A stretch of 64,000 bases of DNA. Origin: an uncultured Blautia sp. Its GTDB lineage: Bacteria; Bacillota; Clostridia; Lachnospirales; Lachnospiraceae. Below, piece after piece: positions 1 through 64,000 of this stretch (position 1 is the first letter of the stretch; every line of letters starts with the position of its first letter). The notes beneath the pieces are model-generated. The model searched no databases, was not told the DNA's origin, and saw only the letters and a list, made by a program, of their open reading frames with translations. Both the position numbers and the translations under genes were made by a program. Where the stretch lies: the NCBI GenBank assembly GCA_900547615.1, contig URHH01000001.1:2296-66295 (forward strand), in the 5' to 3' direction.

Positions 1-465
1 ATTTCCGCCGGCCAGCATGCCCATTGTATTACACAGTACAGTCTCACTCGGGTTTGTACAAGGAGTAATTGCTCCGATTACGCCGAAAGGTCCCATCTCA
101 ATAAGGGTAAGACCTCTGTCGCCTGACCATGCTGTTGTTGTAATATCTTCTGTTCCAGGTGTCTTGTCTGCTACAAGATGATGTTTGAGGATTTTATCCC
201 CTACATTTCCCATACCCGTCTCATCAACACCCATACGCGCAAGAATTTCTGCATTCTCTTTGATTTTCTTTCGAATGCATGTAATAATTTTTTCTCTCTG
301 GTCCATGGACATTTTCTTAACGATAAGTTCAGATTTCTTTGCTGCCTCAATGGCCTCATTCATATCTTTGAAAACGCCATGTTTTCCGGAGGGAGCATCG
401 GCAATCTGCATTTTTGCCATGACTTCCTGTACAATTTCCTGTACCATGCTTTCATTGATTGGCAT
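1..465 (-). CDS. CoA-acylating (propion)aldehyde dehydrogenase, PduP/EutE family, N-terminal 155 codons (3' end lies beyond the window start)
   Basis: Minus-strand translation from ATG at 465-463 (RBS AAGGAGG 8 nt upstream) gives MPINESMVQEIVQEVMAKMQIADAPSG...ETGMGNVGDKILKHHLVADKTPGTEDITTTAWSGDRGLTLIEMGPFGVIGAITPCTNPSETVLCNTMGMLAGGN. The motifs ETGMGN, TPG-EDITTTA, PFGVIG, TNP-ET and MLAGGN are characteristic of PduP/EutE. The reading frame runs off position 1. It is absent from the ORF track because it is truncated. Confidence 0.85.
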   Translation of the reverse strand, partial: MPINESMVQEIVQEVMAKMQIADAPSGKHGVFKDMNEAIEAAKKSELIVKKMSMDQREKIITCIRKKIKENAEILARMGVDETGMGNVGDKILKHHLVADKTPGTEDITTTAWSGDRGLTLIEMGPFGVIGAITPCTNPSETVLCNTMGMLAGGN

Positions 466-505
466 GAAATTGTCCTCCTTCAAATTTTATATATATGCAG
501 CGGAA

Positions 506-1321
506 TTATTTTAATCCCAGCTGTGCCATCACCTGTTTTGTAATGTTTGCTACTAAATCTGCATCTGCTGTATCGCAGGAAGCTGTGCTGTTTTCTGTAT
601 ATGTACAGTGGCTTCCGCAGTTATGGCAGTTAAGTCCGTCTTTGTTTACGCAAAGATTTGCCGGATGTTTGCCCGGAAGACCCATTTTTCTTCTGATTTC
701 ATACAGTTTTTCAATCTGCTCTTTGTCGAATTCCTTCGGTCCGCCAAGCATTTTGGATTTGTAAAGAAGCTCTGCGTAGAATTCAAGAGATTCCATTTTC
801 ATGTATGCAGCCATAAGGTCTGTAGACCATGTAAGAGCACCGTGGTTCTCAAGAAGAACTGCATCAAAGTATGGAAGGTATTTTTCCAGATTGTCCGGAA
901 TTTCCACTGTAGAAGGTGTGCCGTATTCTGCGATCGGAACACATCCAAGAGCGATAACTGCCTCTGGCATGATCGGTGCAGAAAGCGGAATGCCTGCGAT
1001 TGCAAAGCTTGTTGCAAATGTAGGATGTGCATGAACAACAGAACCCACATCCGGTCTTTTCTCGTATACTCTCATATGCATTTTGATTTCAGATGAAGGA
1101 CGGAATCCCGGGTTAGCCTGGATCACATTACCCTGTGCATCTACTTTACAGATAAAGTCCGGAGTCATAAATCCTTTGGAAACTCCTGTAGGTGTGCAAA
1201 GGAATTCGTTGTCATTCAGTTTTACGGAGATATTTCCGTCATTTGCAGCCACCATGTTGCGGTTGTAGATTCTTCTTCCAACTTCACAGATCTGTTTTTT
1301 GATTTCATATTCGTTTACCAT
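506..1321 (-). CDS. class II aldolase/adducin-family protein (L-fuculose-1-phosphate aldolase-like) with a ~55-aa C-terminal extension
   Basis: 271-aa ORF. The core matches the class II aldolase fold (HAHP metal-binding region VVHAHPTFATSFA; ~215 aa). The extra C-terminal tail ...CDTADADLVANITKQVMAQLGLK ends in an amphipathic helix. RBS AAGGAGGAAG precedes the ATG. Confidence 0.75.
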   Translation of the reverse strand: MVNEYEIKKQICEVGRRIYNRNMVAANDGNISVKLNDNEFLCTPTGVSKGFMTPDFICKVDAQGNVIQANPGFRPSSEIKMHMRVYEKRPDVGSVVHAHPTFATSFAIAGIPLSAPIMPEAVIALGCVPIAEYGTPSTVEIPDNLEKYLPYFDAVLLENHGALTWSTDLMAAYMKMESLEFYAELLYKSKMLGGPKEFDKEQIEKLYEIRRKMGLPGKHPANLCVNKDGLNCHNCGSHCTYTENSTASCDTADADLVANITKQVMAQLGLK

Positions 1322-1367
1322 GCTTTCTTCCTCCTTGAGCGCATTTGGTTTAATTGTTTCTGATGTA

Positions 1368-1396
1368 ATTCTACATCATACCACAGGGAAAGTCAA
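1368..1396 (-). promoter_or_regulatory. candidate extended -10 promoter (TGgTATGAT) for the aldolase and aldehyde dehydrogenase genes
   Basis: Minus strand reads TTGACTttccctgtggTATGATgtagaat about 50 nt upstream of the aldolase ATG. The -35-like hexamer is only 10 nt from the -10, so only the extended -10 is credible. Confidence 0.3.
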
Positions 1397-1811
1397 GAAA
1401 TACTTGTTGTTTTCTGTTGTTTTCTCTGTGCATATTATGTTGTTTTTATTGTTTTTTATTGTGGTTTCTTGTTTCCTTGTTCCCAGGGCATCACATCGCC
1501 GTCCTCCCGGAGATATTCCAGGATTTCCGCCACCCCTTCCCAGGTTTTGAAATCCACAAAAAAATCTTTTTGCATCCTGCAAGCCTCAGCCATGATTCCG
1601 CCCTCTTCACCTTCGCATCCGGATGATTAATTTTTGTAACAATACCAACCACCTCTCTGTTTGCCATGCAGGTTATACACGGCGGAAAAAGACAATATGG
1701 CTCAATTGCCGAGACAATCAGTCCCACCACATCTGACTCATATGTATAAAGCGCCAGTGCATGTCCAAGTCCTTTGGTCTGAGCATACTATCCGTATATC
1801 CCATTTGCTTA

Positions 1812-2603
1812 TCACCCTCCTATCTGACAGTCAAGAGAAGAAACTCTCTCCACTGCTTTTTTCAGAGTATTCATATGCTCCGCTTCCGGTGGAAGAATTC
1901 CTTCCATATAATAGTCTCTTCCAAGTCCTTCATACTTATCCTGACCAAGCCTGTGATAAGGAAGCAGATGAATTTTATTGACTCCCGGAAGCGTCGCTGC
2001 AAACTGCGCAATTTCCTGTATTTCTTCTACGGTATCATTAAATGTAGGAATGACCGGAACACGAATCACAAGTTTCGTCTTGCCTGACAAAGCAATCCGC
2101 CTTGCATTTTCCAGCATCTGTTCATTAGAACGTCCGGTAAACTCCTTATGTTTCCCGGGATTCATGTGTTTTATATCCATCAGATAAGTATCCAGCCAGG
2201 GCAGTGCGTTTTCTATATCTTTCCAGGGGGCGCATCCCATGCTCTCTACCGCTGTAGAAATCCCCCTCTCCTTCGCTCCTCGCAAAAGTGCAGCTGTAAA
2301 TTCCGGCTGACAGAAACACTCTCCGCCGGAAAGTGTCATTCCTCCGCCTGAGCGATAATAGTACGCTCTGTCTTTTTCCACTTCCGTCAGAGCCTCCCTG
2401 ACTGTCACATCTCTGCCGATAATCTTGTCTTTCCCTTGAACCTTCATCGTTTCAATTTCATATTCCTGTGATTCCGGATTGCAACACCACCGGCATCTGA
2501 GCACACAGCCTTTTAAAAACACAATAGTCCGGATCCCCGGCCCGTCATGAATGGAATATCTCTGAATGTCAAATATTCTTCCTCTTTTTTCCAAATAATC
2601 CAT
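1812..2603 (-). CDS. glycyl-radical enzyme activating enzyme (radical SAM, PflA-like; no ferredoxin insert)
   Basis: 263 aa. N-terminal GPGIRTIVFLKGCVLRCRWCCNPES is the CxxxCxxC radical-SAM cluster motif in the GRE-activase context. It sits directly downstream of the GRE with a 9-nt gap. Confidence 0.9.
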   Translation of the reverse strand: MDYLEKRGRIFDIQRYSIHDGPGIRTIVFLKGCVLRCRWCCNPESQEYEIETMKVQGKDKIIGRDVTVREALTEVEKDRAYYYRSGGGMTLSGGECFCQPEFTAALLRGAKERGISTAVESMGCAPWKDIENALPWLDTYLMDIKHMNPGKHKEFTGRSNEQMLENARRIALSGKTKLVIRVPVIPTFNDTVEEIQEIAQFAATLPGVNKIHLLPYHRLGQDKYEGLGRDYYMEGILPPEAEHMNTLKKAVERVSSLDCQIGG

Positions 2604-2611
2604 ATTATCTC

Positions 2612-5137
2612 CTAAAATCCCTGCTCCGTCCTACGGATAATATCATCCTGAAGGGAACGGGAAAGAGTGGTAAACAACGCGCTGTATCCAGCCACACGGA
2701 CTACAAGGTGTTTGTATTTTTCCGGATACTTCTGTGCATCAAGAAGTGTATCTCTGTCCACTACATTAAACTGCATATGCATTCCCTTCTGGTCAAAATA
2801 AGAACGGATAAGCGCCACAAACTTTTCAAGCCCCTCTCTGCCTGACAGAGCAGACGGATGAAACTTCTGGTTAAATAAAGTTCCGTTCGATACAATAAAA
2901 TGATCCAGTCTGGAAACAGATGTAGCCGCTGCTGTAGGGCCGTTTACATCTTTTCCAGCGGACGGAGAAACTCCATCTGCCACCGGTGTGTGGGCATATC
3001 TTCCATCCGGAGTTGCACCGGTCTGTCCACCCAGAGGTACATTGGCAGAAACAGGATAAAGTCCCGCCTGGAACTGTCCTCCTCTTGGGTTTTTATAATT
3101 CTGAAGAGGTTTTGTATAAGTATAGGCCACATCCCTCGCAAAGTAGTCCACTTCCGGAATGTCATTTCCAAACTTCGGCACTTCTTCTATCATGTTATGG
3201 ATTTCTTCATAACGTTTCATTTTTTCTTCGCCGGGCTGTGCATTCATCACCGCTTTTAAAATAGAAGAAACTGTATTTTCATCTATTTTCTGTCCGGCAT
3301 CCTTCATTTTTCTCAAAACTGCTTCTGCAGTATCGCTTACCGACTGCTGATCCAGTCCTTTTCCAAAGTTCCATGCAAGAGCTTCTTTCATCTCTTCCAT
3401 AGTCACCTTCTTCTCTTCGTATACAAGCTTCCTTACCGCAAAAAGAGAATCTGCCATATTTGCAATTCCAAATCCCTGGGGACCTGTGAAATTATAAACA
3501 GCTCCACCTTCCTGAACAGACTTTCCGCGTTTCAGACAATCATCCACCATACAGGACAAAAATGGAAGCGGACATCTTTTTGCATGCGCCACATCAATGG
3601 CATTATCTGCATTTACAAGAAGAGAGATACAATATTCCATCTGTTTTTTATAAGCATTATAGAATTCCTCAAAAGAAGACATTTCTGTCACTTCCCCTGT
3701 AGGAACTCCCACCATTTCTCCTTTGTCTTCCCCATTTGCGAATACGAGCTCCAGAGGTCTGCACATATTGAAGAACGCAGCATCATGCCATCCTTCTGTT
3801 TTTCCTGCTTTCTGCGGTTCCACACAACCGATAATGTTATACTCTCTGGCATCTTCCAGGCTTAATCCTCTGTTCTGAAGGGAAGGAATAATCACTTCAT
3901 CATTATAATAAGCCGGAAGACCAATTCCCGTTCTCGTCAGTTCCGCCGCCTTAATAAGAAACTCATGGGGAGAGCCATTCCATACTCTTACTGAGAGAGA
4001 CGGCTGAGGAAGTCTTACATGCATAGAAGCCTGAATACACATAAAAGAAAGGTCATTTGTCACATCTTCTCCTTCCTTATTCTGGCCTCCTGCGATCAGA
4101 TTCTGGAAAAGACTGTATCCTGCGAAACCTTCTGCTGATACTGCATCTCTGCATTTATTCAGATCATTTAGTTTTACCCAGATGCAGTCCATAAGTTCCT
4201 GCGCAAACTCTCTTGAAATATTTCCATTTTCCATATCCTTTTTATAATAAGGATACATATATTGATCGAAACGTCCCGGAGAAATAGAATGTCCGCTGGA
4301 TTCCAACTGAATCAGCTGCTGAACAAACCAGAAGGACTGGCATGCTTCATAGAAATTCTGTGCTCCTTTGGCAGGAACACGGCTGCAGTTTTCGGCAATC
4401 CTAAGAAGCTCTTCTTTTCTCGCCGCATCTGTGCACTGCTCTGCCATCTCCTGTGCGAGAGTACTGTATCTCCGGGCATATTCTATTACAGCCTGACAAC
4501 TTAAAATCACTGCCTGCAGGAAATGAGAACGTTCCGCATAATCCCCGTCTCCTACATTGCATTCAGAAAGCTCCTGCTCCGCCTTTTTTATGATTCCCTC
4601 ATAACCGACAGCAAGAACCTCTTCATATTTTACAGTTACATGTCCTACACCATTATAGAAATAATTTCCCGGTGTAAAAATATTATGTTCAATTGCACGT
4701 ACTGCTTCCGGAGCCATATAAGAAAGCGCCAGCTCACTTGTTGTTTTTCCTTTCCAGTACTTATGCACTTCGCGAAGCTCCTCTTTTGTCTCCTCTGCAA
4801 TATAAAAAGGATCTGCGCTTCTTGTTTCCACTGTATCCAGCTCATCTTCCAGCCACTGATAAGAAAACTCCGGATATGTCTGGCATCCTCTTGGCGCCAG
4901 TGTAGAACTTCCCACAATCAGTTCGTCATCCCGGATAATAATCGGAATATGACGAAGAATATGGGCAAATGCTTTCGCCCTCCTTGTGATAATGGGTTCG
5001 TTTTCTGTTGCTTTGTAGGATTCTGTAAGAAGTTTTGCTCTTGCAGATTCAATCACAGGCATATGCTCATATAAATGATCTACAAGTCTTTGAATCCTCT
5101 CTGTTTTTGGAATATCAGATGTTTGAAATTTTTCCAT
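2612..5137 (-). CDS. glycyl radical enzyme, dehydratase/lyase clade (single catalytic Cys); likely B12-independent 1,2-propanediol dehydratase
   Basis: 841 aa. C-terminal glycyl-radical motif RVAGYSALF. Active-site loop NIIGCVEPQ has a single Cys plus Glu, not the PFL Cys-Cys pair. The context is an activase, a fuculose-phosphate-like aldolase and a PduP-like aldehyde dehydrogenase. The exact substrate (propanediol versus glycerol, choline or other) cannot be fixed from sequence alone. Confidence 0.85.
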   Translation of the reverse strand: MEKFQTSDIPKTERIQRLVDHLYEHMPVIESARAKLLTESYKATENEPIITRRAKAFAHILRHIPIIIRDDELIVGSSTLAPRGCQTYPEFSYQWLEDELDTVETRSADPFYIAEETKEELREVHKYWKGKTTSELALSYMAPEAVRAIEHNIFTPGNYFYNGVGHVTVKYEEVLAVGYEGIIKKAEQELSECNVGDGDYAERSHFLQAVILSCQAVIEYARRYSTLAQEMAEQCTDAARKEELLRIAENCSRVPAKGAQNFYEACQSFWFVQQLIQLESSGHSISPGRFDQYMYPYYKKDMENGNISREFAQELMDCIWVKLNDLNKCRDAVSAEGFAGYSLFQNLIAGGQNKEGEDVTNDLSFMCIQASMHVRLPQPSLSVRVWNGSPHEFLIKAAELTRTGIGLPAYYNDEVIIPSLQNRGLSLEDAREYNIIGCVEPQKAGKTEGWHDAAFFNMCRPLELVFANGEDKGEMVGVPTGEVTEMSSFEEFYNAYKKQMEYCISLLVNADNAIDVAHAKRCPLPFLSCMVDDCLKRGKSVQEGGAVYNFTGPQGFGIANMADSLFAVRKLVYEEKKVTMEEMKEALAWNFGKGLDQQSVSDTAEAVLRKMKDAGQKIDENTVSSILKAVMNAQPGEEKMKRYEEIHNMIEEVPKFGNDIPEVDYFARDVAYTYTKPLQNYKNPRGGQFQAGLYPVSANVPLGGQTGATPDGRYAHTPVADGVSPSAGKDVNGPTAAATSVSRLDHFIVSNGTLFNQKFHPSALSGREGLEKFVALIRSYFDQKGMHMQFNVVDRDTLLDAQKYPEKYKHLVVRVAGYSALFTTLSRSLQDDIIRRTEQGF

Positions 5138-5236
5138 GCTGCTCCTTTCTCATGACCAATGCGTATTGAAAAGCAACTCTTCTCCGCGCTTATCAGGCAG
5201 CTTTCCTCTTTATTCCGGTTCATGTCATATAATTTC

Positions 5237-5265
5237 ATTATACCCTTTTCTTTTTTTGATGTCAA
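5237..5265 (-). promoter_or_regulatory. sigma-A type promoter for the GRE operon (TTGACA-17-TATAAT on the minus strand)
   Basis: Minus strand reads TTGACAtcaaaaaaagaaaagggTATAAT. Both hexamers are perfect consensus with a 17-nt spacer. It lies ~95 nt upstream of the GRE ATG at 5137. Confidence 0.55.
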
Positions 5266-5290
5266 CAAAATCCAACACTTCTCCTTCTGC

Positions 5291-5328
5291 ATTTGTGTGG
5301 TTTTTTCCGGATTATTTGTGTGGTTTTT
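5291..5328. repeat. tandem direct repeat ATTTGTGTGGTTTTT x2 (23-nt register) in the divergent GRE/PHP intergenic region
   Basis: atttgtgtggtttttt at ~5291 and atttgtgtggttttt at ~5314. They lie 25-60 nt upstream of the GRE -35 element. Confidence 0.4.
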
Positions 5329-5426
5329 GTTTGTTTTTTCAAGAAACGTGTTTTTTCGTGTTGACAATATTTTTTCACTCTGTCATACTGAATATAACCA
5401 AATTCACCAAAGGAGGACATGAGCTT

Positions 5427-6140
5427 ATGTATCTTTCCGATATGCACACTCATTCCATCGCAAGCGGTCACGGAACGATTTGCACTATATCAGATATGGC
5501 AAAATCCGCCGAACAAAAAGGACTGAAACTTCTCGGAATCACCGACCACGGTCCCGCAACCCTCTGCGCCGGCACTCCATCCTATTTCAGAAGTCTCACC
5601 TTTTCTCCAAAAAAGCGCTTTCATGTGGAAATTTTATACGGTGTAGAATTAAATATACTTGACACAGAAGGAACCATAGACCTGGATGAAGAGCTTCTTT
5701 CCCGTCTTGATTATGCAATTGCAAGTATGCATGCCCAAAATTACAGAACCGGTACAAGAGAAGAAAACACAAAAGCATATATAAACGTTATGAAACATCC
5801 ATGTGTCAAAATCCTGGGACACTGCGACAATCCGCACTTCCCTGCCGATTATGAAGCTCTTGCCATTGCCGCAAAAAAAAGCGGAACTGCTTTTGAAATT
5901 AACGAAGCTTCTCTCGCCCCCTATGGATACCGGGGTAATACCAGAGAAAATAACAGAGAAATTCTTTACTGGGCGCGAAAATATGAAGTTCCCGTTCTTC
6001 TATCAAGCGACAGCCACGGGGCAGAGCATGTTGGAGATTTTACTTACGCAGAAGAATTTATTCATAACGAATTATTTCCGGAAGAACTGATTCTCAACAA
6101 TCAGCTTCCCAGACTAAAAGTATTTTTACAGACAAGATAA
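5427..6140 (+). CDS. PHP-domain (polymerase/histidinol-phosphatase family) metal-dependent phosphoesterase
   Basis: Start moved to the ATG at 5427 (MYLSDMHTHSIASGHG...) because RBS AAAGGAGGA lies 9 nt upstream. The 5' part of the listed ORF is antisense low-complexity sequence. His-rich PHP motifs are present: MHTHS, ITDHG and SSDSHG. Confidence 0.75.
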   Translation: MYLSDMHTHSIASGHGTICTISDMAKSAEQKGLKLLGITDHGPATLCAGTPSYFRSLTFSPKKRFHVEILYGVELNILDTEGTIDLDEELLSRLDYAIASMHAQNYRTGTREENTKAYINVMKHPCVKILGHCDNPHFPADYEALAIAAKKSGTAFEINEASLAPYGYRGNTRENNREILYWARKYEVPVLLSSDSHGAEHVGDFTYAEEFIHNELFPEELILNNQLPRLKVFLQTR

Positions 6141-6153
6141 GGAGATACCTGCC

Positions 6154-7530
6154 ATGAATCAGACAGAACATTCTATTTCTTCTGAGGAATCCCCTCTGGG
6201 AACTGCCCCTATCGGGCAGCTTTTAAAAAAATTTGCCATTCCCAGCATCATCAGTATGCTGGTGGGCGCACTTTATAATATCGTAGACCAGATTTTTATT
6301 GGACAAGGTGTGGGAATGCTGGGAAACGCAGCTACGAACGTGGCTTTTCCCCTTACGACCATCTCAACTGCCGTCTGTCTCCTTTTGGGAATAGGAGGCG
6401 CAGCAAATTATAATCTGGAGCTTGGCCGAAAAAACAAAGATAAAGCGAGAAACATTGCAGGCACAGCTTTTGGAAGCCTTATTATTTTCGGCATTTCTCT
6501 CTGCCTTCTGATCCGCTGCTTTTTAACCCCCCTTGTCATTGCCTGCGGAGCAACGGAACAGACTCTTCCATACTCCCTTTCCTATGTAGGAATTACCTCC
6601 CTGGGTTTTCCATTTTACATACTTGCAACAGGCGGAAATCATCTTGTGCGGGCAGACGGAAAACCAGCATACTCCATGTTTGCCACCTTATCAGGAGCTG
6701 TCATCAACACAGTTCTTGACCCTCTTTTTATTTTTGGTTTTGGATGGGGTATTGAAGGCGCAGCCTGGGCAACGGTAATCGGTCAGATTTTTTCTGCCTG
6801 CATGATTCTCTTTTACCTGCCGAAATATCAGGAACATTCTCTTACCTTACGTCACTTCATCCCAAAAGCAAGCTGTTTGCATGCCATTATTTCTCTTGGC
6901 TCTGCTTCCTTCTTAAATCAGCTCGCCATTACAGTTGTACAGATTCTTCTTAACAATACGCTCCGTCATTACGGCGCGGAATCTATTTATGGAAGTGACA
7001 TTCCCATTGCAGTGGCAGGAATTGTCTCAAAAGTAAATATGCTGTTCCTCTCGGTTGTTATCGGTATTTCTCAGGGAGCACAGCCTATTATCAGCTTTAA
7101 CTACGGCGCAGAAAATTTTGAGCGCGTAAAAAAAGCCTACCTGAAAGCAGCCGGAATTGCTTCTGCGGTAGCTTTTACAGGTTTTCTATGTTTCCAGATT
7201 TTTCCAAGACAGATTATCTCTGTTTTTGGAAGCGGCGACAAACTATATTATCAATTTGCCGTTAAGTTTTTCCGAATTTTCCTGTTCTGCACCTTCTTTA
7301 ACGGACTGCAGCCTGTAACTGCAAATTTTTTTACTTCCATCGGAAAAGCAACAAAAGGAATTTTTCTTTCTATGACAAGACAGATTATTTTTCTCATTCC
7401 TCTTGTTATCATCTTTCCTCTGTTCATGGGTGTGGAAGGAGTCATGTTCGCAGCCCCTATTGCAGACTGTGCCGCAGGGATACTTGCTATTCTGTTAGTA
7501 AAAAAAGAGTTCAAGAAAATGACGGTATAA
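6154..7530 (+). CDS. MATE-family multidrug/oligosaccharidyl-lipid efflux transporter
   Basis: 458 aa, about 12 predicted TM helices. Typical MATE N-terminus (...PIGQLLKKFAIPSIISMLVGALYNIVDQIFIGQGVG). Confidence 0.85.
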   Translation: MNQTEHSISSEESPLGTAPIGQLLKKFAIPSIISMLVGALYNIVDQIFIGQGVGMLGNAATNVAFPLTTISTAVCLLLGIGGAANYNLELGRKNKDKARNIAGTAFGSLIIFGISLCLLIRCFLTPLVIACGATEQTLPYSLSYVGITSLGFPFYILATGGNHLVRADGKPAYSMFATLSGAVINTVLDPLFIFGFGWGIEGAAWATVIGQIFSACMILFYLPKYQEHSLTLRHFIPKASCLHAIISLGSASFLNQLAITVVQILLNNTLRHYGAESIYGSDIPIAVAGIVSKVNMLFLSVVIGISQGAQPIISFNYGAENFERVKKAYLKAAGIASAVAFTGFLCFQIFPRQIISVFGSGDKLYYQFAVKFFRIFLFCTFFNGLQPVTANFFTSIGKATKGIFLSMTRQIIFLIPLVIIFPLFMGVEGVMFAAPIADCAAGILAILLVKKEFKKMTV

Positions 7531-7550
7531 ATACCACGTAATAAACACAA

Positions 7551-7573
7551 GAGCGCCGCAGCCTGCGGCGCTC
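7551..7573. terminator. GC-rich hairpin between convergent genes (gagcgccgcagcctgcggcgctc)
   Basis: 11-bp perfect stem. It lies between the MATE stop (+) and the Gfo/Idh/MocA stop (-), with a T-rich tract on the minus-strand side. Confidence 0.4.
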
Positions 7574-7591
7574 ACAGCCCCTTACAAATTT

Positions 7592-8674
7592 TCAGGTATT
7601 TGTCCAGCACATTTTCCGGGTAGAGACAGGCTGTTCTTTCTTAATTGCCTCATCCATAGACAAATAAAGATACGTATCCTGCAAAGCGTCCTTCAAGGAA
7701 TAAATTTCCTCTCCTCCGTCTGCATATCGTTTCATTCCGTCAAGAATCCCAGCCATAGCTATTTCGTCGTCACTGAGGCGCACACCTTCTTTCCAGTAAG
7801 GATTTTCATATACTGTTTTTCCGTTAAAATAAAGACTTCTCAATGTACAGCCTTCCAGATTTTCGAACTGCCCCGGCTCATCTCTCCCTATTCTGCCCAT
7901 AGTAGGAAGTCCGTCTTCTCCAAGATACGACAGCTCGAAATCATAGATTTCTCCCAATGTTCCCCTTACATTCATATGCCGCGTACGAAAGTAATTAAAA
8001 TACTGCTCGCCTGAAAAATCATAAAATCCTGTTTTTCCGCTTTCGAAAATAAAATCTCCCCGTTTTCTTCTGTCATGCACAATATTTTCTTTTCCGTTTC
8101 TGCGAAGCCCTTCCCTTCCGCAATGGTGCTGTACAGGAAAATCATATTGTCTTGCATAAATGGTACAATTTTCGAATCCCACATGAAGAACCTTCCGCAT
8201 AAGACTCACCGCATGATAATCATGCAGCATTCCCATAAACATATTGCTCACCTCTCCCAGACAGCCGCTTTCTATTATATTTAAAACAGCCTGATAATAC
8301 GGACGAAGATGACACTGCTCTGCTACTTGTATTTTTCCTTGATATTTTTCCTTGAGTTTCCAGCATTTTTCCAGTTCCTCCACCCCGTATCCAGGTGGCG
8401 TTTCCGATAAAACGGAAATCCCTTTTTCCATAAGCTTTTCAATATATGAAAGTACATTTTTCCCCGGAACAAGGACCATTACAAAATCATAATCCCTCTT
8501 TAAAAACTCCTCCAGATTCCTTTCTACTTTCCCCGGAAAATACATTTCCATCTCCTGTGCGCTTTTCTCTGAATGAGCCAGCACTGCTGAAACTTCCATT
8601 CTATGAGAAAAAAGCCGGATTACTTTCATGTAGCCTTGTGCTCTCCATCCTGTTCCAATTATCCCTATTTTCAC
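7592..8674 (-). CDS. Gfo/Idh/MocA-family NAD(P)-dependent oxidoreductase
   Basis: 360 aa. N-terminal Rossmann motif MKIGIIGTGWRAQGY. It is the last gene of the sugar-acid operon. Confidence 0.75.
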   Translation of the reverse strand: MKIGIIGTGWRAQGYMKVIRLFSHRMEVSAVLAHSEKSAQEMEMYFPGKVERNLEEFLKRDYDFVMVLVPGKNVLSYIEKLMEKGISVLSETPPGYGVEELEKCWKLKEKYQGKIQVAEQCHLRPYYQAVLNIIESGCLGEVSNMFMGMLHDYHAVSLMRKVLHVGFENCTIYARQYDFPVQHHCGREGLRRNGKENIVHDRRKRGDFIFESGKTGFYDFSGEQYFNYFRTRHMNVRGTLGEIYDFELSYLGEDGLPTMGRIGRDEPGQFENLEGCTLRSLYFNGKTVYENPYWKEGVRLSDDEIAMAGILDGMKRYADGGEEIYSLKDALQDTYLYLSMDEAIKKEQPVSTRKMCWTNT

Positions 8675-8690
8675 TTTAACACCTTCTTTT

Positions 8691-9599
8691 TTATATTACG
8701 GAAAACTCTCTGTATACGTAATCTAAGTGCTGTTCCAGCAGTGCTAGCGTCTGTTTATCCGGATACTTCCCCGGCTGTCTGCAAACAGTATTCCTCATAA
8801 TACCTCTTTTTTTTAATATAATTTTTTCGAGAGCTACGAACGATTCTATATCTCGCTGCATTAAATGTATATGTGGAAGGTATTTATTGAAAAGGTCAAA
8901 AGCTTTTTCTTTCTCTCCATTTTCAAAAGCATCATAAATCATTCGATAAGGACGTATTAATGCTGCCCCGGGCATTACAGCGCACGCCCCTCGAAACAGC
9001 GCTTCATACATACACTCTCCTCCGTTACCAACGATTATACCATATTTATTATGTGTTTTACTTCTTAATGTTGTAATGGCGGGTCCCGTAGGAGATGCTT
9101 CCAATTTAATATATAATTCACGAGAATTCTTTTCACCAATTTCTTCAAATGTGGAACACGGAATTTCTACTCCATTTAGTGCAGGAGCATACTGGATAAT
9201 AATTGGTATTCTCACACTATCTGCAATTGTTCTCAGATGTTTTACAAGCATTTCCGATGTGGGCGATGCGAAACCCGGCGGCATAATATTCAATGCAGCC
9301 GCTCCTTTTTTTTCATAATAAATTGCCTCTCTTATTGCCAGAACTGTAGCATGACTGCTCACAGTTGCAACAATCGGTACTCTCCCTTTATTCGCTTGAA
9401 GCGCTCTCTGAAAAAGTTCTTTTCTCTCGTCCATAGTAAGTTTATAAAATTCCGCGCCTGCTGCAAAAAGACAAATCCCATGAGCTCCATCTCTTATTGC
9501 CATATCTACTATGTCCTCAAAGTTCCCATAGTCTACATATTTGCCATCATCAGTAAAAGGAGTTGGTATGACCGGAATAATACCTTTTAGCGTTCCCAT
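8691..9599 (-). CDS. dihydrodipicolinate synthase/N-acetylneuraminate lyase (DapA) family class I aldolase/dehydratase
   Basis: Start set at the second Met (MGTLKGIIPVIPTPFTDDG...), preceded by AGGAGG. The region around a KL(E/S) Schiff-base lysine is typical of the DapA family. Confidence 0.8.
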   Translation of the reverse strand: MGTLKGIIPVIPTPFTDDGKYVDYGNFEDIVDMAIRDGAHGICLFAAGAEFYKLTMDERKELFQRALQANKGRVPIVATVSSHATVLAIREAIYYEKKGAAALNIMPPGFASPTSEMLVKHLRTIADSVRIPIIIQYAPALNGVEIPCSTFEEIGEKNSRELYIKLEASPTGPAITTLRSKTHNKYGIIVGNGGECMYEALFRGACAVMPGAALIRPYRMIYDAFENGEKEKAFDLFNKYLPHIHLMQRDIESFVALEKIILKKRGIMRNTVCRQPGKYPDKQTLALLEQHLDYVYREFSVI

Positions 9600-9603
9600 T
9601 AAA

Positions 9604-10332
9604 CTACCTCCTGTTAAAAATCTCAAAATCATGAGAAGGATATACCATTACGGGTTTCCATTTTTTTATGGTCTCAAATACTGCCTGACATTCTTCTTCG
9701 TTCACACATAGACCTACGGGAATTTCTTCTCGCATATTTTTTTCTGTCATTACTACATCTCCTGTAATGATGCCATATCCATTTTCCATGCAAACAATTA
9801 TCATCTGAGAACCGCATGTATGTCCGCCTGTATACTGCACAAAAATTCCCGGGAAAATCTCTTCTGCATCATCCCCCTGTATCAAGCGCACTCTGTTTCT
9901 ATTTTTACTTAACCAAGAAAACCACTCCTTTGGGTATTCATCTGGATGGTCTTGTGCTCTTTCCCATTCTTTTTTCTGGCAATAATATACTGCATTAGAA
10001 AAAGATGCCGCATTCCCTACGTGATCCCAGTGAAGATGCGTAAAAATAACTGCTTCTATCTTTTCCGGATTTAAAGATGCCTCCTTCAAAATATTTTTAA
10101 AAGAGCGATTACGTCTTACGCATAGCTGAAATTTATCAGAACACAATGAAGGATCTCCAAATCCGGTATCCACAACAATTTGACGTTCATTTGACTCAAG
10201 AAGAAATAATACCGATGGTACAAATTCCTGTATTTCCGGATTTCCATTCCTATATTTAATGTCATCTCTAACCATTCCAAAATCTCCAGTTAAAACAGGA
10301 GTTACTTTCCATATTTGCTTTTTTTCTTCCAA
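9604..10332 (-). CDS. MBL-fold metallo-hydrolase (lactonase-like)
   Basis: 242 aa. HLHWDHVGN is the HxHxDH zinc motif. The position between a dehydrogenase and a dehydratase suggests a sugar lactonase role. Confidence 0.75.
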   Translation of the reverse strand: MEEKKQIWKVTPVLTGDFGMVRDDIKYRNGNPEIQEFVPSVLFLLESNERQIVVDTGFGDPSLCSDKFQLCVRRNRSFKNILKEASLNPEKIEAVIFTHLHWDHVGNAASFSNAVYYCQKKEWERAQDHPDEYPKEWFSWLSKNRNRVRLIQGDDAEEIFPGIFVQYTGGHTCGSQMIIVCMENGYGIITGDVVMTEKNMREEIPVGLCVNEEECQAVFETIKKWKPVMVYPSHDFEIFNRR

Positions 10333-10343
10333 AATTTTCTCCT

Positions 10344-11519
10344 TTAATATATTGGGACAAATTCTCCTTTATTTACTGCATCAATGTCATTGTATTCATA
10401 TTTCTTTATTGTTTCTTCCCTCAGCTCCACGCCTAATCCCGGTAAATCCTGTATCAATTCTACATATCCGTCTTTATATACAATAGGCTTTATCAGAAGC
10501 TCCTCTCTAAGAGGATTTAAAGTCTGGTCGTGTTCCATAATAAATGCCTCTGGCTCTGATGCCATAAAATGCATATTCGCCATAAAGCCTACTCCGCTTC
10601 CAAAAATATGAGGCGCCATTCTCATATGATGCGCTGAAGCAATTGCTGCAATTCGCTTACACTCAGATATTCCTCCTGAACGCGTCACATCCGGCTGAAT
10701 CATATCTACAGCATGTCCTGTAATCAGAGGTGCAAAACCATATCTCGTAAATTCATTTTCTCCTGCAACAATAGGAATGCTTGTATTTGCAGTTAAACGT
10801 TTAAATCCTTCTACATCATCTGGATGAAGCGGCTCTTCCATCCAGAAAAGATCACAGTCTTCCAGTTTTTTGCATACCCGATACGCTGTATCATAGGTCC
10901 ATGGAAAATTCGTGTAACATTGACCTGCATCTACGAGAAGAGCTGGTTTTGACCCTACTCTTTTTCGCAATTCTCGAATTAATTCTATATCTTCTTCCGG
11001 GTCTTCATTTCCAATTCGAACTTTAAAACCAAAATATCCTTTCGAAACATAACCCAGAGCTTCTTCAGCCAGAGAATCTACAGATTTTGCCATTCCCCCA
11101 CTGGCATATGCCTTAAATTTTGTTCTATACTTTCCGCCAATCAAATCATAAACAGGTCTCTGAAGAATTTTCCCCATAACATCATATAAAGCAATATCAA
11201 TCCCGCTAATAATTGTAGCAATTACTCCCCGTCTTCCATAATGCGCAGACTGAATATAGAGTTTTCTCCATATTTTTTCAATATTAAATGGATCTTCCCC
11301 CAGGAGCATCTTTTTAAAGCGTGTATCTATTATCGTTTCTACTGCTCTCGGAAGATAGGCGGACTCTCCGATTTCACCAAGTCCAGTATATTTATCATCC
11401 ACCGTAATACGCACAAGCACGCAATTCCTCTGGAGTGTAGCACCCCCTGACCACTTCCACTTTTCATCCTGTTCATATCTGTAGCATAATAAGATTGTTT
11501 CCACATCCGTTATCTTCAT
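10344..11519 (-). CDS. enolase-superfamily (mandelate racemase/muconate lactonizing enzyme family) sugar-acid dehydratase
   Basis: 391 aa. MR/MLE N-terminal capping domain plus TIM barrel with KxK region (FKVRIG), metal ligands (LLVDAGQ...EEP...) and the catalytic region. Confidence 0.85.
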   Translation of the reverse strand: MKITDVETILLCYRYEQDEKWKWSGGATLQRNCVLVRITVDDKYTGLGEIGESAYLPRAVETIIDTRFKKMLLGEDPFNIEKIWRKLYIQSAHYGRRGVIATIISGIDIALYDVMGKILQRPVYDLIGGKYRTKFKAYASGGMAKSVDSLAEEALGYVSKGYFGFKVRIGNEDPEEDIELIRELRKRVGSKPALLVDAGQCYTNFPWTYDTAYRVCKKLEDCDLFWMEEPLHPDDVEGFKRLTANTSIPIVAGENEFTRYGFAPLITGHAVDMIQPDVTRSGGISECKRIAAIASAHHMRMAPHIFGSGVGFMANMHFMASEPEAFIMEHDQTLNPLREELLIKPIVYKDGYVELIQDLPGLGVELREETIKKYEYNDIDAVNKGEFVPIY

Positions 11520-12478
11520 TCCAATCCCTCCACAACTATTTTTTCATTAATCGCTTTTACTATCGCTTTATGAAGTCTGCACACCTGTCCCGCATCCTCC
11601 ATTGTGGAAATTGGTTGCTCTCCCTGTAAAATACATCTTTCCACAAACCATTTCATTTCTTCATTAAACATTTCCTGATAAAGACTTTGTTCGTATCCCG
11701 TATCTGTCTTTTCTATAAAATCTCTTCTGGAAAAATTCATGCTTCCTTTATTTCCCAGTATCTTAATTTTAAAGGTCCACGGTTCTGATGAATAATCCTC
11801 TGCTGCCCACGTTACAAAAATCTGCACAATCGTACCCTGCTCATATTCCAACATTACCGAAACCTGAGCACCTTCTGTCTCATTTTCTTTTCCCTCTATC
11901 TGAGTACGAAATGCCGTTATCCGCGCTGGCACACCCAAAAATGCCAAACAAAGATACAATTGATGACAAAGGACGTCTGTTTCCGGTCCTGTATACTTTA
12001 CTGCCAGTTCTTTTGACATATAATACATTTCTGATAAATAAATGTATGCAGGCACTCCTAACCGTTTCTCTTCAAGAGCACGTTTCATCCGTATCAATTC
12101 CGGCAAGTAGATATAACTGTGTCCCGGCATACAAACTACTCCATTTTTCTTTGAAGCTATCGTCATCTCTTCTATCTCCCGCTCCGAAAAACTCACCGGT
12201 TTTTCTACAAGAATGTGTTTTCCCGCTTCAATACCTTTCATAGCATATATGTAATGAAACTCAGGCGGCGTAAGAATACACAACGCATCTACAGAGGAGG
12301 ACTTACAAATTTCATCCTCAGACAAAACAGGCACTCCTAGCTTTTCCCCAAATTCTTTTGCATGTCTTCCCCCTGAAACTGCTGTAATTTCTGCCCATGC
12401 ACATTGTTTAATCGCTACAATATGATTCTCTGCTACTCTTCCGCACCCTATTAATCCTATTCTGATTTTTTTCTTCAT
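11516..12478 (-). CDS. Gfo/Idh/MocA-family oxidoreductase (sugar dehydrogenase-like)
   Basis: 320 aa. MKKKIRIGLIGCGRVAENH Rossmann motif. A 4-nt overlap with the downstream gene indicates translational coupling. Confidence 0.8.
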   Translation of the reverse strand: MKKKIRIGLIGCGRVAENHIVAIKQCAWAEITAVSGGRHAKEFGEKLGVPVLSEDEICKSSSVDALCILTPPEFHYIYAMKGIEAGKHILVEKPVSFSEREIEEMTIASKKNGVVCMPGHSYIYLPELIRMKRALEEKRLGVPAYIYLSEMYYMSKELAVKYTGPETDVLCHQLYLCLAFLGVPARITAFRTQIEGKENETEGAQVSVMLEYEQGTIVQIFVTWAAEDYSSEPWTFKIKILGNKGSMNFSRRDFIEKTDTGYEQSLYQEMFNEEMKWFVERCILQGEQPISTMEDAGQVCRLHKAIVKAINEKIVVEGLE

Positions 12479-12480
12479 TT

Positions 12481-13323
12481 TTACTCCTTAATCGCTCCCA
12501 TAGTAAATCCCTGTACTAGATATTTTTCCAAGTATGTAAATAATAGTAATCCTGGTAAACATGCCAATACCGAGCCAGCCATTATCTGTCCCCAATTAAC
12601 ACTTCCATGTTGTCCCTGCATAAGGGCTATTCCTACGGTAATTGTTCTCATCTCTTCCGTCCTAGCAAACGTAAGCGCATACATATATTCCTGCCAGGAA
12701 AGAATAAACGCAAACATAGCAACTGTCACAATTCCCGGAGCAGCCAAAGGCATAATAATCTTAAACAAGATTCTCAAACGTCCGCACCCGTCAATTCTCG
12801 CTGCTTCTTCAAGAGATACCGGAATTGTATCAAAATATCCTTTTATCATCCATGCACAAAACGGCATAGCAAAAGTAGTATATGCTATAACCATGGACAA
12901 ATGAGTATTCAAAAGTCCCAGTTTGCTCATAATCATATACATTGGAATTAAAAGAAGCATAGAAGGAAACATCTGCACTACAATCAATACTACAGAAAAA
13001 AAGGTTCTGCCATGAAAACGAAAACGTGAAATTCCATATCCTGCAAACATGGCAACAATCAGGGAAATCCCCATTGTAGCAAAAGAAATAATCAGCGAAT
13101 TTACAAAATACGTTTTAAAATATCCCCTATTCCATATTTCTCCGTAATTTTTAAAGCTAAATTCTGAAGGTACCCATTTTGGTATCTCCAAAAAAATTTC
13201 ATCCGCCTCTTTAAAAGAAGTAGAAATCATCCATAAAAATGGCAAAATCAAAACAACTGTCAAAACCAAAATAACTAAAGTACATCCTATTTTACTATAT
13301 TGTCGTTTTTGCGCTCGTGTCAT
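12481..13323 (-). CDS. carbohydrate ABC transporter permease (MalG/UgpE-like)
   Basis: 280 aa, 6 TM helices. Contains the EAA-loop region ...EAARIDGCGRLRILFKIIMPLAAPG. Confidence 0.85.
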   Translation of the reverse strand: MTRAQKRQYSKIGCTLVILVLTVVLILPFLWMISTSFKEADEIFLEIPKWVPSEFSFKNYGEIWNRGYFKTYFVNSLIISFATMGISLIVAMFAGYGISRFRFHGRTFFSVVLIVVQMFPSMLLLIPMYMIMSKLGLLNTHLSMVIAYTTFAMPFCAWMIKGYFDTIPVSLEEAARIDGCGRLRILFKIIMPLAAPGIVTVAMFAFILSWQEYMYALTFARTEEMRTITVGIALMQGQHGSVNWGQIMAGSVLACLPGLLLFTYLEKYLVQGFTMGAIKE

Positions 13324-13327
13324 TTGC

Positions 13328-14203
13328 TCACTCCTTCAATAATTTCCTCACATACACAATACATGGAACAATCAGCACAATCATCATAATAACGGCTGCT
13401 GCCGAAGCATAGCTTGTCTGGAATGTCTGCATAAACAAACGGTATATATATACCGGAAGAGATAACGTAGCTTCTCCTGGCCCTCCTTTTGTTACAACTT
13501 GGATAATTTCCAACTGATTAAAATTCCATATAGATGTAAGAATTGCCGTAATCAACATAATACTTTTTAACATGGGAATCGTAACAAAACGAAAACACTG
13601 GCTTCCTGTTGCCCCGTCTACTTTTGCCGCTTCATATAAATCACCGGGTATTGCCTGAATTCCAGCAAGCAATGTAATTGCAACAAAAGGAATACTCTTC
13701 CATATAATGACCATAACAACTGATACGGCCGCCAGCTTTTCATCGGACAGCCACGAAAGGTTATGTGAAATAATCCCTGTGCTTTTTAAAAGATAATTCA
13801 TCATTCCAAAGGATTCATTCAAAAACCATTTCCATATAATACCTGCTATGGCATTAGGAATAATCCACGGAATCAAGACTAGACATCGAAATAGCTTTTT
13901 ACAATAAATATTTTTATTTAAAAGTACAGCAAACAAAAGCCCAAAAAACATTTCGAATACAAGAATAGCAAGCGTCCATACAATAGAACGTCTTAAAGCA
14001 TCCAGAAACATAGAATCCGTTAATAACGATTTATAATTCTCCACTGCCACAAACTCCGGTTTCACAGGCCGAATCAAACTTTCATTATAAAAGCTGTTGA
14101 CAACCCCCGATAAAACAGGATAGATTAAAATGACCAAAATTAATGCGGCGCATGGAAGAAGAAACAAATAAGGTGTTACTGTTGTTTTTATTCTTTTTTT
14201 CAT
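13328..14203 (-). CDS. carbohydrate ABC transporter permease (MalF/UgpA-like)
   Basis: 291 aa. EAA loop EAAKVDGATGSQCFRFVTIPMLK. Confidence 0.85.
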   Translation of the reverse strand: MKKRIKTTVTPYLFLLPCAALILVILIYPVLSGVVNSFYNESLIRPVKPEFVAVENYKSLLTDSMFLDALRRSIVWTLAILVFEMFFGLLFAVLLNKNIYCKKLFRCLVLIPWIIPNAIAGIIWKWFLNESFGMMNYLLKSTGIISHNLSWLSDEKLAAVSVVMVIIWKSIPFVAITLLAGIQAIPGDLYEAAKVDGATGSQCFRFVTIPMLKSIMLITAILTSIWNFNQLEIIQVVTKGGPGEATLSLPVYIYRLFMQTFQTSYASAAAVIMMIVLIVPCIVYVRKLLKE

Positions 14204-14271
14204 CTGGTATCTCTCCTCGTAAATTGAAACCGGGAGTGCCTTTCACGACACTCCTGTTTCAATTCCAGCTA

Positions 14272-15588
14272 TCATTCTCCATGAAGTTCTTTTAACTTTT
14301 CATCAAGTGTATGCATACCCTCTTCAACCGAAACACTTCCCATCAACATCTGCTGCACAGTAGAATTTCCATACATACTGGTAAGGGATTGCCATGAGGG
14401 ATCAAGAGGCGGTATCATACATTTATCTACTTCGTCTAAAAACGGCTGAAGTTTTTCGTCATAATTTTTCTTTGCATATTGAACAAAATCTTCGGAGTAC
14501 AGCATACCTCCTGCTGCATTACAAAAAGCTCCTGCTATGGTTAGCCCCTCTACATCACTTGGTGTATTATAAAAGTAATCTAAAAACTTCCACGCCTCTT
14601 CTTTATGCTCTGAAGCTTCCAAAATATTAAACGTATTAGGGTAACCTCTGTATACGGTATTATCCGGACCATCGAACATAATTGCAGTTCCCCATTTTCC
14701 TTCCAAATCCGGGCCTTTTTCCTCAACCGATCCCGTTACCCACGCTCCGTTCTGCATCATTGCAACTTCCCCGGATACAAAGGCATTTGTTACTGCCTCC
14801 CAGTCATAATCCACAACACTGTCCGGAGTCACTTTATGAGTCTGAACAAGATCAACCATCATCTGTGTTCCCTTTATTGCCGCCTCATCAGAAAGTTTTG
14901 ATTTCCACGTTTCATCTTCATACAACGAAATATCCGCTCCGCACATCTGCATGAAATGCACCCAGTAATCAGAAGCATTTTCTGCCTGTACTGGCCAGGC
15001 ATATCCATACTGATCTATTGTCCCATCTCCATCTGTATCTTTCGTCAAAGCTTTTGCACATTCGAGAAATTCTTCGTATGTTTTTGGTGGCTTGTCAGGG
15101 TCAAGTCCTGCTTCTTCAAAAAGGTCTTTTCTATAAAACAATGCCCAGTTACAGCCTTCCTGCGGCAGTCCGTCAATTTTTCCATCTTCTGTTGTAATCA
15201 TGGCTTTTGCACTTGGAAGAAAGCTATTCACAAGCTCTTCCGGTACAAATTCACTTAAATCTGCAAGCGCTCCAATTCCTCTGTATTCTGCAAGCATCGA
15301 AGTATTACACATAATCAAATCCGGTGCATTCCCACTTACAATAGAAGTCATAATCTGAGAAGGCGCATCCGTCCAACTGCTTCGTGTCTCTACAATTTTA
15401 ATACCCGGATTTTCCGCCTCAAAATCCGAAATTGCGCGCTCCAGAATTTCAAGCTGTTCCGGAACCCATGCCGTATGCAGAAACTGAATTTCTACATTTT
15501 CTTCCGCTTTTACTTCATGACTCATGCCGCCAAACATTCCCACCGACATTGTCGCACAAAGAAACACACTCAAAAACCTTTTTTTCAT
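14272..15588 (-). CDS. extracellular solute-binding protein of a sugar ABC transporter
   Basis: Start moved to MKKRFLSVFLCATMSVG..., a signal/lipoprotein-like N-terminus with AGGAGG 8 nt upstream. ~438 aa SBP family 1. Confidence 0.8.
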   Translation of the reverse strand: MKKRFLSVFLCATMSVGMFGGMSHEVKAEENVEIQFLHTAWVPEQLEILERAISDFEAENPGIKIVETRSSWTDAPSQIMTSIVSGNAPDLIMCNTSMLAEYRGIGALADLSEFVPEELVNSFLPSAKAMITTEDGKIDGLPQEGCNWALFYRKDLFEEAGLDPDKPPKTYEEFLECAKALTKDTDGDGTIDQYGYAWPVQAENASDYWVHFMQMCGADISLYEDETWKSKLSDEAAIKGTQMMVDLVQTHKVTPDSVVDYDWEAVTNAFVSGEVAMMQNGAWVTGSVEEKGPDLEGKWGTAIMFDGPDNTVYRGYPNTFNILEASEHKEEAWKFLDYFYNTPSDVEGLTIAGAFCNAAGGMLYSEDFVQYAKKNYDEKLQPFLDEVDKCMIPPLDPSWQSLTSMYGNSTVQQMLMGSVSVEEGMHTLDEKLKELHGE

Positions 15589-15626
15589 TACCAAATCCTC
15601 CTGTTCTATTTTATTTTTTCTTTTCT

Positions 15627-16526
15627 TTATCTCATCCTCAGCTTTTGCACCAGACCAATCGTCTGCGCAATCCACTGGGAACAAAATTCATCATTTAAAT
15701 TATAAAAATGACGCTGTACTTTTCCTGCATCCACACCTATAATCCCCGATAAAATGCGATAGTTTTCCGGAAATGCAATTCCATCCAGATGTCTTACAAG
15801 CTGTATAATATTCATTTGAATTTGTGATGCTTTTTCCAAATTTCTGCAATGATATGCCTCTATCAATTCTTTTTCTTCTTTATCAAACATCCAGCTAAGA
15901 GCCGATATACATCCCGATGCACCAAGTGTAAGCGCTGGAAGCAAACAAATGTCCTGTCCTGTAAACACATGAAAATCCGGCCTTTTTTCTTTTATTACAC
16001 CCATCACTTTTGACAAATACATCATATTTCCGCTGCTGTCCTTCAAACCAATGATATTCGGGATATCTAGAAGCTCTTTCATATATTCTAAAGGAACCTC
16101 CGGCGCACAAAACGGAATATTATACATAAGAATTTTTATTCCCGGCGGAGTTTTCTTTGATATAGTTCTATAGAAATTCAGTACATTTTCCGGTGTCTGA
16201 GGAAAATAATACGGTGGACATATAAGAGCATATTTATATCCTATTTTTTCCATATATTCCAAAAGATTCTGCACTCCTCTTTCTGTGGGTGCACTTGCTC
16301 CCCCAATTAAAATTTTATGTTTTCCTACCGCTTCCATCCCCGCTGCAAGAACCTCTTTCTGTTGCTCTGTATCCATATAAATAAATTCTCCTGTCGAACC
16401 ACACATAAGAAGCCCTTGTACACACGTATCTCTGCAGTAAATAAGTTCCTGATACAGCGCATCCATATTTAACTGCCCGTCACTGCTAAAAGGAGTCAAC
16501 ACAACTCCATACATTCCCTTTTCCAT
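15627..16526 (-). CDS. DapA-family (dihydrodipicolinate synthase-like) lyase, first gene of the operon
   Basis: 299 aa. MYGVVLTPFSSDGQLNMDALYQELIYCRD..GLLMCGSTGE is the DapA-family N-terminus. Confidence 0.8.
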   Translation of the reverse strand: MEKGMYGVVLTPFSSDGQLNMDALYQELIYCRDTCVQGLLMCGSTGEFIYMDTEQQKEVLAAGMEAVGKHKILIGGASAPTERGVQNLLEYMEKIGYKYALICPPYYFPQTPENVLNFYRTISKKTPPGIKILMYNIPFCAPEVPLEYMKELLDIPNIIGLKDSSGNMMYLSKVMGVIKEKRPDFHVFTGQDICLLPALTLGASGCISALSWMFDKEEKELIEAYHCRNLEKASQIQMNIIQLVRHLDGIAFPENYRILSGIIGVDAGKVQRHFYNLNDEFCSQWIAQTIGLVQKLRMR

Positions 16527-16769
16527 TTTTCCCCTTTCTGTTCTTATATGTGAACATATTTTATATATCTAAATTATGTTTGTATAAATAATATCACAGA
16601 GGAATTACTCTGTCAATAATGTTATTTTTACTATTTTTTCTTATGATTTTTTATCTATTTTTCACATATAATTAAGTTTTATACTTGTTTTTTCCAAGAT
16701 TTGGTGTATTATATATATGAACACTCTTCATTTATACTTTTTTTAATAAATATAAGGGGGATTATCAGT

Positions 16770-17534
16770 ATGGAACAAAAAAATCATCGACTTTTACAAT
16801 GTGCTTTAGAAATTATGAAATACATATCAAAACAGCCGAAAGGTGTTTCGTTTAAAGAAATCTGTACCATTACTGATTTACCCAAAAGCTCTGTGCATAA
16901 CCTGGTACAGACCATGTGTAATATGAACTTTCTTCAAAAAAAAGAAAATTATAATGAATATCGAATTGGTTTACAGTGTTTCGAAGTAGGAAATGCCTAT
17001 CTTTCTACAAATCCTTTTTATTCTGTAGCTAAAGATATTGTAGAAAATGTATCCATGCGCTGTAATCAGACAACACATTTTGGTATTTTAAACGGTCACG
17101 ATACGATTTACCTTTATAAATTCGACAGCAATCAGCCTCTCCGCATTGCGTCACATACAGGTAAACGTATTCCCGCCCATGCCACAGCTATCGGAAAAGC
17201 TCTTTTATCAGGGCTTTCTAAAACGGAGTTAGATGAATTATATAAAAATTACAAACTGGAAGCTATGACAGAGCACACCATTACTTCTTTGGAAGAACTG
17301 GAAAAACAAATAGAAGAAGTACGAAAAACACAAACAGCCTATGAGTCAGAAGAATCTTCGCCATATGTCCGCTGCATCGCTGTTCCCATCTGCAATCGCA
17401 CAGGAAATGTTATCGCTGCTCTTTCTGTTTCTTTTCCTATTTATCAAAACAACTTGAATACGGAAGCGTTTCAAATGATTCTTTTTGATGCAAAAAGACA
17501 ATTGGAAGCCGCACTGCTGACACTGGATATATAG
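16770..17534 (+). CDS. IclR-family transcriptional regulator (divergent from the sugar-acid operon)
   Basis: Start set at MEQKNHRLLQCALEIMKYI (RBS AAGGGGGA). N-terminal winged-HTH plus C-terminal IclR effector domain. Confidence 0.85.
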   Translation: MEQKNHRLLQCALEIMKYISKQPKGVSFKEICTITDLPKSSVHNLVQTMCNMNFLQKKENYNEYRIGLQCFEVGNAYLSTNPFYSVAKDIVENVSMRCNQTTHFGILNGHDTIYLYKFDSNQPLRIASHTGKRIPAHATAIGKALLSGLSKTELDELYKNYKLEAMTEHTITSLEELEKQIEEVRKTQTAYESEESSPYVRCIAVPICNRTGNVIAALSVSFPIYQNNLNTEAFQMILFDAKRQLEAALLTLDI

Positions 17535-17541
17535 AAAAAAA

Positions 17542-17576
17542 CTCCCGAAAGATAAATCATCTTTCGAGAGTTTTTT
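17542..17576. terminator. bidirectional rho-independent terminator
   Basis: ctcccgaaagat-aaatc-atctttcgagag hairpin, flanked by an A-run upstream and TTTTTT downstream. It lies between the convergent IclR (+) and URO-D-family (-) genes. Confidence 0.6.
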
Positions 17577-18554
17577 CTATCTATACACTCCCTCTTCCCA
17601 CCAAATCTGGTTCATACGCTCATATCTGTCAAGCCCCAGACCTGTGTAAGCGCAATTAGAAGTGGAAAAAATGTATCCATATCCCGGCATTCCCTGCCGC
17701 AGGGAACGGCGCACATCTTCTTCCAGCTCCTCCATTGTTCCCGTCTGCATTTTTCCGCAGTTTACGTTCCCAATAAGACATACCTTGTCTCCATAAAGTT
17801 TTTTCACTTCTGCTAAATCCACGCCGCCCTGCGGATCAAGAGAATGAATAGCATCAGGAGCACAGTCTACAATCATATCCAGAATCGGCATAACATTTCC
17901 ATCGGTATGTTTAATGGTATAGTAGCCATTCGCACGATAATAGGAAATAATTTCTTTTAAATAAGGCTGCACAAGCTCTGCAAACATTTCCCTGCTGTAA
18001 AAAGGATTCGTATTAAAACAGTAATCTGAGCAAAGGGTAAATCCATCTAAAAGCCCCGGATGTTTATTCATTTCCTCACAAAGAGCTGCCGCCTGTTCCA
18101 TCTTCCTTTTTGTCTGTTCGATAAGCACTTCCGGCTCTTCATACATCATGGCGGCAAAATCCACCATGTGATCTCCATCCGGAATTGGATGGGTAACATC
18201 CCCGTGGATTGTAAGATAGTACTTGTCTCCTGAAATCTCACGGATTGTTTCCAGAATCTCTCTGGCAGCCTCCAGATTATCCGGCATTTCTCCATCCGGA
18301 CCTGGATTCGGATGAACAAAAATTGCATTGTGATGATATTTTTCTGCAATCTCTATATAAGCAAGTGCCATATCTTTAAGCTGAAGCTTCTTCTCCGCCC
18401 GGCTCATCTGATTCCACTGACCATAAAAACGATGAAGAGGATGTACGCGCCCGATGGATTCCATAGTCAGAAAAAATACAAGCTCAAATGTAGGAACGTG
18501 ACCTTCTATTTTTTCTCTTTTCAAAGCTTTAATGAATTGTTCTCTTGGAGTCAT
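17577..18554 (-). CDS. uroporphyrinogen decarboxylase (URO-D)/MtaA-family protein
   Basis: 325 aa. URO-D-like TIM barrel, family includes cobalamin-dependent methyltransferases. It is the last gene of the CdaR-linked operon. Confidence 0.65.
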   Translation of the reverse strand: MTPREQFIKALKREKIEGHVPTFELVFFLTMESIGRVHPLHRFYGQWNQMSRAEKKLQLKDMALAYIEIAEKYHHNAIFVHPNPGPDGEMPDNLEAAREILETIREISGDKYYLTIHGDVTHPIPDGDHMVDFAAMMYEEPEVLIEQTKRKMEQAAALCEEMNKHPGLLDGFTLCSDYCFNTNPFYSREMFAELVQPYLKEIISYYRANGYYTIKHTDGNVMPILDMIVDCAPDAIHSLDPQGGVDLAEVKKLYGDKVCLIGNVNCGKMQTGTMEELEEDVRRSLRQGMPGYGYIFSTSNCAYTGLGLDRYERMNQIWWEEGVYR

Positions 18555-20269
18555 AATAATTCCTTTCTTTCTGTTTCTTCAATCAAAACATTCTCTACTG
18601 TTTCTTTCTCTACAAAAATATCCTCTCTGATATTTCTGTATTGATTTCCTGATATTTCTCCATTTTGTACATCTCTTATTTCCAGGGCTCTGTCACTTGA
18701 TTCAAATACATTATTTTTTATTTTAATCCTCTTATTGACAGGAGCAGAAAATCCCTGAGATTTTATAGAAATGCAGCCTCTTCCAAATTTCCCATATCGC
18801 TCTTTTGTCCCACAATTCCGGAATATACAATTATGAATATCAATATCTTCTCCATGACCGCCCTCACAGTGAGTGTCAAACTCTGCACCGATCAAAACGC
18901 CTGCATTCATCATATTTTCGTATGTACAATCTGAAATCTCCACATTTTTACAGCGCAGAAGATGGCCTGCTCCGGCTATATTTCTGTAAACATTATGTTT
19001 GCAGCTATACTGCTCCGGCTCCCAACAAGAAGCGGACATAAGCGTACCCTCTTTTACAAAAGACGGCATTTTTTCAAAAAAACAAATCCTGTATCTTGTC
19101 ATGCGGTGGGGCGCTTCTCTTTTTACTGCCGCGCCTTCTGCTGCTTCTTTTTCCGGTTCCTCGAAATAAGAGCCCAAAATCTCCCAAGAAGAACATTTTC
19201 GTATTTCCGTCTCCGTATGATTGTAAAATTGTACCTCAAAACTCTCTCTCATAGAAATAGGCGCATATCTGCATACTGCCAGCACTTCTTCGTCTGAGAT
19301 AATTTTTTCTGCGATAAGAAAATTACTGTGTACATTCTGCCCGTCCATACGCACGCCTTCTGTAACGCAGTTCTCTATCCTGACATCCCCTGTGCACCTG
19401 TAAATTTTCCAGCCATCTCTCGGTCCTGTAAAAAACTGATTTCCTTCCGGTTTTATTACAAGACGTTCTGCCCAAATATTACAGCAGTTTTCTGTAAGGA
19501 CTGCGTAGCTGTTTGTATTGTAAATTCTGATATTTTTTAATTTTAAATCGTCACATTTTCCAAAGAAAAGCTGAAAATCTGTTTTCCCCGCCTGATGCCA
19601 CGAAAGCCCTTCTCCTACATGAACTTTAGAAGAAAGCTCTTCATCCTCAAGCATCAAAAGCCTCTCTCCAACAAGAGAGAAACGCCTGTCATATCCAAAA
19701 CCATATGTAAGACTTTCTCCCAATAGCGCCTTTTCTTTTATGGAAAAACGATTCATACAATAAGCCGCCATTTTGTCATAACAGGGATTTCCGGGAAACA
19801 CAGAAACAAAAATACATCCTTTTTCTATTTTTACAATTTCTCCAGCTGACGCGCACTCAGGCTTTCTTGTAAACGCAAGATTTTCTATGGTAAGATTTTT
19901 GCAGTTTTCCGCCCACAAAACCGAAGGAAGAAGTGTCTGGGAAATCCTGGAATTAAACCCTGCAAGAACGGTTGCCGGCTCTCCTGTCTCTGTACATTCT
20001 CCTTCTAAAGTCAGATTCTCCAGATTTTCCAGATAAATATGACAGTCCTTTTCATGAATGTCTCCGCATCCATCGTCATGGGCAATGGAAAGAGTTTCGC
20101 AGCATTCCCACTCAGTCAGGCAGTAAATCCCTTTTCCAAAATGTACTGTTTTTATATTCTTTTTTTCTGCGTCCTGAAAAATGTTTTTAACTTCTTCAAG
20201 TGTAACCCTGCTTTTATCGCTGATATATAAATCTGCATTTAGCTTTTTCTCTTTCATCTCAGTTCTCAT
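18551..20269 (-). CDS. right-handed parallel beta-helix repeat protein (pectin-lyase fold; putative intracellular glycosidase)
   Basis: 572 aa, no signal peptide. Repeated NxxI/V..N beta-helix rungs (NCIFRNCG, NNVFESS, GNQYRNI). Cys-rich. Confidence 0.45.
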   Translation of the reverse strand: MRTEMKEKKLNADLYISDKSRVTLEEVKNIFQDAEKKNIKTVHFGKGIYCLTEWECCETLSIAHDDGCGDIHEKDCHIYLENLENLTLEGECTETGEPATVLAGFNSRISQTLLPSVLWAENCKNLTIENLAFTRKPECASAGEIVKIEKGCIFVSVFPGNPCYDKMAAYCMNRFSIKEKALLGESLTYGFGYDRRFSLVGERLLMLEDEELSSKVHVGEGLSWHQAGKTDFQLFFGKCDDLKLKNIRIYNTNSYAVLTENCCNIWAERLVIKPEGNQFFTGPRDGWKIYRCTGDVRIENCVTEGVRMDGQNVHSNFLIAEKIISDEEVLAVCRYAPISMRESFEVQFYNHTETEIRKCSSWEILGSYFEEPEKEAAEGAAVKREAPHRMTRYRICFFEKMPSFVKEGTLMSASCWEPEQYSCKHNVYRNIAGAGHLLRCKNVEISDCTYENMMNAGVLIGAEFDTHCEGGHGEDIDIHNCIFRNCGTKERYGKFGRGCISIKSQGFSAPVNKRIKIKNNVFESSDRALEIRDVQNGEISGNQYRNIREDIFVEKETVENVLIEETERKELL

Positions 20270-20922
20270 ACCTCATATCCTGCATAATAGAGAATCTCTT
20301 TCATGCCTTTTTCCAGAACTTTCTCAATTTTTTCATACCCGGCTCTGTTTGGATGCACTTTATCCTCAAGATACAGCTCATGATTTTCCTCATGGATACC
20401 TGTAAATCTTCTCATATCAATTACAGGAAATCCATAATATATACCGGCACGTATCACAGCATCATAATAAGCTTCCAGCGTAAAACCTACCTTGTTTTTT
20501 GTCTGGTATGCAGCACCCTCTTCCCCCATTCCATCCGGTTTTTCCAGACGAAACAGAGGAGATGCCCATATAAGAACTGCATCTGGCACTTTTTTTCTGA
20601 TACAGCGAACAGCCGTTTTTATCGCCCCATAAAACGTATCGGGCGTTTCATCTTCTATATTGCCTATCGGACATCCCCAATACCAGTCATTTGTACCGTG
20701 CCACATAAAAACAACATCCGCATCTTCCGGAATATTCTGCGGTTCTATAAGAATCGAAGCTGCATTATTGGGAGAAGCAAAAGACAGTCCGCTTGAGCCT
20801 ACAGCATAATTTACAATCTCCGCCTGAAAGGTTTTTTTCAGAAATCCTTCATATCCACCCTCTCCGTGAGTTCCTGTAGAAAGGCTGTCCCCGTAAATGA
20901 CAATCTTTTTCACTTTTTTCAT
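20266..20922 (-). CDS. SGNH/GDSL-family hydrolase (esterase/deacetylase)
   Basis: 218 aa. Block I IYGDSLSTG (GDSL motif) and a DxxH-like region near the C-terminus. Confidence 0.8.
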   Translation of the reverse strand: MKKVKKIVIYGDSLSTGTHGEGGYEGFLKKTFQAEIVNYAVGSSGLSFASPNNAASILIEPQNIPEDADVVFMWHGTNDWYWGCPIGNIEDETPDTFYGAIKTAVRCIRKKVPDAVLIWASPLFRLEKPDGMGEEGAAYQTKNKVGFTLEAYYDAVIRAGIYYGFPVIDMRRFTGIHEENHELYLEDKVHPNRAGYEKIEKVLEKGMKEILYYAGYEV

Positions 20923-22556
20923 TTTAAATCCATCTCCGTTTTTCCCGATACAAACATAGAATATGTTTTTCCCTCATATTGTATTTCTGCCGGAAATTCA
21001 TCTTCTGTATCAATTGTAATATGCAGAACATGGTTACGAATTTCTGCAAGAAAGTCTCCTTTTTTTCCTCCAAACCAGTAATTGCGGCATCCAAGCTTTC
21101 CGTCTTTTACAGCTTCGGAAATATCCCATTTTAAACCGTCTTTATTTCCCTGAAGGCCAATGCCATATTCAATAAGGAAAAGAATAGAGCCGATTCCTGA
21201 CCATCCTACAAAATCTTTATTATCCGCATCTCCGCTTGTAACAGAATCAGCCGGATAATTCTCCCATATTGTTCCTGTTTTTTCATAAACCTGAGACAGA
21301 ACATCCATATGATTTTTTCCGATTTCCGCTGCCAGCTCATGGTATCCATTCTGTTCCAGAGCAAGCACTACAAGCGCATTTGTCGGCGCCCAGACAGAAC
21401 CGCTCCAGTACCCTCCCTCCGGGCAAAATCCCTCTTCATTTGCTGCAAGGACAGGTATTCTATGCACTCTGTTAAACGTTTCTTTATCGTTCAGCCACTT
21501 TATAAGACATGATTTTTGATGTTCATCTGCGATTCCTGCCAGCATAGGAAAAAATCCTGCGATAGTTTTAATTCCTGTCTGGGAAAGATTATCATCTACG
21601 TCATAATAAAATCCGTCTTTTTCATTCCACATATATTTATTAATAGCTGCTGCCGTTTCTTCCCTGTCCTGTTTCAGCCTTTCTTTCCTTTCTTCAAATT
21701 CCGGACGCACATCTCCGGCTTTTTCCAGAATTTCCATTATTTTTATCAGCTGTCCTGCAAGCATTGCCATTTCACTTGTAATATCTACACCCATTCCAAG
21801 ATATTTATTTCTTGGAGAATTATCCATACTTGCCCAGTCTGTAACATAAAGCCCGCTCACATGGCGAAGATGATATTTCATAGCTTCATACTGCCTAAAA
21901 AGAGGCTCATATACAAGCTTCAGACGCTCTACATCTCCTGTAAACCTGTAGCTTTCCAGCTCTCCCAATGCAAGAAGCGGATGATTCAGATTATCAAGAG
22001 TCAGATATGGATTTTTTTCTACTGTTCTTCCAAGCTCAGGTTTATACATTTCCTCATAAGGAAGATTTGTAAGCTCCTTCAGTCTTCGAAATCCGTAATG
22101 ATTATGAAAATAAGAATATAAAGGCTTGCGGTATACATTAACCCACAGAGGGAAATCTTCCCCTGTCTCTCTTATCATTTCTCTTGGAATCTCTCCGTCT
22201 TCAAGCTGCTTGCAGTAAAAATTATCGAGGGAACAGATTCCCGGTACATACGTATGAAAAAGATTACAGAAAAGTGTCATAAAGACCGTATCCCATAAAA
22301 ATACATCTGCATTAAAAGCAGCATCTACAAAATTACTTACAAAACCACTTTCCGCTGTTGGCTTATGTATGTTCTGAAAAAGAATCTTCACAGAATAATC
22401 ATAGCTGTCCTTCCATCTTTTTCTTCCCTCCGTAATGGGAATTGGAAGCTTGTCCTTTACCATCTCATATGTGTAAAGAGGCTTTTCTTCATATTTCTTT
22501 TTGGAAAAATACATTCCTCTTTCCTGTTCTTCTATATATTTCATGTCTTTTTCCAT
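20919..22556 (-). CDS. (alpha/alpha)6 six-hairpin glycoside hydrolase, GH63/GH37-like (candidate mannosyl-/glucosyl-glycerate hydrolase)
   Basis: 545 aa. Six-hairpin glycosidase features (DWASMDNSPRN; GYWSGSVWAPTNALVVLALEQNG). The family assignment is inferred, not proven. Confidence 0.45.
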   Translation of the reverse strand: MEKDMKYIEEQERGMYFSKKKYEEKPLYTYEMVKDKLPIPITEGRKRWKDSYDYSVKILFQNIHKPTAESGFVSNFVDAAFNADVFLWDTVFMTLFCNLFHTYVPGICSLDNFYCKQLEDGEIPREMIRETGEDFPLWVNVYRKPLYSYFHNHYGFRRLKELTNLPYEEMYKPELGRTVEKNPYLTLDNLNHPLLALGELESYRFTGDVERLKLVYEPLFRQYEAMKYHLRHVSGLYVTDWASMDNSPRNKYLGMGVDITSEMAMLAGQLIKIMEILEKAGDVRPEFEERKERLKQDREETAAAINKYMWNEKDGFYYDVDDNLSQTGIKTIAGFFPMLAGIADEHQKSCLIKWLNDKETFNRVHRIPVLAANEEGFCPEGGYWSGSVWAPTNALVVLALEQNGYHELAAEIGKNHMDVLSQVYEKTGTIWENYPADSVTSGDADNKDFVGWSGIGSILFLIEYGIGLQGNKDGLKWDISEAVKDGKLGCRNYWFGGKKGDFLAEIRNHVLHITIDTEDEFPAEIQYEGKTYSMFVSGKTEMDLK

Positions 22557-22574
22557 CGTACTTCCTTTCCTAAA

Positions 22575-23723
22575 TTAATCCTCACTCTTTATTTGTCCTG
22601 CTGCCAAAACTCTCGCAAAATTTTCCACAGTACCTCTTAAATTTTCAGGCGCTTCCTCAAGAACCTTTTCCATTGGTTTCAGACTTCGAATAATACTGAA
22701 CACAGCTGTAATTCCTTCGTCATAAAAAAGTTCCATAGAACCTTTCTGGCGCCCTGCAAACACATATACAGGTTTCTTATATTTCCGGGCAATTCTGGCA
22801 ACTCGTACAGGAACTTTTCCCTGAAGACTCTGCGCATCAATAGAACCTTCTCCTGTAATCACAAAATCGCAGCTTTTTATTTTTTCTTCAAGAGATAACG
22901 CTTCCATCACATAATCTGCTCCGGAACAAAATCTCGCATCACTGACTGCAAACAAAGCAAACCCGATTCCTCCTGCCGCACCGGCTCCTTTCATAACAGA
23001 TACATCTCTTCCCACTGTTTTTGTAATCTTTTCTGCATAATGCTCCATTCCAGCTTCTATTCTTTCAAGAGAATCTTCTGTAACCCCTTTTTGCGGTCCG
23101 AATATATATGTTGCCCCTTCCTTTCCAAGAAGTTTGTTTTTCACATCACAGAGAACTGTTATTTTCACATCTTGCAAAAGACGTACCGGCTCTGTCAAAT
23201 CTACAGTTTCTATCCGGGAAAGCCCTCCTGCGCCAAGCGGAACCGGTTTTCCTTCTTTATCCAGAATCTTTCCACCAAGAGCCATCAGCATTCCGCAGCC
23301 TCCGTCATTGGAAACAGTTCCCCCAAGTGTGAGAATAATTTCCCGGCAGTCTTTTTTTAATGCGTGAAGAATCAGTTCTCCCACACCGTATGATGTGGCA
23401 ATATCCGGATTTTTCTCTTCCGGGGCAATCATCATCATCCCGCATGCTCTTGCAACCTCAATAACAGCCGTCTGATTTTTTTCAATCCACACAAAATCTG
23501 TACCTGTTTTTTTTCCAAGAGGCCCCGAAACTGTACAGGAAATTTTGCTTCCCTGCTGACTGAGCATCAGGCATCTGGCAGTTCCCTCTCCTCCGTCCGC
23601 CATAGGTACAAGCGAACACTCTGCGTCAGGAAAAACTTTTTTTAATCCCTCACGTATGCATGTTGCCGCCTCCATAGCGCTCATACTTTCTTTATAGGAA
23701 TCAGGTGCTATCACGACTTTCAT
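22575..23723 (-). CDS. glxK: glycerate kinase (GlxK/GarK family)
   Basis: 382 aa. MKVVIAPDSYKESMSA...ADGGEGT...GPQKG...ITGEGSID are strong matches to the glycerate kinase family. Confidence 0.9.
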   Translation of the reverse strand: MKVVIAPDSYKESMSAMEAATCIREGLKKVFPDAECSLVPMADGGEGTARCLMLSQQGSKISCTVSGPLGKKTGTDFVWIEKNQTAVIEVARACGMMMIAPEEKNPDIATSYGVGELILHALKKDCREIILTLGGTVSNDGGCGMLMALGGKILDKEGKPVPLGAGGLSRIETVDLTEPVRLLQDVKITVLCDVKNKLLGKEGATYIFGPQKGVTEDSLERIEAGMEHYAEKITKTVGRDVSVMKGAGAAGGIGFALFAVSDARFCSGADYVMEALSLEEKIKSCDFVITGEGSIDAQSLQGKVPVRVARIARKYKKPVYVFAGRQKGSMELFYDEGITAVFSIIRSLKPMEKVLEEAPENLRGTVENFARVLAAGQIKSED

Positions 23724-25399
23724 GAAGCTTCCGCTCCTTCCTCTAATTTAATCCATTTATATTCATAAGATTCCAGAGAAATATCTTTCTCTACATGTTC
23801 TCCTGATAATAAATCCGTCCCAAAATACGGAACCGTTATAGAAACATTCTCGTCTGAAACATTCACGAGAATAAGAATTCTCTCATTCTTCTCTCCACGC
23901 ACAAGGGCAAAAATCGAAGGATGGAGGCACAGCACTTCCTGAGCGCTGTTTGGAGAAAATGCATCCTGCGTTTTTCTGATTTTCAGAAGTTCTTTATATC
24001 TTAAAAGCACCTTTCTCCTTAAAGAATCTCTTCCAAGCTCTTCCAAAAGATTATCTAAATCCAGTTTTTCTCTGTTAATGCGGCGCTTAATTCCTGATTC
24101 CTCGTAATCCCGATAACAATTTCTTGAGCCCAGAAGGCTATGGTAATAAATCCCGGGAACTCCCATAAGAGATAAGAGAATACACTGTGAACCCATAAAC
24201 TTCTGTACCATTACATCTTCCACTTTCTCATCTCCCGCAACTGCGTCCAGATAATTAATATTCAATTCGTAAGGAATTTCTTTCCCATCGGAATCTGTGC
24301 GAACTCCAACCTGTCCGCCTCTTTCATAAACAGCGTCTAACATTTTTCTGCGTTCCTCTTCGCTTAAAATATCTTCTACAGGCCGCATTCCGATTCCGTC
24401 ATGAGACGCAAGAAAATTAAAATATGTTGTCTGCGGACTTGTAGGTTCAAGGGATGCCGCCCATTCTGTCAGCTTCTCTGCATTGCCAACAATATAAGAA
24501 TAGAGGGTAAGCGGCGGAAGAGGAAACTGATAAACGAGTCCTGCTTCATCTGTTCCGTCTCCAAAATAGCTGATATTTTCTTTGTGAGGAACGTTTGTCT
24601 CTGTAATAATCGTACATCCTTTTACACACTCCTCAAGAACTTCCCTCATCAATTTGATAAGCTCATGAGTCTGCGGAAGGTGCATACAAGTTGTTCCCTG
24701 TTCTTTCCAGGCAAATCCAATCGCATCAAACCTTAAAAATCTGGCTCCTTTAGAAGCATAAAAAAGAAGAATATCAAGAATCTCCAGAAGAACTGCAGGC
24801 TCTTTATAATTAAAATCAATCTGATCCTCACTGAATGTAGTCCATACATATTTTTTTCCATCTTCCGTCTCAAAGGCAGTAAGAAGAGGCAAGGCTCTCG
24901 GACGTGTCACACTACTGTAATCTTCATCTGGATCTGCCACGATAAAAAAGTTTCTGTACTTTTCATTGCCCTTTAAAAACTCCTGAAAATAGACGCTTGA
25001 TTTTGACGCATGGTTAATAACTGCATCAAACATAAGATCATAGTTTTCACCCAGAGCTTCAATATCTTCCCAGGTTCCCAGCTCCGGATTGATCTCCCTG
25101 AAATCCTGTACAGAAAATCCATCATCCGAGGTATAAGGAAACATAGGGAGAAGATGAACACCGCTTATTGTCTTCTCCATTTCCCCGTCAAGAAATATTT
25201 TTAATGCCTGCAAAGGTGTCATTCCCTCTTTTTTTATTCCATCTCCATAGGTAATCAAAATTGCGTCTTTTTTATCTGGCCGCGGATAAGATTTTTTTAT
25301 TCTTCCCTTCCACTTGTCTGTCAGTTTTTGAATTTCTCTGTATATCTCTTCGCTTCTGTCTCCGTAAAGGAACTGTAATCTTTCCTTTATTCTGCTCAT
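23720..25399 (-). CDS. GH13_18 sucrose-phosphorylase-family glycoside phosphorylase; likely glucosylglycerate (or glucosylglycerol) phosphorylase
   Basis: 559 aa. Matches sucrose phosphorylase blocks (LLPMFPYTSDDGFSV, DAVINH, RFDAIGF, ITETNVPHKEN). The ~45-aa N-terminal extension and the adjacency to glycerate kinase favour a glycerate-releasing specificity. Confidence 0.8.
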   Translation of the reverse strand: MSRIKERLQFLYGDRSEEIYREIQKLTDKWKGRIKKSYPRPDKKDAILITYGDGIKKEGMTPLQALKIFLDGEMEKTISGVHLLPMFPYTSDDGFSVQDFREINPELGTWEDIEALGENYDLMFDAVINHASKSSVYFQEFLKGNEKYRNFFIVADPDEDYSSVTRPRALPLLTAFETEDGKKYVWTTFSEDQIDFNYKEPAVLLEILDILLFYASKGARFLRFDAIGFAWKEQGTTCMHLPQTHELIKLMREVLEECVKGCTIITETNVPHKENISYFGDGTDEAGLVYQFPLPPLTLYSYIVGNAEKLTEWAASLEPTSPQTTYFNFLASHDGIGMRPVEDILSEEERRKMLDAVYERGGQVGVRTDSDGKEIPYELNINYLDAVAGDEKVEDVMVQKFMGSQCILLSLMGVPGIYYHSLLGSRNCYRDYEESGIKRRINREKLDLDNLLEELGRDSLRRKVLLRYKELLKIRKTQDAFSPNSAQEVLCLHPSIFALVRGEKNERILILVNVSDENVSITVPYFGTDLLSGEHVEKDISLESYEYKWIKLEEGAEAS

Positions 25400-25410
25400 A
25401 AATTCCCTCC

Positions 25411-26514
25411 TTATTTAATTCTCTTTGTAGTCTCACAGTCAAAGAACATAACTCTGTTTTTCTCCACTCCAAGAGAAATCTTCGTTCCTGGAGTCATATT
25501 CATATATTTTGTTGTATGAATCTTAACTTCTTTTCCATCTACATGAGTAATCAAAATAGAATGTGATCCCTGGGGTTCTGTAAATTCTACAGTAACGTCG
25601 CACATATATCCCTCTGAATGGACACACTCAGGAGAGACGGAACAGTATTCCGGTCTCACACCCATATCTACTTTTGTTCCCTCATACTTCATGAGAGCCT
25701 CTTTCAGTTCTTCAGGTACAGCATACCGGAATTCTTTGTTTACAGCATAAAGTTTTTCTCCCTCTTTTTCAATCACTACGTCAAAAAAGTTAGTAGGCGG
25801 TGTTCCGATAAACTCAGCCACAAATTTTGTAGCGCTGTCCTGATACACCTCCATAGGCGTTCCAATCTGCTCGATTTTCCCCTGATACATAACTACAATT
25901 CTGTCAGCCAGACTCATAGCCTCTGACTGATCATGGGTTACAAAAATACTGGTAGATCCTTGTTTTAAATGAATATTTTTAAGCTCTGTTCTCATGGAAA
26001 CACGAAGCTTTGCATCAAGATTGGAGAGCGGTTCATCCATAAGAAACAGCTTTGGCTTTACAACAATGGCTCTGGAAACAGCTACTCTCTGGCGCTGTCC
26101 TCCTGACATCTGAGCAGGGTAGCGTTTCAGAAGATGCACAATATCCGTTGCCTCCGCAGCCTTTAATACGCGCTCCTTTATCTCAGCTTTCGGAACTTTT
26201 TGAAGCTTTAAAGGATAGGCAATATTATCAAAAACTGTCATATGCGGCCAGATAGCATAGCTTTGAAAAATCATGGATACACCTCTGTCCTTCGGTTTTT
26301 TATCCACGATATTCTCCCCGTCTATCAGAATTTCCCCTCCGCTTATATCCTCAAGGCCTGCGATCATTCGGATAGTTGTTGTTTTTCCACATCCGGACGG
26401 ACCTAAAAATACAATGAACTCTCCCTTTTCAATATTCATGTTCATATGATTCACAACCATAGGGCCGTCTTTTGTATATTTTTTCTGTAAATCTTTAATC
26501 TCTAAATAGCTCAT
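25411..26514 (-). CDS. sugar ABC transporter ATP-binding protein (MalK/UgpC-type with C-terminal TOBE domain)
   Basis: 367 aa. Walker A GPSGCGKTT, signature LSGGQRQRV, Walker B LFLMDEPLSNLD. Confidence 0.9.
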   Translation of the reverse strand: MSYLEIKDLQKKYTKDGPMVVNHMNMNIEKGEFIVFLGPSGCGKTTTIRMIAGLEDISGGEILIDGENIVDKKPKDRGVSMIFQSYAIWPHMTVFDNIAYPLKLQKVPKAEIKERVLKAAEATDIVHLLKRYPAQMSGGQRQRVAVSRAIVVKPKLFLMDEPLSNLDAKLRVSMRTELKNIHLKQGSTSIFVTHDQSEAMSLADRIVVMYQGKIEQIGTPMEVYQDSATKFVAEFIGTPPTNFFDVVIEKEGEKLYAVNKEFRYAVPEELKEALMKYEGTKVDMGVRPEYCSVSPECVHSEGYMCDVTVEFTEPQGSHSILITHVDGKEVKIHTTKYMNMTPGTKISLGVEKNRVMFFDCETTKRIK

Positions 26515-26538
26515 TCCGTTCTATCCTTTCTTTTTGTA

Positions 26539-27582
26539 TTATAATTCCACTCCGCCCCACATCTGTCCGATATATTTACGGATAATAAAAGTAAATACAA
26601 GCGCCGGAAGAATCAGAATAATACTTCCTGCTGCCGCATATTGGATTCCGCTTGACGTAGTACCGATTGCTTTATATACAACAAGAGCCAGCGTCTGATT
26701 TTCATTTGTGAGAATCAATGCGGAAATCGTATCATTCCACGCTGTCAAAAAAGCATACATGGAGCTTGCCGCAAGTGCCGGGAATGCCATAGGAAGCGTA
26801 ATTCTCATAAAAGTCTGAAAACTGTTTGCCCCAAAAATCATAGACGCCTCCTCAAGCTCTCTGCTGATTCCGATAAAAATACTGCTTGTAATCCATGCCG
26901 TAAGCGCAATATTCGGCACAGAATATAAAATTGCCAGTCCCAGAAGCGTATCAAAAAGTCCCATTTTAATCAACATAACCGCCATTGGAATGCTGATTCC
27001 CACAACAGGGAACATTCGGACAATCAAAAGTCCCACATTAATCTGTTCTTTAAACTTAAAATTGTACCTTGCCATAGCGTAACCGGCGAGGCTGCCAACA
27101 GAAATAGAAATCAAAATAGTTAAAAGCGAAACAAGAATACTGTTTTTTAATCCTTCCGCCGCTCCCGGTGCGATGCGGAAAAAGGTCTTAAAATTATAGA
27201 GCATATCCTTTTTATATGTAAATTCCATAGGCCCGTTTTCATATGTCTTGGAAAAATCCTCCACCAGCTGTTCTCCCGGTACCGTTACTCCGTACTGTCT
27301 TGTAAAATGGTCTTCCAGTTTTTTCGGCCTTTTTGTGGTAATAATAGATTCGTATCCTTCTCCTCTGTCATAAAAAATTTCAAATTCTTTTTCTTCATTT
27401 GGAACAACTTTTACAGTGATGCTTGTACTGGGAAATATCCGTTTCGGAAACTGAGTCATCTCATTTGCATTTGAAAAAGAAACTGTAACAAAAAACATGA
27501 GCGGAATCGCAACCAGCATAACCATACCCGCAAGAATAATTGCTACAACTGCTTTTTGTACAGCATTCAACCTGTCCATCAT
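26539..27582 (-). CDS. carbohydrate ABC transporter permease with an extended N-terminal periplasmic region
   Basis: 347 aa. TM1 is followed by a ~100-aa extracytoplasmic segment, then 5 TM helices and an EAA loop. Confidence 0.8.
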   Translation of the reverse strand: MMDRLNAVQKAVVAIILAGMVMLVAIPLMFFVTVSFSNANEMTQFPKRIFPSTSITVKVVPNEEKEFEIFYDRGEGYESIITTKRPKKLEDHFTRQYGVTVPGEQLVEDFSKTYENGPMEFTYKKDMLYNFKTFFRIAPGAAEGLKNSILVSLLTILISISVGSLAGYAMARYNFKFKEQINVGLLIVRMFPVVGISIPMAVMLIKMGLFDTLLGLAILYSVPNIALTAWITSSIFIGISRELEEASMIFGANSFQTFMRITLPMAFPALAASSMYAFLTAWNDTISALILTNENQTLALVVYKAIGTTSSGIQYAAAGSIILILPALVFTFIIRKYIGQMWGGVEL

Positions 27583-28451
27583 ACTTTCTCAACCTCCTTT
27601 TTTGGCTTACCTTTCGAAACCCTAAGATAAACAACAGTTGCAAGAAGTACGATTACTGTTGTAAGGAACGAATACGTAAATGCCAGTTTCGCACTTGTAT
27701 CTACCCCCGGAACTACATCTACATAGAATGCAACTCTCTCTACAAGGAACGGAACTTTACTATATCCAAGTACCATAACAGCAATCGCCCATACCTGTAC
27801 GGCTGCAATCAAACGCATAATTACCGATGTGGTGATAGAGGGTTTTAAAATAGGAAGCACAATGTCCTTAAATATTTGCCATTTATCTGCTCCAAACAAA
27901 AATGCAGCTTCTTTCAGCTCTTTCTGAACTCCCTGCAGCCCTGCAACAAGAATAATCATAACTGAAGGAGTTACGGTCCATGTATCAATTAAAATTACAA
28001 GAAAAACTGCTGAAAGGCCCTCAACATTCATAAACTGAAGAGGTTCTGAGATTAAATGAAGATTCATGAGAAGCGTATTGATCCATCCATCTCCCATAAG
28101 ACCTGTTTTCCACAAAATAGCAACTGCGGTAGGCGTAATAGCCATTGGAATCATGGACACAAACATAAGAAGCTTTGACCCTTTAAACTTTCTGGAAAGC
28201 AGTACTGCCAACACAAGAGCCAGAAGATACTGTGCAATCACAGAAACGGCAGCAAATATGGCGGTATTCATCACAGATTCAGAAAAAAGCTCTGACTGTG
28301 CCATTAATTTAAAATTCCCCAACAGAGTAAAGTCTCCGTTTAAATCTGTAAATACTTCTTTTGCTCCTGACAGTACCGGATAAAGCCAGAACACGCCATA
28401 AAATAAAAACGCAGGCAGCAGCAAAAGATACGGTATTTTTCTTTTATTCAA
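27579..28451 (-). CDS. carbohydrate ABC transporter permease (MalF-like)
   Basis: 290 aa. EAA loop EAAFLFGADKWQIFKDIVLPILKP. Confidence 0.85.
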   Translation of the reverse strand: MNKRKIPYLLLLPAFLFYGVFWLYPVLSGAKEVFTDLNGDFTLLGNFKLMAQSELFSESVMNTAIFAAVSVIAQYLLALVLAVLLSRKFKGSKLLMFVSMIPMAITPTAVAILWKTGLMGDGWINTLLMNLHLISEPLQFMNVEGLSAVFLVILIDTWTVTPSVMIILVAGLQGVQKELKEAAFLFGADKWQIFKDIVLPILKPSITTSVIMRLIAAVQVWAIAVMVLGYSKVPFLVERVAFYVDVVPGVDTSAKLAFTYSFLTTVIVLLATVVYLRVSKGKPKKEVEKV

Positions 28452-28526
28452 CTATATTCCTCCTCGTCTGATGAAAAAGGGAAGGGATTTTTCTTCCCCT
28501 CCCCTTTCCATGTAATATATTTTCTC

Positions 28527-29801
28527 TTATTCTGCCAGTTTTAATTCGTCAAGTTTTCCCTGCATTTCCTCCAGGAAAGCATCATCTGGAACTGCTTTTG
28601 TCTCTGCAATCTTATTGTATACATCTCCGTAAAGAAGTTTCACTGCATTCCAGTCAGAATATTCTGTTGAAGGAACACCGGAAATAATTGTATCTGCAAG
28701 CATTGCGTTTCCTGCTTTCATAATCGCGTCTGAAGACTCCAGAATATCGCCAACTTCCTCAATCGGACTTAACACGCCGCCCATATTTGTGCAGTAGTCG
28801 TAATTTACCTCCGGATCAGCTATATACTCAAGGAATTTCTGTGCTGCTTCTGCGTTCTTGGAACCTTTCTGGATTCCCGCACACCATGCACCTGCTGTAG
28901 AACCTGCTCCCTGACTTCCTTTTGGAGCTGCGCCTATTACAAAGTTATTCGGAGCTGCGTTGTAGCTCGTTCCTGCCGGTCCCATGTGTGTAAAGGTGAG
29001 CCAAACATCCCCTTTATCAAGCGGCTCTGTAACTGCATTGTACTGATCCTGATTTGCATAAAAAGCATCTGCTTCCGCTATTTTTGCAATCACTCCCATT
29101 GCGTCTTTAAATCCCTGGGATGTAAACTCCGGGAAACTTCCGCCATATGCAAGGCTCATGCCTCCCATAGGATAAAGAAGCTGAGAACCGTCCATACTTG
29201 TAGGAAGCATGGTTTTTCCTTCTCCTTCCCCTTCTGCAATAGCAATTGCCCAGTCTGTATACTGCTCCCAGGTAAGTCCTTTTTCTACATCTTCCTGTGT
29301 CAGGCCTTCCGGAAGGTAATCAAGCGCTTTTACATTTGCAATTGTGATATACACATCAAAAGACATAGGAACAAAATATCTTGCATCTTCTTTGTTTGTA
29401 GAGCCATCAAACATTGTTGTATAAGTAACGCCTGTTCCGTCTACTGTTTCAGAAATATCTTCCATCCATTCTCCATTTACATAAGGCGCCATATTCGCTG
29501 TATCTACGATTAAAAGATCGGATACAATATTTCCAGTTTCCTGTTCTGTCTGTATTTTTTTAATTCCGTCTGCCTGTGTAATAAAATCAATCTCCACATC
29601 AATTCCTGTTTCTTCTTTAAAGCTTTCCAGAAAGCTTGATGTAATATACTCTTTTTCCTGAGGCTGTGAAGCATTGGTACACATAATTTTAAGTGTTCCG
29701 CCCTCTGTTCCTTCTGCTTTTACTGTAACTCCTGCCATCATGGAAGTCATTATTGCTGCTGTCAATAAAGCAGCCATCCATTTCTTTTTCATAACTTTCA
29801 T
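28527..29801 (-). CDS. extracellular solute-binding protein (family 1) of the sugar ABC transporter
   Basis: 424 aa. N-terminal signal peptide MKVMKKKWMAALLTAAIMTSMMAG. Confidence 0.8.
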   Translation of the reverse strand: MKVMKKKWMAALLTAAIMTSMMAGVTVKAEGTEGGTLKIMCTNASQPQEKEYITSSFLESFKEETGIDVEIDFITQADGIKKIQTEQETGNIVSDLLIVDTANMAPYVNGEWMEDISETVDGTGVTYTTMFDGSTNKEDARYFVPMSFDVYITIANVKALDYLPEGLTQEDVEKGLTWEQYTDWAIAIAEGEGEGKTMLPTSMDGSQLLYPMGGMSLAYGGSFPEFTSQGFKDAMGVIAKIAEADAFYANQDQYNAVTEPLDKGDVWLTFTHMGPAGTSYNAAPNNFVIGAAPKGSQGAGSTAGAWCAGIQKGSKNAEAAQKFLEYIADPEVNYDYCTNMGGVLSPIEEVGDILESSDAIMKAGNAMLADTIISGVPSTEYSDWNAVKLLYGDVYNKIAETKAVPDDAFLEEMQGKLDELKLAE

Positions 29802-29900
29802 CGTCCTTTCTTTTTATTTTTCTGTTGTTTTGATGGTATTATGATAACATTCAGGATATGAATTCCACAATGTACGAAAAAACAGGCTTTCCCCGCTTCA

Positions 29901-29916
29901 TTGTGCATATGCACAA
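29901..29916. promoter_or_regulatory. perfect 16-bp palindrome TTGTGCATATGCACAA (candidate operator) upstream of the ABC/phosphorylase operon
   Basis: Read directly from the sequence. A near-identical copy lies upstream of the CdaR-family regulator gene at 31164-31179. Confidence 0.45.
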
Positions 29917-29960
29917 AAGCCTGTATTCAAACCCCTGTTGTGGTCTAAATACAGGCTTTC

Positions 29961-31028
29961 TTACATATTCATTTTCACAATAGCAATATAAATATACATC
30001 AAATCTCTGGCGCATCTTGGATTCCTATCCAAAAGCTCTTCAATTCTCGACAGACGGTAATTCAGAGTATTTCTATGGATATGAAGCTGTTCACACACTA
30101 CGGCGTAATCCTGATTCCATTCCACATATGCACGCACAGTTTCTCTCAAAATTCCATCTACATCCTTTTCTTTTAATATGTCCATCATACGCCTTACTTC
30201 TTTAATTTCTTCAATATTGGCAAGAATACATTCCAGAGAAACTTCGCTGTAATGAAGAATTCTTTTCGTATTTCCCGTGGCTTTTGCCATTGCAAAAGTC
30301 TGCTCTGCCGTTCTTGTCGTTTTACCGGCAACTGTACTTGGTTCACCTACATAACACCCTGTAATTTCTTTGCTGAGTGCCAGTATTTTCCCCAGGCGCT
30401 CATCTAAATCGGTTTCAGAATCAAATAAAATCAGTGCATCTTCCATTCTCTGTCTTACAAGGTACTCACCCTTTCTCAGAAATCGCTTAATATTTTCAAA
30501 CAGACTGTAACGTATTCTTTTACAATTTATAATTACTGCCGTTCTCTGCATATGAAGGTCAATTCCAAGATAATTAGCTGTATCCAGAAATTCTCCTGTA
30601 TATTTTGGTTTTTGAACGCTGATCCACTCATACAGAAAGTCCTTCAGTCTGCTCTCCCTTATGGACGTCATCTCGCTGAAAATCTGATTTTCTATCATAA
30701 GCTGCGCTGTAATCACCACAATCTGACCAATCTGCATAACAGCTTCCACGTCCCCGCTGATTCCAATTACTCCCACAATATTTTTCGAATAAAAAATAGG
30801 CAGATTAATCCCTTTACGTTCTGTTTCCGTATCTTTATACACCACATAAGGTTTCTTCATCTCAATGGCTTTTACTGCTCCCTGATGAATGGTTCCAATT
30901 CTGTTCTCATCTCCACTGGCAATAATAATTCCGTCATAATCCATAATATTAATATTATAAGGTATAATCTGCATAATACGATCTGCAATTTTCTGTGCGC
31001 TTTCTGCGTCCAGAGAGGTTATATACAT
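29961..31028 (-). CDS. CdaR/PucR-family transcriptional regulator (sugar-diacid/glycerate regulator type)
   Basis: 355 aa. N-terminal putative sugar-diacid recognition domain plus C-terminal PucR-type HTH (...HRNTLNYRLSRIEELLDRNP). Confidence 0.8.
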   Translation of the reverse strand: MYITSLDAESAQKIADRIMQIIPYNINIMDYDGIIIASGDENRIGTIHQGAVKAIEMKKPYVVYKDTETERKGINLPIFYSKNIVGVIGISGDVEAVMQIGQIVVITAQLMIENQIFSEMTSIRESRLKDFLYEWISVQKPKYTGEFLDTANYLGIDLHMQRTAVIINCKRIRYSLFENIKRFLRKGEYLVRQRMEDALILFDSETDLDERLGKILALSKEITGCYVGEPSTVAGKTTRTAEQTFAMAKATGNTKRILHYSEVSLECILANIEEIKEVRRMMDILKEKDVDGILRETVRAYVEWNQDYAVVCEQLHIHRNTLNYRLSRIEELLDRNPRCARDLMYIYIAIVKMNM

Positions 31029-31163
31029 ATTCCACCTTCTTTCGTAGAACCTTTTCTTTCCGGCTTCTCTCCTCAGTCTTACGTTTTATTCTACTTTCCT
31101 GACATTAATTTGTCAATAATATTTCTGATAATTCAACCTATTATACAATATTTTCCATTTTAT

Positions 31164-31179
31164 TTGTGCATTTGCACAA
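31164..31179. promoter_or_regulatory. 16-bp palindrome TTGTGCATTTGCACAA (15/16 identical to the site at 29901) overlapping the -35 region of the CdaR gene promoter
   Basis: Read directly from the sequence. A TATAAT -10 lies ~20 nt downstream on the minus strand. Confidence 0.45.
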
Positions 31180-31228
31180 CTTTTTATAGTCAATTCACTT
31201 GCTTCACTCTTATACTTTGTGCTTGCAA

Positions 31229-31260
31229 ACAAAAAGACCTGGCCGCTATGCGACCAGGTC
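31229..31260 (-). terminator. rho-independent terminator of the isomerase gene
   Basis: Minus strand reads GACCTGGtcgcatagcggCCAGGTC followed by TTTTTGTTTG. Confidence 0.6.
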
Positions 31261-31271
31261 CATTTTCCTTC

Positions 31272-31958
31272 TTATTTTGCTTCCGGATATTCATTGCAAA
31301 GCAAACGGTATGGCGGCTCATCTTCCTCAATTTCCGGAAAACGTCCCATTTTTTCATAAAAGCGGTTGTCTGTGTTATCGTCATTACACTGGCTTACCTC
31401 TCCGATAAGCACAGGTCCTGTTCCTTCTTCAATCTCAAAATCGTGATACATATACGGATAAATGCTGATACTTTCTCCAGGCATCAATTTTACCTGTGTT
31501 CCTGCCGGAACGACCATTTCTCTTCCGTCAAGATGTACATGAACGTCGTTTACCTTATCAAGATCTTCATTCTCTGTAGAATTATAAACACGGATCAGAA
31601 GATTTCCTCCTCCCCTGTTTATAATATCTTCCATTTTATTCCAATGGAAGTGCATTGGGGAATACTGTCCTTCTTTTAAGTACAGCAGCTTTTCCGCATA
31701 AGATTTTGTATACTTGTCTTTCATTTTCAGATTTCCGTTTCGAATCGTGATCAGGGAAAATCCTACTTTGTCAAAATCTCCCAGACCGTAATCTGTAATA
31801 TCCCATCCCAGCATATTGTCGCGGACCTCGTCGTAATCATGCCCTTTTTCTTTCCATTCCTCCGGTGTAAAATTACAGAATGGCGGAAGAGAAAAACGAT
31901 AGTCACGAATCATATTTTCCATCTCTTTCAACGCTTTGTTGATTTCTGAACGCTTCAT
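31272..31958 (-). CDS. cupin-fold D-lyxose/D-mannose ketol-isomerase family protein
   Basis: 228 aa. Cupin metal motif MHFHWNKMEDII and a later YHDFEIEEG. Size and motifs match the YdaE/Z5688-type D-lyxose isomerase family. Confidence 0.55.
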   Translation of the reverse strand: MKRSEINKALKEMENMIRDYRFSLPPFCNFTPEEWKEKGHDYDEVRDNMLGWDITDYGLGDFDKVGFSLITIRNGNLKMKDKYTKSYAEKLLYLKEGQYSPMHFHWNKMEDIINRGGGNLLIRVYNSTENEDLDKVNDVHVHLDGREMVVPAGTQVKLMPGESISIYPYMYHDFEIEEGTGPVLIGEVSQCNDDNTDNRFYEKMGRFPEIEEDEPPYRLLCNEYPEAK

Positions 31959-32126
31959 AAGAAATCCTCCTCATAATATTTTGAACATATTATACAACAA
32001 ATCTAAAAATATATCTACTAATTATATACATTGTACAAATTTAAAAATGTGTATTCTCCTTGCCATTTCATTTTGCGAATGTTAAAATGAAAAGTACGAA
32101 AACCGCTGTTTACCGGAGGATATTTT

Positions 32127-32408
32127 ATGAATACCATGCCAATACCAGAATTGATTGAAAAGGTTTCTGCTATATGCAAAAGAAATAACATAAAGCATTT
32201 GAAACTTTTTGGCTCATTCGCCACCGGCACTGCCACGCCGACAAGCGATATAGATTTTGTAGTTTACGGATGCTCTGATATTATAAAGCTGGAAGAAGAT
32301 TTAACAGAAATAGATACGCTTCGAAAAATAGATATTTTTGATTATGACAGCATTCATAATCCCTTTTTATTGGAGGATATAGAAAAATATGGAAAACAAA
32401 TTTATTAA
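32127..32408 (+). CDS. minimal nucleotidyltransferase (MntA/HI0073-type antitoxin)
   Basis: 93 aa. GSFATGTATPTSDIDFVV is the GS-x9-DxD NTase motif. Confidence 0.8.
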   Translation: MNTMPIPELIEKVSAICKRNNIKHLKLFGSFATGTATPTSDIDFVVYGCSDIIKLEEDLTEIDTLRKIDIFDYDSIHNPFLLEDIEKYGKQIY

Positions 32409-32793
32409 CCGGTATCATACTTTCTGCAGAAGTTTAAAAAATCTTGAAAAAAGCAGATATGCCGACCCATCTGCCGACTTTGTACTAGAAGGAACTGTCT
32501 TAAATTTTAATCTCACCTTTGATATTTCCTGGAAAGTAATGAAAGATATTCTCATTAAAAAGCTGGAAATCCTGGATTTTGCAGTCGGTTCACCTCGGGA
32601 GACACTGCAGCAAAGTTTTAAAAACCATATTGTCACAGATGACAAATGGCTCCAAATGCTCCGTGTCCGCAATCAGCTTGCACACGACTATGATGGCACA
32701 TTCGCCGCAGAACAATTCCAGAATATAATCAATGTCTATTACCCTCTCTTTGAGGATTTTAAAAACACAGCAAAAAAATATTACACCGAATAA
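32389..32793 (+). CDS. HEPN-domain protein (HepT/HI0074-type toxin, nucleotidyltransferase substrate-binding family)
   Basis: 134 aa. Rx4-6H HEPN motif RVRNQLAH. It overlaps the upstream MNT gene by 20 nt. Confidence 0.75.
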   Translation: MENKFINRYHTFCRSLKNLEKSRYADPSADFVLEGTVLNFNLTFDISWKVMKDILIKKLEILDFAVGSPRETLQQSFKNHIVTDDKWLQMLRVRNQLAHDYDGTFAAEQFQNIINVYYPLFEDFKNTAKKYYTE

Positions 32794-32795
32794 AA

Positions 32796-32821
32796 CAAGC
32801 CACGGGAGTTCCCGTGGCTTG
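32796..32821. terminator. bidirectional terminator hairpin (caagccacggga-gt-tcccgtggcttg)
   Basis: 12-bp perfect stem between the convergent HEPN (+) and GH2 (-) genes. A T-rich tract lies on the minus-strand side. Confidence 0.5.
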
Positions 32822-32855
32822 TAAATTTCAGAAAAAGTTTTTAGGGTTTTAATAA

Positions 32856-37466
<4,611 letters not shown>

Positions 37467-37677
37467 TTATTTCTACTACACAATCCAGACTATATCATGC
37501 ATTTTTTATAAAATCCATATGTTTTTTTCTCATGTTTTATTGATTTTTTTATATTTTTTATGTTAACCCAAATTATTAATTGTATTTTTACATAAATTTC
37601 GCTTTTAATTCTATACAATTTACACCCAATTTTCACATGTTTTTGCATGGAAAATCGTGATTCTTTACATAAAAAAA

Positions 37678-37712
37678 GACCTTTTGCTGTATCAAGCAAA
37701 AAGTCTTTTTTG
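37678..37712. terminator. bidirectional rho-independent terminator (A7-hairpin-T6)
   Basis: gaccttttgct-gtatca-agcaaaaagtc stem, flanked by AAAAAAA and TTTTTT. It sits immediately after the Cys-rich protein stop on the minus strand. Confidence 0.6.
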
Positions 37713-37725
37713 AATAATAGGAGAA

Positions 37726-38028
37726 TTACTTCTCATCTCCTTCATTTTTATCCATTCTTGCGATGCGCTCTGCAAGCTCCTTATATTTTCCTGTAATATA
37801 TCCATAATTTTTGCGCTTATGAGGTACAATACAGTTTGTACAATCTTTATATCCACTTTCTGTGTAAGTAAAATTTCCTCCACAGTCTTTTCCCAACGCA
37901 TAAAGAGGGCAATAGCAGAAAAGACAGTTAAATTCCTCCGGATCTGCACCCTTATGGCAGGGAAAATATTCACATTTTTTATGGCTGAAAAAGGAAAACT
38001 CTTTTCCTTCCCAATATGGTTTCTCCAT
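37726..38028 (-). CDS. small cysteine-rich (zf-like, PF04071-type) domain protein under cobalamin-riboswitch control
   Basis: Start set at MEKPYWEGKEF (RBS AAAGGAGG 6 nt upstream). Nine Cys are present, in C-x2-FPCH...C-x2-C-x-CP...C-x3-C...C-x2-C spacing. Confidence 0.6.
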   Translation of the reverse strand: MEKPYWEGKEFSFFSHKKCEYFPCHKGADPEEFNCLFCYCPLYALGKDCGGNFTYTESGYKDCTNCIVPHKRKNYGYITGKYKELAERIARMDKNEGDEK

Positions 38029-38224
38029 CTTTGCCTCCTTTATACCTTCACGCACTTTCCTGTTGATATTCGTAAAATCTCTGTAAAAAAAGAGGGAGCG
38101 ATGCTACTTCGGTGTAGAAAAACAACTCATTCATAAGTGCGCGGAGGGAACGGTTGTATCCGAAGCAGTATCGCCTGCCATTTAATCATGTATAATTCGT
38201 ATGAACAGGCGCATTCCATAAAAA

Positions 38225-38460
38225 ATGCCCGCCTTCGAATAAAAGCGGACAACATCCCAGGGTGCGGAATCCCTGAAACTGGTCGTTACACTTTACACGG
38301 AAGCTTAACCTCGCCATATTAAGCAGGTTTCCTGACTTCAGAATCAACGCTTACCTCTCCTTCTCATGCTATGGCACAATGGATCTCTGAGGCTTACTCC
38401 TCTGTTACAGTGACCGGATCGCTCAGGACTTTCACCTGATTCCCTTTTCTGTTTTGTTCG
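38225..38460 (-). promoter_or_regulatory. cobalamin (B12) riboswitch #1
   Basis: Minus strand reads AAAAGGGAATCAGGTGAAAGTCCTGAGCGATCCGGTCACTGTAA ... AGTCAGGAAACCTGC. These are the conserved GGGAA/GGTGAAA core, the B12-box (GNCACTG) and the downstream GTCAGGAAACCTGC element. The leader is ~430 nt. Confidence 0.75.
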
Positions 38461-38512
38461 CTATGGTAACAAACAGCACTTAATACGTTCACTATGGAAT
38501 TATACTAACCAT

Positions 38513-38541
38513 ATAATACTACTTTTATCCAGTATTGTCAA
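38513..38541 (-). promoter_or_regulatory. sigma-A promoter for riboswitch #1 (TTGACA-17-TATTAT)
   Basis: Minus strand reads TTGACAatactggataaaagtagTATTAT, immediately upstream of the riboswitch 5' end. Confidence 0.5.
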
Positions 38542-38562
38542 GAACTTTCTTATAATTTCTTT

Positions 38563-39342
38563 TCATTTGCCGGAATAAAACAAAATTCTACTCTGCCCTC
38601 TTGTATCATCAACAATTTCAGCTTCTACTTCATAAACCTCTTTAATAAATTCCGGTGTTAATACTTGCTTGGGCGTACCTGAAGCTACTATTTTCCCCTC
38701 TTTTAAAGCATACAGTCTATCGCAGTACATAGAAGCTATATTCAAATCATGAATTACCGCTACAACTGTCTTCTTTTGCGCTTTTACAAGATTCATCAGT
38801 TCCAGCTGGTATTTTATATCTAAATGATTGGTAGGTTCATCCAATAAAAGACATGGCGTATCCTGCACAAGCGCTCTGGCGATAAAAGCTCTCTGCTTTT
38901 CTCCGCCGGATAAAGTAATAAAACTCTGTTCACGAATTTCATAAAGCCCTGTCGCCCGTAAAGTCTGATGAACGATTTCTCTGTCCGCCTCATTTTCAGA
39001 TTCCATCATTTTTTTCTTTGCATGACGCCCCATCATAACTACTTCTTCCACCGTAAAGTCAAAACTCGCTTCCTGTTCCTGAATTACAACAGCAAGCTGC
39101 TGTGCCATTTCCCGGTTGCTCATGGTAAGCAAATCCCGGTTCATAAACATAATTTTTCCTTCCTGTGGTTTCAAAACTTTGTATACATTTTTTAAGAGAG
39201 TGGATTTTCCACTTCCATTGGGACCAATTATTCCTACAAACTCGCCTTCATGTACCTGGAATCCTGCCTGTACCAGAATCTTCTTTTCTTTTATTTTAAA
39301 AGAAAGATTTTCCACCTGAAGCATTTTTCTCCCCCCTGTCAC
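38563..39342 (-). CDS. btuD: ABC transporter ATP-binding protein, FecE/BtuD-type (corrinoid/siderophore importer)
   Basis: 259 aa. Walker A GPNGSGKST, signature LSGGEKQRA, Walker B LLLDEPTNHLD. It belongs to a riboswitch-controlled operon with a BtuF-like SBP and a FecCD permease. Confidence 0.8.
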   Translation of the reverse strand: MTGGRKMLQVENLSFKIKEKKILVQAGFQVHEGEFVGIIGPNGSGKSTLLKNVYKVLKPQEGKIMFMNRDLLTMSNREMAQQLAVVIQEQEASFDFTVEEVVMMGRHAKKKMMESENEADREIVHQTLRATGLYEIREQSFITLSGGEKQRAFIARALVQDTPCLLLDEPTNHLDIKYQLELMNLVKAQKKTVVAVIHDLNIASMYCDRLYALKEGKIVASGTPKQVLTPEFIKEVYEVEAEIVDDTRGQSRILFYSGK

Positions 39343-40412
39343 TTAAATTCATAGCGGCGCACTTTTACCATCCAGAGGAATAAAGGCGCTCCCAGAAATG
39401 CTGTAAGGATTCCCACTGGAATTTCTGTTGGAGGATGTATCATCCTTGCTCCTACATCCACCCATATCATAAATACAGCGCCACATAGTGTGGCAATAGG
39501 AAGAAGCTTTCTGTGATCTGCTCCCACAACTGAACGTACAAGATGTGGTATTACAAGCCCTACAAATCCGATACATCCGCTTACAGCCACAGAAGACGCT
39601 GTAAGAATAGCAGTCACAACAATCAGTACGCGCCGTACCAGGTTTAAATCTACGCCTAAAGTAATAGCTGAATGCTCTCCCATCAACATGGCATTCAAGG
39701 ATTTTGAAAAATATAGCAAGATGAAAAAAGCTGGCAAAATAAAAATCGCAAGAATCGGAACATCTGACCACTTTGCACTTCCAAATCCTCCTAACATCCA
39801 AAATGTAGCTTCTCTTACAGAGGCATCATCCGGCGCAGTATACACAATATAATTTGTAAACGCTCCAAACATAGCAGAGACTGCTACCCCAACCAGAACC
39901 AGACGAACAGGAGTCACTGTATTTCCCCCTGCTGCCAAAATATAAACCAGAACCATAGAAAGCAATGCGCCCAAAAACGCGCCAAGCGGAATTCCCACTG
40001 CTGCTGCAAAAGGCACATTCAAGCCTGCAACCATCACAAGAACTGCACCCAGAGAAGCTCCTGACGAAATCCCCAAAACATACGGATCTGCCAGAGGATT
40101 CTTTGTAAATGCCTGCATTCCCACTCCCGCAAGAGTCAGAGACGCTCCTACAAGGCCACCCAGAATAACTCTGGGTAATCTTAAAAACCAGACAATATTA
40201 CCTGTACTCTCACGGATTCCTTCCAGAGAAACAACATCTCCCGCTCCCACAAATCCAAGCAGATTATGAAAGATTATTTTCCACACATCTGTAAAAGGGA
40301 TTCTTACCGGCCCAAGACCTACTCCCAGAACAACCGAGCACAATAATACTACAATTAAAATTCCCGAGCAGAGCCCTGTATGGTTTTTTACGAATTTACA
40401 AAATTTTTTCAT
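39339..40412 (-). CDS. btuC: FecCD-family ABC permease (BtuC-like)
   Basis: 357 aa, ~9-10 TM helices. Typical FecCD Gly-rich helices. Confidence 0.8.
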
Positions 40413-40420
40413 GCCGCATA

Positions 40421-41425
40421 CTACTCAAAGCATTCCGGATGGAAAGCTTCTGCAAATTTTTCAATAGTATCCCCTGTCATAGAGCTGGCAAATACTTCGC
40501 AAAGATTTACAGATATAATACGATCCTCTTTGATTGCCGGGACATCTGCAAGCGCTGGATTTTCTTTCAGTTCTTTCATTTTCTGTTCCAGAGAAATGTC
40601 GCCATAATTATTGACTACAATAACTTCCGGAGCTCTTTCTACCACTTCTTCCCAGCTTACATTTGCCCAGGTTTCTTCCATATCTTTAAAAATATTCTCT
40701 CCGCCAGCATGCTCCATCAGTTTTGCTGTAAAGTTATCTCCGCATGTATATGCGCCGCCTTCCTGCGCCATATCATAAACGAAAGCTTTAACTGTGTCTG
40801 TACCTTCCACTGCTTTTTCAACTGTTTCTATCTGCTCTTTCATATCATTTACAATCTGCTCTGCTTTTTCTTCCATATCAAAAATGCGTCCCAGATTATA
40901 GAAATCTTCATATACTACATCCACATCTGCCCCTAATGTATATCCCTCAATAGAAGAAAGAGACATAATCCCGTATTGGCTCAGCGTATCATGAGTTGTA
41001 TTATTTTTTTCACTGAAAGCACTGGAACGGCCATATACAAAATCCGGTTCCTGAGCAAGAATTGTTTCTAAAGAAAGTGCTCCATCTCCAAGATTAGCAA
41101 TTTTCTCATATTCATCATTCCATTTCGGGTTAATTTTAGAGTTCGTATATGCTCTTCCGATAATTTTATCTCCGAGTCCCATTGCCATTAACTGGTCGCC
41201 TGCATTTGCATTTACTGCAAGAACTTTTTCCGGAACATGAGTAAAGGTTACTTCTGCATCGTCCTTTGTTTTCAAAGTAAACGGGAATCCCTCTGCTTCT
41301 TCTGTTTTTTCTGCTGCCTCTGTCTTTTCCTCTGCCATTACAGGAAATCCTGACCCACATACAGTTAAACTTACACCCATTGTTACTGCCAGCATGCTTC
41401 CCACTAATTTGTTTCTGATTTTCAT
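40421..41425 (-). CDS. btuF: periplasmic-binding-protein (cluster A-II, BtuF-like) lipoprotein of the corrinoid ABC importer
   Basis: Start set at MKIRNKLVGSMLAVTMGVSLTVCGSG (lipobox LTVC; RBS AAAGGAGAAAA). TroA/BtuF-like PBP domain. Confidence 0.8.
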   Translation of the reverse strand: MKIRNKLVGSMLAVTMGVSLTVCGSGFPVMAEEKTEAAEKTEEAEGFPFTLKTKDDAEVTFTHVPEKVLAVNANAGDQLMAMGLGDKIIGRAYTNSKINPKWNDEYEKIANLGDGALSLETILAQEPDFVYGRSSAFSEKNNTTHDTLSQYGIMSLSSIEGYTLGADVDVVYEDFYNLGRIFDMEEKAEQIVNDMKEQIETVEKAVEGTDTVKAFVYDMAQEGGAYTCGDNFTAKLMEHAGGENIFKDMEETWANVSWEEVVERAPEVIVVNNYGDISLEQKMKELKENPALADVPAIKEDRIISVNLCEVFASSMTGDTIEKFAEAFHPECFE

Positions 41426-41489
41426 TTGTTTTCTCCTTTTCATTTTTTCATGCGGACGCATCCTTCCAAAGCTCTTCCTTTACTGCCGA

Positions 41490-41522
41490 AACTAAAAAAA
41501 GACATCTGCCCAAAAGCAGATG
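41490..41522 (-). terminator. intrinsic terminator, expression platform of riboswitch #2
   Basis: Minus strand reads GACATCTGC-ttttgg-GCAGATGTC followed by TTTTTTT, ~60 nt upstream of the btuF RBS. Confidence 0.6.
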
Positions 41523-41529
41523 TCCAAAA

Positions 41530-41735
41530 TAAAATACACGTATAGTATCGGATTTTACTCAAACAGGTTGCCTTTACCGGAAGCTTCCTATCGTTCCTGT
41601 CAAGCAGGTTTCCTGACTTACGGATTATTGCTCCAGCGCCTTCTCACAGAATTTCTTCCGCAATGGCTTTGCTTTCACTCCCCGTTTACAGTGGCCGGAC
41701 CGTTCAGGCTTTTCACCTGATTCCCTTTTACCTCT
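41530..41735 (-). promoter_or_regulatory. cobalamin (B12) riboswitch #2
   Basis: Minus strand reads AAAAGGGAATCAGGTGAAAAGCCTGAACGGTCCGGCCACTGTAAACGG ... AGTCAGGAAACCTGC. It has a consensus B12 box (GCCACTG) and is paralogous to riboswitch #1. Confidence 0.8.
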
Positions 41736-41780
41736 TTTCGAGCACTTAACAAGTAAACTTAATTCATTTATACTTTTCCT

Positions 41781-41809
41781 ATCTTATCCTACTTTTCTCC
41801 ACATGTCAA
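41781..41809 (-). promoter_or_regulatory. promoter for riboswitch #2/btuFCD (TTGACA-17-TAAGAT)
   Basis: Minus strand reads TTGACAtgtggagaaaagtaggaTAAGAT. Confidence 0.45.
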
Positions 41810-41822
41810 TTCGAAATATTTT

Positions 41823-42503
41823 CTACTCCAGCCCCAGTTTCTCCACAAACATTAAACAAAAACTGATAATCAGGCATCCACAAGATACCCAGATAACCGG
41901 AATTCCATATTTCAGAGAAAGAACGCCTCCAATTCCCGCTCCTACAGCAAAGAAAAAGATAATTCCAAAGTAGTAGCAGGCACTCTTTAAAAGTTCCGGA
42001 TTCTTTTCCCGGAAATAAGCAGAGAGCGCTGCTGTACCGCTTCTCATATTTCCAATGCACATGGTGCTGGCATACGCATATCCGTGAACCTTGCGGAATG
42101 TCTGAACCTGCATAGCACAGGCAAAGGATACAAGGAAAGTTGCCACAATATTTAAATTCGAAGGAAGGAAGCCCACAATAAAGAGAATTATAATTTCATG
42201 GAAAAGAACATCCTGCCTCCAGTGAAGCATTCTTCCTTCCCTGCTTCTTCCCCGAATCTGCTCTGCCGCCATGACTCCAAAGATAAAAGCAATCAACGGA
42301 AACAGATAATGAAGAGCAGCAATCCACTCTCCGGACATGATATGCTGGCTCATAAGAACTACATTTCCTGTCTGAGCATTGGAAAACACCTCATCCCTCG
42401 TATTATAGGTATAAGCATCCTGCAATCCGCCGGAAAAAGCAAGAAACATATTGTTAATAAACGCCTCCGACATCTGAATGTTCGAAGAGTGGATTTTTTT
42501 CAT
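41823..42503 (-). CDS. DUF1275/YoaK-family integral membrane protein
   Basis: 226 aa, 6 TM helices. Last gene of the hdr-flx-frd-fum operon (1-nt gap to fumB). Confidence 0.65.
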   Translation of the reverse strand: MKKIHSSNIQMSEAFINNMFLAFSGGLQDAYTYNTRDEVFSNAQTGNVVLMSQHIMSGEWIAALHYLFPLIAFIFGVMAAEQIRGRSREGRMLHWRQDVLFHEIIILFIVGFLPSNLNIVATFLVSFACAMQVQTFRKVHGYAYASTMCIGNMRSGTAALSAYFREKNPELLKSACYYFGIIFFFAVGAGIGGVLSLKYGIPVIWVSCGCLIISFCLMFVEKLGLE

Positions 42504-42504
42504 T

Positions 42505-43074
42505 TTACTGTCTCTCCATTTCCTTTTTTCTTAAATATTCTGCTCTGCCGTCTTCATAAAGATTATTTCCTTCGCTGTCAATAATCACTACGAGCGGCAT
42601 ATCTTCCACGTATAATTTACGCAGTGCTTCTGCGCCCAGATCTTCATATGCGATCAGCTCTGCTTTTTTAATACATTTTGCAAGAAGGGCTCCGGCTCCG
42701 CCAATTGCCCCGAAATATACACCGCTGTATTTTTTCATAGCGTCCACAACCTCAGGAAGGCGCGCACCTTTTCCGATCATACCCCTTGCGCCTACAGACA
42801 TCATAGTAGGAGCGTACGCGTCCATACGGCCGCTTGTTGTAGGACCTGCTGAACCGATTACCTGTCCCGGTTTTGCAGGGGTAGGTCCTACATAATATAT
42901 GGTTGCATCTGCCGGATCAAAAGGAAGTTTTTCCCCTTTTTCAAGAGCCTCACACATTCTCTTATGCCCGGCATCTCTTGATGTGTAAATGGTTCCTGTT
43001 AACAGTACCCGGTCTCCTGCGTGAAGAGATTTTGCAAGCTCCTCTGTGAGAGGCAATGTAATACGTCTTTCCAT
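42505..43074 (-). CDS. fumB: class I (Fe-S) fumarate hydratase/L(+)-tartrate dehydratase beta subunit
   Basis: 189 aa. Matches the Fe-S hydro-lyase tartrate/fumarate beta subunit (GGAGALLAK...). Abuts the alpha subunit. Confidence 0.85.
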   Translation of the reverse strand: MERRITLPLTEELAKSLHAGDRVLLTGTIYTSRDAGHKRMCEALEKGEKLPFDPADATIYYVGPTPAKPGQVIGSAGPTTSGRMDAYAPTMMSVGARGMIGKGARLPEVVDAMKKYSGVYFGAIGGAGALLAKCIKKAELIAYEDLGAEALRKLYVEDMPLVVIIDSEGNNLYEDGRAEYLRKKEMERQ

Positions 43075-43917
43075 TTAAATCACCTCCGTTTTATGGCGAG
43101 TCACATGACAGTTAATGTTAATCGCACATGGCATTCCTGCAATATGAGTTGGAAGCGTCTCAATATTTAAACCAATTGCCGTCGTCTTTCCGCCAAAGCC
43201 CTGCGGTCCGATTCCAAGTTCATTGATTTTTTCCAGCATCTCTTTTTCCAGCTCTGCATAAAACGGATCCGGATTTTCAGAGTCAATCGGACGCATAAGT
43301 GCCTTTTTCGCAAGGAGCGCCGCTTTATCGAATGTTCCGCCGATTCCCACGCCCACTACCATAGGAGGACAAGGATTCGGACCTGCTGTCTCCACTGTCT
43401 CAAGAATAAAATCCTTAATTCCCTGAAGTCCTGCAGATGGCTTAAACATACGGATCGCACTCATATTTTCACTTCCAAAGCCTTTTGGTCCCAATGTAAC
43501 CTTCACCTGATCTCCCGGTACAATTTCCGTATAAAGCATAGCCGGTGTATTATCTCCTGTATTCCCTCTTCTTACCGGATCTTTTACAACAGATTTTCGA
43601 AGATAACCTTTATCATAACCACGGCGTACACCTTCATTCACTGCCTCAGTGAGATCGCCTCCTACAAAATGCACATCCTGACCGATTTCAAGAAATACAC
43701 ATGCCATTCCTGTGTCCTGACAGATCGGAACATTTTCCCTGTCCGCAATCTCAAAATTTTCAATAATATTGTCCAGGATTCCCTGTGCAATCTCTCCATC
43801 TTCACAGGCACGACAATTTTTAATAGCGCACTTTACATCCTCCGGCAAATGATTATTTGCCTCAATACAGAGCTTTTCAATTACTTCTGTAAGTCTGCTC
43901 ACTTCTATTTCACGCAT
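43075..43917 (-). CDS. fumA: class I (Fe-S) fumarate hydratase/tartrate dehydratase alpha subunit
   Basis: 280 aa. Fe-S hydro-lyase alpha subunit with conserved Cys ligands (C...C...C). Confidence 0.85.
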
Positions 43918-43932
43918 TAGCTTTCACACTCC

Positions 43933-45534
43933 TTATCTCTCGTGACGGGCGTATTTTGGAAGAAGAAGCGGAGAAATATCCTCTGATTCCACACCTGCTT
44001 CTTTTAATTCCTCTGCGTATTTTTCAATGTGAGAAAGGGTCATCGTTCCAAGCTCTACTTCTTTCGCTTTTGCTGCTGCCGCCTTTCCTGCATTTCTTCC
44101 GAACACAATGATATCCAAAAGAGAATTTCCCATCAGACGGTTTCTTCCATGAATTCCTCCTACTGCTTCTCCTGCAACAAGAAGGTTGGAAATTGCTTTT
44201 GTAAATCCGTCTCCTCCGATTTCCAGTCCTCCGTTCTGATAATGAAGCGTTGGATATACAAGAATCGGCACTTTTCTCATATCAATATCGTAGTTCATAT
44301 ACATACGGAGCATTGCAGGAATTCTCTTTTCGATGGTTCCCTCTCCTCCGATTTTTTCAATCATTGGAGTATCCAGCCATACGCCGCTTCCAAGAGGTGT
44401 TGTTACTCCTTTATGACGATCTGTACATTCACGGATAATAGATGCAGCTGCAACATCGCGTGTCTCCAGCGGATGCATAAATGCCTCACCTTCTGCATTT
44501 ACAAGCATCGCTCCAAGAGAACGCACCTTCTCTGTTACAAGAGCTCCGTAAATCTGTGCCGGATATGCAACTCCTGTCGGATGATACTGAATGGTGTCCT
44601 GATAAAGAAGAGGCGCACCTGCACGATATCCGAGAATCAGTCCGTCTGCCGTTGCCCCGTAATGGTTGGATGTAGGGAAGTTCTGATAATGAAGGCGTCC
44701 TGCTCCTCCGGTTGCAATGATGACTGTTTTTGCTTTTGCCACCATGTAATCCTCTGTCTCCATATTTAAGAGAACAGCGCCTGCCACCTGACCTTTTTCG
44801 TCTTTAATCAGCTCTACGGCAGAAGTAAATTCCACAACCGGAATTCCTCTGTTGATTACTTCATCACGAAGAGTACGCATGATTTCCGCTCCGGAATAAT
44901 CTTTGCAGGCATGCATTCTCTTTCTGGATGTTCCGCCGCCATGGGTTGTCACCATATTTCCTTCTTCGTCTTTATCAAACATGACGCCAAGCTTATTTAA
45001 CCACTGGATCGCATCCGGTGCTTCCATAACAAGACGTTTTAAAAGCTCCGGTCTTGCAGCAAAATGACCGCCTCCAAATGCATCAAGATAATGCTGTACA
45101 GGAGAATCGTTTTCCTTATCAGCAGCCTGAATTCCGCCTTCTGCCATCATAGTATTGGCATCTCCAATACGCAGTTTTGTCACAATCATAACATTCGCAC
45201 CGGCTTCATGGGCCTCGATGGCTGCAGAAGCACCTGCACCGCCGCCGCCGATTACCAGCACGTCTGTCTCATAATCTACTTTACTCAAATCTACCTTATC
45301 TGTCAACAGGCGGCTGTTGGAATGAAGAAGATGTCCAAGCTCTGCCGGAACCTTCTGCCCTTTATTTGGTCCGATTTTAATTTCTACAAATCCGTCTTCT
45401 CTGTAATCCGGATGAAATTCTTTCAGAAGGACATCTTTTTCCTCTGCTGTCATTCGTCTCGGCTCCATGCCCATACGCGCATCTCTTGTTGCTTCCACCT
45501 TTTTTACAGATTCAAGCATTTCTGGTGTAAACAT
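43933..45534 (-). CDS. fumarate reductase/succinate dehydrogenase-family FAD flavoprotein (soluble FrdA-like) with ~90-aa N-terminal extension
   Basis: 533 aa. Rossmann VLVIGGGGAGASAAIEA. Dicarboxylate-binding HPTGVAY...PTLHYQNGGL (H-x-x-x-GG) and GRNRLMGNSLLD (R-x-LGGNSL) are typical of FrdA/SdhA/NadB. Confidence 0.8.
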   Translation of the reverse strand: MFTPEMLESVKKVEATRDARMGMEPRRMTAEEKDVLLKEFHPDYREDGFVEIKIGPNKGQKVPAELGHLLHSNSRLLTDKVDLSKVDYETDVLVIGGGGAGASAAIEAHEAGANVMIVTKLRIGDANTMMAEGGIQAADKENDSPVQHYLDAFGGGHFAARPELLKRLVMEAPDAIQWLNKLGVMFDKDEEGNMVTTHGGGTSRKRMHACKDYSGAEIMRTLRDEVINRGIPVVEFTSAVELIKDEKGQVAGAVLLNMETEDYMVAKAKTVIIATGGAGRLHYQNFPTSNHYGATADGLILGYRAGAPLLYQDTIQYHPTGVAYPAQIYGALVTEKVRSLGAMLVNAEGEAFMHPLETRDVAAASIIRECTDRHKGVTTPLGSGVWLDTPMIEKIGGEGTIEKRIPAMLRMYMNYDIDMRKVPILVYPTLHYQNGGLEIGGDGFTKAISNLLVAGEAVGGIHGRNRLMGNSLLDIIVFGRNAGKAAAAKAKEVELGTMTLSHIEKYAEELKEAGVESEDISPLLLPKYARHER

Positions 45535-45548
45535 ATAGGTTGTCCTCC

Positions 45549-46217
45549 TTATTTCTCAATTTCCCTTGTATTGTAAAGTTCCTGCATCTCTGTAATCGGC
45601 TTCTGCATAATCTGCTCAATGAGCTCATCATATTCGCCGTGGTGAATTTCCTCCACTCTCTTATTGAGGTGCTCTGCTTCCGGTGCAATATATTTTCCTG
45701 TGAGACGTCTCGCGAGAACGCCCACCATCGGATGAGAAATGCCGGCCGGACATCTTACGGAACAGCAGCCGCAGCCTACACAGTCAAAGGATTCCTCCGC
45801 ACATTTTTCCAGCTCTCCCCTCTGTGCATAAGCAATGTACTGCATAACATTTAAGTCCTGAGTACATGCTTTTGTACAGGCATTACAGCCGATACAGCTG
45901 TAAATTTCCGGATAGAGCTCCATCATAACCTGCTGTGTCGGTTTGATTTCTTCTATATCATAAGTTCTTTTATCTGTCGGGAAAAACGGAATACTTGCAA
46001 CATACATTCCCTCTTCCACCTGTGTCTGACAGGCAAGGCAGGTTTTCAGCTCATTTTTTCCCTTGATTCTGTAAATTGTAGCACAGGCTCCGCAGAAACC
46101 GTGGCGGCAGCCTCTCTTTAATGTGTAGCCTGCATATTCCATAGCTGTCATGATGGTAAGGTCTGCCGGTACGCTGTATTTCTTACCGAAAAAATATACG
46201 TTTACCATTTTATCCAT
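45549..46217 (-). CDS. succinate dehydrogenase/fumarate reductase iron-sulfur subunit-like protein (2Fe-2S + two cubane clusters)
   Basis: Start chosen at MDKMVNVYFFG. CRHGFCGACA matches the 2Fe-2S motif of SdhB/FrdB. CIGCNACTKAC and CVGCGCCSVRCP are the [4Fe-4S]/[3Fe-4S] motifs. Confidence 0.7.
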   Translation of the reverse strand: MDKMVNVYFFGKKYSVPADLTIMTAMEYAGYTLKRGCRHGFCGACATIYRIKGKNELKTCLACQTQVEEGMYVASIPFFPTDKRTYDIEEIKPTQQVMMELYPEIYSCIGCNACTKACTQDLNVMQYIAYAQRGELEKCAEESFDCVGCGCCSVRCPAGISHPMVGVLARRLTGKYIAPEAEHLNKRVEEIHHGEYDELIEQIMQKPITEMQELYNTREIEK

Positions 46218-46239
46218 TTTCAAATACCTGTCCTTTCTA

Positions 46240-47094
46240 TCAGTACTCCTGGGGCAATTCTTCAATTTCATCAAAGCGGAAAACAGGACCGTCTTTACAT
46301 ACGTATTTCGATCCGATGTTGCATCGTCCGCATTTTCCTACTCCACATTTCATGCGAAGTTCAAGAGTTGTATACACCTGCTCATCGGTAAAGCCCATTT
46401 CCTTTAATCCCGCAAGAACAAACTTAATCATGATCGGCGGTCCGCAGACAAGAGCAACTTTATCTGTATCAAAACCGATTTCCTTTAAATATGTCGGAAC
46501 AAATCCAACGTGACCATCCCAGCCTTCCTGTTCCCGGTCTATGGTAAGGTATACATTTACTCCTTCTGTTTTCATCCACACTTCCTGAATTTCCTTTAAC
46601 TGAACCAGATCGTCTGCAGAACGGGAGCCGTAAAGAATATCAACTGTACCATAATTCTCACGGTTATCAAGAACATAATTAATCACAGAACGAAGCGGCG
46701 CAAGACCGATTCCTCCTGCAATAAACAGAAGATTTTTCCCTTTTAATTCTGTCTCCACAGGAAAAGAATTTCCATATGGTCCTCTTACTGTAATTTCATC
46801 TCCAACAGAAAGGCTGTGAAGATAATCTGTAAGAACACCGCATTTTTTTATGCTGAATTCCTGATATTCTTTATTGGTGGGAGAAGATGTAATCGAAAAC
46901 ATTCCCTCACTGATACCCGGTGCACAGAGCATGGCGCACTGTCCCGGCATATGTTCGAAAAGCTTTCCGCCTTCCGGAGCATTGACCCGGAATGTTTTTA
47001 CATCCGGTGTCTCCTCACGAATATCTGTAATAACTCCAACCTTTGGAATCAATGTGTCTAATGTATAATTTTTATGACAGGTGCATTCACTCAT
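46240..47094 (-). CDS. FlxA-like NAD(P)H-binding FAD flavoprotein with C-terminal 2Fe-2S (sulfhydrogenase gamma / DHOD electron-transfer subunit family)
   Basis: 284 aa. FAD/NAD-binding FNR-like fold (GGIGLAPL) and C-terminal CGVGKCGRC cluster. Confidence 0.65.
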   Translation of the reverse strand: MSECTCHKNYTLDTLIPKVGVITDIREETPDVKTFRVNAPEGGKLFEHMPGQCAMLCAPGISEGMFSITSSPTNKEYQEFSIKKCGVLTDYLHSLSVGDEITVRGPYGNSFPVETELKGKNLLFIAGGIGLAPLRSVINYVLDNRENYGTVDILYGSRSADDLVQLKEIQEVWMKTEGVNVYLTIDREQEGWDGHVGFVPTYLKEIGFDTDKVALVCGPPIMIKFVLAGLKEMGFTDEQVYTTLELRMKCGVGKCGRCNIGSKYVCKDGPVFRFDEIEELPQEY

Positions 47095-48134
47095 TCCCTG
47101 TTACCTCCCTGTTTCTGAAAGGACTTGATCACTTTTACAATATTTAACGCGGACGGACATTTTTCCACGCATCGTCCACAGCCTACGCAGGAATACATTC
47201 CATCGTTGTTTGCCGGGAAATATACAAGCTTGTGCATAAATCTCTGGCGAAATCTCTGCATCTGGCTTGTACGGTTATTTCCGTGTGCCATCATGGTAAA
47301 ATCCGAATACATACAGGAATCCCAGCAGCGGTATCTCTGTACCCCATGACCTGTATCATAATCCTTAATGTCGTAGCACTGGCATGTAGGACATACAAAA
47401 GTACAGGTTCCACATGCAAGACACGGTTTATAAAGCTCCTCCCAGAGAGGAGAATCAAATTTTTCTTTTAAAGCGTCTCCATTCCAGCCATCAAGAGAAA
47501 GATCAGAATACGGAAGCTTATCCACAACAGCTCTTATGGAAGCCTTCTCTTTTTCCACACATTCCGCATCTTCTCCGCCTACTTCCTCCAGAAGGCTCTT
47601 CACTGCCTCTGTAAGCGCCTCTCCCTTGTCTGTATTTGGTTGCCAGAAAAGCGTATCTCCTGTCTGCCAGACAGAAACGTCTCCTGCCGGCTCTGCCGCA
47701 TCAATCCCGAACGCCTTACAAAAACATGTCTCCTCCGGCTCAGAACAGGCAAATGCAACGATTGTTCCATGCTCTCTTCTTGCCGCATAAAAACTGTCTA
47801 CCGGATCTGCAAGAAAGACTTTATCAAGAACTTCCACGCCTCTTACGTCACAGGCCTTCATTCCGAAAACAACAAAATCCTGCTCTTTTAACGCTTCCGG
47901 TTCTACCTTTATTTTCTTTCCGTCACGGACACAGGTATAAAGGTTCTCACTCTGTGGAAAAAAAGCATCTTTAGGCGATTTTACTGTTTTTAATGTGTCA
48001 AGATCGATCTCTGCCTCTTCACTCCACGCCGCAAAATTCGTCTGTCCGTTTGTATTTACCGGAAGATACAGCTCCCTTGCCTCTGCAATGAGAGCAAACA
48101 GCCCGGAAAGCTTTTCTTTTGCTATCTTATACAT
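47091..48134 (-). CDS. FlxB-like iron-sulfur protein (sulfhydrogenase beta / AsrA-like, 4Fe-4S dicluster)
   Basis: 347 aa. CLACGTCTFVCPTCQC and CVGCGRCVEKCP ferredoxin motifs. Confidence 0.6.
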   Translation of the reverse strand: MYKIAKEKLSGLFALIAEARELYLPVNTNGQTNFAAWSEEAEIDLDTLKTVKSPKDAFFPQSENLYTCVRDGKKIKVEPEALKEQDFVVFGMKACDVRGVEVLDKVFLADPVDSFYAARREHGTIVAFACSEPEETCFCKAFGIDAAEPAGDVSVWQTGDTLFWQPNTDKGEALTEAVKSLLEEVGGEDAECVEKEKASIRAVVDKLPYSDLSLDGWNGDALKEKFDSPLWEELYKPCLACGTCTFVCPTCQCYDIKDYDTGHGVQRYRCWDSCMYSDFTMMAHGNNRTSQMQRFRQRFMHKLVYFPANNDGMYSCVGCGRCVEKCPSALNIVKVIKSFQKQGGNRE

Positions 48135-48149
48135 ACCTTATCCCCTTTC

Positions 48150-49112
48150 TCACACACTGCCCGGCTCTGCATCATCAAAAGTAAAACTTGTAAGCGGACC
48201 TTTTGACTCAGCATCCTCTCCTGCCTGATACTCTCCGTAAAGCATATCAATATCTTTGATAAACTTTCTGTTAAACAGATGAAGGGGAATCCCCTGCGGA
48301 CATACTCTGCTGCACTCGCCGCAGTCGGTACATCTTCCTGCCACATGGAAGGCACGGATAATATGGAACATTTTTTCCTCAAAAGAATCCGCATTCGCCT
48401 TCTGGCTGCTGTCAAATTTATTGCTGTCAAACACGCATTTTCTGCAGGAACATGCAGGACATACATTACGACAGGCATTGCATCGGATACATTTGCTTAA
48501 TTCCTTCTGGAAAAATGCAAATTTTTCTTCCGGGCTCATTGCCTCGATTCTCTCTACTTCAGCAAAACGGTCTGCATCCTTTGTATCTTTCGATTCGCCA
48601 AGGAGCTCATCATAAATCTGATGCTCTTTTCCTTTGCACACATGGCATCTCTCCAGCATTGCATCTTTATAGGAGCATGTTTTTTCTCCGTAAATGGTCT
48701 GAATTTTCAATGTATCACAGGCATCTTCCGCCTCAGCGCCCTGAATACTTTCAATTCCCTTAATTCCCATTTTTTTGATTTTCTCTATATCAAGCTTTCC
48801 TTTGCAGCCGATTCCGATAATATACGCTTTCTCCCTGTCTACACGATGTTCTTTTATAAGCTGATTGAAGCTGTATGTATCACATGGCTTTAAGAACACG
48901 AGAGTTTTCCCCTCCATTTTGGAGGCTGCAATCATATATTTACTTAAATTCGCACCACAAAATCCATTATATACAAGATTGTCCAGATCTTCCGCCTTAT
49001 CAAAAAACGCCGGCTCCGGATTGTAGGAGAGATCTCCTGCCTTCCATCCAAGAACCTGTGTTACCTCTCCGGAAGAAAGCAGTTCTTTTGCACGTTCAAT
49101 CATTTCCCGCAT
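48150..49112 (-). CDS. FlxC-like iron-sulfur protein (4Fe-4S dicluster domain)
   Basis: 320 aa. CIRCNACRNVCPACSC and CTDCGECSRVCP motifs. Confidence 0.6.
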   Translation of the reverse strand: MREMIERAKELLSSGEVTQVLGWKAGDLSYNPEPAFFDKAEDLDNLVYNGFCGANLSKYMIAASKMEGKTLVFLKPCDTYSFNQLIKEHRVDREKAYIIGIGCKGKLDIEKIKKMGIKGIESIQGAEAEDACDTLKIQTIYGEKTCSYKDAMLERCHVCKGKEHQIYDELLGESKDTKDADRFAEVERIEAMSPEEKFAFFQKELSKCIRCNACRNVCPACSCRKCVFDSNKFDSSQKANADSFEEKMFHIIRAFHVAGRCTDCGECSRVCPQGIPLHLFNRKFIKDIDMLYGEYQAGEDAESKGPLTSFTFDDAEPGSV

Positions 49113-49543
49113 CGCAAATCCTCCAGTCTCACATTTTTACCAAGAGAATAAATCTTTTCCACAAACTCATTCATAGTTGTAGAGAATTTTACACCTTCTG
49201 CAGCAGATACCCACTCCACGCGCGTACGGCCGTGCTCCACGCCAATATAATCCAGCATGGAAAAGAGAAGCGTCATTCTTCTTCTGGCATAATAATTTCC
49301 GGTGCTGTAATGACAGTCTCCCGGATGACATCCGCACATGATCACTCCATCTGCGCCTTTTTCAAAGGCTCTTAAAATGAACATTGGATTTACGCGGCAG
49401 GAGCATGGAACACGGATAATTTTTACATCTGCCGGATAGGTAAGACGGCTGCTTCCTGCAAGGTCTGCACCTGCATAGCTGCACCAGTTACAGCAGAATG
49501 CCACGATTTTCGGTCTGAATTCTTCTTTTGCTTCTATCGACAT
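49100..49543 (-). CDS. MvhD/FlxD-like protein (methyl-viologen-reducing hydrogenase delta subunit family)
   Basis: Start chosen at MSIEAKEEF... IVAFCCNWCSYAGADLAG...IIRVPCSCRVNP...GADGVIMCGCHPGDCHY is the MvhD signature. Confidence 0.7.
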   Translation of the reverse strand: MSIEAKEEFRPKIVAFCCNWCSYAGADLAGSSRLTYPADVKIIRVPCSCRVNPMFILRAFEKGADGVIMCGCHPGDCHYSTGNYYARRRMTLLFSMLDYIGVEHGRTRVEWVSAAEGVKFSTTMNEFVEKIYSLGKNVRLEDLRCGK

Positions 49544-51522
49544 ATTGCATCTACCTCCGCTAAAATCTGTCTGTTGGAGAATCCCTGAAGGTCCATTGCA
49601 CCGGAAGGACAGGTAACAGTGCAGGCACCGCAGCCCTGACACAAAGCGTCATTTACAACGGCAATTCGGCGCACCTCGCGGATTCCGTGGTCGTTTACTT
49701 CTTTTTCTTCATAAGTGATCGCTCCATAAGGACATACGTTCGCGCATGTGGAGCATCCGTTGCAGAGAAGCTCATCGGATTTTGCAGTACATGGATTTGT
49801 CATAAGCTTGTCTTTTGCAAGAAGTCCAATCGCTTTTACTGCCGCAGCTCCCGCCTGAGCAACTGTCTCCGGAATATCCTTTGGTCCCTGGCATACACCG
49901 GAAAGGAAAATACCTGCGGTAGGAGATTCTACCGGGCGAAGCTTTGCGTGTGCTTCTGTAAGGAAATTATTTGTATCAATACTTGCAGTCAGCATAGTTG
50001 CAATCCGGCGTACATCCGGTTCCGGCTCAATTGCAGCCGCAAGAACAACCATATCTGCCTCTTTTAAAATCTGTTTATTATCAAGAAGGTCCACACCCTG
50101 TACAAGAAGTTTTCCATCCGGCTGTGGAATTACCTTTCCAACCTGGCCTTTTACGTAGTTTACGCCGTACTGCTCTACTGCTCTCCTGTAAAACTCGTCA
50201 AAGTTTTTACCAGGTGTACGAACATCAATATAAAATACGGTTACATTTACATCCGGATATTTGTCACGGATCAGCATGGCGTGTTTTGCTGTATACATAC
50301 AACAGATTTTAGAGCAGTAGCTCTTTCCTCTGTCATCTGCACAGCGGCTTCCCACACATTGGATAAACACCATTTCCTTCGGCGCTTTTCCGTCTGAAAG
50401 GCGCTCAAGATGTCCTTTTGTAGGTCCTGCTGCATTCATAATACGCTCAAGCTCCAGAGAAGTAATAACGTCCTTGCTCTGACTGTATGCGTACTCGTCA
50501 TATTTATCCAGCTTAATCATATCAAAACCGGTTGCCACTACAATAGCACCGTATTTCTGTGTCACGATCTTGTCCTGCTGGTCATATTCAATTGCTCCTG
50601 CCTGACAGACTTTTGCACAGAGACCACATTTTCCTGTTTTAAACTTAATACAGTTTTCTCTGTCAATGACCGGCACATTTGGAATCGCCTGGGCAAACGG
50701 TGTGTAAATGGCGGTTCTGTTTCCAAGTCCTCTGTTAAACTCACTTGGAATTTTTTTGGAAGGACATTTTTCCTGACAGATGCCGCAGCCTGTACACTTA
50801 TCCATATTTACGCTTCTTGCTTTTTTACGGATGTCTACTGTGAAATCACCTACAAATCCAGTTACTTTTTCTACTTCACTATATGTATAGATATTGATTT
50901 TTTCGTGGGCTGCCGCCTCCACCATCTTCGGTGTCAGAATACAGGCAGAACAGTCAAGTGTAGGGAATGTCTTATCAAGCTGTGACATTCTTCCGCCGAT
51001 ACTTGGAGTTTTCTCCACAATGTCTACTTCATATCCTGCATCTGCAATATCAAGAGCAGTCTGGATTCCGGCAATACCGCCGCCAATTACAAGCGCTCTC
51101 TTTGTTACACGACTCTCGCCCGGTTTTAAAGGAGCATTTAAGTTTACTTTTGCAATGGCTGCTCTTGCAAGAATAACTGCTTTTTTTGTTGCCTCTTCCA
51201 TATCCTTGTGAATCCAGGAGCAGTGCTCGCGGATATTTGCGATTTCCACCATATATGGATTCAGTCCGGCTCTCTCTGCAGCCTTTCTGAAGGTTGCCTC
51301 ATGCATACGCGGGGAACAGGAGCATACTACGATTCCTGTAAGATTTTTTTCTTTGATCGCCTCTGCAATTTTCGCCTGTCCTGCTTCGGAGCACATATAT
51401 GGATAATCTTCCGCATGGACAACACCCGGCTCAAGAAGAGCCATCTCTGCTACTTTTTTAACGTCTACCGTTGCAGCAATATTGCTTCCGCAATGACAGA
51501 CAAATACGCCGATTCTCTGCAT
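49534..51522 (-). CDS. hdrA: heterodisulfide reductase subunit A-like FAD/Fe-S protein
   Basis: 662 aa. Cys-rich N-terminal domain, FAD Rossmann ALVIGGGIAGIQTALDIADAGYEVDIVEK, an inserted ferredoxin domain and C-terminal ferredoxin domains (CNGCSTCANVCP, CQGCGACTVTCP). Confidence 0.85.
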   Translation of the reverse strand: MQRIGVFVCHCGSNIAATVDVKKVAEMALLEPGVVHAEDYPYMCSEAGQAKIAEAIKEKNLTGIVVCSCSPRMHEATFRKAAERAGLNPYMVEIANIREHCSWIHKDMEEATKKAVILARAAIAKVNLNAPLKPGESRVTKRALVIGGGIAGIQTALDIADAGYEVDIVEKTPSIGGRMSQLDKTFPTLDCSACILTPKMVEAAAHEKINIYTYSEVEKVTGFVGDFTVDIRKKARSVNMDKCTGCGICQEKCPSKKIPSEFNRGLGNRTAIYTPFAQAIPNVPVIDRENCIKFKTGKCGLCAKVCQAGAIEYDQQDKIVTQKYGAIVVATGFDMIKLDKYDEYAYSQSKDVITSLELERIMNAAGPTKGHLERLSDGKAPKEMVFIQCVGSRCADDRGKSYCSKICCMYTAKHAMLIRDKYPDVNVTVFYIDVRTPGKNFDEFYRRAVEQYGVNYVKGQVGKVIPQPDGKLLVQGVDLLDNKQILKEADMVVLAAAIEPEPDVRRIATMLTASIDTNNFLTEAHAKLRPVESPTAGIFLSGVCQGPKDIPETVAQAGAAAVKAIGLLAKDKLMTNPCTAKSDELLCNGCSTCANVCPYGAITYEEKEVNDHGIREVRRIAVVNDALCQGCGACTVTCPSGAMDLQGFSNRQILAEVDAICR

Positions 51523-51527
51523 CAGCT

Positions 51528-51905
51528 TTACCTCCTGTATCTTCTGAATGCACTGACTAAAAGCTGCTGTGGAAGTTCCGGATCAAGAAGCTCCGGGATT
51601 TCATTTGGAGATAAATAATCCTGTCCCTTCTGACGGATCACCATCTGCCTTGCTGCATCAATTAATTTTCCCGGTTTCACATCCCTCGGACATCTCTCCA
51701 CACAGGCAAAACAGGAAAGGCATTTCCACAGAGATTTTGAATTTACAAGTGCCTCTATATCTTCATTTACCACATAAGAAACAAACTGATGCGGTTTAAT
51801 ATCCATCTCATTAAAGGAAGGACAGGAAGCGGAGCATTTTCCGCATTTCATACACTTCAGTGGATTTACACCGCTGATTTCTTTTATCATTTCTGCCTGA
51901 CTCAT
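51528..51905 (-). CDS. hdrC: heterodisulfide reductase subunit C-like (2x 4Fe-4S ferredoxin)
   Basis: 125 aa. CMKCGKCSASCP and CLSCFACVERCP. Confidence 0.75.
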   Translation of the reverse strand: MSQAEMIKEISGVNPLKCMKCGKCSASCPSFNEMDIKPHQFVSYVVNEDIEALVNSKSLWKCLSCFACVERCPRDVKPGKLIDAARQMVIRQKGQDYLSPNEIPELLDPELPQQLLVSAFRRYRR

Positions 51906-52690
51906 ACTCTGTCCTCCTTCACCCCAAGCGCTTCTGCAAGAAGCTCTGTGAAATAATATACAGGGAGACCGTTTTCTGTTTTATTTAAGTTATAAAGGCA
52001 AAGCGGACAGGCTGTAATCAGCATTTCTGCACCAAAGCCTTCTGCGCTTTCTGTAATTTTCTTGCACATATTCCCTGACATTTCTTTTTCTTTTAAGGAA
52101 ATATATCCTCCGCAGCATTCATTTCTATATGGATAAATCACAGGCTCTCCTCCGATCGCACGGATAAATTCTTCTATGACAGAAGGATTTTCCGGATCAT
52201 CAAAAGCCATAATTTTTCCCGGTCTTAAAAGAAGGCATCCATAATACGCTCCGATTTTTCTTCCCGTAAAAGGATTCACCACTTTTTCTTTTATCTTATC
52301 AAATCCCACACGGTCACGAAGCACTTCCAGATAGTGAAGAACCGTTGTCTCTCCCTTATATGGTTCAGAGAGCTGCATATAATTATTTGCTCTCGTCTGA
52401 ATGTCTTCTACATTTTTCATATCGTCATTGACGCGCTTGATCACATGATGACAGGCAGAACAGAGTGTCACAAGATCCTGTCCTTTTTCCTTTGCATCAT
52501 TCAGGGCGCGGACGGAGGAAAGCTTTGTGGCAATCTCATCTGTTCCAAGAGGATATACTCCTCCGCAGCACTGCCAGTTTTCAATTTCTTCCAGTTCGAA
52601 GCCCAGAGCTTTTGCAGAAGCTCTTGCGTAATCGTCAAGAGCCTTTGCCTTTGTACGGAGTGTACACCCCGGATAATAACTGTACTTCAT
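51902..52690 (-). CDS. hdrB: heterodisulfide reductase subunit B-like protein with two CCG domains
   Basis: 262 aa. C-x31-39-CCG-x35-36-C-x2-C spacing appears twice (YPGCT...QCCGG...CSACHH; YYGC...ECCGG...CPLC). Confidence 0.85.
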   Translation of the reverse strand: MKYSYYPGCTLRTKAKALDDYARASAKALGFELEEIENWQCCGGVYPLGTDEIATKLSSVRALNDAKEKGQDLVTLCSACHHVIKRVNDDMKNVEDIQTRANNYMQLSEPYKGETTVLHYLEVLRDRVGFDKIKEKVVNPFTGRKIGAYYGCLLLRPGKIMAFDDPENPSVIEEFIRAIGGEPVIYPYRNECCGGYISLKEKEMSGNMCKKITESAEGFGAEMLITACPLCLYNLNKTENGLPVYYFTELLAEALGVKEDRV

Positions 52691-52717
52691 AGTTTCTGTT
52701 ATCCTTTCTGTAAAGCC

Positions 52718-53671
52718 TTATACGGTAAGGTCAAGCTGAGAGATCACTGCTTTCAGAGCATCTGCGCTCGCCTTCAGTTTCCCGATTTCTTCCTGATTCA
52801 TACGCATTGGAATTTTACCCTGCACACCATTTGGTCCTACAAGAGTCAGCGTACTTAAAGCCACGTCTTCAATTCCATACTCTCCGTGCATCATCGTGGA
52901 TACAGTTGTGATGGAATCGGAAGCAGAGAGAAGAATGCCGCAGAGCTTGCATACTGCTGTGGAAACTGCATAGAAGGTAGCGCCTTTATTTGCAATGATC
53001 TTACCACCGGATTTCTGAACGTATTCCAGCATTCCCTCTTTATCAAGCTCTTCCACTTCTTTTCCGAGATCCTCCATTGTATGATAAAACTCATCTACAC
53101 TTACACCTGAAATATAAGCGCCTGTCCACGGGATGAAGGAAGTATCTCCATGCTCTCCAAATACATAGGCATGAATGTTTTTCTGTGCCACCTTAAAGTG
53201 TTCAGAAAGCCCGCAGCGCAGTCTTGCAGAATCCAGGATCGTACCGGAACCGATAATCTGGTTTTCCGGAAGACCTGAGATTTTTGTAAATACATAAGTC
53301 ATAATATCTACCGGATTGCTTACCATAATGTAAAGCGCATCTGGAGCTGCTTTTACGATTTCCGGAGTAATACTTTTTAAGATATTTACATTTGTCTGGG
53401 TCAGCTCAATTCTTGACTGTCCCGGTTTCCGCGCAATACCGGAAGTGATAATTACAATGTCGGAATCCTTTGCATCTTCGTATTCTCCTGCCTTGATGGA
53501 AATAGGATTACGGAAGCAGGTTCCCTGAGCAATGTCCATTACTTCGCCTTCTACTTTTTCTTTATTAATATCAATCAGAACGATTTCTGATGCAATGTCT
53601 TCACTTGATAAAGTATACGCGATGGTTGCTCCTACACTTCCTGCTCCGATGATTGTAATTTTGCTGCTCAT
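52718..53671 (-). CDS. L-lactate/malate dehydrogenase family enzyme; Arg at the substrate-specificity position suggests an LDH-like malate dehydrogenase
   Basis: 317 aa. NAD motif KITIIGAGSVGAT. Substrate loop GIARKPGQSRIEL carries Arg where L-LDHs have Gln (GxxQKPGETR). It is the first gene of the operon. Confidence 0.8.
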   Translation of the reverse strand: MSSKITIIGAGSVGATIAYTLSSEDIASEIVLIDINKEKVEGEVMDIAQGTCFRNPISIKAGEYEDAKDSDIVIITSGIARKPGQSRIELTQTNVNILKSITPEIVKAAPDALYIMVSNPVDIMTYVFTKISGLPENQIIGSGTILDSARLRCGLSEHFKVAQKNIHAYVFGEHGDTSFIPWTGAYISGVSVDEFYHTMEDLGKEVEELDKEGMLEYVQKSGGKIIANKGATFYAVSTAVCKLCGILLSASDSITTVSTMMHGEYGIEDVALSTLTLVGPNGVQGKIPMRMNQEEIGKLKASADALKAVISQLDLTV

Positions 53672-53863
53672 AACATTCTCCTCTCACTTTGTCTTTTTTT
53701 TAACAATTTCAGGTAAAAAAAATGGGGAACTGCCACTATTTTTTCTCTTTTCTCAGCATTTCAAATATAAAATAGTTATTTTTTTACGATTTATAGTTAA
53801 GTTCCTCTTTTAATAATATACCACACAAAAGTACAAAGGACAATATCTTTTTATTTTTTTGTT

Positions 53864-53907
53864 AAAAAAAAGTCATATGGGACTTTTCCTCAAAGTTCCA
53901 TATGACT
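53864..53907 (-). terminator. rho-independent terminator of the NlpC/P60 gene
   Basis: Minus strand reads AGTCATATGGaac-loop-gtCCCATATGACT followed by TTTTTTTT. Confidence 0.55.
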
Positions 53908-53941
53908 TTATATAATAATACCAGGATCTTAAATTAATTTT

Positions 53942-55291
53942 TTACACAAGTCTTCTTACAGAAAGAATCGTTCTGTATGTCGCATCATTGCTGATCTTGA
54001 TTCCATCTCTTGAGTTGGAAGCGTGGACAATCTGTCCATTTCCCATGTAAATTGCCACATGACCGCCGTAGCAGATCAGGTCTCCAGGCTGTGCCTCAGA
54101 GTATGGTACTTCATATCCTGCATTCTGCTGCTCATAAGAAGTTCTCGGAATACTTACGCCAAAGTTCGCATATACGCTCTGTGTAAATCCGGAGCAGTCT
54201 GCTCCGTTTGTGAGGCTTGTTCCGCCCCATACATACGGATTACCTACGAACTGTGTTGCATAATCTACAACGGAAGAACCTGAGCCTGAGTAAGACGGAG
54301 TGTCCTGACTCTCATACTCTTCCTGAGATACTGTGTTGTCAGAATCAATCACATTTCCATACTCGTCATATTCTACATCTTCAGAGCTTTCACTCTCTTC
54401 TGTGTATTCTTCCTCAGTGCTCTCTGTATCTTCGATTACATTTCCATCTTCGTCGTACTGAACTTCTTCGTTTTCTGCCTCTTCCTGGGCTGCCTGCTCT
54501 GCCGCCAGTCTTGCAGCCTCTTCTTCTGCTGCTCTTCTTGCAGCTTCTTCTGCTGCGATTCTCTCTGCTTCCAGTCTCTCAATCTCAGCCTGCTGTTCTG
54601 CAATCAGGTTTGCATATTCTGTTGCCTGCTGCTGTGCATATGCAATCTCAGCATCGCAGTTTGCAGAACTTGCTCTTCTTGCATCAATCTCATTCTGAAG
54701 AACAACGGACTGCTCTTCATAGGAAGCTTTCATCTCTTCCAGTTCAGCCTGCTCACTCTCGTATTTTGTCTGAAGTTTTTTTACTTCCTCGATAGTATTT
54801 ACGTATTTTTCAAGACTCTTTCTGTCCTGATCATACATTTTCTGTGTGTACTCTGCTCTTGTGAGAAGGTCTGCCAGATTCTCTGCGTTCATCATCATCT
54901 GGAACCAGGCATCGTCTCCGCCTTTTTCATAAAGGTACTGGATACGTTTCTTCATAGCTTCATACTGTTTATCGCGTGCCTTCTGTGCTTTTCCCAGATC
55001 CTGTTTTGTACGGACAATATCTACTTCTTTTGCAGAAATATCGTTTTTCAGCACATCAATGGAAACCATCACGTCTACAAGGTTTGCATCGAGAGTGGCG
55101 ATTTCACTTTCCAACTGCTGTTTTGCCGCCCAAAGCTCGTCCATACGTGCATATGTAGCGTCTAACTGCTGGCTTGTCCATGCCTGCTCTTCTCTTAATT
55201 CTTCTTCTCTTGATGCGCTTACGCTTACGACCTGAGTTCCACACATTAAAAGCGCCATTGCAAGGCACATAAGTCTTTTCTTCATAATCAT
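53942..55291 (-). CDS. secreted NlpC/P60-family peptidoglycan hydrolase with a long N-terminal coiled-coil and an acidic linker (CwlO/PcsB-like architecture)
   Basis: 449 aa. Signal peptide, ~250 aa heptad-rich region, an E/A-rich low-complexity stretch, and C-terminal NlpC/P60 with DCSGF...H...H. Confidence 0.8.
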   Translation of the reverse strand: MIMKKRLMCLAMALLMCGTQVVSVSASREEELREEQAWTSQQLDATYARMDELWAAKQQLESEIATLDANLVDVMVSIDVLKNDISAKEVDIVRTKQDLGKAQKARDKQYEAMKKRIQYLYEKGGDDAWFQMMMNAENLADLLTRAEYTQKMYDQDRKSLEKYVNTIEEVKKLQTKYESEQAELEEMKASYEEQSVVLQNEIDARRASSANCDAEIAYAQQQATEYANLIAEQQAEIERLEAERIAAEEAARRAAEEEAARLAAEQAAQEEAENEEVQYDEDGNVIEDTESTEEEYTEESESSEDVEYDEYGNVIDSDNTVSQEEYESQDTPSYSGSGSSVVDYATQFVGNPYVWGGTSLTNGADCSGFTQSVYANFGVSIPRTSYEQQNAGYEVPYSEAQPGDLICYGGHVAIYMGNGQIVHASNSRDGIKISNDATYRTILSVRRLV

Positions 55292-55541
55292 TCACCCTCG
55301 TAACTTTTTAATGCTTATATGTAACATTTATGAAATATCTGTTTTAATTCTTCTACATATTAACATACTGTTACGCTGTTTGCAAGGGTTTTTTACAAAA
55401 AAGTTTAAAACTTTGTAACATTTAGAAACCTTTCCGAAACGATTACACAAGGATCCATGAAAGGATTACGAATCTATGACATACAAAAACTCCTGAGACA
55501 AAAGGAAAAGTCTCAGGAGCAATGTACTTATTTTTTCATTT

Positions 55542-57170
55542 TTAAGAGAATAAGTCTGCAAGAATCTGGTCTGCTGTCATATTCTTATATCCCTCCGGAT
55601 CACTAAGAGTATTTGTATTCCATCTAAAATAGTCACCATTTCTAATGTAATGGCCACTAGACATATGATAGTTATACTTACCTACGCCTGGATATTTCGC
55701 CATATACTGTTCTGCAAGCTCAATTGCTCTACTATCATAATTGCCACTTGGTGTCGGTGTACCGGAAATCTGACAGCCTGCATTTGGTGTGGAATGTACG
55801 ACCACAAGACTCTTATCAGCACACTGTCCAAGTACGATCCAGGTATGATTTCCATTATATCCAATATCTCCCGGCTGGAACTTGTAATTTGATGCCGCCA
55901 GGTTCGCCTGTGTGAGAATACTTCCCCAGCCTCTTGAGCGGTAACTCGGTCCAACATCTCCGGAAACAACTGTATATCCGTATCCTTCACCGCTTGTACT
56001 ATGCATTACCTGATAAGCTGCCCAGCCCACAAATCCGGAACAGTCAAGTCCCTTTGCACGGTTTGCTGTACTTAAATCATTCCAGTTATGATAATCGTAA
56101 TCGCTGTCCTGACTGTCATACCACTGTTTCCACATAGGACTTACTCCTTTTCTTGTGGAATCATTCCAACCGCCGCCCCATACGTAAAGAGCCTGTCCTA
56201 CCGGCTGGAGTGCTCCCGCCAGGTAATTCTTAATGGTTCTTGTTCCGCTTGGCTTCTCTGTATTTGGTCCATCCGTTTTCAGCGTTGCAACGCCGTCTTT
56301 ATCAAATACGTAGGTTTTTCCGCTGATCGTCATTTCTGTATTCTCTACACGGATACCGCCATTTTCAGGATTCAGGTAATATTTTGCGCCTGTCTGTTTG
56401 TTTGTTACCCAGCCGGTAACTTTTCTTCCGTCTGTACTCAGGAAATAGTAGGTTTTTCCGTCAATTTCTTTAAATCCATGAACCATAGCGCCATCTCTGT
56501 CTGACTTCAGATCAGAATTAAAATAGCATTTCTTTTCGCTGCTGAATGTTTTCCATCCCCGCGCCATTCGCCCGGAAGGATTAAAATATCTGGTAATATT
56601 TTTTTTCGTATCTTTCAGCATTACGTCCGCTGACATAATACCTGTCTTTGTATTAAAATAATACTTGTCTTCTCCCAGATACAGCCAGCCGGTTCTCATA
56701 ATTCCCGTGTCCGGATTGAAGTAATATTTCTTTCCGTCCAGAGTACACCACTGTGTCGCCATACGTCCGGAGGAAGTGAAGTATCTTCTGTTTCCGTCTC
56801 CATCTTTTCTCCAGCCGGTCGCCATATATAAGCTTTCCGGTGCAGCTTTCTGTAAGTCACCGCTTCCGAAGTAGTAACGGTATCCGTTTATTGTCTGCCA
56901 GCCTTTTTTCTGTTTGCCGGTTTTTGTATCAAAATAATATGTTTTTCCTTTTATCTTCTGTAATCCTTTTGCTTTTGCTCCACTATCCAATATGTAATAT
57001 TGTTTGCCGTCAATTTTCTGCCATCCCTTCTTCGCTGCTGCTTCTACTTGCATCGGCTGGGAAATAGATGTAACTCCTACGGCAGCAACTGCAAGCATAA
57101 GGAGCAATCCAAAAACCTTGAACTTCTTACATATTTTCCGCATAGATACCTTCCTTTTCTCTTTTTGCAC
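55542..57170 (-). CDS. cell-wall-binding-repeat protein with C-terminal NlpC/P60-like cysteine peptidase domain (paralog A)
   Basis: 542 aa. Signal peptide, about ten ~20-aa GW..x.G+.YYF repeats (choline-binding/CW_binding_1 type), then GLDCSGFVGWAAYQ...HTWIVLG. Confidence 0.7.
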   Translation of the reverse strand: MQKEKRKVSMRKICKKFKVFGLLLMLAVAAVGVTSISQPMQVEAAAKKGWQKIDGKQYYILDSGAKAKGLQKIKGKTYYFDTKTGKQKKGWQTINGYRYYFGSGDLQKAAPESLYMATGWRKDGDGNRRYFTSSGRMATQWCTLDGKKYYFNPDTGIMRTGWLYLGEDKYYFNTKTGIMSADVMLKDTKKNITRYFNPSGRMARGWKTFSSEKKCYFNSDLKSDRDGAMVHGFKEIDGKTYYFLSTDGRKVTGWVTNKQTGAKYYLNPENGGIRVENTEMTISGKTYVFDKDGVATLKTDGPNTEKPSGTRTIKNYLAGALQPVGQALYVWGGGWNDSTRKGVSPMWKQWYDSQDSDYDYHNWNDLSTANRAKGLDCSGFVGWAAYQVMHSTSGEGYGYTVVSGDVGPSYRSRGWGSILTQANLAASNYKFQPGDIGYNGNHTWIVLGQCADKSLVVVHSTPNAGCQISGTPTPSGNYDSRAIELAEQYMAKYPGVGKYNYHMSSGHYIRNGDYFRWNTNTLSDPEGYKNMTADQILADLFS

Positions 57171-57291
57171 CCTTTTATATCGGGTGCTATTTTTTACAAT
57201 TTTGTTACAAACCTGTAACTCATTATATACGATAAATAACTTCCCGTCAACAGAGTTTTGATATTTTCAGCGTTTTGCCGATAAAAAGCCC

Positions 57292-57330
57292 GTAAAAAAG
57301 GATGGAAGCTTTTCTCTCCCATCCTTTTTT
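57292..57330. terminator. A6-hairpin-T7 bidirectional terminator between the two paralogs
   Basis: aaggatggaagc-ttttc-tctcccatcctt imperfect 10-bp stem flanked by AAAAAA and TTTTTTT. Confidence 0.5.
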
Positions 57331-57339
57331 TATCCTTAT

Positions 57340-58932
57340 TTAACTGAATAAATCCGCAAGAACCTGATCTGCCGTCATATTCTTATATCCATCCGGATCG
57401 CTGAGGGTATTGCTGTTCCATCTGAAATAATTGCCGTTTACAAAATAGCTTTCAAGTCCTGCACATGTATGGTAATCGTATTTGTAAAATCCATTATATC
57501 TTGACATATACTCTCTGGCAAGAGCAACTGCCTGACTGTCGCCATTTCCGCCCGGTGTTGTTGTACCGGAAATCTGGCAACCTGCATTCGGTGTGGAATG
57601 TACGATCACAAGACTCTTATCAGAGCACTGTCCGAGCACGATCCAGGTATGTCCGGCATTGTATCCCACATCACCGGCTTTTAACGTATAATTGCTTTTC
57701 TTAATATCCGCAACTGACAATGTAGTACCCCAGCCTCTTGACCGGTAGCTCGGACCAACTTCTCCAGAAACGACTGTGTAGCCTTCTCCTTCTCCTGACT
57801 TGCTGTGCATTACCTGATAAGCTGCCCATCCCACAAATCCGGAACAGTCAAATCCTTTTTCTCTCTGATACATGTAGTTTTTATAATTATAACTGCTGTC
57901 CTGACTGTCATACCACTGTTTCCAGAGAGGACTTAACCCTTTTCTTGTGGCATCGTTCCAGCCTCCGCCCCATACATAAAGAGCCTGTCCTACCGGCTGA
58001 AGCGCGCCTGCCAGATAATTCTTAATAGTTCTCTTTCCTGTAGGCTGTGAAATATCCGGACCGACTGTCTTTATAACTGCAGCGCCTTCCTTGTCAAAAA
58101 TATAAACAACGCCGTCTATTTCCATCTCTGTATTCTTTACAAGAACACCGCCATTATCCGGGTTCAGATAATATTTCTTTCCAGTGCTCTTCATGGTAAG
58201 CCAGCCCTCAACCTTGTCTCCTGTCTTACTGTAAAAATAATATGTCTTTCCATCTATATCATGGAAACCGATAGCCATTGCACCGTCTCTGTCTGACTTA
58301 AGATTTGAAATAAAGTAGCACTTTCTGTCGGGGAAGGTTTTCCAGCCCCTTGCCATTCGTCCAGAAGGATTAAAATATCTCACAATATTTTTCTTCGTAT
58401 CCTTCAGCATTACATCTGACGCCATAATACCTGTTTTGGCATTAAAGTAATACTTGTCGTCTCCCAGGTACAGCCAGCCTTTTTTCATGATTCCCGTACT
58501 TTTATCAAAATAATATTTCTTATCTTTCAATGTAAGCCACTGTGTGACCATGCGTCCCTGAGAATTAAAATAGCGTCTGTTGCCATCTCCGTCCTGCCGC
58601 CAGCCTACGGCTGCATTCAGCTCCTGCGGCTTACATGTTTTCAGATTGCCGATTCCAAAATAATAACGATAGCCGTCTATTGTCTTCCATCCCTTTTGCT
58701 GAACGCCTGTCTTTTTATCAAAATAATACACCTTATCATTTAAGACAGTAAGTCCTTTTGCCTTTGAGCCGTTCTGCAAAATATAATACTGTTTCCCATT
58801 GATCTTCTGCCAGCCCTTCTTTGCTGCAGCCTCTACCTGCGTGGGATTTGCCACTGCTGTAACGCCAACTGTTACTGCCGCAAGCATAAGAAGCAGACTC
58901 CAGATTCTCAACTTTTTCAATACTTTTTTCAT
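57340..58932 (-). CDS. cell-wall-binding-repeat protein with C-terminal NlpC/P60-like domain (paralog B, ~75% identical to paralog A)
   Basis: 530 aa, colinear with paralog A and sharing its C-terminus ...DPDGYKNMTADQVLADLFS. The upstream promoter regions are also similar. Confidence 0.7.
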   Translation of the reverse strand: MKKVLKKLRIWSLLLMLAAVTVGVTAVANPTQVEAAAKKGWQKINGKQYYILQNGSKAKGLTVLNDKVYYFDKKTGVQQKGWKTIDGYRYYFGIGNLKTCKPQELNAAVGWRQDGDGNRRYFNSQGRMVTQWLTLKDKKYYFDKSTGIMKKGWLYLGDDKYYFNAKTGIMASDVMLKDTKKNIVRYFNPSGRMARGWKTFPDRKCYFISNLKSDRDGAMAIGFHDIDGKTYYFYSKTGDKVEGWLTMKSTGKKYYLNPDNGGVLVKNTEMEIDGVVYIFDKEGAAVIKTVGPDISQPTGKRTIKNYLAGALQPVGQALYVWGGGWNDATRKGLSPLWKQWYDSQDSSYNYKNYMYQREKGFDCSGFVGWAAYQVMHSKSGEGEGYTVVSGEVGPSYRSRGWGTTLSVADIKKSNYTLKAGDVGYNAGHTWIVLGQCSDKSLVIVHSTPNAGCQISGTTTPGGNGDSQAVALAREYMSRYNGFYKYDYHTCAGLESYFVNGNYFRWNSNTLSDPDGYKNMTADQVLADLFS

Positions 58933-59100
58933 GTTCTCCGTCCCCTTTTACTCTGTTTCCGGTTACCTGATTTCCATAGTATTTTACAATTTTATTACAG
59001 CCTTATAAAGAAGTATAAACCTGTCCGATTTTTCCGTCAACACCTGGGAGCAAGGAACTGAAAGTCTGTGAAATCTCCACAATTTTCCACAAAGAAATTA

Positions 59101-59128
59101 GGACAAAACACACAAAGATGTTTTGTCC
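59101..59128 (-). terminator. candidate terminator of ddh (GGACAAAAC-loop-GTTTTGTCC)
   Basis: 9-bp perfect stem ~60 nt after the ddh stop on the minus strand, followed by a U-rich tract. Confidence 0.4.
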
Positions 59129-59190
59129 CTTTTACACACAAATCCGATATTTAATATTTATCCGGTCTGTTCACAGATAAGTCTCTGAGA

Positions 59191-60177
59191 TTACAGAAGA
59201 TTCTTACGAAGCTCTGCTCCGTCCAAAGCGCTCAAATAAGCTGGCGCTACATCGAATACTGTCTTGCAGCCTTTCTGTCCTTCTTTGTACATGCGGTATG
59301 CTGCACGGGCGTATGCCACGATGACAGAAGAGGTAAACTCCGGATTGGAATCCAGTTTCAGACTGTATTCGATCACATGACTATTTTCATTATCCCAGCC
59401 TGTTTTTCCGCTTCTGATGACAAAACCGCCATGCGGAATCCCGCTGTGATCCCGTTTCAGTTCTTCCTCTGTGATAAAATGAACGGTTGTATCATAATCT
59501 GCAAAATAGTTCGGCATATTTTTGATTTCTTCTTCGATTTTCTTAAGGTCTGCGCCTTCCTCCGGCACAACGAAGCACTCTCTTGTGTGCTTCTGTCTTG
59601 TAGTAAGCTCCGGATTCTCTCCGTTTCTCACGGATTCAAGAGCAGATTCTACAGGAATAGTGTACTGCTTGCCGTCTTTTACGCCTTCCACGCGGCGGAT
59701 TGCATCGGAATGTCCCTGGCTTACGCCTTTTCCCCAGAATGTGTAATCTTTTCCATTTGTAAGGATTGCGTTTGCATACATACGGTTCAGGGAAAACATT
59801 CCCGGATCCCAGCCTACGGAAATAATTCCAACGTGACCGCTCTCCTGTGCTTTTTCATCTACATTTGCAAAATGCTCCGGGATTCTGGCGTGTGTATCAA
59901 AGCTGTCCACCACATTAAACCATTGTGCAAGCTCCGGTGTCTGCTCCGGAAGGTCTGTCGCACTTCCTCCGCAGAGGATCATTACATCTATCTCATCTTT
60001 CATGGAAACCGCCTGATCTGCGGAATAAACTTTTCCGCCTTCTGTAAGGATTTTTACAGTAGCAGGATCGCGGCGTGTAAATACGCCTGCAAGCTCCATA
60101 TCCGGGTTATGTTTGATGGCGCACTCTACGCCCCGTCCCAGATTTCCATATCCAAAAATTCCAACACGAATGCTCAT
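59191..60177 (-). CDS. ddh: meso-diaminopimelate D-dehydrogenase
   Basis: 328 aa. IRVGIFGYGNLGRGVE, GWDPGMFS and WGKGVSQGHSDAIRR are nearly collinear with Corynebacterium Ddh. Confidence 0.9.
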   Translation of the reverse strand: MSIRVGIFGYGNLGRGVECAIKHNPDMELAGVFTRRDPATVKILTEGGKVYSADQAVSMKDEIDVMILCGGSATDLPEQTPELAQWFNVVDSFDTHARIPEHFANVDEKAQESGHVGIISVGWDPGMFSLNRMYANAILTNGKDYTFWGKGVSQGHSDAIRRVEGVKDGKQYTIPVESALESVRNGENPELTTRQKHTRECFVVPEEGADLKKIEEEIKNMPNYFADYDTTVHFITEEELKRDHSGIPHGGFVIRSGKTGWDNENSHVIEYSLKLDSNPEFTSSVIVAYARAAYRMYKEGQKGCKTVFDVAPAYLSALDGAELRKNLL

Positions 60178-60251
60178 ACTTAATTCCTCCTGTCCATTTC
60201 TTTTAACACTTTAACATAGTAATACGTTCAATTAAGATTGTCAATATTTTT

Positions 60252-60899
60252 TTAACAGCATACAAAAGTTCCCGGACAGCAGCAATTACAGGCAGCCTGG
60301 GCAAGGCAGAGGTTCATACAGATATTTCCTGTTCCTCTGGGCATTCCTCCAAACGGACTCTGCTGTTCCTGATACCAGGTTCCGCCTCCCTCCATACGCT
60401 GGAGCACCATTCTGTACTGCATATTGTCAGGTTCCAGGCGCACAGCCTCCCGAATGTGGTTCAGGGCATTTACATTATTTCCCATTCCCATATTTGCCAT
60501 TGCAGACAGGTAGTACCACTGCCCGTTTCTCTGGGAAAGGGAACTTAACACATTCAAAGCTTCCTGATAATGTCCGCTTTGTACGTAATTTGCCGCAGCC
60601 TGTCTTCTCAGCTCCTCCTCATCCTGGTAGGTACTGCTTCTCTGACCTCCGCCGTAGCCTCCGAATCCGCCAAAACCACCGTAGCTGTTTTCTGCAGAAT
60701 CATATCCATACTCGCGTTCCTTCATAATCTGCTCATACGCCTGCTGAACCTGCTTGAATTTTTCTTCCGCCTGATCCTTGTTTGGATTATTGATATTCGC
60801 GTCCGGGTGATATTTCCGGCTGAGACGGCGGTATGCTTTTTTTACTTCATCATCTGTTGCACTTCGAGGTACACCTAACACACTATATGGATCTAACAT
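60252..60899 (-). CDS. J-domain (DnaJ-like) protein with G/F-rich region, TPR-like segment and Cys-cluster C-terminus
   Basis: 215 aa. [31 protein letters not shown] (HPD motif); C-terminal [22 protein letters not shown]. Confidence 0.8.
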
Positions 60900-61741
60900 T
60901 TCTCTCTTTTCTCCCGTTCTTCCCTTCTTCTTTTACTAATCTCCTCAAATCTGCACCAGACGCCGGAATATAGTATATTTCGGAGAATATCTCCGTATTT
61001 TATAACAGGAAGTTTCTCAAACTCTTTACAGACTTCTGCAAGCATCATGATCAGAATGCTGCGAACTTCCTCCTCAAACCCTTTCAGCATACACTTTTCA
61101 GAAAACGGATTGTAATTTCCATTTTCCGCGTCTTTTTCCACATCATCATAAGCATCAAGAAGGTAGATAAACTTTCCAAGATAAAACCCGATTTTTCGAA
61201 GAGATTTTTCCCACATATCATGTCGTACTGCAAGAATCTCCTCCATAATTTTTCCAAAACAGCCCGCCATTTTATCAAGGTCTTTTTCACCTTCTTTTTC
61301 CCAGGCAGACAAACGCTCCAGATGTTCTGTAATAACCGGAATTTTCTCTTTGTATACTTCTTCCAGATGATTTTCCCTGTTCTGAAGAAGGGCTGCATAT
61401 ATACGGCGAGATACCTTCTTCTCATCATTCCAGTCGTCCATACACTTATAATAGGTAAGAAGAATGTTCATATCAGCTCCATATTCCGTCATTTCATTTT
61501 TTCTTACCTGCTGCTTGTGAACAGGATGAACGGCACATCTCGTTGTACCCTGTTTTGTGGGCGGCTCATAAAGCCCGCTTAAAAGCATGACTACAAAGGT
61601 CATATCATAACTTATGGAAATCTGTCCGGAAACGCCGTACTTTCTTTTCAGCTCACGGCATAAGCCGCAGTAAAAAGAACGATATACGTCAAAATCCTTA
61701 AATTTCATCTCCGGCTTATTTACAATTACATATCCGAACAT
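60893..61741 (-). CDS. hypothetical protein (conserved Firmicutes DUF, MFGYV N-terminus) co-transcribed with the J-domain protein
   Basis: 282 aa. No recognisable catalytic motif. Overlaps the J-domain gene by 7 nt. Confidence 0.45.
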
Positions 61742-61742
61742 C

Positions 61743-62150
61743 TCAGCTCCTCTTTACAAACTTTGTATGGCATTTTGGACAGTCAATCTCTATTTTTCCC
61801 TTTCCTTTTGGAATCCTGATTTTCTGTCCGCAGCCCGGGCATGTATAAATATGATTTGTCTTACGCTCTGCCATCAGGCTTTTTTCTTTCTGAAAACGCA
61901 GGCGAAGCTTCGCTGTTCTTGCAAGAAACCACTGATTTTCCTCATATCTTTTCTGGATATTTCTGGAAAAAATTCGGAAATAAGTGTAAATAATGGCAGC
62001 AAGACCCAGTGTATCAAGAAGCGCTCCCATATTGCTTCTCCCTGTAAAAATAGAAAGCAGAACACACACAAACGCCGCTCCCATTGTAAATTTTGCCAGG
62101 TCGTCCACGCCATAGCGTCCCTGCATAAACCGGATAAACTTTTCTTTCAT
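61743..62150 (-). CDS. small membrane protein with C-terminal zinc-ribbon (CPGC...CPKC)
   Basis: Start chosen at MKEKFIRF (RBS AAGGAG). One TM helix plus CPGCGQKIRIPKGKGKIEIDCPKCH. Confidence 0.5.
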   Translation of the reverse strand: MKEKFIRFMQGRYGVDDLAKFTMGAAFVCVLLSIFTGRSNMGALLDTLGLAAIIYTYFRIFSRNIQKRYEENQWFLARTAKLRLRFQKEKSLMAERKTNHIYTCPGCGQKIRIPKGKGKIEIDCPKCHTKFVKRS

Positions 62151-62164
62151 TTCACTACTCCTTA

Positions 62165-62671
62165 CTATTCTCTTACAAGTACCTTTTCCACTTCTGCTAT
62201 GTACATTACATGGTAATCTTTTTCCGGATACCATTTTCCATCGTTTTCCTTCTCATCAAAGCACTGTGGTTTGATGTCGTCATGGTACATTTTTCTGCAT
62301 ACCATAATCATATCTGCCTCTTCAATTCCTGCTGTTCCGTCTGTGAAATAAGGAGTCAGACCTGCCTCTTTGATTTTGTCGATTCCCTTTCCACTGACAC
62401 GTCCACAGTAGCCAAGCTCCTGTCTGTATTTTTCCCCGAGAACAGAAATGGTAAAGCGCTCTTCTCTGTCTACAAATTCCTTTGTATAACGCTGCGGACG
62501 GATATACACAGTCACTGCGTTTTTTCCCCACATAACTCCCATTGCGCCCCAGCTTGCTGTCATTGTATTGCATTTTTCTTCGTTTCCCGCTGTAATAAGA
62601 AGCCATTCCTTTCCGATTTTTGTGAAAGGATTCATTGTCAGCTCTTCTGCTTTTACTTCTTTAAATCCCAT
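62165..62671 (-). CDS. flavin reductase-like (FMN-binding split-barrel) family protein
   Basis: 168 aa. NPFTKIGKEWLLITAG...NTMTASWG...VYIRPQRYTKEF matches the flavin reductase family pattern. Confidence 0.7.
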   Translation of the reverse strand: MGFKEVKAEELTMNPFTKIGKEWLLITAGNEEKCNTMTASWGAMGVMWGKNAVTVYIRPQRYTKEFVDREERFTISVLGEKYRQELGYCGRVSGKGIDKIKEAGLTPYFTDGTAGIEEADMIMVCRKMYHDDIKPQCFDEKENDGKWYPEKDYHVMYIAEVEKVLVRE

Positions 62672-62769
62672 TTTGTATTCCTCCTCTATGTTTCACTGCT
62701 TTATTGTCAAATTTAGGATATATTCTATCACAGTTGAGATGGATTTTCCAGTGATACACAGAAAGTTCA

Positions 62770-62875
62770 TATGTACAGTTCACGCAGACAGACAGATTGA
62801 TGAGCAAATTAGCTGCGCAGCAGCGAAAAAGCGCTGTAAGCGCGATTTGCGAATGGCGCGGGTGAACTGTACCTA
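62770..62875 (+). promoter_or_regulatory. structured 5' leader (candidate riboswitch-like element) upstream of the ECF S-component gene
   Basis: An 11-bp closing helix GTACAGTTCAC...GTGAACTGTAC encloses two internal hairpins (CAGCG-aaaaag-CGCTG; GCGC-tgtaa-GCGC). No class could be assigned. Confidence 0.3.
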
Positions 62876-62987
62876 TTAATTTAGAATCCACTCCTCTAAC
62901 TGTCCCTTTAAAAATACCGAAAATTGGATATTGAATAGTGTACAGTTTCTGTGTATGATAACGGTAACATTTAAGGAAAGGCAGTGA

Positions 62988-63596
62988 ATGATTATGAACA
63001 AACAAAATGCTACTATTATGAAACTGGCGGAAACTGCACTTCTTGCAGCCCTCTGCTTTGTATCCTTTACTTTTTTACAGATTAAAATCCCGATTCCCGG
63101 AGGAGACGCTACTTCTCTCCATATTGGAAATGCCTTTTGTGTAATGGGCGCTCTTCTTCTTGGCGGCTGGTATGGTGGGCTTGCTGGCGCGATTGGAATG
63201 ACAATTGCAGACTTAATGGATCCGGTTTATATTACTGTCGCACCAAAAACTTTTATACTGAAGCTTTGTATCGGACTGATAACCGGTCTTGTTGCCCACA
63301 AGATTGCGAAAATCAACGAAAACCAGGACAAAAAATACGTATTTAAATGGAGCGTGATTGCTTCTGTTGCAGGTCTCGGCTTTAATGTAATTGCCGATCC
63401 TGTTGTTGGATACTTCTACAAAAGACTGATCCTCGGACAGCCTCAGGAAATGGCAGATGTTCTTGCAAAAATGAGCGCTGCTGCTACCCTTGTAAATGCA
63501 GTCGTATCTGTTGTTCTTGTAGCTTTCCTCTACAATGCAGTACGCCCGGCATTTATCAGAATGCAGATTATACACGTGAAGCCGAAGCAGGCGTAA
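62988..63596 (+). CDS. ECF-transporter S-component-like membrane protein (vitamin/precursor substrate unknown)
   Basis: 202 aa, 5-6 TM helices, small hydrophobic protein typical of ECF S components. No adjacent ecfA/T genes in the window. Confidence 0.5.
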   Translation: MIMNKQNATIMKLAETALLAALCFVSFTFLQIKIPIPGGDATSLHIGNAFCVMGALLLGGWYGGLAGAIGMTIADLMDPVYITVAPKTFILKLCIGLITGLVAHKIAKINENQDKKYVFKWSVIASVAGLGFNVIADPVVGYFYKRLILGQPQEMADVLAKMSAAATLVNAVVSVVLVAFLYNAVRPAFIRMQIIHVKPKQA

Positions 63597-63603
63597 TCTA
63601 AAA

Positions 63604-63638
63604 AAGGAGAATGACGCAGCCGCCATTCTCCTTTTTTA
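63604..63638. terminator. bidirectional rho-independent terminator
   Basis: AAGGAGAATG-acgcagccgc-CATTCTCCTT is a perfect 10-bp stem, flanked by AAAAA and TTTTTT, between convergent genes. Confidence 0.6.
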
Positions 63639-63649
63639 TGTCTTTCCAT

Positions 63650-63955
63650 TTATTCTGTCGGATAAGTTTCTTCTGTTCCCTCCGGAATTTCTTCTGTTCC
63701 TTCTGTAGTCTGCTCTGCCGGCTCTTCTGTTGCTTCGCCGTTTTCTGCCGTCTCATCTGTAAAGGTTGTCTCTCCATAAAGATTCTCGAAAAATTTCAGA
63801 GTATCATGATAGAGAAGCTCTCTGTCCTCCTGCGCTACATCTGCAAGAATATCGGCTGCCGCCTCTTCCTCTGTTTTTTCCGGCTGCTCAATATTGAAAA
63901 TCTCTTTCAGTTTTTCATTCATCATATTCAGCTCAACACTGATATATTGTTCCAT
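63650..63955 (-). CDS. acidic hypothetical protein (possibly 5'-extended beyond the window end)
   Basis: The 101-aa ORF has an E/T-rich tail. The frame stays open upstream to the window end, so the true start may lie beyond 64000. Confidence 0.35.
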   Translation of the reverse strand: MEQYISVELNMMNEKLKEIFNIEQPEKTEEEAAADILADVAQEDRELLYHDTLKFFENLYGETTFTDETAENGEATEEPAEQTTEGTEEIPEGTEETYPTE

Positions 63956-64000
63956 TCCTGTCGGAATATAAGAACCTGTTCCCTCTGTCAGAATCTGATA

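What the first reader, a model, noticed from the sequence alone, without database searches (positions are those of the whole stretch)
1..5137. Edge of a glycyl-radical-enzyme microcompartment locus with encapsulation-peptide-like termini on both the aldolase and the aldehyde dehydrogenase
GRE (single-Cys dehydratase type), activase, a class II fuculose-phosphate-like aldolase and a PduP-like CoA-acylating aldehyde dehydrogenase are co-oriented. The aldolase carries an extra C-terminal ~55-aa tail ending in the amphipathic helix DLVANITKQVMAQLGLK. The dehydrogenase starts with the amphipathic MVQEIVQEVMAKMQI followed by a linker. These are hallmarks of BMC encapsulation peptides (GRM5-type fucose/rhamnose microcompartments). 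The shell genes must lie beyond position 1. The activase is short (263 aa) and lacks the extra ferredoxin domain usual for dehydratase-clade activases.
Basis: partly seen in the sequence, partly recalled or inferred. Interest (0 to 1): 0.55.

Follow-up and report, generated by a model that had tools for sequence, protein, structure and literature searches.

The report
Edge of a fucose/rhamnose microcompartment locus

Summary
Observation confirmed, interpretation supported, novelty low. On the minus strand lie a glycyl-radical enzyme (5137..2612, 841 aa), its activase (2603..1812, 263 aa), a class II aldolase (1321..506, 271 aa) and the first 155 aa of a CoA-acylating aldehyde dehydrogenase (465..1).

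The GRE aligns without gaps to the Roseburia inulinivorans propanediol dehydratase (67% identity, same active-site residues). The activase lacks the ferredoxin insert, a published GRM5 trait. The aldolase tail is a disordered linker plus a terminal helix conserved in 80 of 80 orthologues. The dehydrogenase N-terminal helix is conserved too.

Contigs about 98% identical to the window continue past position 1 with lactaldehyde reductase, six BMC-domain shell genes plus one EutN-type vertex gene, PduL, PduS, DeoR and an Fe-ADH.

- The 490-bp gap holds the scar of a ~500-bp deletion. It removed a PduU/EutS-type shell gene and the 5' part of a PduV/EutP GTPase gene.
- The GRE carries the internal two-helix insertion proposed as its own encapsulation signal.
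- The aldolase "linker" starts with a conserved Cys/His cluster.
- In this species the same shell locus ends with a complete B12-dependent PduCDE-GH-O set, and its PduD has an encapsulation peptide.

The parts
5237..5265 (-). Promoter-like site TTGACA-17-TATAAT, about 100 nt upstream of the GRE start codon
   Evidence: 12 of 12 consensus matches. Overall, promoter-like sites in the region are no more frequent than in shuffles, so this is a consensus match only.
2612..5137 (-). Glycyl-radical 1,2-propanediol dehydratase (841 aa), RiDD orthologue; C438, E440, G817, H166, F344, V696
3221..3364 (-). 48-aa internal insertion of the GRE (aa 592-639, GKGLDQQSVSDTAEAVLRKMKDAGQKIDENTVSSILKAVMNAQPGEEK). 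It is absent from glycerol dehydratase. This is the two-helix insertion proposed in the literature as the intramolecular encapsulation peptide of GRM3/4/5 GREs.
   Evidence: query 591/640 join at residue 586 of 1r8w.: present in all 42 orthologues, column conservation 0.41 against 0.80 for the whole protein.: amphipathic segments. Literature: PMC5311937, PMC6325248.
1812..2603 (-). GRE activase (radical SAM, 263 aa) without the ferredoxin-like insert
   Evidence: the matched stretch is 252-265 aa in 43 of 46 species representatives with an adjacent activase; the three shorter matches are partial hits.
1784..1804 (-). Stub (7 codons, MGYTDSM) of a PduU/EutS-type permuted BMC-H shell gene. The rest was removed by a ~500-bp deletion. 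The junction has AGTATGC microhomology at 1789..1783.
   Evidence: The intact 125-aa gene in L001 matches the EutS family.
1456..1787 (-). 3' remnant of a PduV/EutP-family GTPase gene. It lacks the first ~44 codons including the P-loop and carries a 1-nt frameshift in a T-run at 1565..1559. It is a pseudogene.
   Evidence: The intact 156-aa gene in L001 matches TIGR02528 EutP/PduV.
1368..1396 (-). Promoter-like site TTGACT-17-TAGAAT, 47 nt upstream of the aldolase start codon. It is retained in all alleles.
   Evidence: consensus match only
506..1321 (-). Class II (fuculose/rhamnulose-phosphate type) aldolase, 271 aa, FucA fold in residues 1-213
605..652 (-). Conserved Cys/His cluster at the start of the aldolase tail: C224-x7-C232-H-x-C235-x3-C239 (CVNKDGLNCHNCGSHC)
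   Evidence: C224, C232, H233 and C235 invariant in 21 sequences.: motif in 77 of 80 orthologues, a fourth Cys in 73 of 80.: CxxC or CxxCxxC clusters at the same place in distant BMC-type aldolases.
521..562 (-). C-terminal encapsulation-peptide helix of the aldolase (aa 254-267, ADLVANITKQVMAQ)
   Evidence: helix 254-267 at pLDDT 81-91, after a linker with pLDDT below 50.: conserved in 80 of 80.
1..465 (-). First 155 aa of a PduP/EutE-type CoA-acylating aldehyde dehydrogenase, cut by the window edge (462 aa in near-identical contigs)
403..447 (-). N-terminal encapsulation-peptide helix of the aldehyde dehydrogenase (aa 7-21, MVQEIVQEVMAKMQI), followed by the short linker ADAPSGKHG

Best explanation
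Window 1..5265 is the promoter-proximal end of a GRM5-type microcompartment locus, the glycyl-radical fucose/rhamnose-utilisation type, in an uncultured human-gut Blautia species.

Inferred pathway, from the GRM5 model of Petit 2013, Zarzycki 2015 and Ferlez 2019:
1. The aldolase cleaves L-fuculose-1-P or L-rhamnulose-1-P into DHAP and L-lactaldehyde.
2. A Zn-ADH, encoded just beyond the window, reduces lactaldehyde to 1,2-propanediol.
3. The glycyl-radical enzyme, activated once by its radical-SAM activase, dehydrates propanediol to propionaldehyde.
4. The CoA-acylating aldehyde dehydrogenase makes propionyl-CoA and regenerates NADH.
5. PduL and an Fe-ADH finish the route to propionate and propanol.

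The toxic aldehydes stay inside a protein shell. Cargo is recruited by short amphipathic helices on flexible linkers: C-terminal on the aldolase, N-terminal on the dehydrogenase, reductase and PduL, and an internal two-helix insertion in the GRE.

Shown here: gene identities, orthology to the characterised RiDD enzyme, conservation and predicted helical state of the peptides, and the shell genes in near-identical contigs. Inferred: substrate, actual encapsulation, and that the window's own contig continues the same way.
For: - Domains and family matches.
- GRE 67% identical and gap-free over residues 3-840 with RiDD 5i2a. H166, F344, C438, E440, V696 and G817 are identical to RiDD and invariant in 42 orthologues. 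Relative to glycerol dehydratase, F344 replaces Tyr, V696 replaces Ser, and there is a 48-aa insertion.
- The activase is colinear with PFL-AE and has no ferredoxin insert. The same holds in 46 related species. PMC6325248 gives this as a GRM5-only trait.
- AlphaFold model of the aldolase at pLDDT 88.7: FucA fold to residue 213, low-confidence linker, confident terminal helix 254-267.
- Aldolase tail helix conserved in 80 of 80 orthologues. N-terminal helices of the dehydrogenase, reductase and PduL conserved.
- Contigs with the identical aldolase, 97-99% DNA identity and the same deletion allele (L008) carry the full shell and enzyme set.
- The same gene order recurs in 80 Lachnospiraceae-type species representatives and in C. 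phytofermentans and R. inulinivorans, where the locus is induced on fucose/rhamnose and polyhedral bodies are seen (PMC3557285).
Against: - Nothing in the window itself encodes an intact shell protein. Continuation of this particular contig is inferred from other samples.
- No fucose or rhamnose isomerase or kinase was identified in the parts of the window I annotated.
- In this allele the PduU-type shell gene and the PduV GTPase gene are destroyed, so the organelle may differ from that of strains with the intact pair.
- Encapsulation and substrate are not shown experimentally for this organism.
- The hydrophobic moments of the two helices are only moderate.
Confidence: 0.9

Rival explanations
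1. The locus is decaying in this strain. Loss of the PduU-type shell gene and the PduV GTPase gene means no proper microcompartment forms, and the enzymes, if still used, work free in the cytosol.
For: The deletion and an additional frameshift leave only pseudogene remnants at 1804..1456. A second contig, L004, has a different junction with filler DNA at the same place, suggesting repeated loss.
Against: - All other genes are intact and full-length in the window and in L008, which carries the same deletion.
- 14 of 46 related species naturally lack the pair between activase and aldolase and 4 keep only PduU, while retaining the rest of the locus.
- From established Salmonella Pdu genetics (my knowledge, not tested here), pduU and pduV are not required for shell formation.
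- Five BMC-domain shell genes (four BMC-H-type and the PduT-type BMC-T) and one BMC-P vertex gene remain.
Confidence: 0.07
2. The terminal extensions are not encapsulation signals. They serve another role, for example oligomerisation, regulation or metal binding in the aldolase tail, and the aldolase acts in the cytosol, feeding lactaldehyde or propanediol to the compartment.
For: - The aldolase tail contains a conserved Cys/His cluster that is unnecessary for a mere linker.
- No direct test of targeting exists for a GRM5 aldolase in the papers I read.
- The hydrophobic moment is moderate.
Against: - The terminal helix, not just the Cys cluster, is conserved in 80 of 80, while the linker between them varies from about 10 to 40 residues.
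- Four cargo proteins of the same locus, and PduD as well, carry helices with a shared core: I-[VT]-[KQR]-x-V-[ML] in aldolase, AldDH, reductase and PduL, and ITKAVVEQL in PduD.
- Tails ending in such helices are found on aldolases of many BMC types, whereas solved non-BMC FucA proteins are 203-215 aa.
- PduP-type N-terminal helices are experimentally proven targeting signals (cited in PMC4594438).
Confidence: 0.06
3. The GRE is not a propanediol dehydratase. It acts on glycerol or another diol or amine, so the locus has a different substrate.
For: GRE eliminases are hard to assign from sequence (PMC13450708). The NCBIfam best match is only the broad PFL2/glycerol-dehydratase subfamily, and no equivalog cut-off is reached.
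Against: - 67% identity without gaps to the biochemically and structurally characterised RiDD.
- The residues that differ between RiDD and glycerol dehydratase (F344, V696) follow RiDD and are invariant in 42 orthologues.
- The gene neighbours (aldolase, lactaldehyde-reductase-type ADH) fit propanediol production in situ.
Confidence: 0.05

Closest known systems
GRM5 loci of Roseburia inulinivorans A2-194 and Clostridium (Lachnoclostridium) phytofermentans (Cphy_1174-1186)
   Same: - Same gene order: GRE, activase, PduU-like shell gene, aldolase, PduP-like dehydrogenase, ADH, shell genes, PduL, PduN, PduS, PduT, DeoR (PMC3557285).
- GRE 67% identical to RiDD with the same active site and internal insertion.
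- Activase without the ferredoxin domain.
- Aldolase with a C-terminal EP and dehydrogenase with an N-terminal EP (PMC4594438, PMC6325248).
   Different: - In the window allele the PduU-like gene, and the PduV gene that follows it in this clade, are deleted or pseudogenised.
- In this Blautia species the locus is followed by a complete B12-dependent pduCDE-pduGH-pduO set. Petit et al. state that the two classic loci lack such genes.
Salmonella/Citrobacter PDU microcompartment (B12-dependent 1,2-propanediol utilisation)
   Same: The downstream chemistry is the same: propionaldehyde to propionyl-CoA to propionyl-phosphate or propanol. It shares PduP with an N-terminal EP, PduL, PduS/PduT, PduU/PduV, PduN and PduA/J-like shell proteins. 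The species also carries PduCDE-GH-O with a PduD N-terminal EP.
   Different: The signature enzyme in the window is a glycyl-radical dehydratase with a radical-SAM activase. An aldolase and a lactaldehyde reductase are added, so the substrate is a sugar phosphate rather than free propanediol. The regulator is DeoR-type rather than PocR.
PVM / PVM-like / ACI microcompartments (class II aldolase as signature enzyme)
   Same: A PF00596 aldolase with a C-terminal linker and amphipathic helix. Distant representatives with such tails were recovered at 37-50% identity.
   Different: Those types have no GRE or activase, and lactaldehyde is processed directly by the core enzymes (PMC4594438, PMC8217296).
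GRM3 (Rhodopseudomonas palustris BisB18, E. coli CFT073) propanediol microcompartment
   Same: A GRE propanediol dehydratase with an internal two-helix insertion proposed as an EP (PMC5311937).
   Different: GRM3 activases carry the ferredoxin-like insert. GRM3 has no aldolase or lactaldehyde reductase. The GRM3 GRE is only about 52% identical to the GRM5 enzyme (PMC5311937).

Membership tests
GRM5 microcompartment locus | Adjacent GRE (PF02901 + PF01228) and radical-SAM activase (PF04055) | tested here: met
   859.7, 125.5 and 59.1 bits. The genes are 8 nt apart on the same strand.
GRM5 microcompartment locus | GRE belongs to the 1,2-propanediol dehydratase clade (RiDD-like active site) | tested here: met
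   67% identity, gap-free. H166, F344, C438, E440, V696 and G817 are as in RiDD.
GRM5 microcompartment locus | GRE has no N-terminal EP but carries an internal insertion of about 50-60 aa | tested here: met
   48 aa (592-639) absent from 1r8w.: present in all orthologues.
GRM5 microcompartment locus | Activase lacks the ~70-aa ferredoxin-like insertion (stated to be unique to GRM5 among GRMs, PMC6325248) | tested here: met
   263 aa, colinear with PFL-AE, and about 40-45 positions of the dehydratase-type activase profiles are skipped.
GRM5 microcompartment locus | Class II aldolase (PF00596) with a C-terminal linker and encapsulation peptide | tested here: met
GRM5 microcompartment locus | Lactaldehyde reductase (PF08240 + PF00107 Zn-ADH) | tested here: inconclusive
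   Not in the window, because it lies beyond position 1. Present as a 410-412-aa gene right after the dehydrogenase in seven of the eight near-identical contigs L001-L008 (357 aa in L004) and in L092, with an N-terminal EP.
GRM5 microcompartment locus | Shell genes: BMC-H (PF00936), BMC-P (PF03319) and BMC-T | tested here: inconclusive
   No intact shell gene in the 64-kb window; only a 7-codon stub of one at 1804..1784. Four BMC-H, one BMC-P and one PduT-type BMC-T lie in contigs 97-99% identical to the window.
GRM5 microcompartment locus | PduS and PduT present, GrpU absent (57/57 GRM5 loci, PMC6325248) | tested here: inconclusive
   PduS-like (442 aa) and PduT-like (182 aa) genes are in the near-identical contigs. 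The 125-aa permuted BMC-H matches EutS/PduU and shows no G-x-C-P-Q-N/H pore motif. None of this lies inside the window.
GRM5 microcompartment locus | Cargo is physically encapsulated, and the locus is induced by and needed for fucose/rhamnose fermentation | not testable with these tools
   Needs microscopy, BMC proteomics and growth tests. Shown only for C. phytofermentans and R. inulinivorans (PMC3557285).
PduP/EutE-type CoA-acylating aldehyde dehydrogenase with N-terminal EP | Full-length match to the PRK15398 family, including the N-terminal helix | tested here: met
   window fragment residues 4-155 match profile positions 2-158, 188 bits.: the full 462-aa protein scores 657 bits against a cut-off of 403. 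The helix is conserved in orthologues.
L-fuculose-phosphate aldolase (FucA) equivalog | Score above the curated equivalog cut-off, and FucA metal and catalytic residues | tested here: inconclusive
   - No NCBIfam equivalog cut-off is reached; the best FucA-type model scores 114.6 bits against 264.
- The fold matches FucA at TM 0.88-0.91.
- Of the residues I equate, from memory, with the FucA metal ligands and catalytic Glu, H97 is invariant and E78, H99 and H160 nearly invariant.
- Substrate specificity (fuculose-P versus rhamnulose-P) is not decided.

The most novel reading that the evidence does not exclude
In this Blautia species one set of shell genes is flanked by two alternative radical diol dehydratases, each with its own encapsulation signal. 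At the front is the B12-independent GRE with its activase, carrying the internal insertion. At the back is a complete B12-dependent PduCDE-PduGH-PduO set, in which PduD carries a 70-aa N-terminal extension starting MELNEQLIQAITKAVVEQLQG.

The organelle could then load either enzyme according to cobalamin and redox supply. That would be a cofactor-flexible hybrid of GRM5 and PDU. The classic GRM5 descriptions say the type lacks pduCDE.

A second, smaller novelty concerns the aldolase 'linker'. Its conserved C-x7-C-H-x-C-x(1-4)-C cluster may bind a metal or an Fe-S cluster.
Probability: 0.4. Interest if true: 0.5.

Novelty: new member of a known kind. Interest (0 to 1): 0.25.

Why it matters
As given, the finding adds another gut Blautia to the list of GRM5 carriers. 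That is useful for annotating propionate and propanol production from fucose and rhamnose (mucin and human-milk-oligosaccharide sugars), but it brings no conceptual advance.

Three by-products are worth more:
- A natural deletion polymorphism of the PduU/PduV pair within one species offers ready-made isogenic material to ask what these two accessory proteins do.
- The co-residence of a GRE and a B12-dependent diol dehydratase around one shell set would make the question 'why two radical solutions for one reaction?' testable in a single organism.
- The conserved cysteine cluster in a region so far treated as an unconserved linker deserves a metal analysis.

Tried and rejected
- tblastn of PduA, EutM, EutN and PduN against the whole window found no shell gene. 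The shell therefore had to be sought in related contigs.
- Rfam found nothing in 1..5600, even at E up to 1. No riboswitch or leader RNA can be claimed for the GRE or aldolase 5' regions.
- The first AlphaFold run on a shallow alignment (21 sequences, 72-93% identical) gave pLDDT 57.9 and was not used for conclusions. It was repeated with 49 more diverse sequences.
- The Cys cluster remained at pLDDT about 40-50 in the good model, so structure prediction neither supports nor refutes a metal site.
- The primary papers for RiDD (PMC4957038) and for the GRM bioinformatics (PMC4644659) are not held. Their content is cited only through papers that quote them. My recollection that F344 and V696 form the methyl pocket is marked as my own knowledge, backed here only by the alignment to glycerol dehydratase.
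- GrpU identity for the deleted 125-aa shell gene was rejected. It matches EutS/PduU and lacks the G-x-C-P-Q motif.
- The protein search with the PduC fragment returned mostly truncated cluster representatives. The one followed (P0307) came from a different organism with a stand-alone pduCDE operon. The right context came from the metagenome scan.
- The species-representative scan did not contain the window's own species at over 93% aldolase identity. The organism name rests on source names for the identical proteins.

Full report
**What is in the sequence**

All genes of the finding lie on the minus strand:
- A glycyl-radical enzyme (GRE), 5137..2612, 841 aa.
- 8 nt later, a radical-SAM activase, 2603..1812, 263 aa.
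- A 490-bp gap.
- A class II aldolase, 1321..506, 271 aa.
- 40 nt later, an aldehyde dehydrogenase that starts at 465 (MPINESMVQEIVQEVMAKMQIADAPSGKHG...) and runs off the window after 155 aa.

Pfam and NCBIfam confirm the families: PFL-like plus Gly_radical, Radical_SAM, Aldolase_II (residues 10-186 only), and Aldedh of the PduP/EutE-like PRK15398 subfamily. The last match already covers residues 4-155, which includes the N-terminal helix.

The divergent genes beyond 5137 are a PHP phosphoesterase and a MATE transporter. The locus therefore starts at the GRE, and the rest must lie past position 1, downstream in the transcriptional sense. A perfect TTGACA-17-TATAAT sits about 100 nt before the GRE. 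A weaker promoter-like site precedes the aldolase (consensus matches only).

**The GRE**

It aligns without a single gap, residues 3-840 to 3-840, with the Roseburia inulinivorans diol dehydratase RiDD (PDB 5i2a). Identity is 67%.
- The thiyl cysteine C438 sits in a single-Cys loop GCVEP.
- E440, H166 and the radical glycine G817 are identical to RiDD.
- F344 and V696 are also identical. In the alignment with Clostridium butyricum glycerol dehydratase these two positions are Tyr and Ser. From memory of the RiDD paper, which I could not open, they form the pocket for the C3 methyl group.
- All six residues are invariant in 42 orthologues.

Relative to glycerol dehydratase the protein has a 48-aa insertion (aa 592-639, window 3364..3221). 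It is present in every orthologue but is much less conserved than the rest, with column conservation 0.41 against 0.80. It contains two amphipathic segments. This is the 'intramolecular' two-helix element that Zarzycki et al. proposed as the encapsulation peptide of GRM3 and GRM5 GREs (PMC5311937, PMC6325248).

**The activase**

It is colinear with E. coli PFL-AE. It matches the dehydratase-type activase profiles in two pieces that skip about 40-45 profile positions. The only cysteine motif is the radical-SAM CX3CX2C.

In 43 of 46 related species with an adjacent activase the matched stretch is 252-265 aa; the three shorter matches are partial hits.

This is not an oddity of this genome. [quoted passage not shown]

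**The aldolase tail**

With a 49-sequence alignment AlphaFold gives a confident model, mean pLDDT 88.7:
- A FucA fold up to residue 213.
- A low-confidence stretch at 221-251.
- A terminal helix at 254-267 with pLDDT 81-91.

Foldseek places the core on L-fuculose-phosphate aldolases at TM 0.88-0.91. All solved relatives are 203-215 aa, so the tail has no counterpart in them.

In 80 species representatives (72-93% identical) the terminal helix (D/E)-L-V-A-x-I-T-K-K-V-M-E-Q-L-G is always present. The linker before it varies widely in length and sequence. More distant representatives (37-50% identical) from other microcompartment types also end in such helices. This is the C-terminal encapsulation peptide of BMC-associated class II aldolases described by Aussignargues et al. 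for PVM, PVM-like and GRM5 loci (PMC4594438).

One detail is not in that description, which calls the linker unconserved. The tail begins with HPAxLC-x7-C-H-x-C-G-x(1-2)-C.
- C224, C232, H233 and C235 are invariant in the 21-sequence alignment.
- The motif is present in 77 of 80 orthologues, with a fourth Cys in 73 of 80.
- Distant BMC aldolases have CxxC or CxxCxxC clusters at the same place: 22 of 68 long tails carry CxxC, for example CTNCGAC and CETCGYC.

The model is not confident there, so whether it binds a metal remains open.

**The dehydrogenase N-terminus and other cargo**

The helix MVQEIVQEVMAKMQI, followed by a short variable linker, is conserved in the orthologues.

In the extended locus the Zn-ADH (MDMNNVNIEEIVKQVLSGM plus an Ala/Pro-rich linker) and PduL (NNIELITRMVLQAINQ) carry N-terminal helices too.

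Four cargo helices share the core I-[VT]-[KQR]-x-V-[ML]. This is direct reading of the sequences.

By the Eisenberg moment the aldolase and dehydrogenase helices are only moderately amphipathic, at the 86th-93rd percentile within their proteins. The h-h-x-x-h-h-x-x-h-h spacing is the better descriptor.

**Shell genes**

None is intact in the 64-kb window.

The exact aldolase protein is on record in 531 blocks of public assemblies. Eight contigs were read (L001-L008) and align to window 1..7536 at 97-99% DNA identity. After the aldolase they encode:
- the 462-aa dehydrogenase
- a Zn-ADH of 410-412 aa (357 aa in L004)
- four BMC-H genes
- PduL
- a BMC-P (EutN/PduN)
- a PduS-like flavoprotein
- a PduT-like BMC-T
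- DeoR
- an Fe-ADH

The same order recurs across 80 Lachnospiraceae-type species representatives. [quoted passage not shown]

Source names for the identical proteins give the organism as an uncultured Blautia sp..

**The 490-bp gap is a deletion scar**

In six of the eight contigs the activase and aldolase are separated by two genes. One is a 125-aa permuted BMC-H of the EutS/PduU family. The other is a 156-aa EutP/PduV GTPase.

The window, like L008, lacks about 500 bp.
- The first seven codons of the shell gene (1804..1784) are joined, through an AGTATGC microhomology, to codon ~45 of pduV.
- The pduV remnant (1787..1456) has lost its P-loop and also carries a 1-nt frameshift in a T-run.
- L004 has a different junction with filler DNA, so the pair was probably lost more than once.

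Among 46 species with an adjacent activase and aldolase, 28 have both genes, 4 have only PduU and 14 have neither. The pair is evidently dispensable, which argues against reading the deletion as decay of the whole locus.

**Beyond the finding: two dehydratases**

About 110 bp after the Fe-ADH the near-identical contigs begin a B12-dependent diol dehydratase large subunit.

A metagenome contig 99.5% identical to L008 over 10.9 kb (L092) shows the rest:
- PduC, 554 aa.
- PduD, 222 aa. Its domain starts only at residue 71, preceded by MELNEQLIQAITKAVVEQLQG and a Pro/Gln/Gly-rich linker, which is an encapsulation peptide of the same flavour.
- PduE, PduG, PduH and a PduO-type adenosyltransferase.
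- Then unrelated glycosyltransferase genes.

At least five species representatives have both the GRE and PduC around one shell set. At least six have PduC with no GRE next to the aldolase. The 10-kb flanks truncate most cases.

Petit et al. state that the classic GRM5 loci lack pduCDE and pduGH. Ravcheev et al. noted one case of a B12 enzyme next to a fucose/rhamnose BMC, in C. methylpentosum. I found no description of the dual arrangement in the held literature. This lies outside the window and rests on other samples of the same species.

**Verdict**

The flagged 'hallmarks' (aldolase C-terminal EP, dehydrogenase N-terminal EP, short activase) are published, defining traits of GRM5.

As a finding it is an ordinary new member of a known kind. 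Modest extra value lies in the pduU-pduV deletion polymorphism, the conserved Cys/His cluster in the aldolase tail, and the GRE-plus-B12 hybrid architecture of the full locus.

Noticed in passing
window 1456-1804 (minus strand): The gap between activase and aldolase is the scar of a ~500-bp deletion. It removed a PduU/EutS-type shell gene (7 codons left) and the 5' part of a PduV/EutP GTPase gene. The remnant also has a frameshift. The allele is shared with L008. L004 has an independent junction, and six other contigs of the same species are intact.
   Followed up: yes
L001 19961-20816; L092 10001-15972 (same species, about 10-16 kb beyond window position 1): The same microcompartment locus ends with a complete B12-dependent pduCDE-pduGH-pduO set. 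PduD has a 70-aa N-terminal extension with an encapsulation-peptide-like helix. One shell set is thus flanked by a glycyl-radical and a B12-dependent diol dehydratase.
   Followed up: partly
window 605-652 (minus strand), aldolase aa 224-239: A conserved C-x7-C-H-x-C-x3-C cluster lies at the start of the supposedly unconserved EP linker. It is present in 77 of 80 orthologues, and distant BMC aldolases have CxxC or CxxCxxC clusters at the same place. It may be a metal site. The AlphaFold confidence there is low.
   Followed up: partly
window 7537-31263: A ~23.7-kb segment is absent from all eight near-identical contigs, where the MATE gene joins the next shared segment within about 90 bp. It encodes Gfo/Idh/MocA oxidoreductases, two DHDPS-family aldolases, an MBL-fold lactonase-like protein, an enolase-superfamily dehydratase, two sugar ABC transporters, IclR, a GH63/MGH1-like hydrolase, glycerate kinase and an alpha-amylase-family protein. 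It looks like a strain-specific carbohydrate/sugar-acid island.
   Followed up: partly
window 32856-37433 (minus strand): A 1525-aa ORF. It aligns at 99% DNA identity to the 1525-aa multidomain GH2 beta-galactosidase-like gene called in contigs L003 and L008, and is absent from the other six contigs. This is another presence/absence polymorphism. The window copy itself was not scanned against Pfam.
   Followed up: no
window 38305-38498 and 41586-41764 (minus strand): Two full-length cobalamin riboswitches (96.5 and 100.5 bits) precede gene clusters that I did not annotate. They may be relevant to B12 supply for the PduCDE enzyme of the same organism.
   Followed up: no
window 403-447, 521-562; L001 12264-13502, 14988-15632; L092 11677-12345: The encapsulation helices of the cargo proteins of this locus are alike. 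Four share I-[VT]-[KQR]-x-V-[ML]: IVQEVMAKM (AldDH), ITKQVMAQL (aldolase), IVKQVLSGM (reductase) and ITRMVLQAI (PduL). PduD has the close variant ITKAVVEQL. The general literature says EPs of different enzymes lack sequence similarity.
   Followed up: partly
window 1812-2603: One public source names the identical-cluster activase '4-hydroxyphenylacetate decarboxylase activating enzyme'. This is a misannotation, given its partner GRE and its context.
   Followed up: no

Follow-up and report, generated by a model that had tools for sequence, protein, structure and literature searches.

The window analysed here is a 64,000 nt stretch of DNA from an uncultured Blautia sp. (GCA_900547615.1). All ten of the genes placed between 7592 and 17534 by the original prediction are present there in the families it named, and its gene order is borne out by the Pfam matches and the operon structure. 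The genes and associated features are:

16701–17534, plus strand, IclR-family regulator (Pfam HTH_IclR and IclR_C)
16588–16616, minus strand, promoter-like site (consensus scan)
16540–16555, no strand, candidate operator palindrome GTTCACATATAAGAAC (conservation of position and sequence)
15627–16526, minus strand, DapA1 (Pfam DHDPS)
14272–15684, minus strand, SBP (Pfam SBP_bac_1/SBP_bac_8); translation probably begins at the ATG at 15588, giving 14272–15588
13328–14203, minus strand, ABC permease 1 (Pfam BPD_transp_1)
12481–13323, minus strand, ABC permease 2 (Pfam BPD_transp_1)
11516–12478, minus strand, Gfo1, the GfoB of the module (Pfam GFO_IDH_MocA, N and C domains)
10344–11519, minus strand, enolase-superfamily enzyme of the mandelate racemase subgroup (Pfam MR_MLE_N and MR_MLE_C)
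9604–10332, minus strand, AiiA-like MBL-fold hydrolase (Pfam Lactamase_B)
8691–9632, minus strand, DapA2 (Pfam DHDPS); likely start 9599
7592–8674, minus strand, Gfo2, the final gene of the unit (Pfam GFO_IDH_MocA, N-terminal domain only)
7551–7573, minus strand, terminator-like hairpin (stem and T-rich tail)

The nine structural genes are all on the minus strand, with neighbours spaced or overlapping by no more than about 70 nt, and there is no ABC ATPase gene in the operon. None of the enzymes of the operon reaches a curated NCBIfam equivalog cut-off, therefore the assignment of each step goes no further than the family.

The iclR gene is divergent from the operon, which is headed by dapA1. 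Translation of iclR probably begins at the ATG at 16772, which has a ribosome-binding site upstream, and the best NCBIfam match of its product is KdgR (153.8 bits, cut-off 275). The promoter-like site, TTGACA-17 nt-TATTAT with TG, has 11 of 12 consensus matches and is the best of the region. Within its spacer the inverted-repeat search found an 18 nt palindrome, ACAGAGTAATTCCTCTGT (16596–16613), that is not conserved outside its own species. A second palindrome, GTTCACATATAAGAAC, is located between the promoter-like site and the DapA1 ribosome-binding site. The element GTTCATATAT(A/T)(A/T)GAAC is found at the equivalent position in L001, L003, L004, L005, and L006, a related half-site is close to the start of iclR, and a similar element, TCCATATATATGGA, is present in the Treponema locus L060. 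The GTTCACATATAAGAAC palindrome is a candidate operator to which IclR may bind. The terminator-like hairpin lies 19 nt past the Gfo2 stop, with 8 G-C pairs in its 10 bp stem and the T-rich tail behind it. Flanked by these promoter-like and terminator-like sequences, the nine genes would form one IclR-controlled transcription unit, as part of a pathway explanation that is favoured on balance. The predicted IclR control agrees with the divergent iclR and the conserved palindrome in the iclR-dapA1 intergenic region.

The SBP is a CUT1-type ABC importer component, sharing 41–57% identity with its counterparts in the modules of Treponema, L062, and L065. Its PDB relatives score 98 bits at most and have assorted sugars as ligands. 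The best NCBIfam matches of permease 1 (UgpA, GlcT, and MalF) and permease 2 (GlcU, MalG, and UgpE) are all below cut-off. Oligosaccharides are the usual cargo of CUT1 importers and the Blautia operon has no glycosidase gene, which counts against the favoured explanation. Gfo1 has visible E-K-P and D-x-x-x-H motifs and shares 42–45% identity with L062 GfoB and with the C-terminal half of the GfoA-GfoB fusion protein of L065; in several other loci these two genes overlap by 11 nt. No close solved relative of Gfo1 was found. It is proposed to be an NAD(P) oxidoreductase and a candidate sugar 1-dehydrogenase forming a lactone. Gfo2 is atypical, having S-E-T-P-P instead of E-K-P. It belongs to a family of 355–365 aa proteins from gut Clostridia and, in the 8 genomes compared, is found in operons of the Blautia type only in the same species.

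In the enolase-superfamily enzyme, residues K166-x-R168, D197, E228, E254, D277, and H304 are invariant across 32 family members. These K-x-R enzymes form a separate clade (bootstrap 97–100%), outside the FucD, RhamD, GalD, ManD, and GalrD groups. The deoxy-sugar placement of the original prediction is not seen in this tree, nor is the grouping with hexuronate or aldarate dehydratases that it had set against that placement. The closest characterised relatives are the ring-opening cycloisomerases DauB and Gci (35% identity), which have K-x-K and pair with each other in the tree. DauB (5olc) is the top solved relative at 210 bits; the putative LyxD-type structures (3stp group) score 181–184 bits, below both DauB and 3ozm. 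The best NCBIfam model is the archaeal D-arabinonate dehydratase, below its cut-off. That the nearest characterised relatives are cycloisomerases and not dehydratases is a point against a dehydratase step (PMC5698469). The enzyme would form a 2-keto-3-deoxy acid, acting either as an acid-sugar dehydratase or as a lactone- or ether-opening cycloisomerase. The MBL hydrolase has an H-L-H-W-D-H motif, best matches to N-acyl-homoserine lactonases, and orthologues of 32–44% identity in L062, L067, L068, and L153–L155; it is proposed to be a sugar lactonase.

DapA1 has the motifs GSTGE, M-Y-N-I-P, and G-L-K-D-S-S, keeping the aldolase Tyr and Lys, and has orthologues in L067, L068, and L154. No NCBIfam equivalog passes (NanA 124.7 against 281; DapA 120 against 206). 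It is proposed to be a canonical class I pyruvate aldolase of the DHDPS/NAL family, which would convert a keto-deoxy acid to pyruvate and an aldehyde. DapA2, with 7c0c and 3fkk as best PDB matches, has Gln in place of the catalytic Tyr (IIIQYAP), K-x-E after the Schiff-base Lys (YIKLEAS), and no GxTGE motif. It has Gln143, Lys171, and Glu173 in common with KdaD, where the roles of these residues have been described (PMC9795676, PMC13398020). The KdaD residues Glu200/201 and Phe53 are absent, with Gly/Ala at the Phe53 position. These signature features are kept in 16 orthologues. An aldolase role for DapA2 was rejected on the L-KDA dehydratase signature, Gln for Tyr together with K-x-E. DapA2 is instead proposed to be a Schiff-base C4-dehydratase of a keto-deoxy acid, similar to L-2-keto-3-deoxyarabinonate dehydratase (KdaD). 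Since the second catalytic Glu of KdaD is missing, an ordinary Weimberg step on a pentonate cannot be taken for granted.

Eight Lachnospiraceae genomes have the operon in the same order, and contigs of Treponema, Sphaerochaeta, actinobacterial, and other origin contain its core, made up of SBP, permeases, GfoB (in some cases with GfoA), enolase, MBL, and DapA2. The arrangement is not due to chance. Blautia ammoniilytica, Ruminococcus sp. 5_1_39BFAA, and Diplocloster are among the carriers in culture. DapA2 is the partner that is retained from phylum to phylum. None of the roughly 20 related contexts has a keto-deoxy-acid kinase (PfkB/KDG-type) beside the module, therefore an oxidative, non-phosphorylative route is well supported at family level. 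A Treponema version has the SBP (57% identity), enolase, and DapA2 without Gfo or MBL, so the imported ligand could already be an acid and Gfo and MBL could act elsewhere in the route.

The conserved operon is probably involved in the uptake of a sugar or oxidised sugar and its oxidative, non-phosphorylative breakdown via a lactone and a keto-deoxy acid, with catalytic roles assigned from family and motifs. The substrate would enter via the CUT1 ABC importer, with the ATPase encoded elsewhere. Gfo1 would oxidise the anomeric carbon to give a lactone, the ring of which would be opened by the AiiA-like MBL hydrolase. The K-x-R enolase-superfamily enzyme would then remove the alpha-proton and eliminate the beta-substituent to give a 2-keto-3-deoxy acid. 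From here DapA2 may form a Schiff base and eliminate the C4 hydroxyl, as in Weimberg, KdaD, and KdgD-type reactions, to a 2,5-dioxo acid, or DapA1 may cleave the acid to pyruvate and an aldehyde as a canonical class I aldolase. IclR is probably a repressor acting on the conserved GTTCATATATNNGAAC palindrome and would be released by a pathway intermediate. The general logic put forward originally, from sugar to lactone, acid, and 2-keto-3-deoxy acid, followed by aldol cleavage or Weimberg-type dehydration, fits, and both exits seem to be encoded; its 6-deoxyhexose-specific reading is not supported. No gene of the operon has an obvious role in the further conversion of the aldehyde or of the 2,5-dioxo acid, so that, contrary to the original claim, not every step is encoded. 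An NAD-reducing route without an obvious redox outlet is odd in a fermenter and counts against the proposal. Such pathways, originally said to be rarely described in strict anaerobes, are already on record there, in Bifidobacterium for L-fucose (PMC5080750) and in Enterocloster for glucarate and galactarate (PMC11775122).

The substrate is tentatively suggested to be a neutral pentose or hexose of the L-arabinose/D-galactose-like series, possibly from a beta-galactoside. Mutarotase-type genes, beta-galactosidase genes, and GalK/GalT are next to some versions of the module, with beta-galactosidase genes or GalK/GalT flanking three of them, which is consistent with a reducing sugar oxidised at C1. 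A substrate outside this series, the uronates and aldarates, and the 6-deoxy-L-hexoses is unlikely.

A uronate or aldarate is possible, though doubtful. Gfo would convert the uronate to an aldaro-lactone and the enolase-superfamily enzyme, as an aldarate dehydratase or a Gci-like lactone cycloisomerase, would generate 5-keto-4-deoxyglucarate. DapA2 would dehydrate and decarboxylate this, a KdgD-like function on a KdaD-like scaffold, and a GudL-like DapA1 would yield pyruvate and tartronate semialdehyde, leading to glycerate. The relationship to Gci and DauB favours this, as does the Gci-type homologue adjoining kdgD in Salipiger; however, a Gci-type route would need no lactonase, and the enzyme is distinct from GudD, GarD, and GalrD (no match to the GudD model; TalrD/GalrD model 185, cut-off 500; Agrobacterium GalrD 28% identity). 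The lack of the C5 base (Glu201) and the Gly/Ala at Phe53 in DapA2 also fit, engineered CnKdaD F53T E201N having balanced activity on 5-keto-4-deoxyglucarate, Kda, and Kdx (PMC13398020). Against this, DapA2 has Gln/Glu where KdgD has its catalytic Tyr and scores 50.7 with the KdgD model (cut-off 374), DapA1 has Tyr-Tyr (PYYF) at the site of GudL Met110 (PMC11775122), and GarR is absent. In gut Lachnospiraceae, the use of glucarate and galactarate involves an ABC importer together with a DapA-like aldolase (PMC11775122). The KdgR-like regulator, the CdaR-type regulator and glycerate kinase within the next operon, and the presence in related contexts of D-2-hydroxyacid dehydrogenase (four loci), AP_endonuc_2 (hydroxypyruvate-isomerase fold), UxaC, aldehyde:ferredoxin oxidoreductase, and Aldedh also point to acids, whereas the CUT1 permeases, mutarotase-type genes, and GalK/GalT indicate neutral sugars.

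A 6-deoxy-L-hexose is an unlikely substrate. The full route, from L-fucose or L-rhamnose via the fucono- or rhamnono-lactone, aldonate, and keto-deoxy acid to a DapA-type aldolase, yielding pyruvate and L-lactaldehyde, with 1,2-propanediol from the latter used by the adjacent glycyl-radical enzyme (GRE) microcompartment, is quite improbable. The GRE, activase, class II aldolase, and acylating aldehyde dehydrogenase genes are 2.5 kb away, but two plus-strand genes intervene (PHP, 5136–6140; MatE, 6154–7530) and only L001, of the same species, shows this adjacency, the seven other operon-carrying genomes having other neighbours. The window has only the N-terminus of the PduP/EutE-type aldehyde dehydrogenase and contains no shell-protein gene. 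A functional tie between the operon and this locus, and with it the predicted aldehyde feed, is not supported. The best NCBIfam model is of a family whose Sulfolobus enzyme also acts in L-fucose catabolism (PMC6336799), and E. coli RhmD is an enolase-superfamily enzyme whose operon includes a regulator. RhmD has, however, only 27% identity to the Blautia enzyme (105 bits), the score with the RhamD model is 168 (cut-off 393), and FucD is the most distant relative tested, ranking behind the muconate cycloisomerase outgroup with 27% identity over 234 residues (60% of the length) and 80 bits. Bifidobacteria convert L-fucose to 1,2-propanediol via intermediates that are not phosphorylated, and a DapA-like protein is their candidate aldolase (PMC5080750), yet the conserved partner here, DapA2, lacks the aldolase Tyr. 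A RhaM-family mutarotase gene closes the Sphaerochaeta operon L068, but this is a single locus and the protein, with a score of 53, is below the cut-off (99.6); FucO-type and lactaldehyde dehydrogenase genes are absent from the approximately 20 contexts. The divergent IclR and dapA-like first gene resemble the Campylobacter jejuni L-fucose locus (cj0480c-cj0490), which has an IclR-type repressor (PMC12566272).

Least probable by far is a gut-Firmicute Dau/AHG pathway for dietary agar or carrageenan, with a cycloisomerase for an acid such as 3,6-anhydrogalactonate and the non-phosphorylative end that some bacteria without dauC may have (PMC5698469): the DauB match, a 132 bit match to the Vibrio 3,6-anhydro-L-galactonate cycloisomerase, and the beta-galactosidase or GalK/GalT neighbours are set against the low DauB identity, the K-x-R motif and separate clade, known routes that use an aldehyde dehydrogenase and not Gfo with a lactonase (PMC5698469), the lack of anhydro-galactosidase, agarase, and carrageenase genes in the contexts examined, and carriers that include termite, rumen, and digester spirochaetes.

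The oxidative, non-phosphorylative route favoured here has partial counterparts in known systems. The C. jejuni and bifidobacterial L-fucose routes are also non-phosphorylative and their hosts are gut anaerobes or microaerophiles (PMC5080750). The predicted common logic with the Campylobacter locus holds for the divergent IclR and first gene and not for the enzymes, since its SDR dehydrogenase, amidohydrolase lactonase, UxaA-type dehydratase, MFS/FucP transporters, and aldehyde dehydrogenase are families absent from the Blautia operon. The bifidobacterial dehydratases are FucD-type, from which the Blautia enzyme is remote. Acid sugars are also degraded in a Lachnospiraceae host by the gud/gar system of Enterocloster clostridioformis (GudD, GarD, GudL, GarR, GarABC), which combines an ABC importer with an enolase-superfamily dehydratase and a DapA-like enzyme for the keto-deoxy acid (PMC11775122). 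Unlike the Blautia enzyme, the dehydratases of this system are genuine orthologues of GudD and GarD (54–64% to E. coli). Its GudL signature Met110 is absent from DapA1, GarR is not found in Blautia, and the Blautia Gfo and MBL have no counterpart there. In the Agrobacterium/Salipiger oxidative uronate pathway (Udh, Gli, Gci, KdgD, KGSADH), to which Gci belongs as DauB does to Zobellia, a DHDPS-family dehydratase also acts after an enolase-superfamily enzyme. However, Udh is an SDR and Gli an amidohydrolase where Blautia would use Gfo and MBL, and these pathways have TRAP transporters and a terminal aldehyde dehydrogenase.

The Azospirillum brasilense L-arabinose Weimberg pathway (AraA-E) shares a Gfo/Idh/MocA aldose 1-dehydrogenase, lactonase and aldonate dehydratase steps, and a DHDPS-family KdaD with the residues common to DapA2 (PMC9795676), and is also phosphorylation-free. 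Its lactonase is SMP30-type and its dehydratase IlvD/EDD-type, its KdaD has the Glu200/201 and Phe53 that DapA2 lacks, and it includes a 2,5-dioxopentanoate dehydrogenase that is absent from the Blautia operon. Gfo1 is not close to the solved arabinose and galactose dehydrogenases, and the additional canonical aldolase, DapA1, is found in Blautia and not in the Azospirillum route. The L-lyxonate pathway of Pseudomonas aeruginosa, with LyxD and a keto-deoxy-L-lyxonate dehydratase, was reportedly described by Ghasempur et al. in 2014. Unlike the Blautia operon, it is said to start from the acid, with an MFS importer and a terminal dehydrogenase. It reportedly pairs a mandelate-racemase-subgroup acid-sugar dehydratase with a DHDPS-family keto-deoxy dehydratase, and such an enolase and DHDPS-family pair is the most conserved of the Blautia module.

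The gene order described in the original prediction was confirmed on the minus strand by the ORF map and Pfam, and the features are as follows.

16701–17534, divergent from the operon: IclR-family regulator, with a probable start at ATG 16772 that has a ribosome-binding site
15627–16526, minus strand: DapA1, DHDPS family (ORF map and Pfam)
14272–15588, minus strand: solute-binding protein, SBP_bac_1, start corrected (Pfam)
Minus strand: two permeases, BPD_transp_1 (Pfam)
11516–12478, minus strand: Gfo1, Gfo/Idh/MocA family (Pfam)
10344–11519, minus strand: enolase-superfamily protein of the mandelate-racemase type (Pfam MR_MLE_N and MR_MLE_C)
9604–10332, minus strand: MBL protein, Lactamase_B (Pfam)
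8691–9632, minus strand: DapA2, second DHDPS-family protein (Pfam)
7592–8674, minus strand: Gfo2, Gfo-like, of which Pfam recognises the N-terminal domain alone

The best promoter-like site of the region is 60 nt upstream of DapA1 and the strongest terminator-like hairpin is 19 nt after Gfo2. Because they are bounded by these two signals, the nine genes look like a single transcription unit. No ABC ATPase was found in the operon by the ORF map or Pfam; a MalK-like ATPase is present in the next operon (25411–26514). This next operon (17577–31028, minus strand) looks like a glycosyl-glycerate utilisation system, having a CdaR-type 'sugar diacid' regulator, a CUT1 SBP, two permeases and its own MalK-like ATPase, as well as a GH13, a glycerate kinase, a GH63/mannosylglycerate-hydrolase-like protein, a GDSL esterase, a beta-helix protein and a URO-D/MtaA-like protein. 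Beyond it are a D-lyxose-isomerase-family gene (31272–31958) beside a GH2 beta-galactosidase of 1525 residues with Laminin_G_3 and NPCBM domains (32856–37433), and a run of redox genes (42505–53671, minus strand). The latter encodes the alpha and beta subunits of a class I fumarate hydratase, an FAD flavoprotein (FAD_binding_2), ferredoxin-type and NAD-binding subunits, a 662-residue HdrA-like Fe-S flavoprotein, a CCG-domain protein and an Ldh/Mdh-family dehydrogenase.

A candidate operator palindrome, GTTCATATAT(A/T)(A/T)GAAC, is located between the promoter and the DapA1 ribosome-binding site (window 16540–16555). It is found in the same place in L001, the locus of the same species, and in the homologous loci L003–L006. 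There is a related half-site near the iclR start, and a similar TCCATATATATGGA is present in the Treponema locus. The GTTCATATATNNGAAC element would fit a putative IclR operator with autoregulation. Operator autoregulation has been shown for FucR of C. jejuni, where the fucR gene is divergent from a dapA-first operon (PMC12566272). A second palindrome, in the promoter spacer (16596–16613), was rejected as the operator since other species lack it.

The window is 99% identical to the L001 contig of the same uncultured Blautia sp. The gene order between DapA1 and DapA2 is preserved in Blautia ammoniilytica, Ruminococcus sp. 5_1_39BFAA, a mouse Lachnospiraceae MAG, two Diplocloster species and a Bacillota MAG, and Clostridium sp. 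C105KSO13 retains the operon order but without DapA1. Orthologues of the enolase protein with 49–76% identity occur in Treponema, Sphaerochaeta, an actinobacterial MAG and unassigned metagenome contigs. The core on those contigs consists of the CUT1 SBP, two permeases, GfoB (the Gfo1 orthologue), the enolase protein, the MBL protein and the DapA2 orthologue. The regulator varies between versions of the module and may be of the IclR, AraC, LacI or GntR family. The Treponema locus has the importer, the enolase protein and DapA2 and nothing more of the module, which leaves open that the imported ligand is already an acid. Scanning of metagenomes with a family profile returned relatives that were nearly all 33–40% identical, and one usable context was gained (L073, of the same type as L071). 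A tblastn search of plasmids found no relative above 40% identity, the best ones being without names, and served to fetch named reference dehydratases. No description of this operon was found in a search of the literature for the exact combination of families. The operon is a compact, conserved module that is probably inducible.

The enolase protein is far better conserved than its operon partners. Between the window and L003 it is 93% identical, with 58–71% for MBL, DapA1, Gfo1 and DapA2; between the window and Diplocloster the corresponding figures are 87% and 44–57%.

A keto-deoxy-acid kinase adjoins the module in none of about 20 contexts, and it is chiefly this absence that supports a non-phosphorylative route. 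Oxidative, non-phosphorylative sugar breakdown is the reading that we favour, with moderate confidence. To this extent the original prediction is supported; a place for the dehydratase among deoxy-sugar enzymes and the coupling of the operon to a microcompartment are not.

Members of the mandelate racemase subgroup bind metal through three carboxylates at the ends of strands 3–5, and have a His-Asp dyad on strands 7 and 6. In the enolase protein, the metal ligands and dyad (D197, E228, E254, D277 and H304) do not vary among 32 members of the family and align with those of 5olc, 3ozm, 3sjn and 3bjs. As judged from these alignments, the catalytic set is complete and the protein belongs to this subgroup in its ligands and dyad. 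The motif at the end of strand 2 is K166-x-R168, invariant in the family, rather than the K-x-K of the subgroup, which is found in DauB, the Gci-like protein, FucD and 3ozm. The protein stays below the cut-off of every NCBIfam equivalog model, including AraD_Arch (240.6 bits, cut-off 650), GalD, the D-galactonate dehydratase (189.4, cut-off 311), TalrD/GalrD (185.6, cut-off 500), gluconate/galactonate dehydratase (181, cut-off 750), ManD (176.7, cut-off 550) and RhamD NF011968 (168.3, cut-off 393). A database search returned 3297 proteins at E <= 1e-30, and few of the best 120 are named. These names are generic to the family, the exception being one protein, 42% identical, that JGI labels D-arabinonate dehydratase.

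The best solved relatives (5olc, 3ozm/3h12, 3sjn, 3bjs and 4ggb) score 198–210 bits in a PDB search. Of these, 5olc is DauB, the 3,6-anhydro-D-galactonate cycloisomerase, and 4ggb/4hpn is the Agrobacterium galactarolactone cycloisomerase (PMC5698469). FucD is absent among the 60 best PDB matches. Comparison of the named references with the window protein gave the following.

DauB and the Gci-like protein: 35% identity, 200–219 bits
DgoD: 29%, 141 bits
GalrD: 28%, 128 bits
ManD: 26%, 112 bits
RhmD (E. coli): 27%, 105 bits
Muconate cycloisomerase (outgroup): 26%, 94 bits
FucD (Rhizobium): 27% over 234 residues, 79.7 bits, under the outgroup

Four plasmid genes annotated as FucD are 26–27% identical over 58–61% of the query. 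In a neighbour-joining tree (100 bootstraps, named references from plasmids and E. coli), the window protein groups with its orthologues in a separate clade (99–100% support), which is joined to uncharacterised Chloroflexota proteins at 97% and not to FucD, RhmD, GalrD, DgoD, ManD, DauB or the Gci-like protein. E. coli RhmD is in a different part of the tree. The check asked for in the original prediction, placing the dehydratase in the superfamily tree, is therefore clearly negative for the deoxy-sugar clades, FucD and RhmD both being remote, and it does not assign the enzyme to the aldarate group either. DauB pairs with the Gci-like protein, apart from the window family; the deep nodes have 2–36% bootstrap support, at which the tree is still compatible with a relation of this pair to the window family. 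A 3,6-anhydrogalactose route is a minor alternative.

One Gci-type relative, 35% identical to the window enzyme and useful as a reference, is encoded on a Salipiger profundus plasmid (1628–8159) in a textbook oxidative uronate cluster that also has an oxidoreductase, an aldehyde dehydrogenase, kdgD, an amidohydrolase, GH88 and GH28.

DapA2 accompanies the enolase enzyme almost everywhere in the contexts compared. Its best solved relatives, 7c0c and 3fkk, are structures of L-2-keto-3-deoxyarabinonate dehydratase (KdaD). The Gln of IIIQYAP and the Lys and Glu of YIKLEAS align with Gln143, Lys171 and Glu173 of 3fkk, a signature kept in 16/16 orthologues examined. The roles of these residues in KdaD have been described, with Lys171 forming the Schiff base and the Gln replacing the catalytic Tyr of aldolases (PMC9795676). 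Likewise, the position of the catalytic Tyr141 of KdgD, the 5-keto-4-deoxyglucarate dehydratase, is Gln in DapA2, which scores 50.7 against the TIGR03249 cut-off of 373.95. We infer from these residues that DapA2 would be a Schiff-base C4-dehydratase and not an aldolase. Two further KdaD positions have changed in all DapA2 orthologues: the Glu200 column is Gly, Ala or Ser, and the Phe53 column is Gly or Ala. In KdaD, Glu200/201 is the second catalytic Glu, the C5 base, and an Asn-Phe is part of the carboxylate-binding loop; in a 2026 engineering study, the activity of CnKdaD F53T E201N was reported to be balanced between 5-keto-4-deoxyglucarate, Kda and Kdx (PMC13398020). DapA2 probably acts on a keto-deoxy acid that is larger or is handled in another way.

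DapA1 has the hallmarks of class I pyruvate aldolases, these being GSTGE, the Tyr in M-Y-N-I-P and the Lys in G-L-K-D-S-S. None of the named equivalogs was passed (NanA 124.7 against 281, DapA 120.3 against 206, KDG aldolase 73.6 against 390). In GudL, a DapA-like 5-KDG aldolase, Met110 and Lys194 replace the ancestral Tyr and Asn (PMC11775122). Judged from these published residues, DapA1 keeps the Tyr, having P-Y-Y-F where DHDPS has P-Y-Y-N. Orthologues of DapA1 are present in three further loci (L067, L068 and L154). The original prediction allowed for aldol cleavage or dehydration as the exit of the pathway. Both are seemingly encoded, as judged by the motifs of DapA1 and DapA2, but the conserved exit is dehydration, without lactaldehyde.

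The MBL protein has the HxHxDH metal motif, as H-L-H-W-D-H. It scores 75–80 bits with AiiA structures and 87.8 against the AiiA equivalog cut-off of 375, which makes it a member of the AiiA-type family rather than an AHL-lactonase orthologue, with a putative role as a sugar lactonase. The pentonolactonases described are of the SMP30 type (PMC9795676), and an MBL-fold sugar lactonase would therefore be a non-orthologous replacement.

Gfo1 has the Rossmann motif (GLIGCG), E-K-P (VEKP) and D-x-x-x-H (DVLCH), with no close characterised relative in the PDB search. Aldose 1-dehydrogenases acting on L-arabinose, D-galactose and D-xylose are among the Gfo/Idh/MocA enzymes (PMC9795676). PDB searches with the SBP, Gfo1, Gfo2 and GfoA gave remote and functionally mixed matches only. 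GfoA, a second oxidoreductase of other versions of the module, is often beside GfoB, and the genes overlap by 11 nt in several loci and are translationally coupled in many versions (among them L005 7857–9903 and L062 5642–7661). In L065 (7971–10004) the two are fused into one protein of 677 residues. This suggests an oxidoreductase that is heteromeric or works in two steps. In the window GfoB is present without GfoA, and instead there is the unrelated Gfo2, which lacks the motif features that Gfo1 has: S-E-T-P-P replaces E-K-P, without the Lys, and the C-terminal half matches no Pfam domain. Within this type of operon Gfo2 is present in the same species only, its family being proteins of 355–365 residues from gut Clostridia.

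Genes near the module in the homologous loci are as follows.

L067: LacZ-type GH2
L068: glycosidase with a BglB-like C-terminus, then a mutarotase of the RhaM family (53 bits; YiiL cut-off 99.6)
L069: GalK and GalT
L002 and L155: DUF5107-TPR protein
L154: UxaC and aldehyde:ferredoxin oxidoreductase
L060, L065, L153 and L155: D-2-hydroxyacid dehydrogenase
L065: AP_endonuc_2 gene, LarA, SDR and Aldedh
L152: PIG-L deacetylase
L071/L073: Zn-dependent alcohol dehydrogenase in place of Gfo

These neighbours point in three directions, to a reducing sugar released from galactosides, a 6-deoxy-L-hexose, or uronate-aldarate chemistry, none of which is decisive. URO-D/MtaA-like genes, of the methyltransferase fold, are found by the enolase module in three unrelated contexts (window 17577–18554, L063 1671–2726 and L153 12479–13663), and a putative role in the handling of O-methylated sugars is conceivable.

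A more novel and less probable reading is that gut and other anaerobes have an undescribed route for an oxidised or unusual sugar, using the K-x-R enolase, KdaD-like and GfoA/GfoB subfamilies. The substrates could be uronate- or aldarate-lactones, or other sugar acids derived from diet, host or inflammation. On such a route the K-x-R enzyme could be a dehydratase or a cycloisomerase, DapA2 without the C5 base could carry out an elimination on a keto-deoxy acid of six carbons, either with decarboxylation or of some other new kind, and GfoA/GfoB could be a heteromeric, sometimes fused oxidoreductase.

Other chemistries were rejected. A hydroxyproline type, with a DHDPS-family deaminase and an enolase-type epimerase, is contradicted by the sugar-type transporter, by the score of 99.5 against 500 for the cis-3-hydroxy-L-proline dehydratase model and by neighbours that are glycosidases and mutarotases. 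The enolase and MBL content and the failing NanA models are against a sialic-acid-like route (NanOx and NanA), and ascorbate breakdown (L-lyxonate/L-xylonate, diketogulonate) has no direct support.

To the left of the operon are a MatE and a PHP-domain gene on the plus strand, and beyond them, on the minus strand, a glycyl-radical enzyme (GRE) of the PFL2/glycerol-dehydratase type, its activase, a class II aldolase with a C-terminal tail and the N-terminus of a PduP/EutE-type aldehyde dehydrogenase. Among the models, the PFL2/glycerol-dehydratase subfamily alone is passed by the GRE, and specificity for 1,2-propanediol is putative. The partial aldehyde dehydrogenase (region 1–1321, minus strand) has an amphipathic N-terminal stretch, MVQEIVQEVMAKM, and the tail of the aldolase extends past its domain (…DADLVANITKQVMAQLGLK); by their sequence, both stretches look like encapsulation peptides. 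No shell-protein gene was found inside the window; the shell genes must be past its left edge.

It had been proposed that, if the substrate is a 6-deoxyhexose, the aldehyde product would feed this microcompartment. The GRE, activase and aldolase are beside the operon in L001 only, the 99% identical locus of the same species, and are absent within 4–10 kb of flank in L002–L008. This is proximity in one species, the seven other operon-bearing genomes having different flanks, and none of the contexts links the module to a lactaldehyde reductase or dehydrogenase. The coupling is improbable; what speaks for it is mainly the RhaM-type gene of L068 and an operon layout like that of Campylobacter. The link to the neighbouring microcompartment is unsupported, and on present evidence the operon does not account for how this compartment is supplied.

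No curated functional family takes in any of the three central enzymes. Among the abundant commensals of the human gut are Blautia and its relatives, and much of their carbohydrate repertoire is without assignment. Identification of the substrate would give a function to a whole clade of the enolase superfamily and to a new DHDPS-family subgroup, would test for Weimberg-type dehydration in fermenters, and would reveal whether oxidised sugars can be used by commensals through one more route, a trait which has recently been linked to fitness in the inflamed gut (PMC11775122). Cultivable carriers are Blautia ammoniilytica, Ruminococcus sp. 5_1_39BFAA and Diplocloster.

The suggestion that such pathways are rare in anaerobes was overstated, because there are gut-bacterial precedents in the C. 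jejuni fucose locus (PMC12566272), the bifidobacterial fucose route (PMC5080750) and the Enterocloster gud/gar cluster (PMC11775122). The L-arabinose Weimberg route of Azospirillum comes nearest, both in its logic and in two of the enzyme families. The pairing in the module of an MR-subgroup with a KdaD-like dehydratase also recalls the L-lyxonate route of Pseudomonas, where an MR-subgroup dehydratase is paired with a DHDPS-family keto-deoxy dehydratase. The operon is unlike all of these named systems in its putative MBL lactonase, the K-x-R enolase clade, a KdaD-like protein without the C5 base, the GfoA/GfoB pair and the CUT1 importer.

Follow-up and report, generated by a model that had tools for sequence, protein, structure and literature searches.

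The window analysed here, a stretch of 64,000 nucleotides from an uncultured Blautia sp., carries 13 genes on its minus strand (41823-53671) that are packed about 0-27 nt apart or overlap. From first to last they encode a malate dehydrogenase (MDH), HdrB, HdrC, HdrA, FlxD, FlxC, FlxB, FlxA, an FrdB-like Fe-S subunit, an FrdA-like flavoprotein, the fumarase subunits FumA and FumB, and a DUF1275 membrane protein; all features described below lie on the same strand. Computed with start codons that have ribosome-binding sites, the successive junctions are +27, -4, +5, -10, -13, +15, -4, +22, +14, +15, 0 and +1 nt, including the 4-nt overlap of hdrC with hdrB and the fumA-fumB junction (gap 0 nt). 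Two starts were corrected: FlxD begins at ATG 49543, which is preceded by a GGAGG ribosome-binding site, and not at GTG 49642, and the FrdB-like protein begins at ATG 46217, not at TTG 46274. The resulting range of -13 to +27 nt bears out an earlier, sequence-only reading of this DNA, which had described gaps of 0-28 nt or overlaps, and Pfam and NCBIfam searches agreed with all the gene identities and the minus-strand placement that it had given. This spacing suggests that the genes are co-transcribed in this organism, and terminator-like and promoter-like matches inside the operon showed no excess over shuffled sequence.

The seven Hdr and Flx proteins have, subunit for subunit, the domain content of FlxABCD-HdrABC (Pfam, NCBIfam). 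The HdrB-like subunit (51902-52690) has two complete CCG motifs (CCG x2 in Pfam), and it matches HdrB in the PDB (8rvv, E = 1.6e-32) and both SdhE (135 bits) and HdrB (130 bits) in NCBIfam. Its ten CCG-motif Cys are all invariant (57/57 loci), and the two motifs are predicted sites for two non-cubane [4Fe-4S] clusters. The HdrC-like subunit (125 aa; 51528-51905) has two [4Fe-4S] motifs (Fer4_8 and Fer4_17; CoB_CoM_SS_C at 66 bits in NCBIfam) with eight invariant Cys, the HdrB and HdrC Cys having been followed through 57-58 loci. HdrA (662 aa; 49534-51522) matches HdrA2 in NCBIfam at 794.6 bits over residues 3-660 (profile positions 1-640). Its Pfam domains (Pyr_redox_2, NAD_binding_8 and several Fer4 families) indicate an FAD-binding, thioredoxin-reductase-like core with multiple [4Fe-4S] ferredoxin domains, the flavin being presumed to be the bifurcating one. 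FlxD (147 aa; 49100-49543) is an MvhD-type [2Fe-2S] protein (FlpD, 181.8 bits) whose Cys are conserved in 69 loci. FlxC (320 aa; 48150-49112) is an Fe-S protein with a C-terminal 4Fe-4S dicluster domain and is distantly paralogous to FlxB, with 20.6% identity over 296 aa. FlxB (347 aa; 47091-48134; Fer4_22, 106 bits) resembles AsrA/HydB and is related in NCBIfam to AsrA (147 bits) and to the sulfhydrogenase beta subunit (ShyB, 204 bits). FlxA (284 aa; 46240-47094) has FAD, NAD(P)H and [2Fe-2S] domains (FAD_binding_6, NAD_binding_1 and DHODB_Fe-S_bind), is related to AsrB and HydG (NCBIfam) and is the predicted entry point for NADH.

The first gene (52718-53671) encodes a 317-aa NAD-dependent dehydrogenase of the LDH-like type (Ldh_1_N and Ldh_1_C in Pfam) that scores as L-LDH in NCBIfam. 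However, it has Arg81 ('GIARKPGQSR') at the position of LDH Gln102, where PDB 1y6j also has Arg but B. subtilis LDH (3pqd) does not. This specificity-position Arg is invariant in 45/45 orthologues and is a malate dehydrogenase signature, in keeping with the earlier assignment of the gene as an MDH. Toward the other end lie the class I fumarate hydratase alpha subunit FumA (280 aa; 43075-43917; Fumerase, 397.5 bits) and beta subunit FumB (189 aa; 42505-43074; Fumerase_C, 201 bits). The last gene (41823-42503) encodes the DUF1275 membrane protein (226 aa; 197 bits).

The fumarate reductase subunits and their conserved neighbourhood

The FrdB-like subunit (222 aa; 45549-46217; Fer2 and the 4Fe-4S dicluster domain Fer4_7) has an SdhB-type [2Fe-2S] motif and two full CxxCxxCxxxC motifs, and it matches SdhB in the PDB (E = 2e-6). 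Its cluster Cys are invariant in 77 loci; taken together, the checked Cys of HdrB, HdrC, FlxD and FrdB show no variation over 57-77 species. With its four Cys, the third cluster motif points to a [4Fe-4S] and not a [3Fe-4S] cluster. Pfam and NCBIfam found no CCG domain in FrdB; these domains belong to HdrB, a separate protein. FrdB and FrdA act as a physical pair, being naturally fused in P0123.

The FrdA-like flavoprotein (533 aa; 43933-45534; FAD_binding_2, 235 bits) has an 88-aa N-terminal extension and no Pfam match to Succ_DH_flav_C (PF02910). Its N127 aligns with H45 of E. coli SdhA (1nek), the residue that binds FAD covalently, and is Asn in 80/80 orthologues. The FAD of FrdA is therefore predicted to be non-covalent; Asn at this position is also found in soluble one-way fumarate reductases (e.g., 1d4d). 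In the same alignment, H318, T334, E335, R359, H431 and R466 correspond to SdhA H242, T254, E255, R286, H354 and R399, and these fumarate-binding and proton-transfer residues are invariant in 80 loci. The best NCBIfam match is TfrA (NF004900; 339 bits, below the cut-off of 718, over model positions 6-427 of 546). The sequence-only reading had proposed placing the flavoprotein in a FrdA/SdhA/NadB/Tfr tree; there it falls within the Sdh/Frd/Tfr radiation, and NadB, including that of E. coli, is split off at 100% bootstrap. The grouping with L-aspartate oxidases that the reading had named as a refutation was thus not seen. These features support its prediction as the catalytic subunit of a fumarate reductase.

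The conservation of the locus was analyzed in a comparative set of 80 species genomes, in which 56 loci had enough flank and 43 had full flank. The gene-order survey that the sequence-only reading had suggested showed hdrB-hdrC-hdrA-flxD-flxC-flxB-flxA-frdB-frdA in identical order at 56/56 loci with enough flank, and the arrangement is far beyond chance because it recurs at all of these informative loci of other species. Within loci sharing this nine-gene core, Hdr-Flx thus appears to be an obligate partner of frdBA. A fumarase gene was present in 41 of the 43 full-flank loci, either class I FumAB downstream or class II FumC upstream; the two are non-homologous, and different lineages have taken up one or the other into the operon. 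An MDH gene was present in 36 of the 43. Most full-flank loci also carry a permease of the AAE family (Asp-Al_Ex) of the SucE type at the end where the window has DUF1275; the succinate exporter SucE belongs to that family. The DUF1275 gene is adjacent in few related loci only and is accessory rather than conserved. The system itself is real, coherent and widespread, and is common in gut bacteria. Given the associated fumarases and MDH and the invariant core, comparative genomics strongly supports fumarate, the substrate named in the sequence-only reading, as the predicted substrate.

Could the flavoprotein instead be like L-aspartate oxidase, or reduce another unsaturated acid (urocanate, acrylate, itaconate, etc.)? 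NCBIfam L-aspartate oxidase models score at about 250 bits, compared to 339 for TfrA and 277 for Sdh, all below cut-off; many gut-bacterial FAD_binding_2 reductases use other substrates, and the NCBI label for the protein is just 'FAD-dependent oxidoreductase'. We nevertheless consider such a role very improbable, given the separation of bona fide NadB from the family in the tree, the invariance of all the SdhA/FrdA dicarboxylate-binding and proton-transfer residues, the Fe-S partner subunit, and the recruitment of MDH and of two unrelated fumarase types across lineages. Two specific assignments were rejected: NadB, based on the flavoprotein's score (250.5 bits against a TIGR00551 cut-off of 452.75), its position in the tree and its Fe-S partner, which NadB lacks, and true TfrA, based on a clade separate from that of P0219 (765 bits) and the absence of the C-terminal domain.

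Comparison with described systems

The idea of an Hdr-Flx-linked fumarate reductase is not new, as both the operon and the hypothesis are already in print for the 'succinate operon' of Pseudoclostridium thermosuccinogenes (Koendjbiharie et al. 2020, PMC7282089, citing preprint 10.20944/preprints201912.0288.v1). There, an NADH-dependent, ferredoxin-reducing fumarate reductase was hypothesized, the operon was highly expressed and co-regulated about 4-fold, and no succinate was formed once H2 was added, which is what coupling to ferredoxin reduction would predict (PMC7282089). Our comparison is of gene order and sizes (CDQ83_RS03320-60 and fumC, PMC7282089 supplement), not of sequences. The P. 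thermosuccinogenes genes lie on one strand and run from fumarase through seven Flx-Hdr genes to two fumarate-reductase genes, and the window has this type of layout, with seven hdr/flx genes, frdB-frdA directly after them and a fumarase in the unit. The sizes are 783, 324, 5347 (five genes), 675 and 1602 nt in P. thermosuccinogenes and 789, 378, 5283, 669 and 1602 nt in the window. The two differ at their ends: P. thermosuccinogenes has class II fumC upstream, no reported MDH gene and an 83-aa hypothetical protein last, whereas in the window MDH lies upstream and class I fumAB and DUF1275 lie downstream.

A linkage of tfrAB with flxABCD-hdrABC has been proposed for tubeworm symbionts (PMC6315080, PMC11636981). 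In the rTCA clusters of these symbionts and Thioflavicoccus (tfrAB/korABCD/flxABCD-hdrABC), a Tfr-like soluble fumarate reductase is interleaved with Hdr-Flx and a direct hand-off of electrons has been proposed. Those clusters, which also encode 2-oxoglutarate:ferredoxin oxidoreductase, are used by Gammaproteobacteria to fix CO2 autotrophically, whereas the window, with MDH and fumarase, would serve fermentative succinate formation in gut Clostridia. A relative 56% identical to the window FrdA is found in a cluster like the symbiont type (POR-HdrA-MvhD-HdrC-HdrB-FrdB-FrdA), adjoining a four-subunit 2-oxoacid:ferredoxin oxidoreductase. The sequence-only reading, which knew of no characterized Hdr-Flx-coupled fumarate reductase in bacteria, was right in that we found no biochemical characterization of any member of this family in the searchable literature, but in view of these publications its novelty was overstated. 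As a whole that reading is partly supported, and the observation itself is confirmed.

The Hdr-Flx half is comparable to FlxABCD-HdrABC of Desulfovibrio vulgaris (Ramos et al. 2015), which, as presented in the papers citing it (PMC7282089, PMC6315080), has the same seven subunit types and cofactor motifs, with NADH as the proposed donor and ferredoxin as the proposed low-potential acceptor. The window order hdrBCA-flxDCBA mirrors flxABCD-hdrABC. The high-potential acceptor proposed in those accounts of D. vulgaris is the DsrC disulfide, whereas the window has no DsrC nearby and the family has a two-subunit fumarate reductase invariably attached.

The fumarate reductase half resembles, in being cytoplasmic and without an anchor, the methanogen thiol:fumarate reductase TfrAB (Heim et al. 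1998, as cited in PMC6315080), which together with Mvh-Hdr performs the same net chemistry. The analogy drawn in the sequence-only reading holds in detail: the window FrdB aligns with the N-terminal part of TfrB (NCBIfam model positions 19-183), and HdrB with the CCG part at the C-terminus (positions 415-486). As FrdB and HdrB jointly cover the model, TfrB is a natural precedent for CCG clusters feeding an SdhB-like chain. The CCG domains, the thiol-oxidizing site, are fused in TfrB and absent from FrdB, and most Tfr-like sequences have His where FrdA has Asn. E. coli FrdABCD and SdhCDAB are homologous to the window enzyme in the active site of the flavoprotein and likewise have an SdhB-type [2Fe-2S] domain. 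In contrast to complex II, the window enzyme has no covalent-FAD His, no Succ_DH_flav_C and no membrane anchor (the operon has no anchor-subunit gene, DUF1275 being its sole membrane protein), and its donor would not be quinol.

Proposed electron route and alternatives

Based on gene content, we consider it reasonably probable that the operon supplies all enzymes of the reductive branch leading from oxaloacetate to succinate, with the last step performed by a cytoplasmic, quinone-independent assembly that bifurcates to ferredoxin. MDH would convert oxaloacetate to malate, which FumAB would dehydrate to fumarate. FlxA (FAD, [2Fe-2S]) would oxidize NADH, and the electrons would travel along the clusters of FlxB and FlxC and the [2Fe-2S] cluster of FlxD until they reach the HdrA FAD, where the pair would be split. 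One electron would go uphill via the HdrA ferredoxin domains to ferredoxin; the other would go downhill via HdrC, both non-cubane HdrB clusters and the three FrdB clusters to FrdA, whose non-covalent FAD would reduce fumarate. The net reaction would be 2 NADH + Fd(ox) + fumarate -> 2 NAD+ + Fd(red) + succinate, for which textbook potentials (-320 mV, about -450 mV and +30 mV) give roughly -40 kJ/mol. We infer that Hdr-Flx and FrdBA form one complex in which fumarate is the high-potential acceptor, and that the wiring to an NADH-driven Hdr-Flx probably gains energy by electron bifurcation. If so, reduced ferredoxin could drive Rnf or a hydrogenase, and energy would be conserved from fumarate reduction without quinones.

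Relatives of FrdBA bear on whether bifurcation is needed. A 47%-identical relative occurs in an FrdB-FrdA-NuoF-like arrangement, without HdrA. Because different NADH-oxidizing modules adjoin this and the 56%-identical relative, FrdBA is likely a portable acceptor module fed via Fe-S clusters, and the pairing with a simple NuoF-like NADH dehydrogenase subunit indicates that NADH can reach fumarate via FrdBA with no bifurcation, a reaction that is strongly exergonic by itself. Hdr-Flx might then be only an electron wire that reduces no ferredoxin. We regard this as unlikely, as seven conserved genes would be a costly wire, the checked cofactor-site Cys of HdrB, HdrC and FlxD are invariant and ferredoxin-type cluster domains are kept in HdrA. 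To our knowledge, all characterized HdrA complexes of such architecture (Mvh-Hdr, Fdh-Hdr) bifurcate. The suppression of succinate formation by H2 in P. thermosuccinogenes also argues against a plain wire (PMC7282089).

More distant FrdBA relatives exist without any Hdr or Flx genes, so FrdBA can evidently use other donors, possibly ferredoxin itself. This bears on a further alternative, in which Hdr-Flx bifurcates onto a disulfide at HdrB (of a DsrC-like protein or a small thiol), and FrdBA is a separate enzyme fed by ferredoxin or a thiol pool that shares only the transcript. The two CCG motifs of HdrB, which form the disulfide-reducing site in methanogens, are intact and invariant; Tfr and Hdr are linked through the CoM/CoB thiols in methanogens; and the symbiont literature allows a route via reduced ferredoxin and a DsrC-like protein (PMC11636981). 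However, FrdB, having no CCG domain, lacks the recognizable thiol-oxidizing site of TfrB, and neither the window nor any of the 43 full-flank loci has a DsrC-like or thiol-carrier gene in or beside the operon. CoM/CoB thiols are not expected in Clostridia. To bifurcate to ferredoxin and then dump its electrons on fumarate would be futile, and the invariant nine-gene order, with frdBA always right after flxA, argues for one assembly. Separate enzymes thus seem improbable to us; in the single bifurcating complex that we favor, HdrB would hand electrons directly to FrdB, like its CCG counterpart inside TfrB, and the coupling is probably direct rather than via a diffusible heterodisulfide as in methanogens.

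Predicted regulatory signals at the operon ends

The next unit downstream starts with a cobalamin riboswitch (41586-41764, 100.5 bits), which gives the operon a clean boundary at that end. Upstream, a predicted sigma-70-like promoter (53815-53843; TTGTCC, 17-nt spacer, extended TG and TATATT, a consensus match only) is sited in a 270-nt gap after an NlpC/P60 gene. A weak hairpin and T-run after the NlpC/P60 gene precede it.

A Rex-box-like half-palindrome, TTGTTAAAAAAAAGACAA (53689-53706), is located 17 nt upstream of the MDH start codon. It is a weak match, agreeing at 11/14 positions with TTGTTAANNNNTTAACAA, which we take as the consensus of Clostridial Rex sites; 8% of shuffles reach this score, which alone is not significant. 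Among related loci, 26 of 52 upstream regions have a match of at least 12/14 (three of them perfect), compared to 1% of shuffles, and the presence of such sites in half of these loci fits an NADH-consuming role for the predicted enzyme.

Gene content and layout of the operon

Assignment of the window's genes with Pfam and NCBIfam showed that thirteen consecutive minus-strand ORFs fill positions 41823-53671. First in transcription order is an LDH/MDH-family dehydrogenase (52718-53671), followed by HdrB with two CCG domains (51902-52690), HdrC with two [4Fe-4S] motifs (51528-51905) and HdrA, which matches the HdrA2 model with 794 bits over residues 3-660 (49534-51522). Next are the MvhD/FlpD protein FlxD (49100-49543), the Fe-S proteins FlxC (48150-49112) and FlxB (47091-48134), the latter related to AsrA/HydB, and FlxA, a FAD/NAD(P)H/[2Fe-2S] protein (46240-47094). 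These precede FrdB (45549-46217; Fer2 plus dicluster), the FAD_binding_2 flavoprotein FrdA (43933-45534), the alpha (43075-43917) and beta (42505-43074) subunits of a class I fumarase, and a DUF1275 membrane protein (41823-42503). Gene starts were placed at start codons with ribosome-binding sites, by which two were corrected (FlxD to 49543 and FrdB to 46217), and with these starts neighboring genes overlap by up to 13 nt or lie up to 27 nt apart. The gene calls of the sequence-only reading hold up in these domain assignments, and the tightly packed minus-strand operon that it described is borne out by the assignments and the junction lengths. A promoter-like site (53843-53815) lies in the sole sizeable gap upstream of the operon, and a cobalamin riboswitch (41586-41764) opens the next unit on its 3' side. 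A division of the operon by internal promoters or terminators was rejected, as such matches were no commoner than in shuffled sequence.

The dehydrogenase exceeds the NCBIfam cut-off for L-LDH (329.8 versus 303.55 bits). At the position of LDH Gln102 it has an Arg ('GIARKPGQSR'), as does the closest PDB entry, 1y6j; the same region in the Bacillus subtilis LDH 3pqd reads 'ANQKPGETR'. The Gln102Arg switch is known to give oxaloacetate-specific, LDH-like MDHs. Based on this switch, the Arg marks the enzyme as an oxaloacetate-specific LDH-like MDH despite its L-LDH score. The Arg was invariant in the 45 MDH orthologues (45/45) found among the best 80 of at least 598 candidate loci in other genomes.

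The flanks of the window (cell-wall hydrolase, choline-binding proteins, B12 uptake, GH2 galactosidase and DAP dehydrogenase) are unrelated to the operon. Directly upstream are a peptidoglycan hydrolase of the NlpC/P60 type, which has a PcsB-type coiled coil, and two large proteins with choline-binding repeats (53942-55291, 55542-57170 and 57340-58932, all minus strand), and this cell-wall cluster (53942-58932) is likewise unrelated. Two full-length cobalamin riboswitches were observed on the minus strand, at 41586-41764 (100.5 bits) and 38305-38498 (96.5 bits). The first, to which a strong terminator at 41525-41500 belongs, precedes a Peripla_BP_2/FecCD/ABC-ATPase uptake operon (40421-41461, 39339-40412 and 38563-39342); the second follows closely on the 3' side of that operon, and the next gene is presumably under its control. 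A 1525-aa GH2 beta-galactosidase (32856-37433, minus strand) with Laminin_G_3 and a C-terminal NPCBM domain is of a type characteristic of host-glycan or mucin foragers, which fits a gut origin of the window.

FrdA, FrdB and HdrB

Alignment of FrdA to Escherichia coli SdhA (PDB 1nek) revealed that the SdhA residues H242, T254, E255, R286, H354 and R399 are retained as H318, T334, E335, R359, H431 and R466. SdhA His45, the site of covalent FAD attachment, is replaced by Asn127, and the same Asn is present in the soluble Shewanella fumarate reductase 1d4d. These active-site residues and the Asn were invariant both in a nine-member alignment with identities down to 39% and in the 80 orthologues from the best 80 of at least 598 loci. 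FrdA has a family-specific N-terminal extension of 88 residues, and a Succ_DH_flav_C domain is absent from it. Its best NCBIfam match is TfrA, at 339 bits far under the cut-off of 718, and public annotation of the flavoprotein is merely 'FAD-dependent oxidoreductase'.

An exhaustive search returned 7747 relatives of the flavoprotein at E ≤ 1e-10. Representatives were labeled with NCBIfam, E. coli FrdA, SdhA and NadB were added from the annotated K-12 genome, and a neighbor-joining tree was built from 398 columns with 100 bootstraps. The NadB sequences split from all others with 100% bootstrap support. The sequence-only reading had named a grouping with L-aspartate oxidases as an outcome that would count against a fumarate reductase; no such grouping was seen, and the L-aspartate oxidase assignment is rejected by the tree and the NCBIfam cut-offs. 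FrdA of the window formed one clade with 100% support together with the relatives that have the N-terminal extension and a set of ~400-residue relatives; this clade is distinct from true TfrA (P0219), the Mycobacterium-type Sdh (P0228) and E. coli SdhA and FrdA. No sister relationship is claimed for this clade because the deeper branching among Tfr-like groups was poorly supported. Membership of TfrAB or complex II was also rejected, as the CCG fusion, covalent His, C-terminal domain and membrane anchor are missing. One 411-aa relative without the N-terminal extension (P0179) has an ATP-grasp gene on one side and a Lyase_1 (fumarase/aspartase family) gene on the other, in a polysaccharide-type cluster (L096, 4749-8704).

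FrdB has an SdhB-type CxxxxCxxC...C [2Fe-2S] motif and two complete CxxCxxCxxxC motifs, aligns weakly to SdhB in the PDB, and contains no CCG domain by Pfam or NCBIfam. Both CCG motifs are complete in HdrB, and among solved structures it comes closest to methanogen HdrB proteins (E = 1.6e-32). FrdB matches positions 19-183 of the TfrB model and HdrB aligns to its C-terminal end, positions 415-486; therefore, FrdB and HdrB together look like a TfrB divided between two polypeptides. In HdrB, HdrC, FlxD and FrdB the cysteines of the clusters were invariant among the best 80 of at least 598 loci, so that selection acts on the cofactor sites of these four proteins. An arrangement in which electrons would pass by way of a thiol or the two modules would act separately has the intact CCG motifs in its favor. 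However, FrdB is without a thiol-oxidizing domain, a carrier gene is absent nearby both in the window and in the 43 full-flank loci, and the energetics of that arrangement would be futile.

Conservation and substrate of the operon

When one genome per species was scanned, at least 598 loci emerged as candidates, and the thirteen window proteins were mapped onto the best 80 of these. Their flavoproteins are 71-92% identical to FrdA of the window, and their hosts are Lachnospiraceae, Oscillospiraceae, Acutalibacteraceae, Christensenella and other gut Clostridia. The exact order hdrB-hdrC-hdrA-flxD-flxC-flxB-flxA-frdB-frdA was observed in all 56 of the loci with at least 7.7 kb upstream (among the best 80 of at least 598). 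The nine-gene core is invariant in at least 56 species; within this core, the gene order that the sequence-only reading had singled out for a survey of co-occurrence is the same in every informative locus.

Among those of the best 80 of at least 598 loci that had full flanks, MDH was upstream in 36 of 43 and a fumarase was present in 41 of 43. The fumarase differs in type and place: class I FumAB lies downstream of the core in the closer group of loci, and class II FumC (Lyase_1 plus FumaraseC_C) lies between MDH and hdrB in a more distant group that includes Christensenella tenuis. That one and the same operon has taken up two fumarases without homology to each other strongly supports fumarate as the substrate of its reductase. 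A substrate other than fumarate is unlikely, since both the active site and the associated genes speak for fumarate. Most of the loci also have an Asp-Al_Ex permease of the AAE family, to which the succinate exporter SucE belongs; neither this permease nor FumC is present in the window. DUF1275 adjoined the core in only a handful of the 43 full-flank loci (best 80 of at least 598) and, being this rare, is an accessory gene. Its reading as an integral part or conserved succinate exporter was rejected, as the permease is common instead.

Upstream of the first operon gene, palindromes resembling the Rex box, whose consensus we take to be TTGTTAANNNNTTAACAA, reached at least 12 of 14 matches in 26 of 52 related loci, compared to 1% of shuffles. 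Perfect or near-perfect palindromes (e.g., TTGTTAAAAAATTAACAA) are located 30-270 nt 5' of that gene in L046, L061, L080 and other loci, with the match perfect in these three. The window's own site (53706-53689) is degenerate, with 11 of 14 matches, and insignificant alone. These candidate sites fit an NADH-consuming, redox-balancing role.

Proposed electron transfer and relation to known systems

In the best-supported model, electrons from NADH would be split at HdrA between ferredoxin and fumarate. NADH would be oxidized at FlxA and its electrons passed through FlxB, FlxC and FlxD to the HdrA flavin, from which the low-potential electron would go to ferredoxin and the high-potential electron through HdrC, HdrB and FrdB to the FAD of FrdA and on to fumarate. 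Complex formation, direct transfer from HdrB to FrdB and ferredoxin coupling are the parts of this model that we infer. The potentials of NADH, ferredoxin and the fumarate/succinate couple are -320, ~-450 and ~+30 mV. With textbook potentials the reaction of 2 NADH, oxidized ferredoxin and fumarate was calculated at about -40 kJ/mol, a value similar to those of other bifurcating systems. The direction is reductive, since reversal would be endergonic and non-covalent FAD disfavors succinate oxidation.

Relatives of FrdBA (the FrdB-FrdA pair) in other settings bear on this model. A natural 727-aa FrdB-FrdA fusion (P0123; L081, 5250-7433), joined via the N-terminal extension of the flavoprotein and without hdr or flx genes on its 7.7-kb contig, indicates that FrdB and FrdA are a physical unit. 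In L085 (811-9771) a ferredoxin and a four-subunit 2-oxoacid:ferredoxin oxidoreductase are followed by HdrA, MvhD, HdrC, HdrB, FrdB and FrdA, with HdrB directly adjoining FrdB, the flavoprotein 56% identical, and no flxABC in the 10-kb contig. This cluster would tie the ferredoxin-consuming and fumarate-reducing steps of the reductive TCA cycle to a single Hdr module. A 47%-identical relative in proteobacterial contigs (L082-L084, 9366-12891) belongs to a three-gene unit of FrdB, FrdA and a NuoF-like protein (Complex1_51K, SLBB and NADH_4Fe-4S), with overlapping stop and start codons and no Hdr. From its domains this unit looks like a three-subunit soluble NADH:fumarate reductase, of which we know of no description. 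Other distant relatives are FrdB-FrdA pairs standing alone, and P0130, P0135, P0141, P0158 and P0162 were located on short contigs or among uninformative neighbors.

Based on these varied contexts, FrdBA appears to be a transferable terminal reductase that receives electrons via Fe-S clusters from whichever NADH-oxidizing module is its partner. The pairing with different modules favors direct electron transfer rather than a thiol shuttle, and shows that bifurcation is not intrinsic to FrdBA. It is possible that the operon encodes a plain NADH:fumarate reductase with Hdr-Flx as a mere wire, as the NuoF-type variant allows such transfer, but the conservation of seven genes and the intactness of HdrA are difficult to reconcile with this.

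The operon, from an uncultured Lachnospiraceae-like gut bacterium, is a real, coherent system of an already described, hypothesized kind, and the sequence-only reading is borne out in its reasoning too. In the 'succinate operon' of Pseudoclostridium thermosuccinogenes, a gene for fumarate hydratase is joined by seven for an NADH dehydrogenase/heterodisulfide reductase complex, two for a fumarate reductase and one for a small hypothetical protein; its genes are all highly expressed and shift ~4-fold together (PMC7282089). The spans in the supplement of that study are 1365 (fumC), 783, 324, 5347 (five genes), 675 and 1602 nt (PMC7282089). The frdA gene of the window likewise has 1602 nt, and the layout in P. 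thermosuccinogenes is the FumC-type architecture of Christensenella and other loci. In the reductive TCA clusters of tubeworm symbionts, tfrAB is interleaved with flxABCD-hdrABC and korABCD, and a direct electron hand-off has been proposed (PMC6315080, PMC11636981). The sequence-only reading was aware of no characterized Hdr-Flx-coupled fumarate reductase; literature searches gave no biochemical or structural characterization and only the two hypothesis-level lines above. The idea itself was already published. Our analysis adds how widely and how strictly the operon is conserved in gut Clostridia, and that one type of fumarase has been displaced by another that is unrelated to it. It further adds the view of FrdB plus HdrB as a split TfrB and the finding that FrdBA, as a module, also pairs with other NADH modules. 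With the invariant core, the two fumarases and the modular FrdBA, the argument is more pointed and more general than the published single-organism proposal.

Succinate is a key cross-feeding and host-signaling metabolite of the gut, usually credited to the membrane-bound, quinone-dependent fumarate reductases of Bacteroidota and Negativicutes. We hypothesize, giving it slightly less than an even chance, that the operon represents a further class of flavin-based electron-bifurcating enzyme, in which the non-cubane clusters of HdrB reduce no disulfide and pass electrons straight to an SdhB-like subunit (a TfrB split in two and plugged into Hdr-Flx), and that this is the main quinone-independent, energy-conserving succinate route in a large fraction of gut Clostridia (Lachnospiraceae, Oscillospiraceae and Christensenellaceae), under NADH-sensing Rex control. 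If so, many quinone-poor Clostridia would gain a cytoplasmic succinate route that also yields reduced ferredoxin, for extra ATP via Rnf or for H2, and the question of what Flx-Hdr reduces in bacteria without DsrC, dating from 2015, would be answered. The survey indicates that the system is widespread and relevant to gut succinate, and points to tractable test organisms. Carriers that can be cultivated include P. thermosuccinogenes, for which CRISPRi is available (PMC9044749), Christensenella tenuis, Fusicatenibacter faecihominis and Sporofaciens musculi.

Within L001-L080 (the 80 inspected loci), flavoproteins were 86-88% identical between MAGs labeled Lachnospiraceae, Oscillospiraceae, Acutalibacteraceae and Lawsonibacter, and copies 74-75% identical were observed in MAGs labeled Bacteroidaceae and Treponema. 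Such identities across labels suggest either lateral transfer of the whole operon or errors of binning or labeling.
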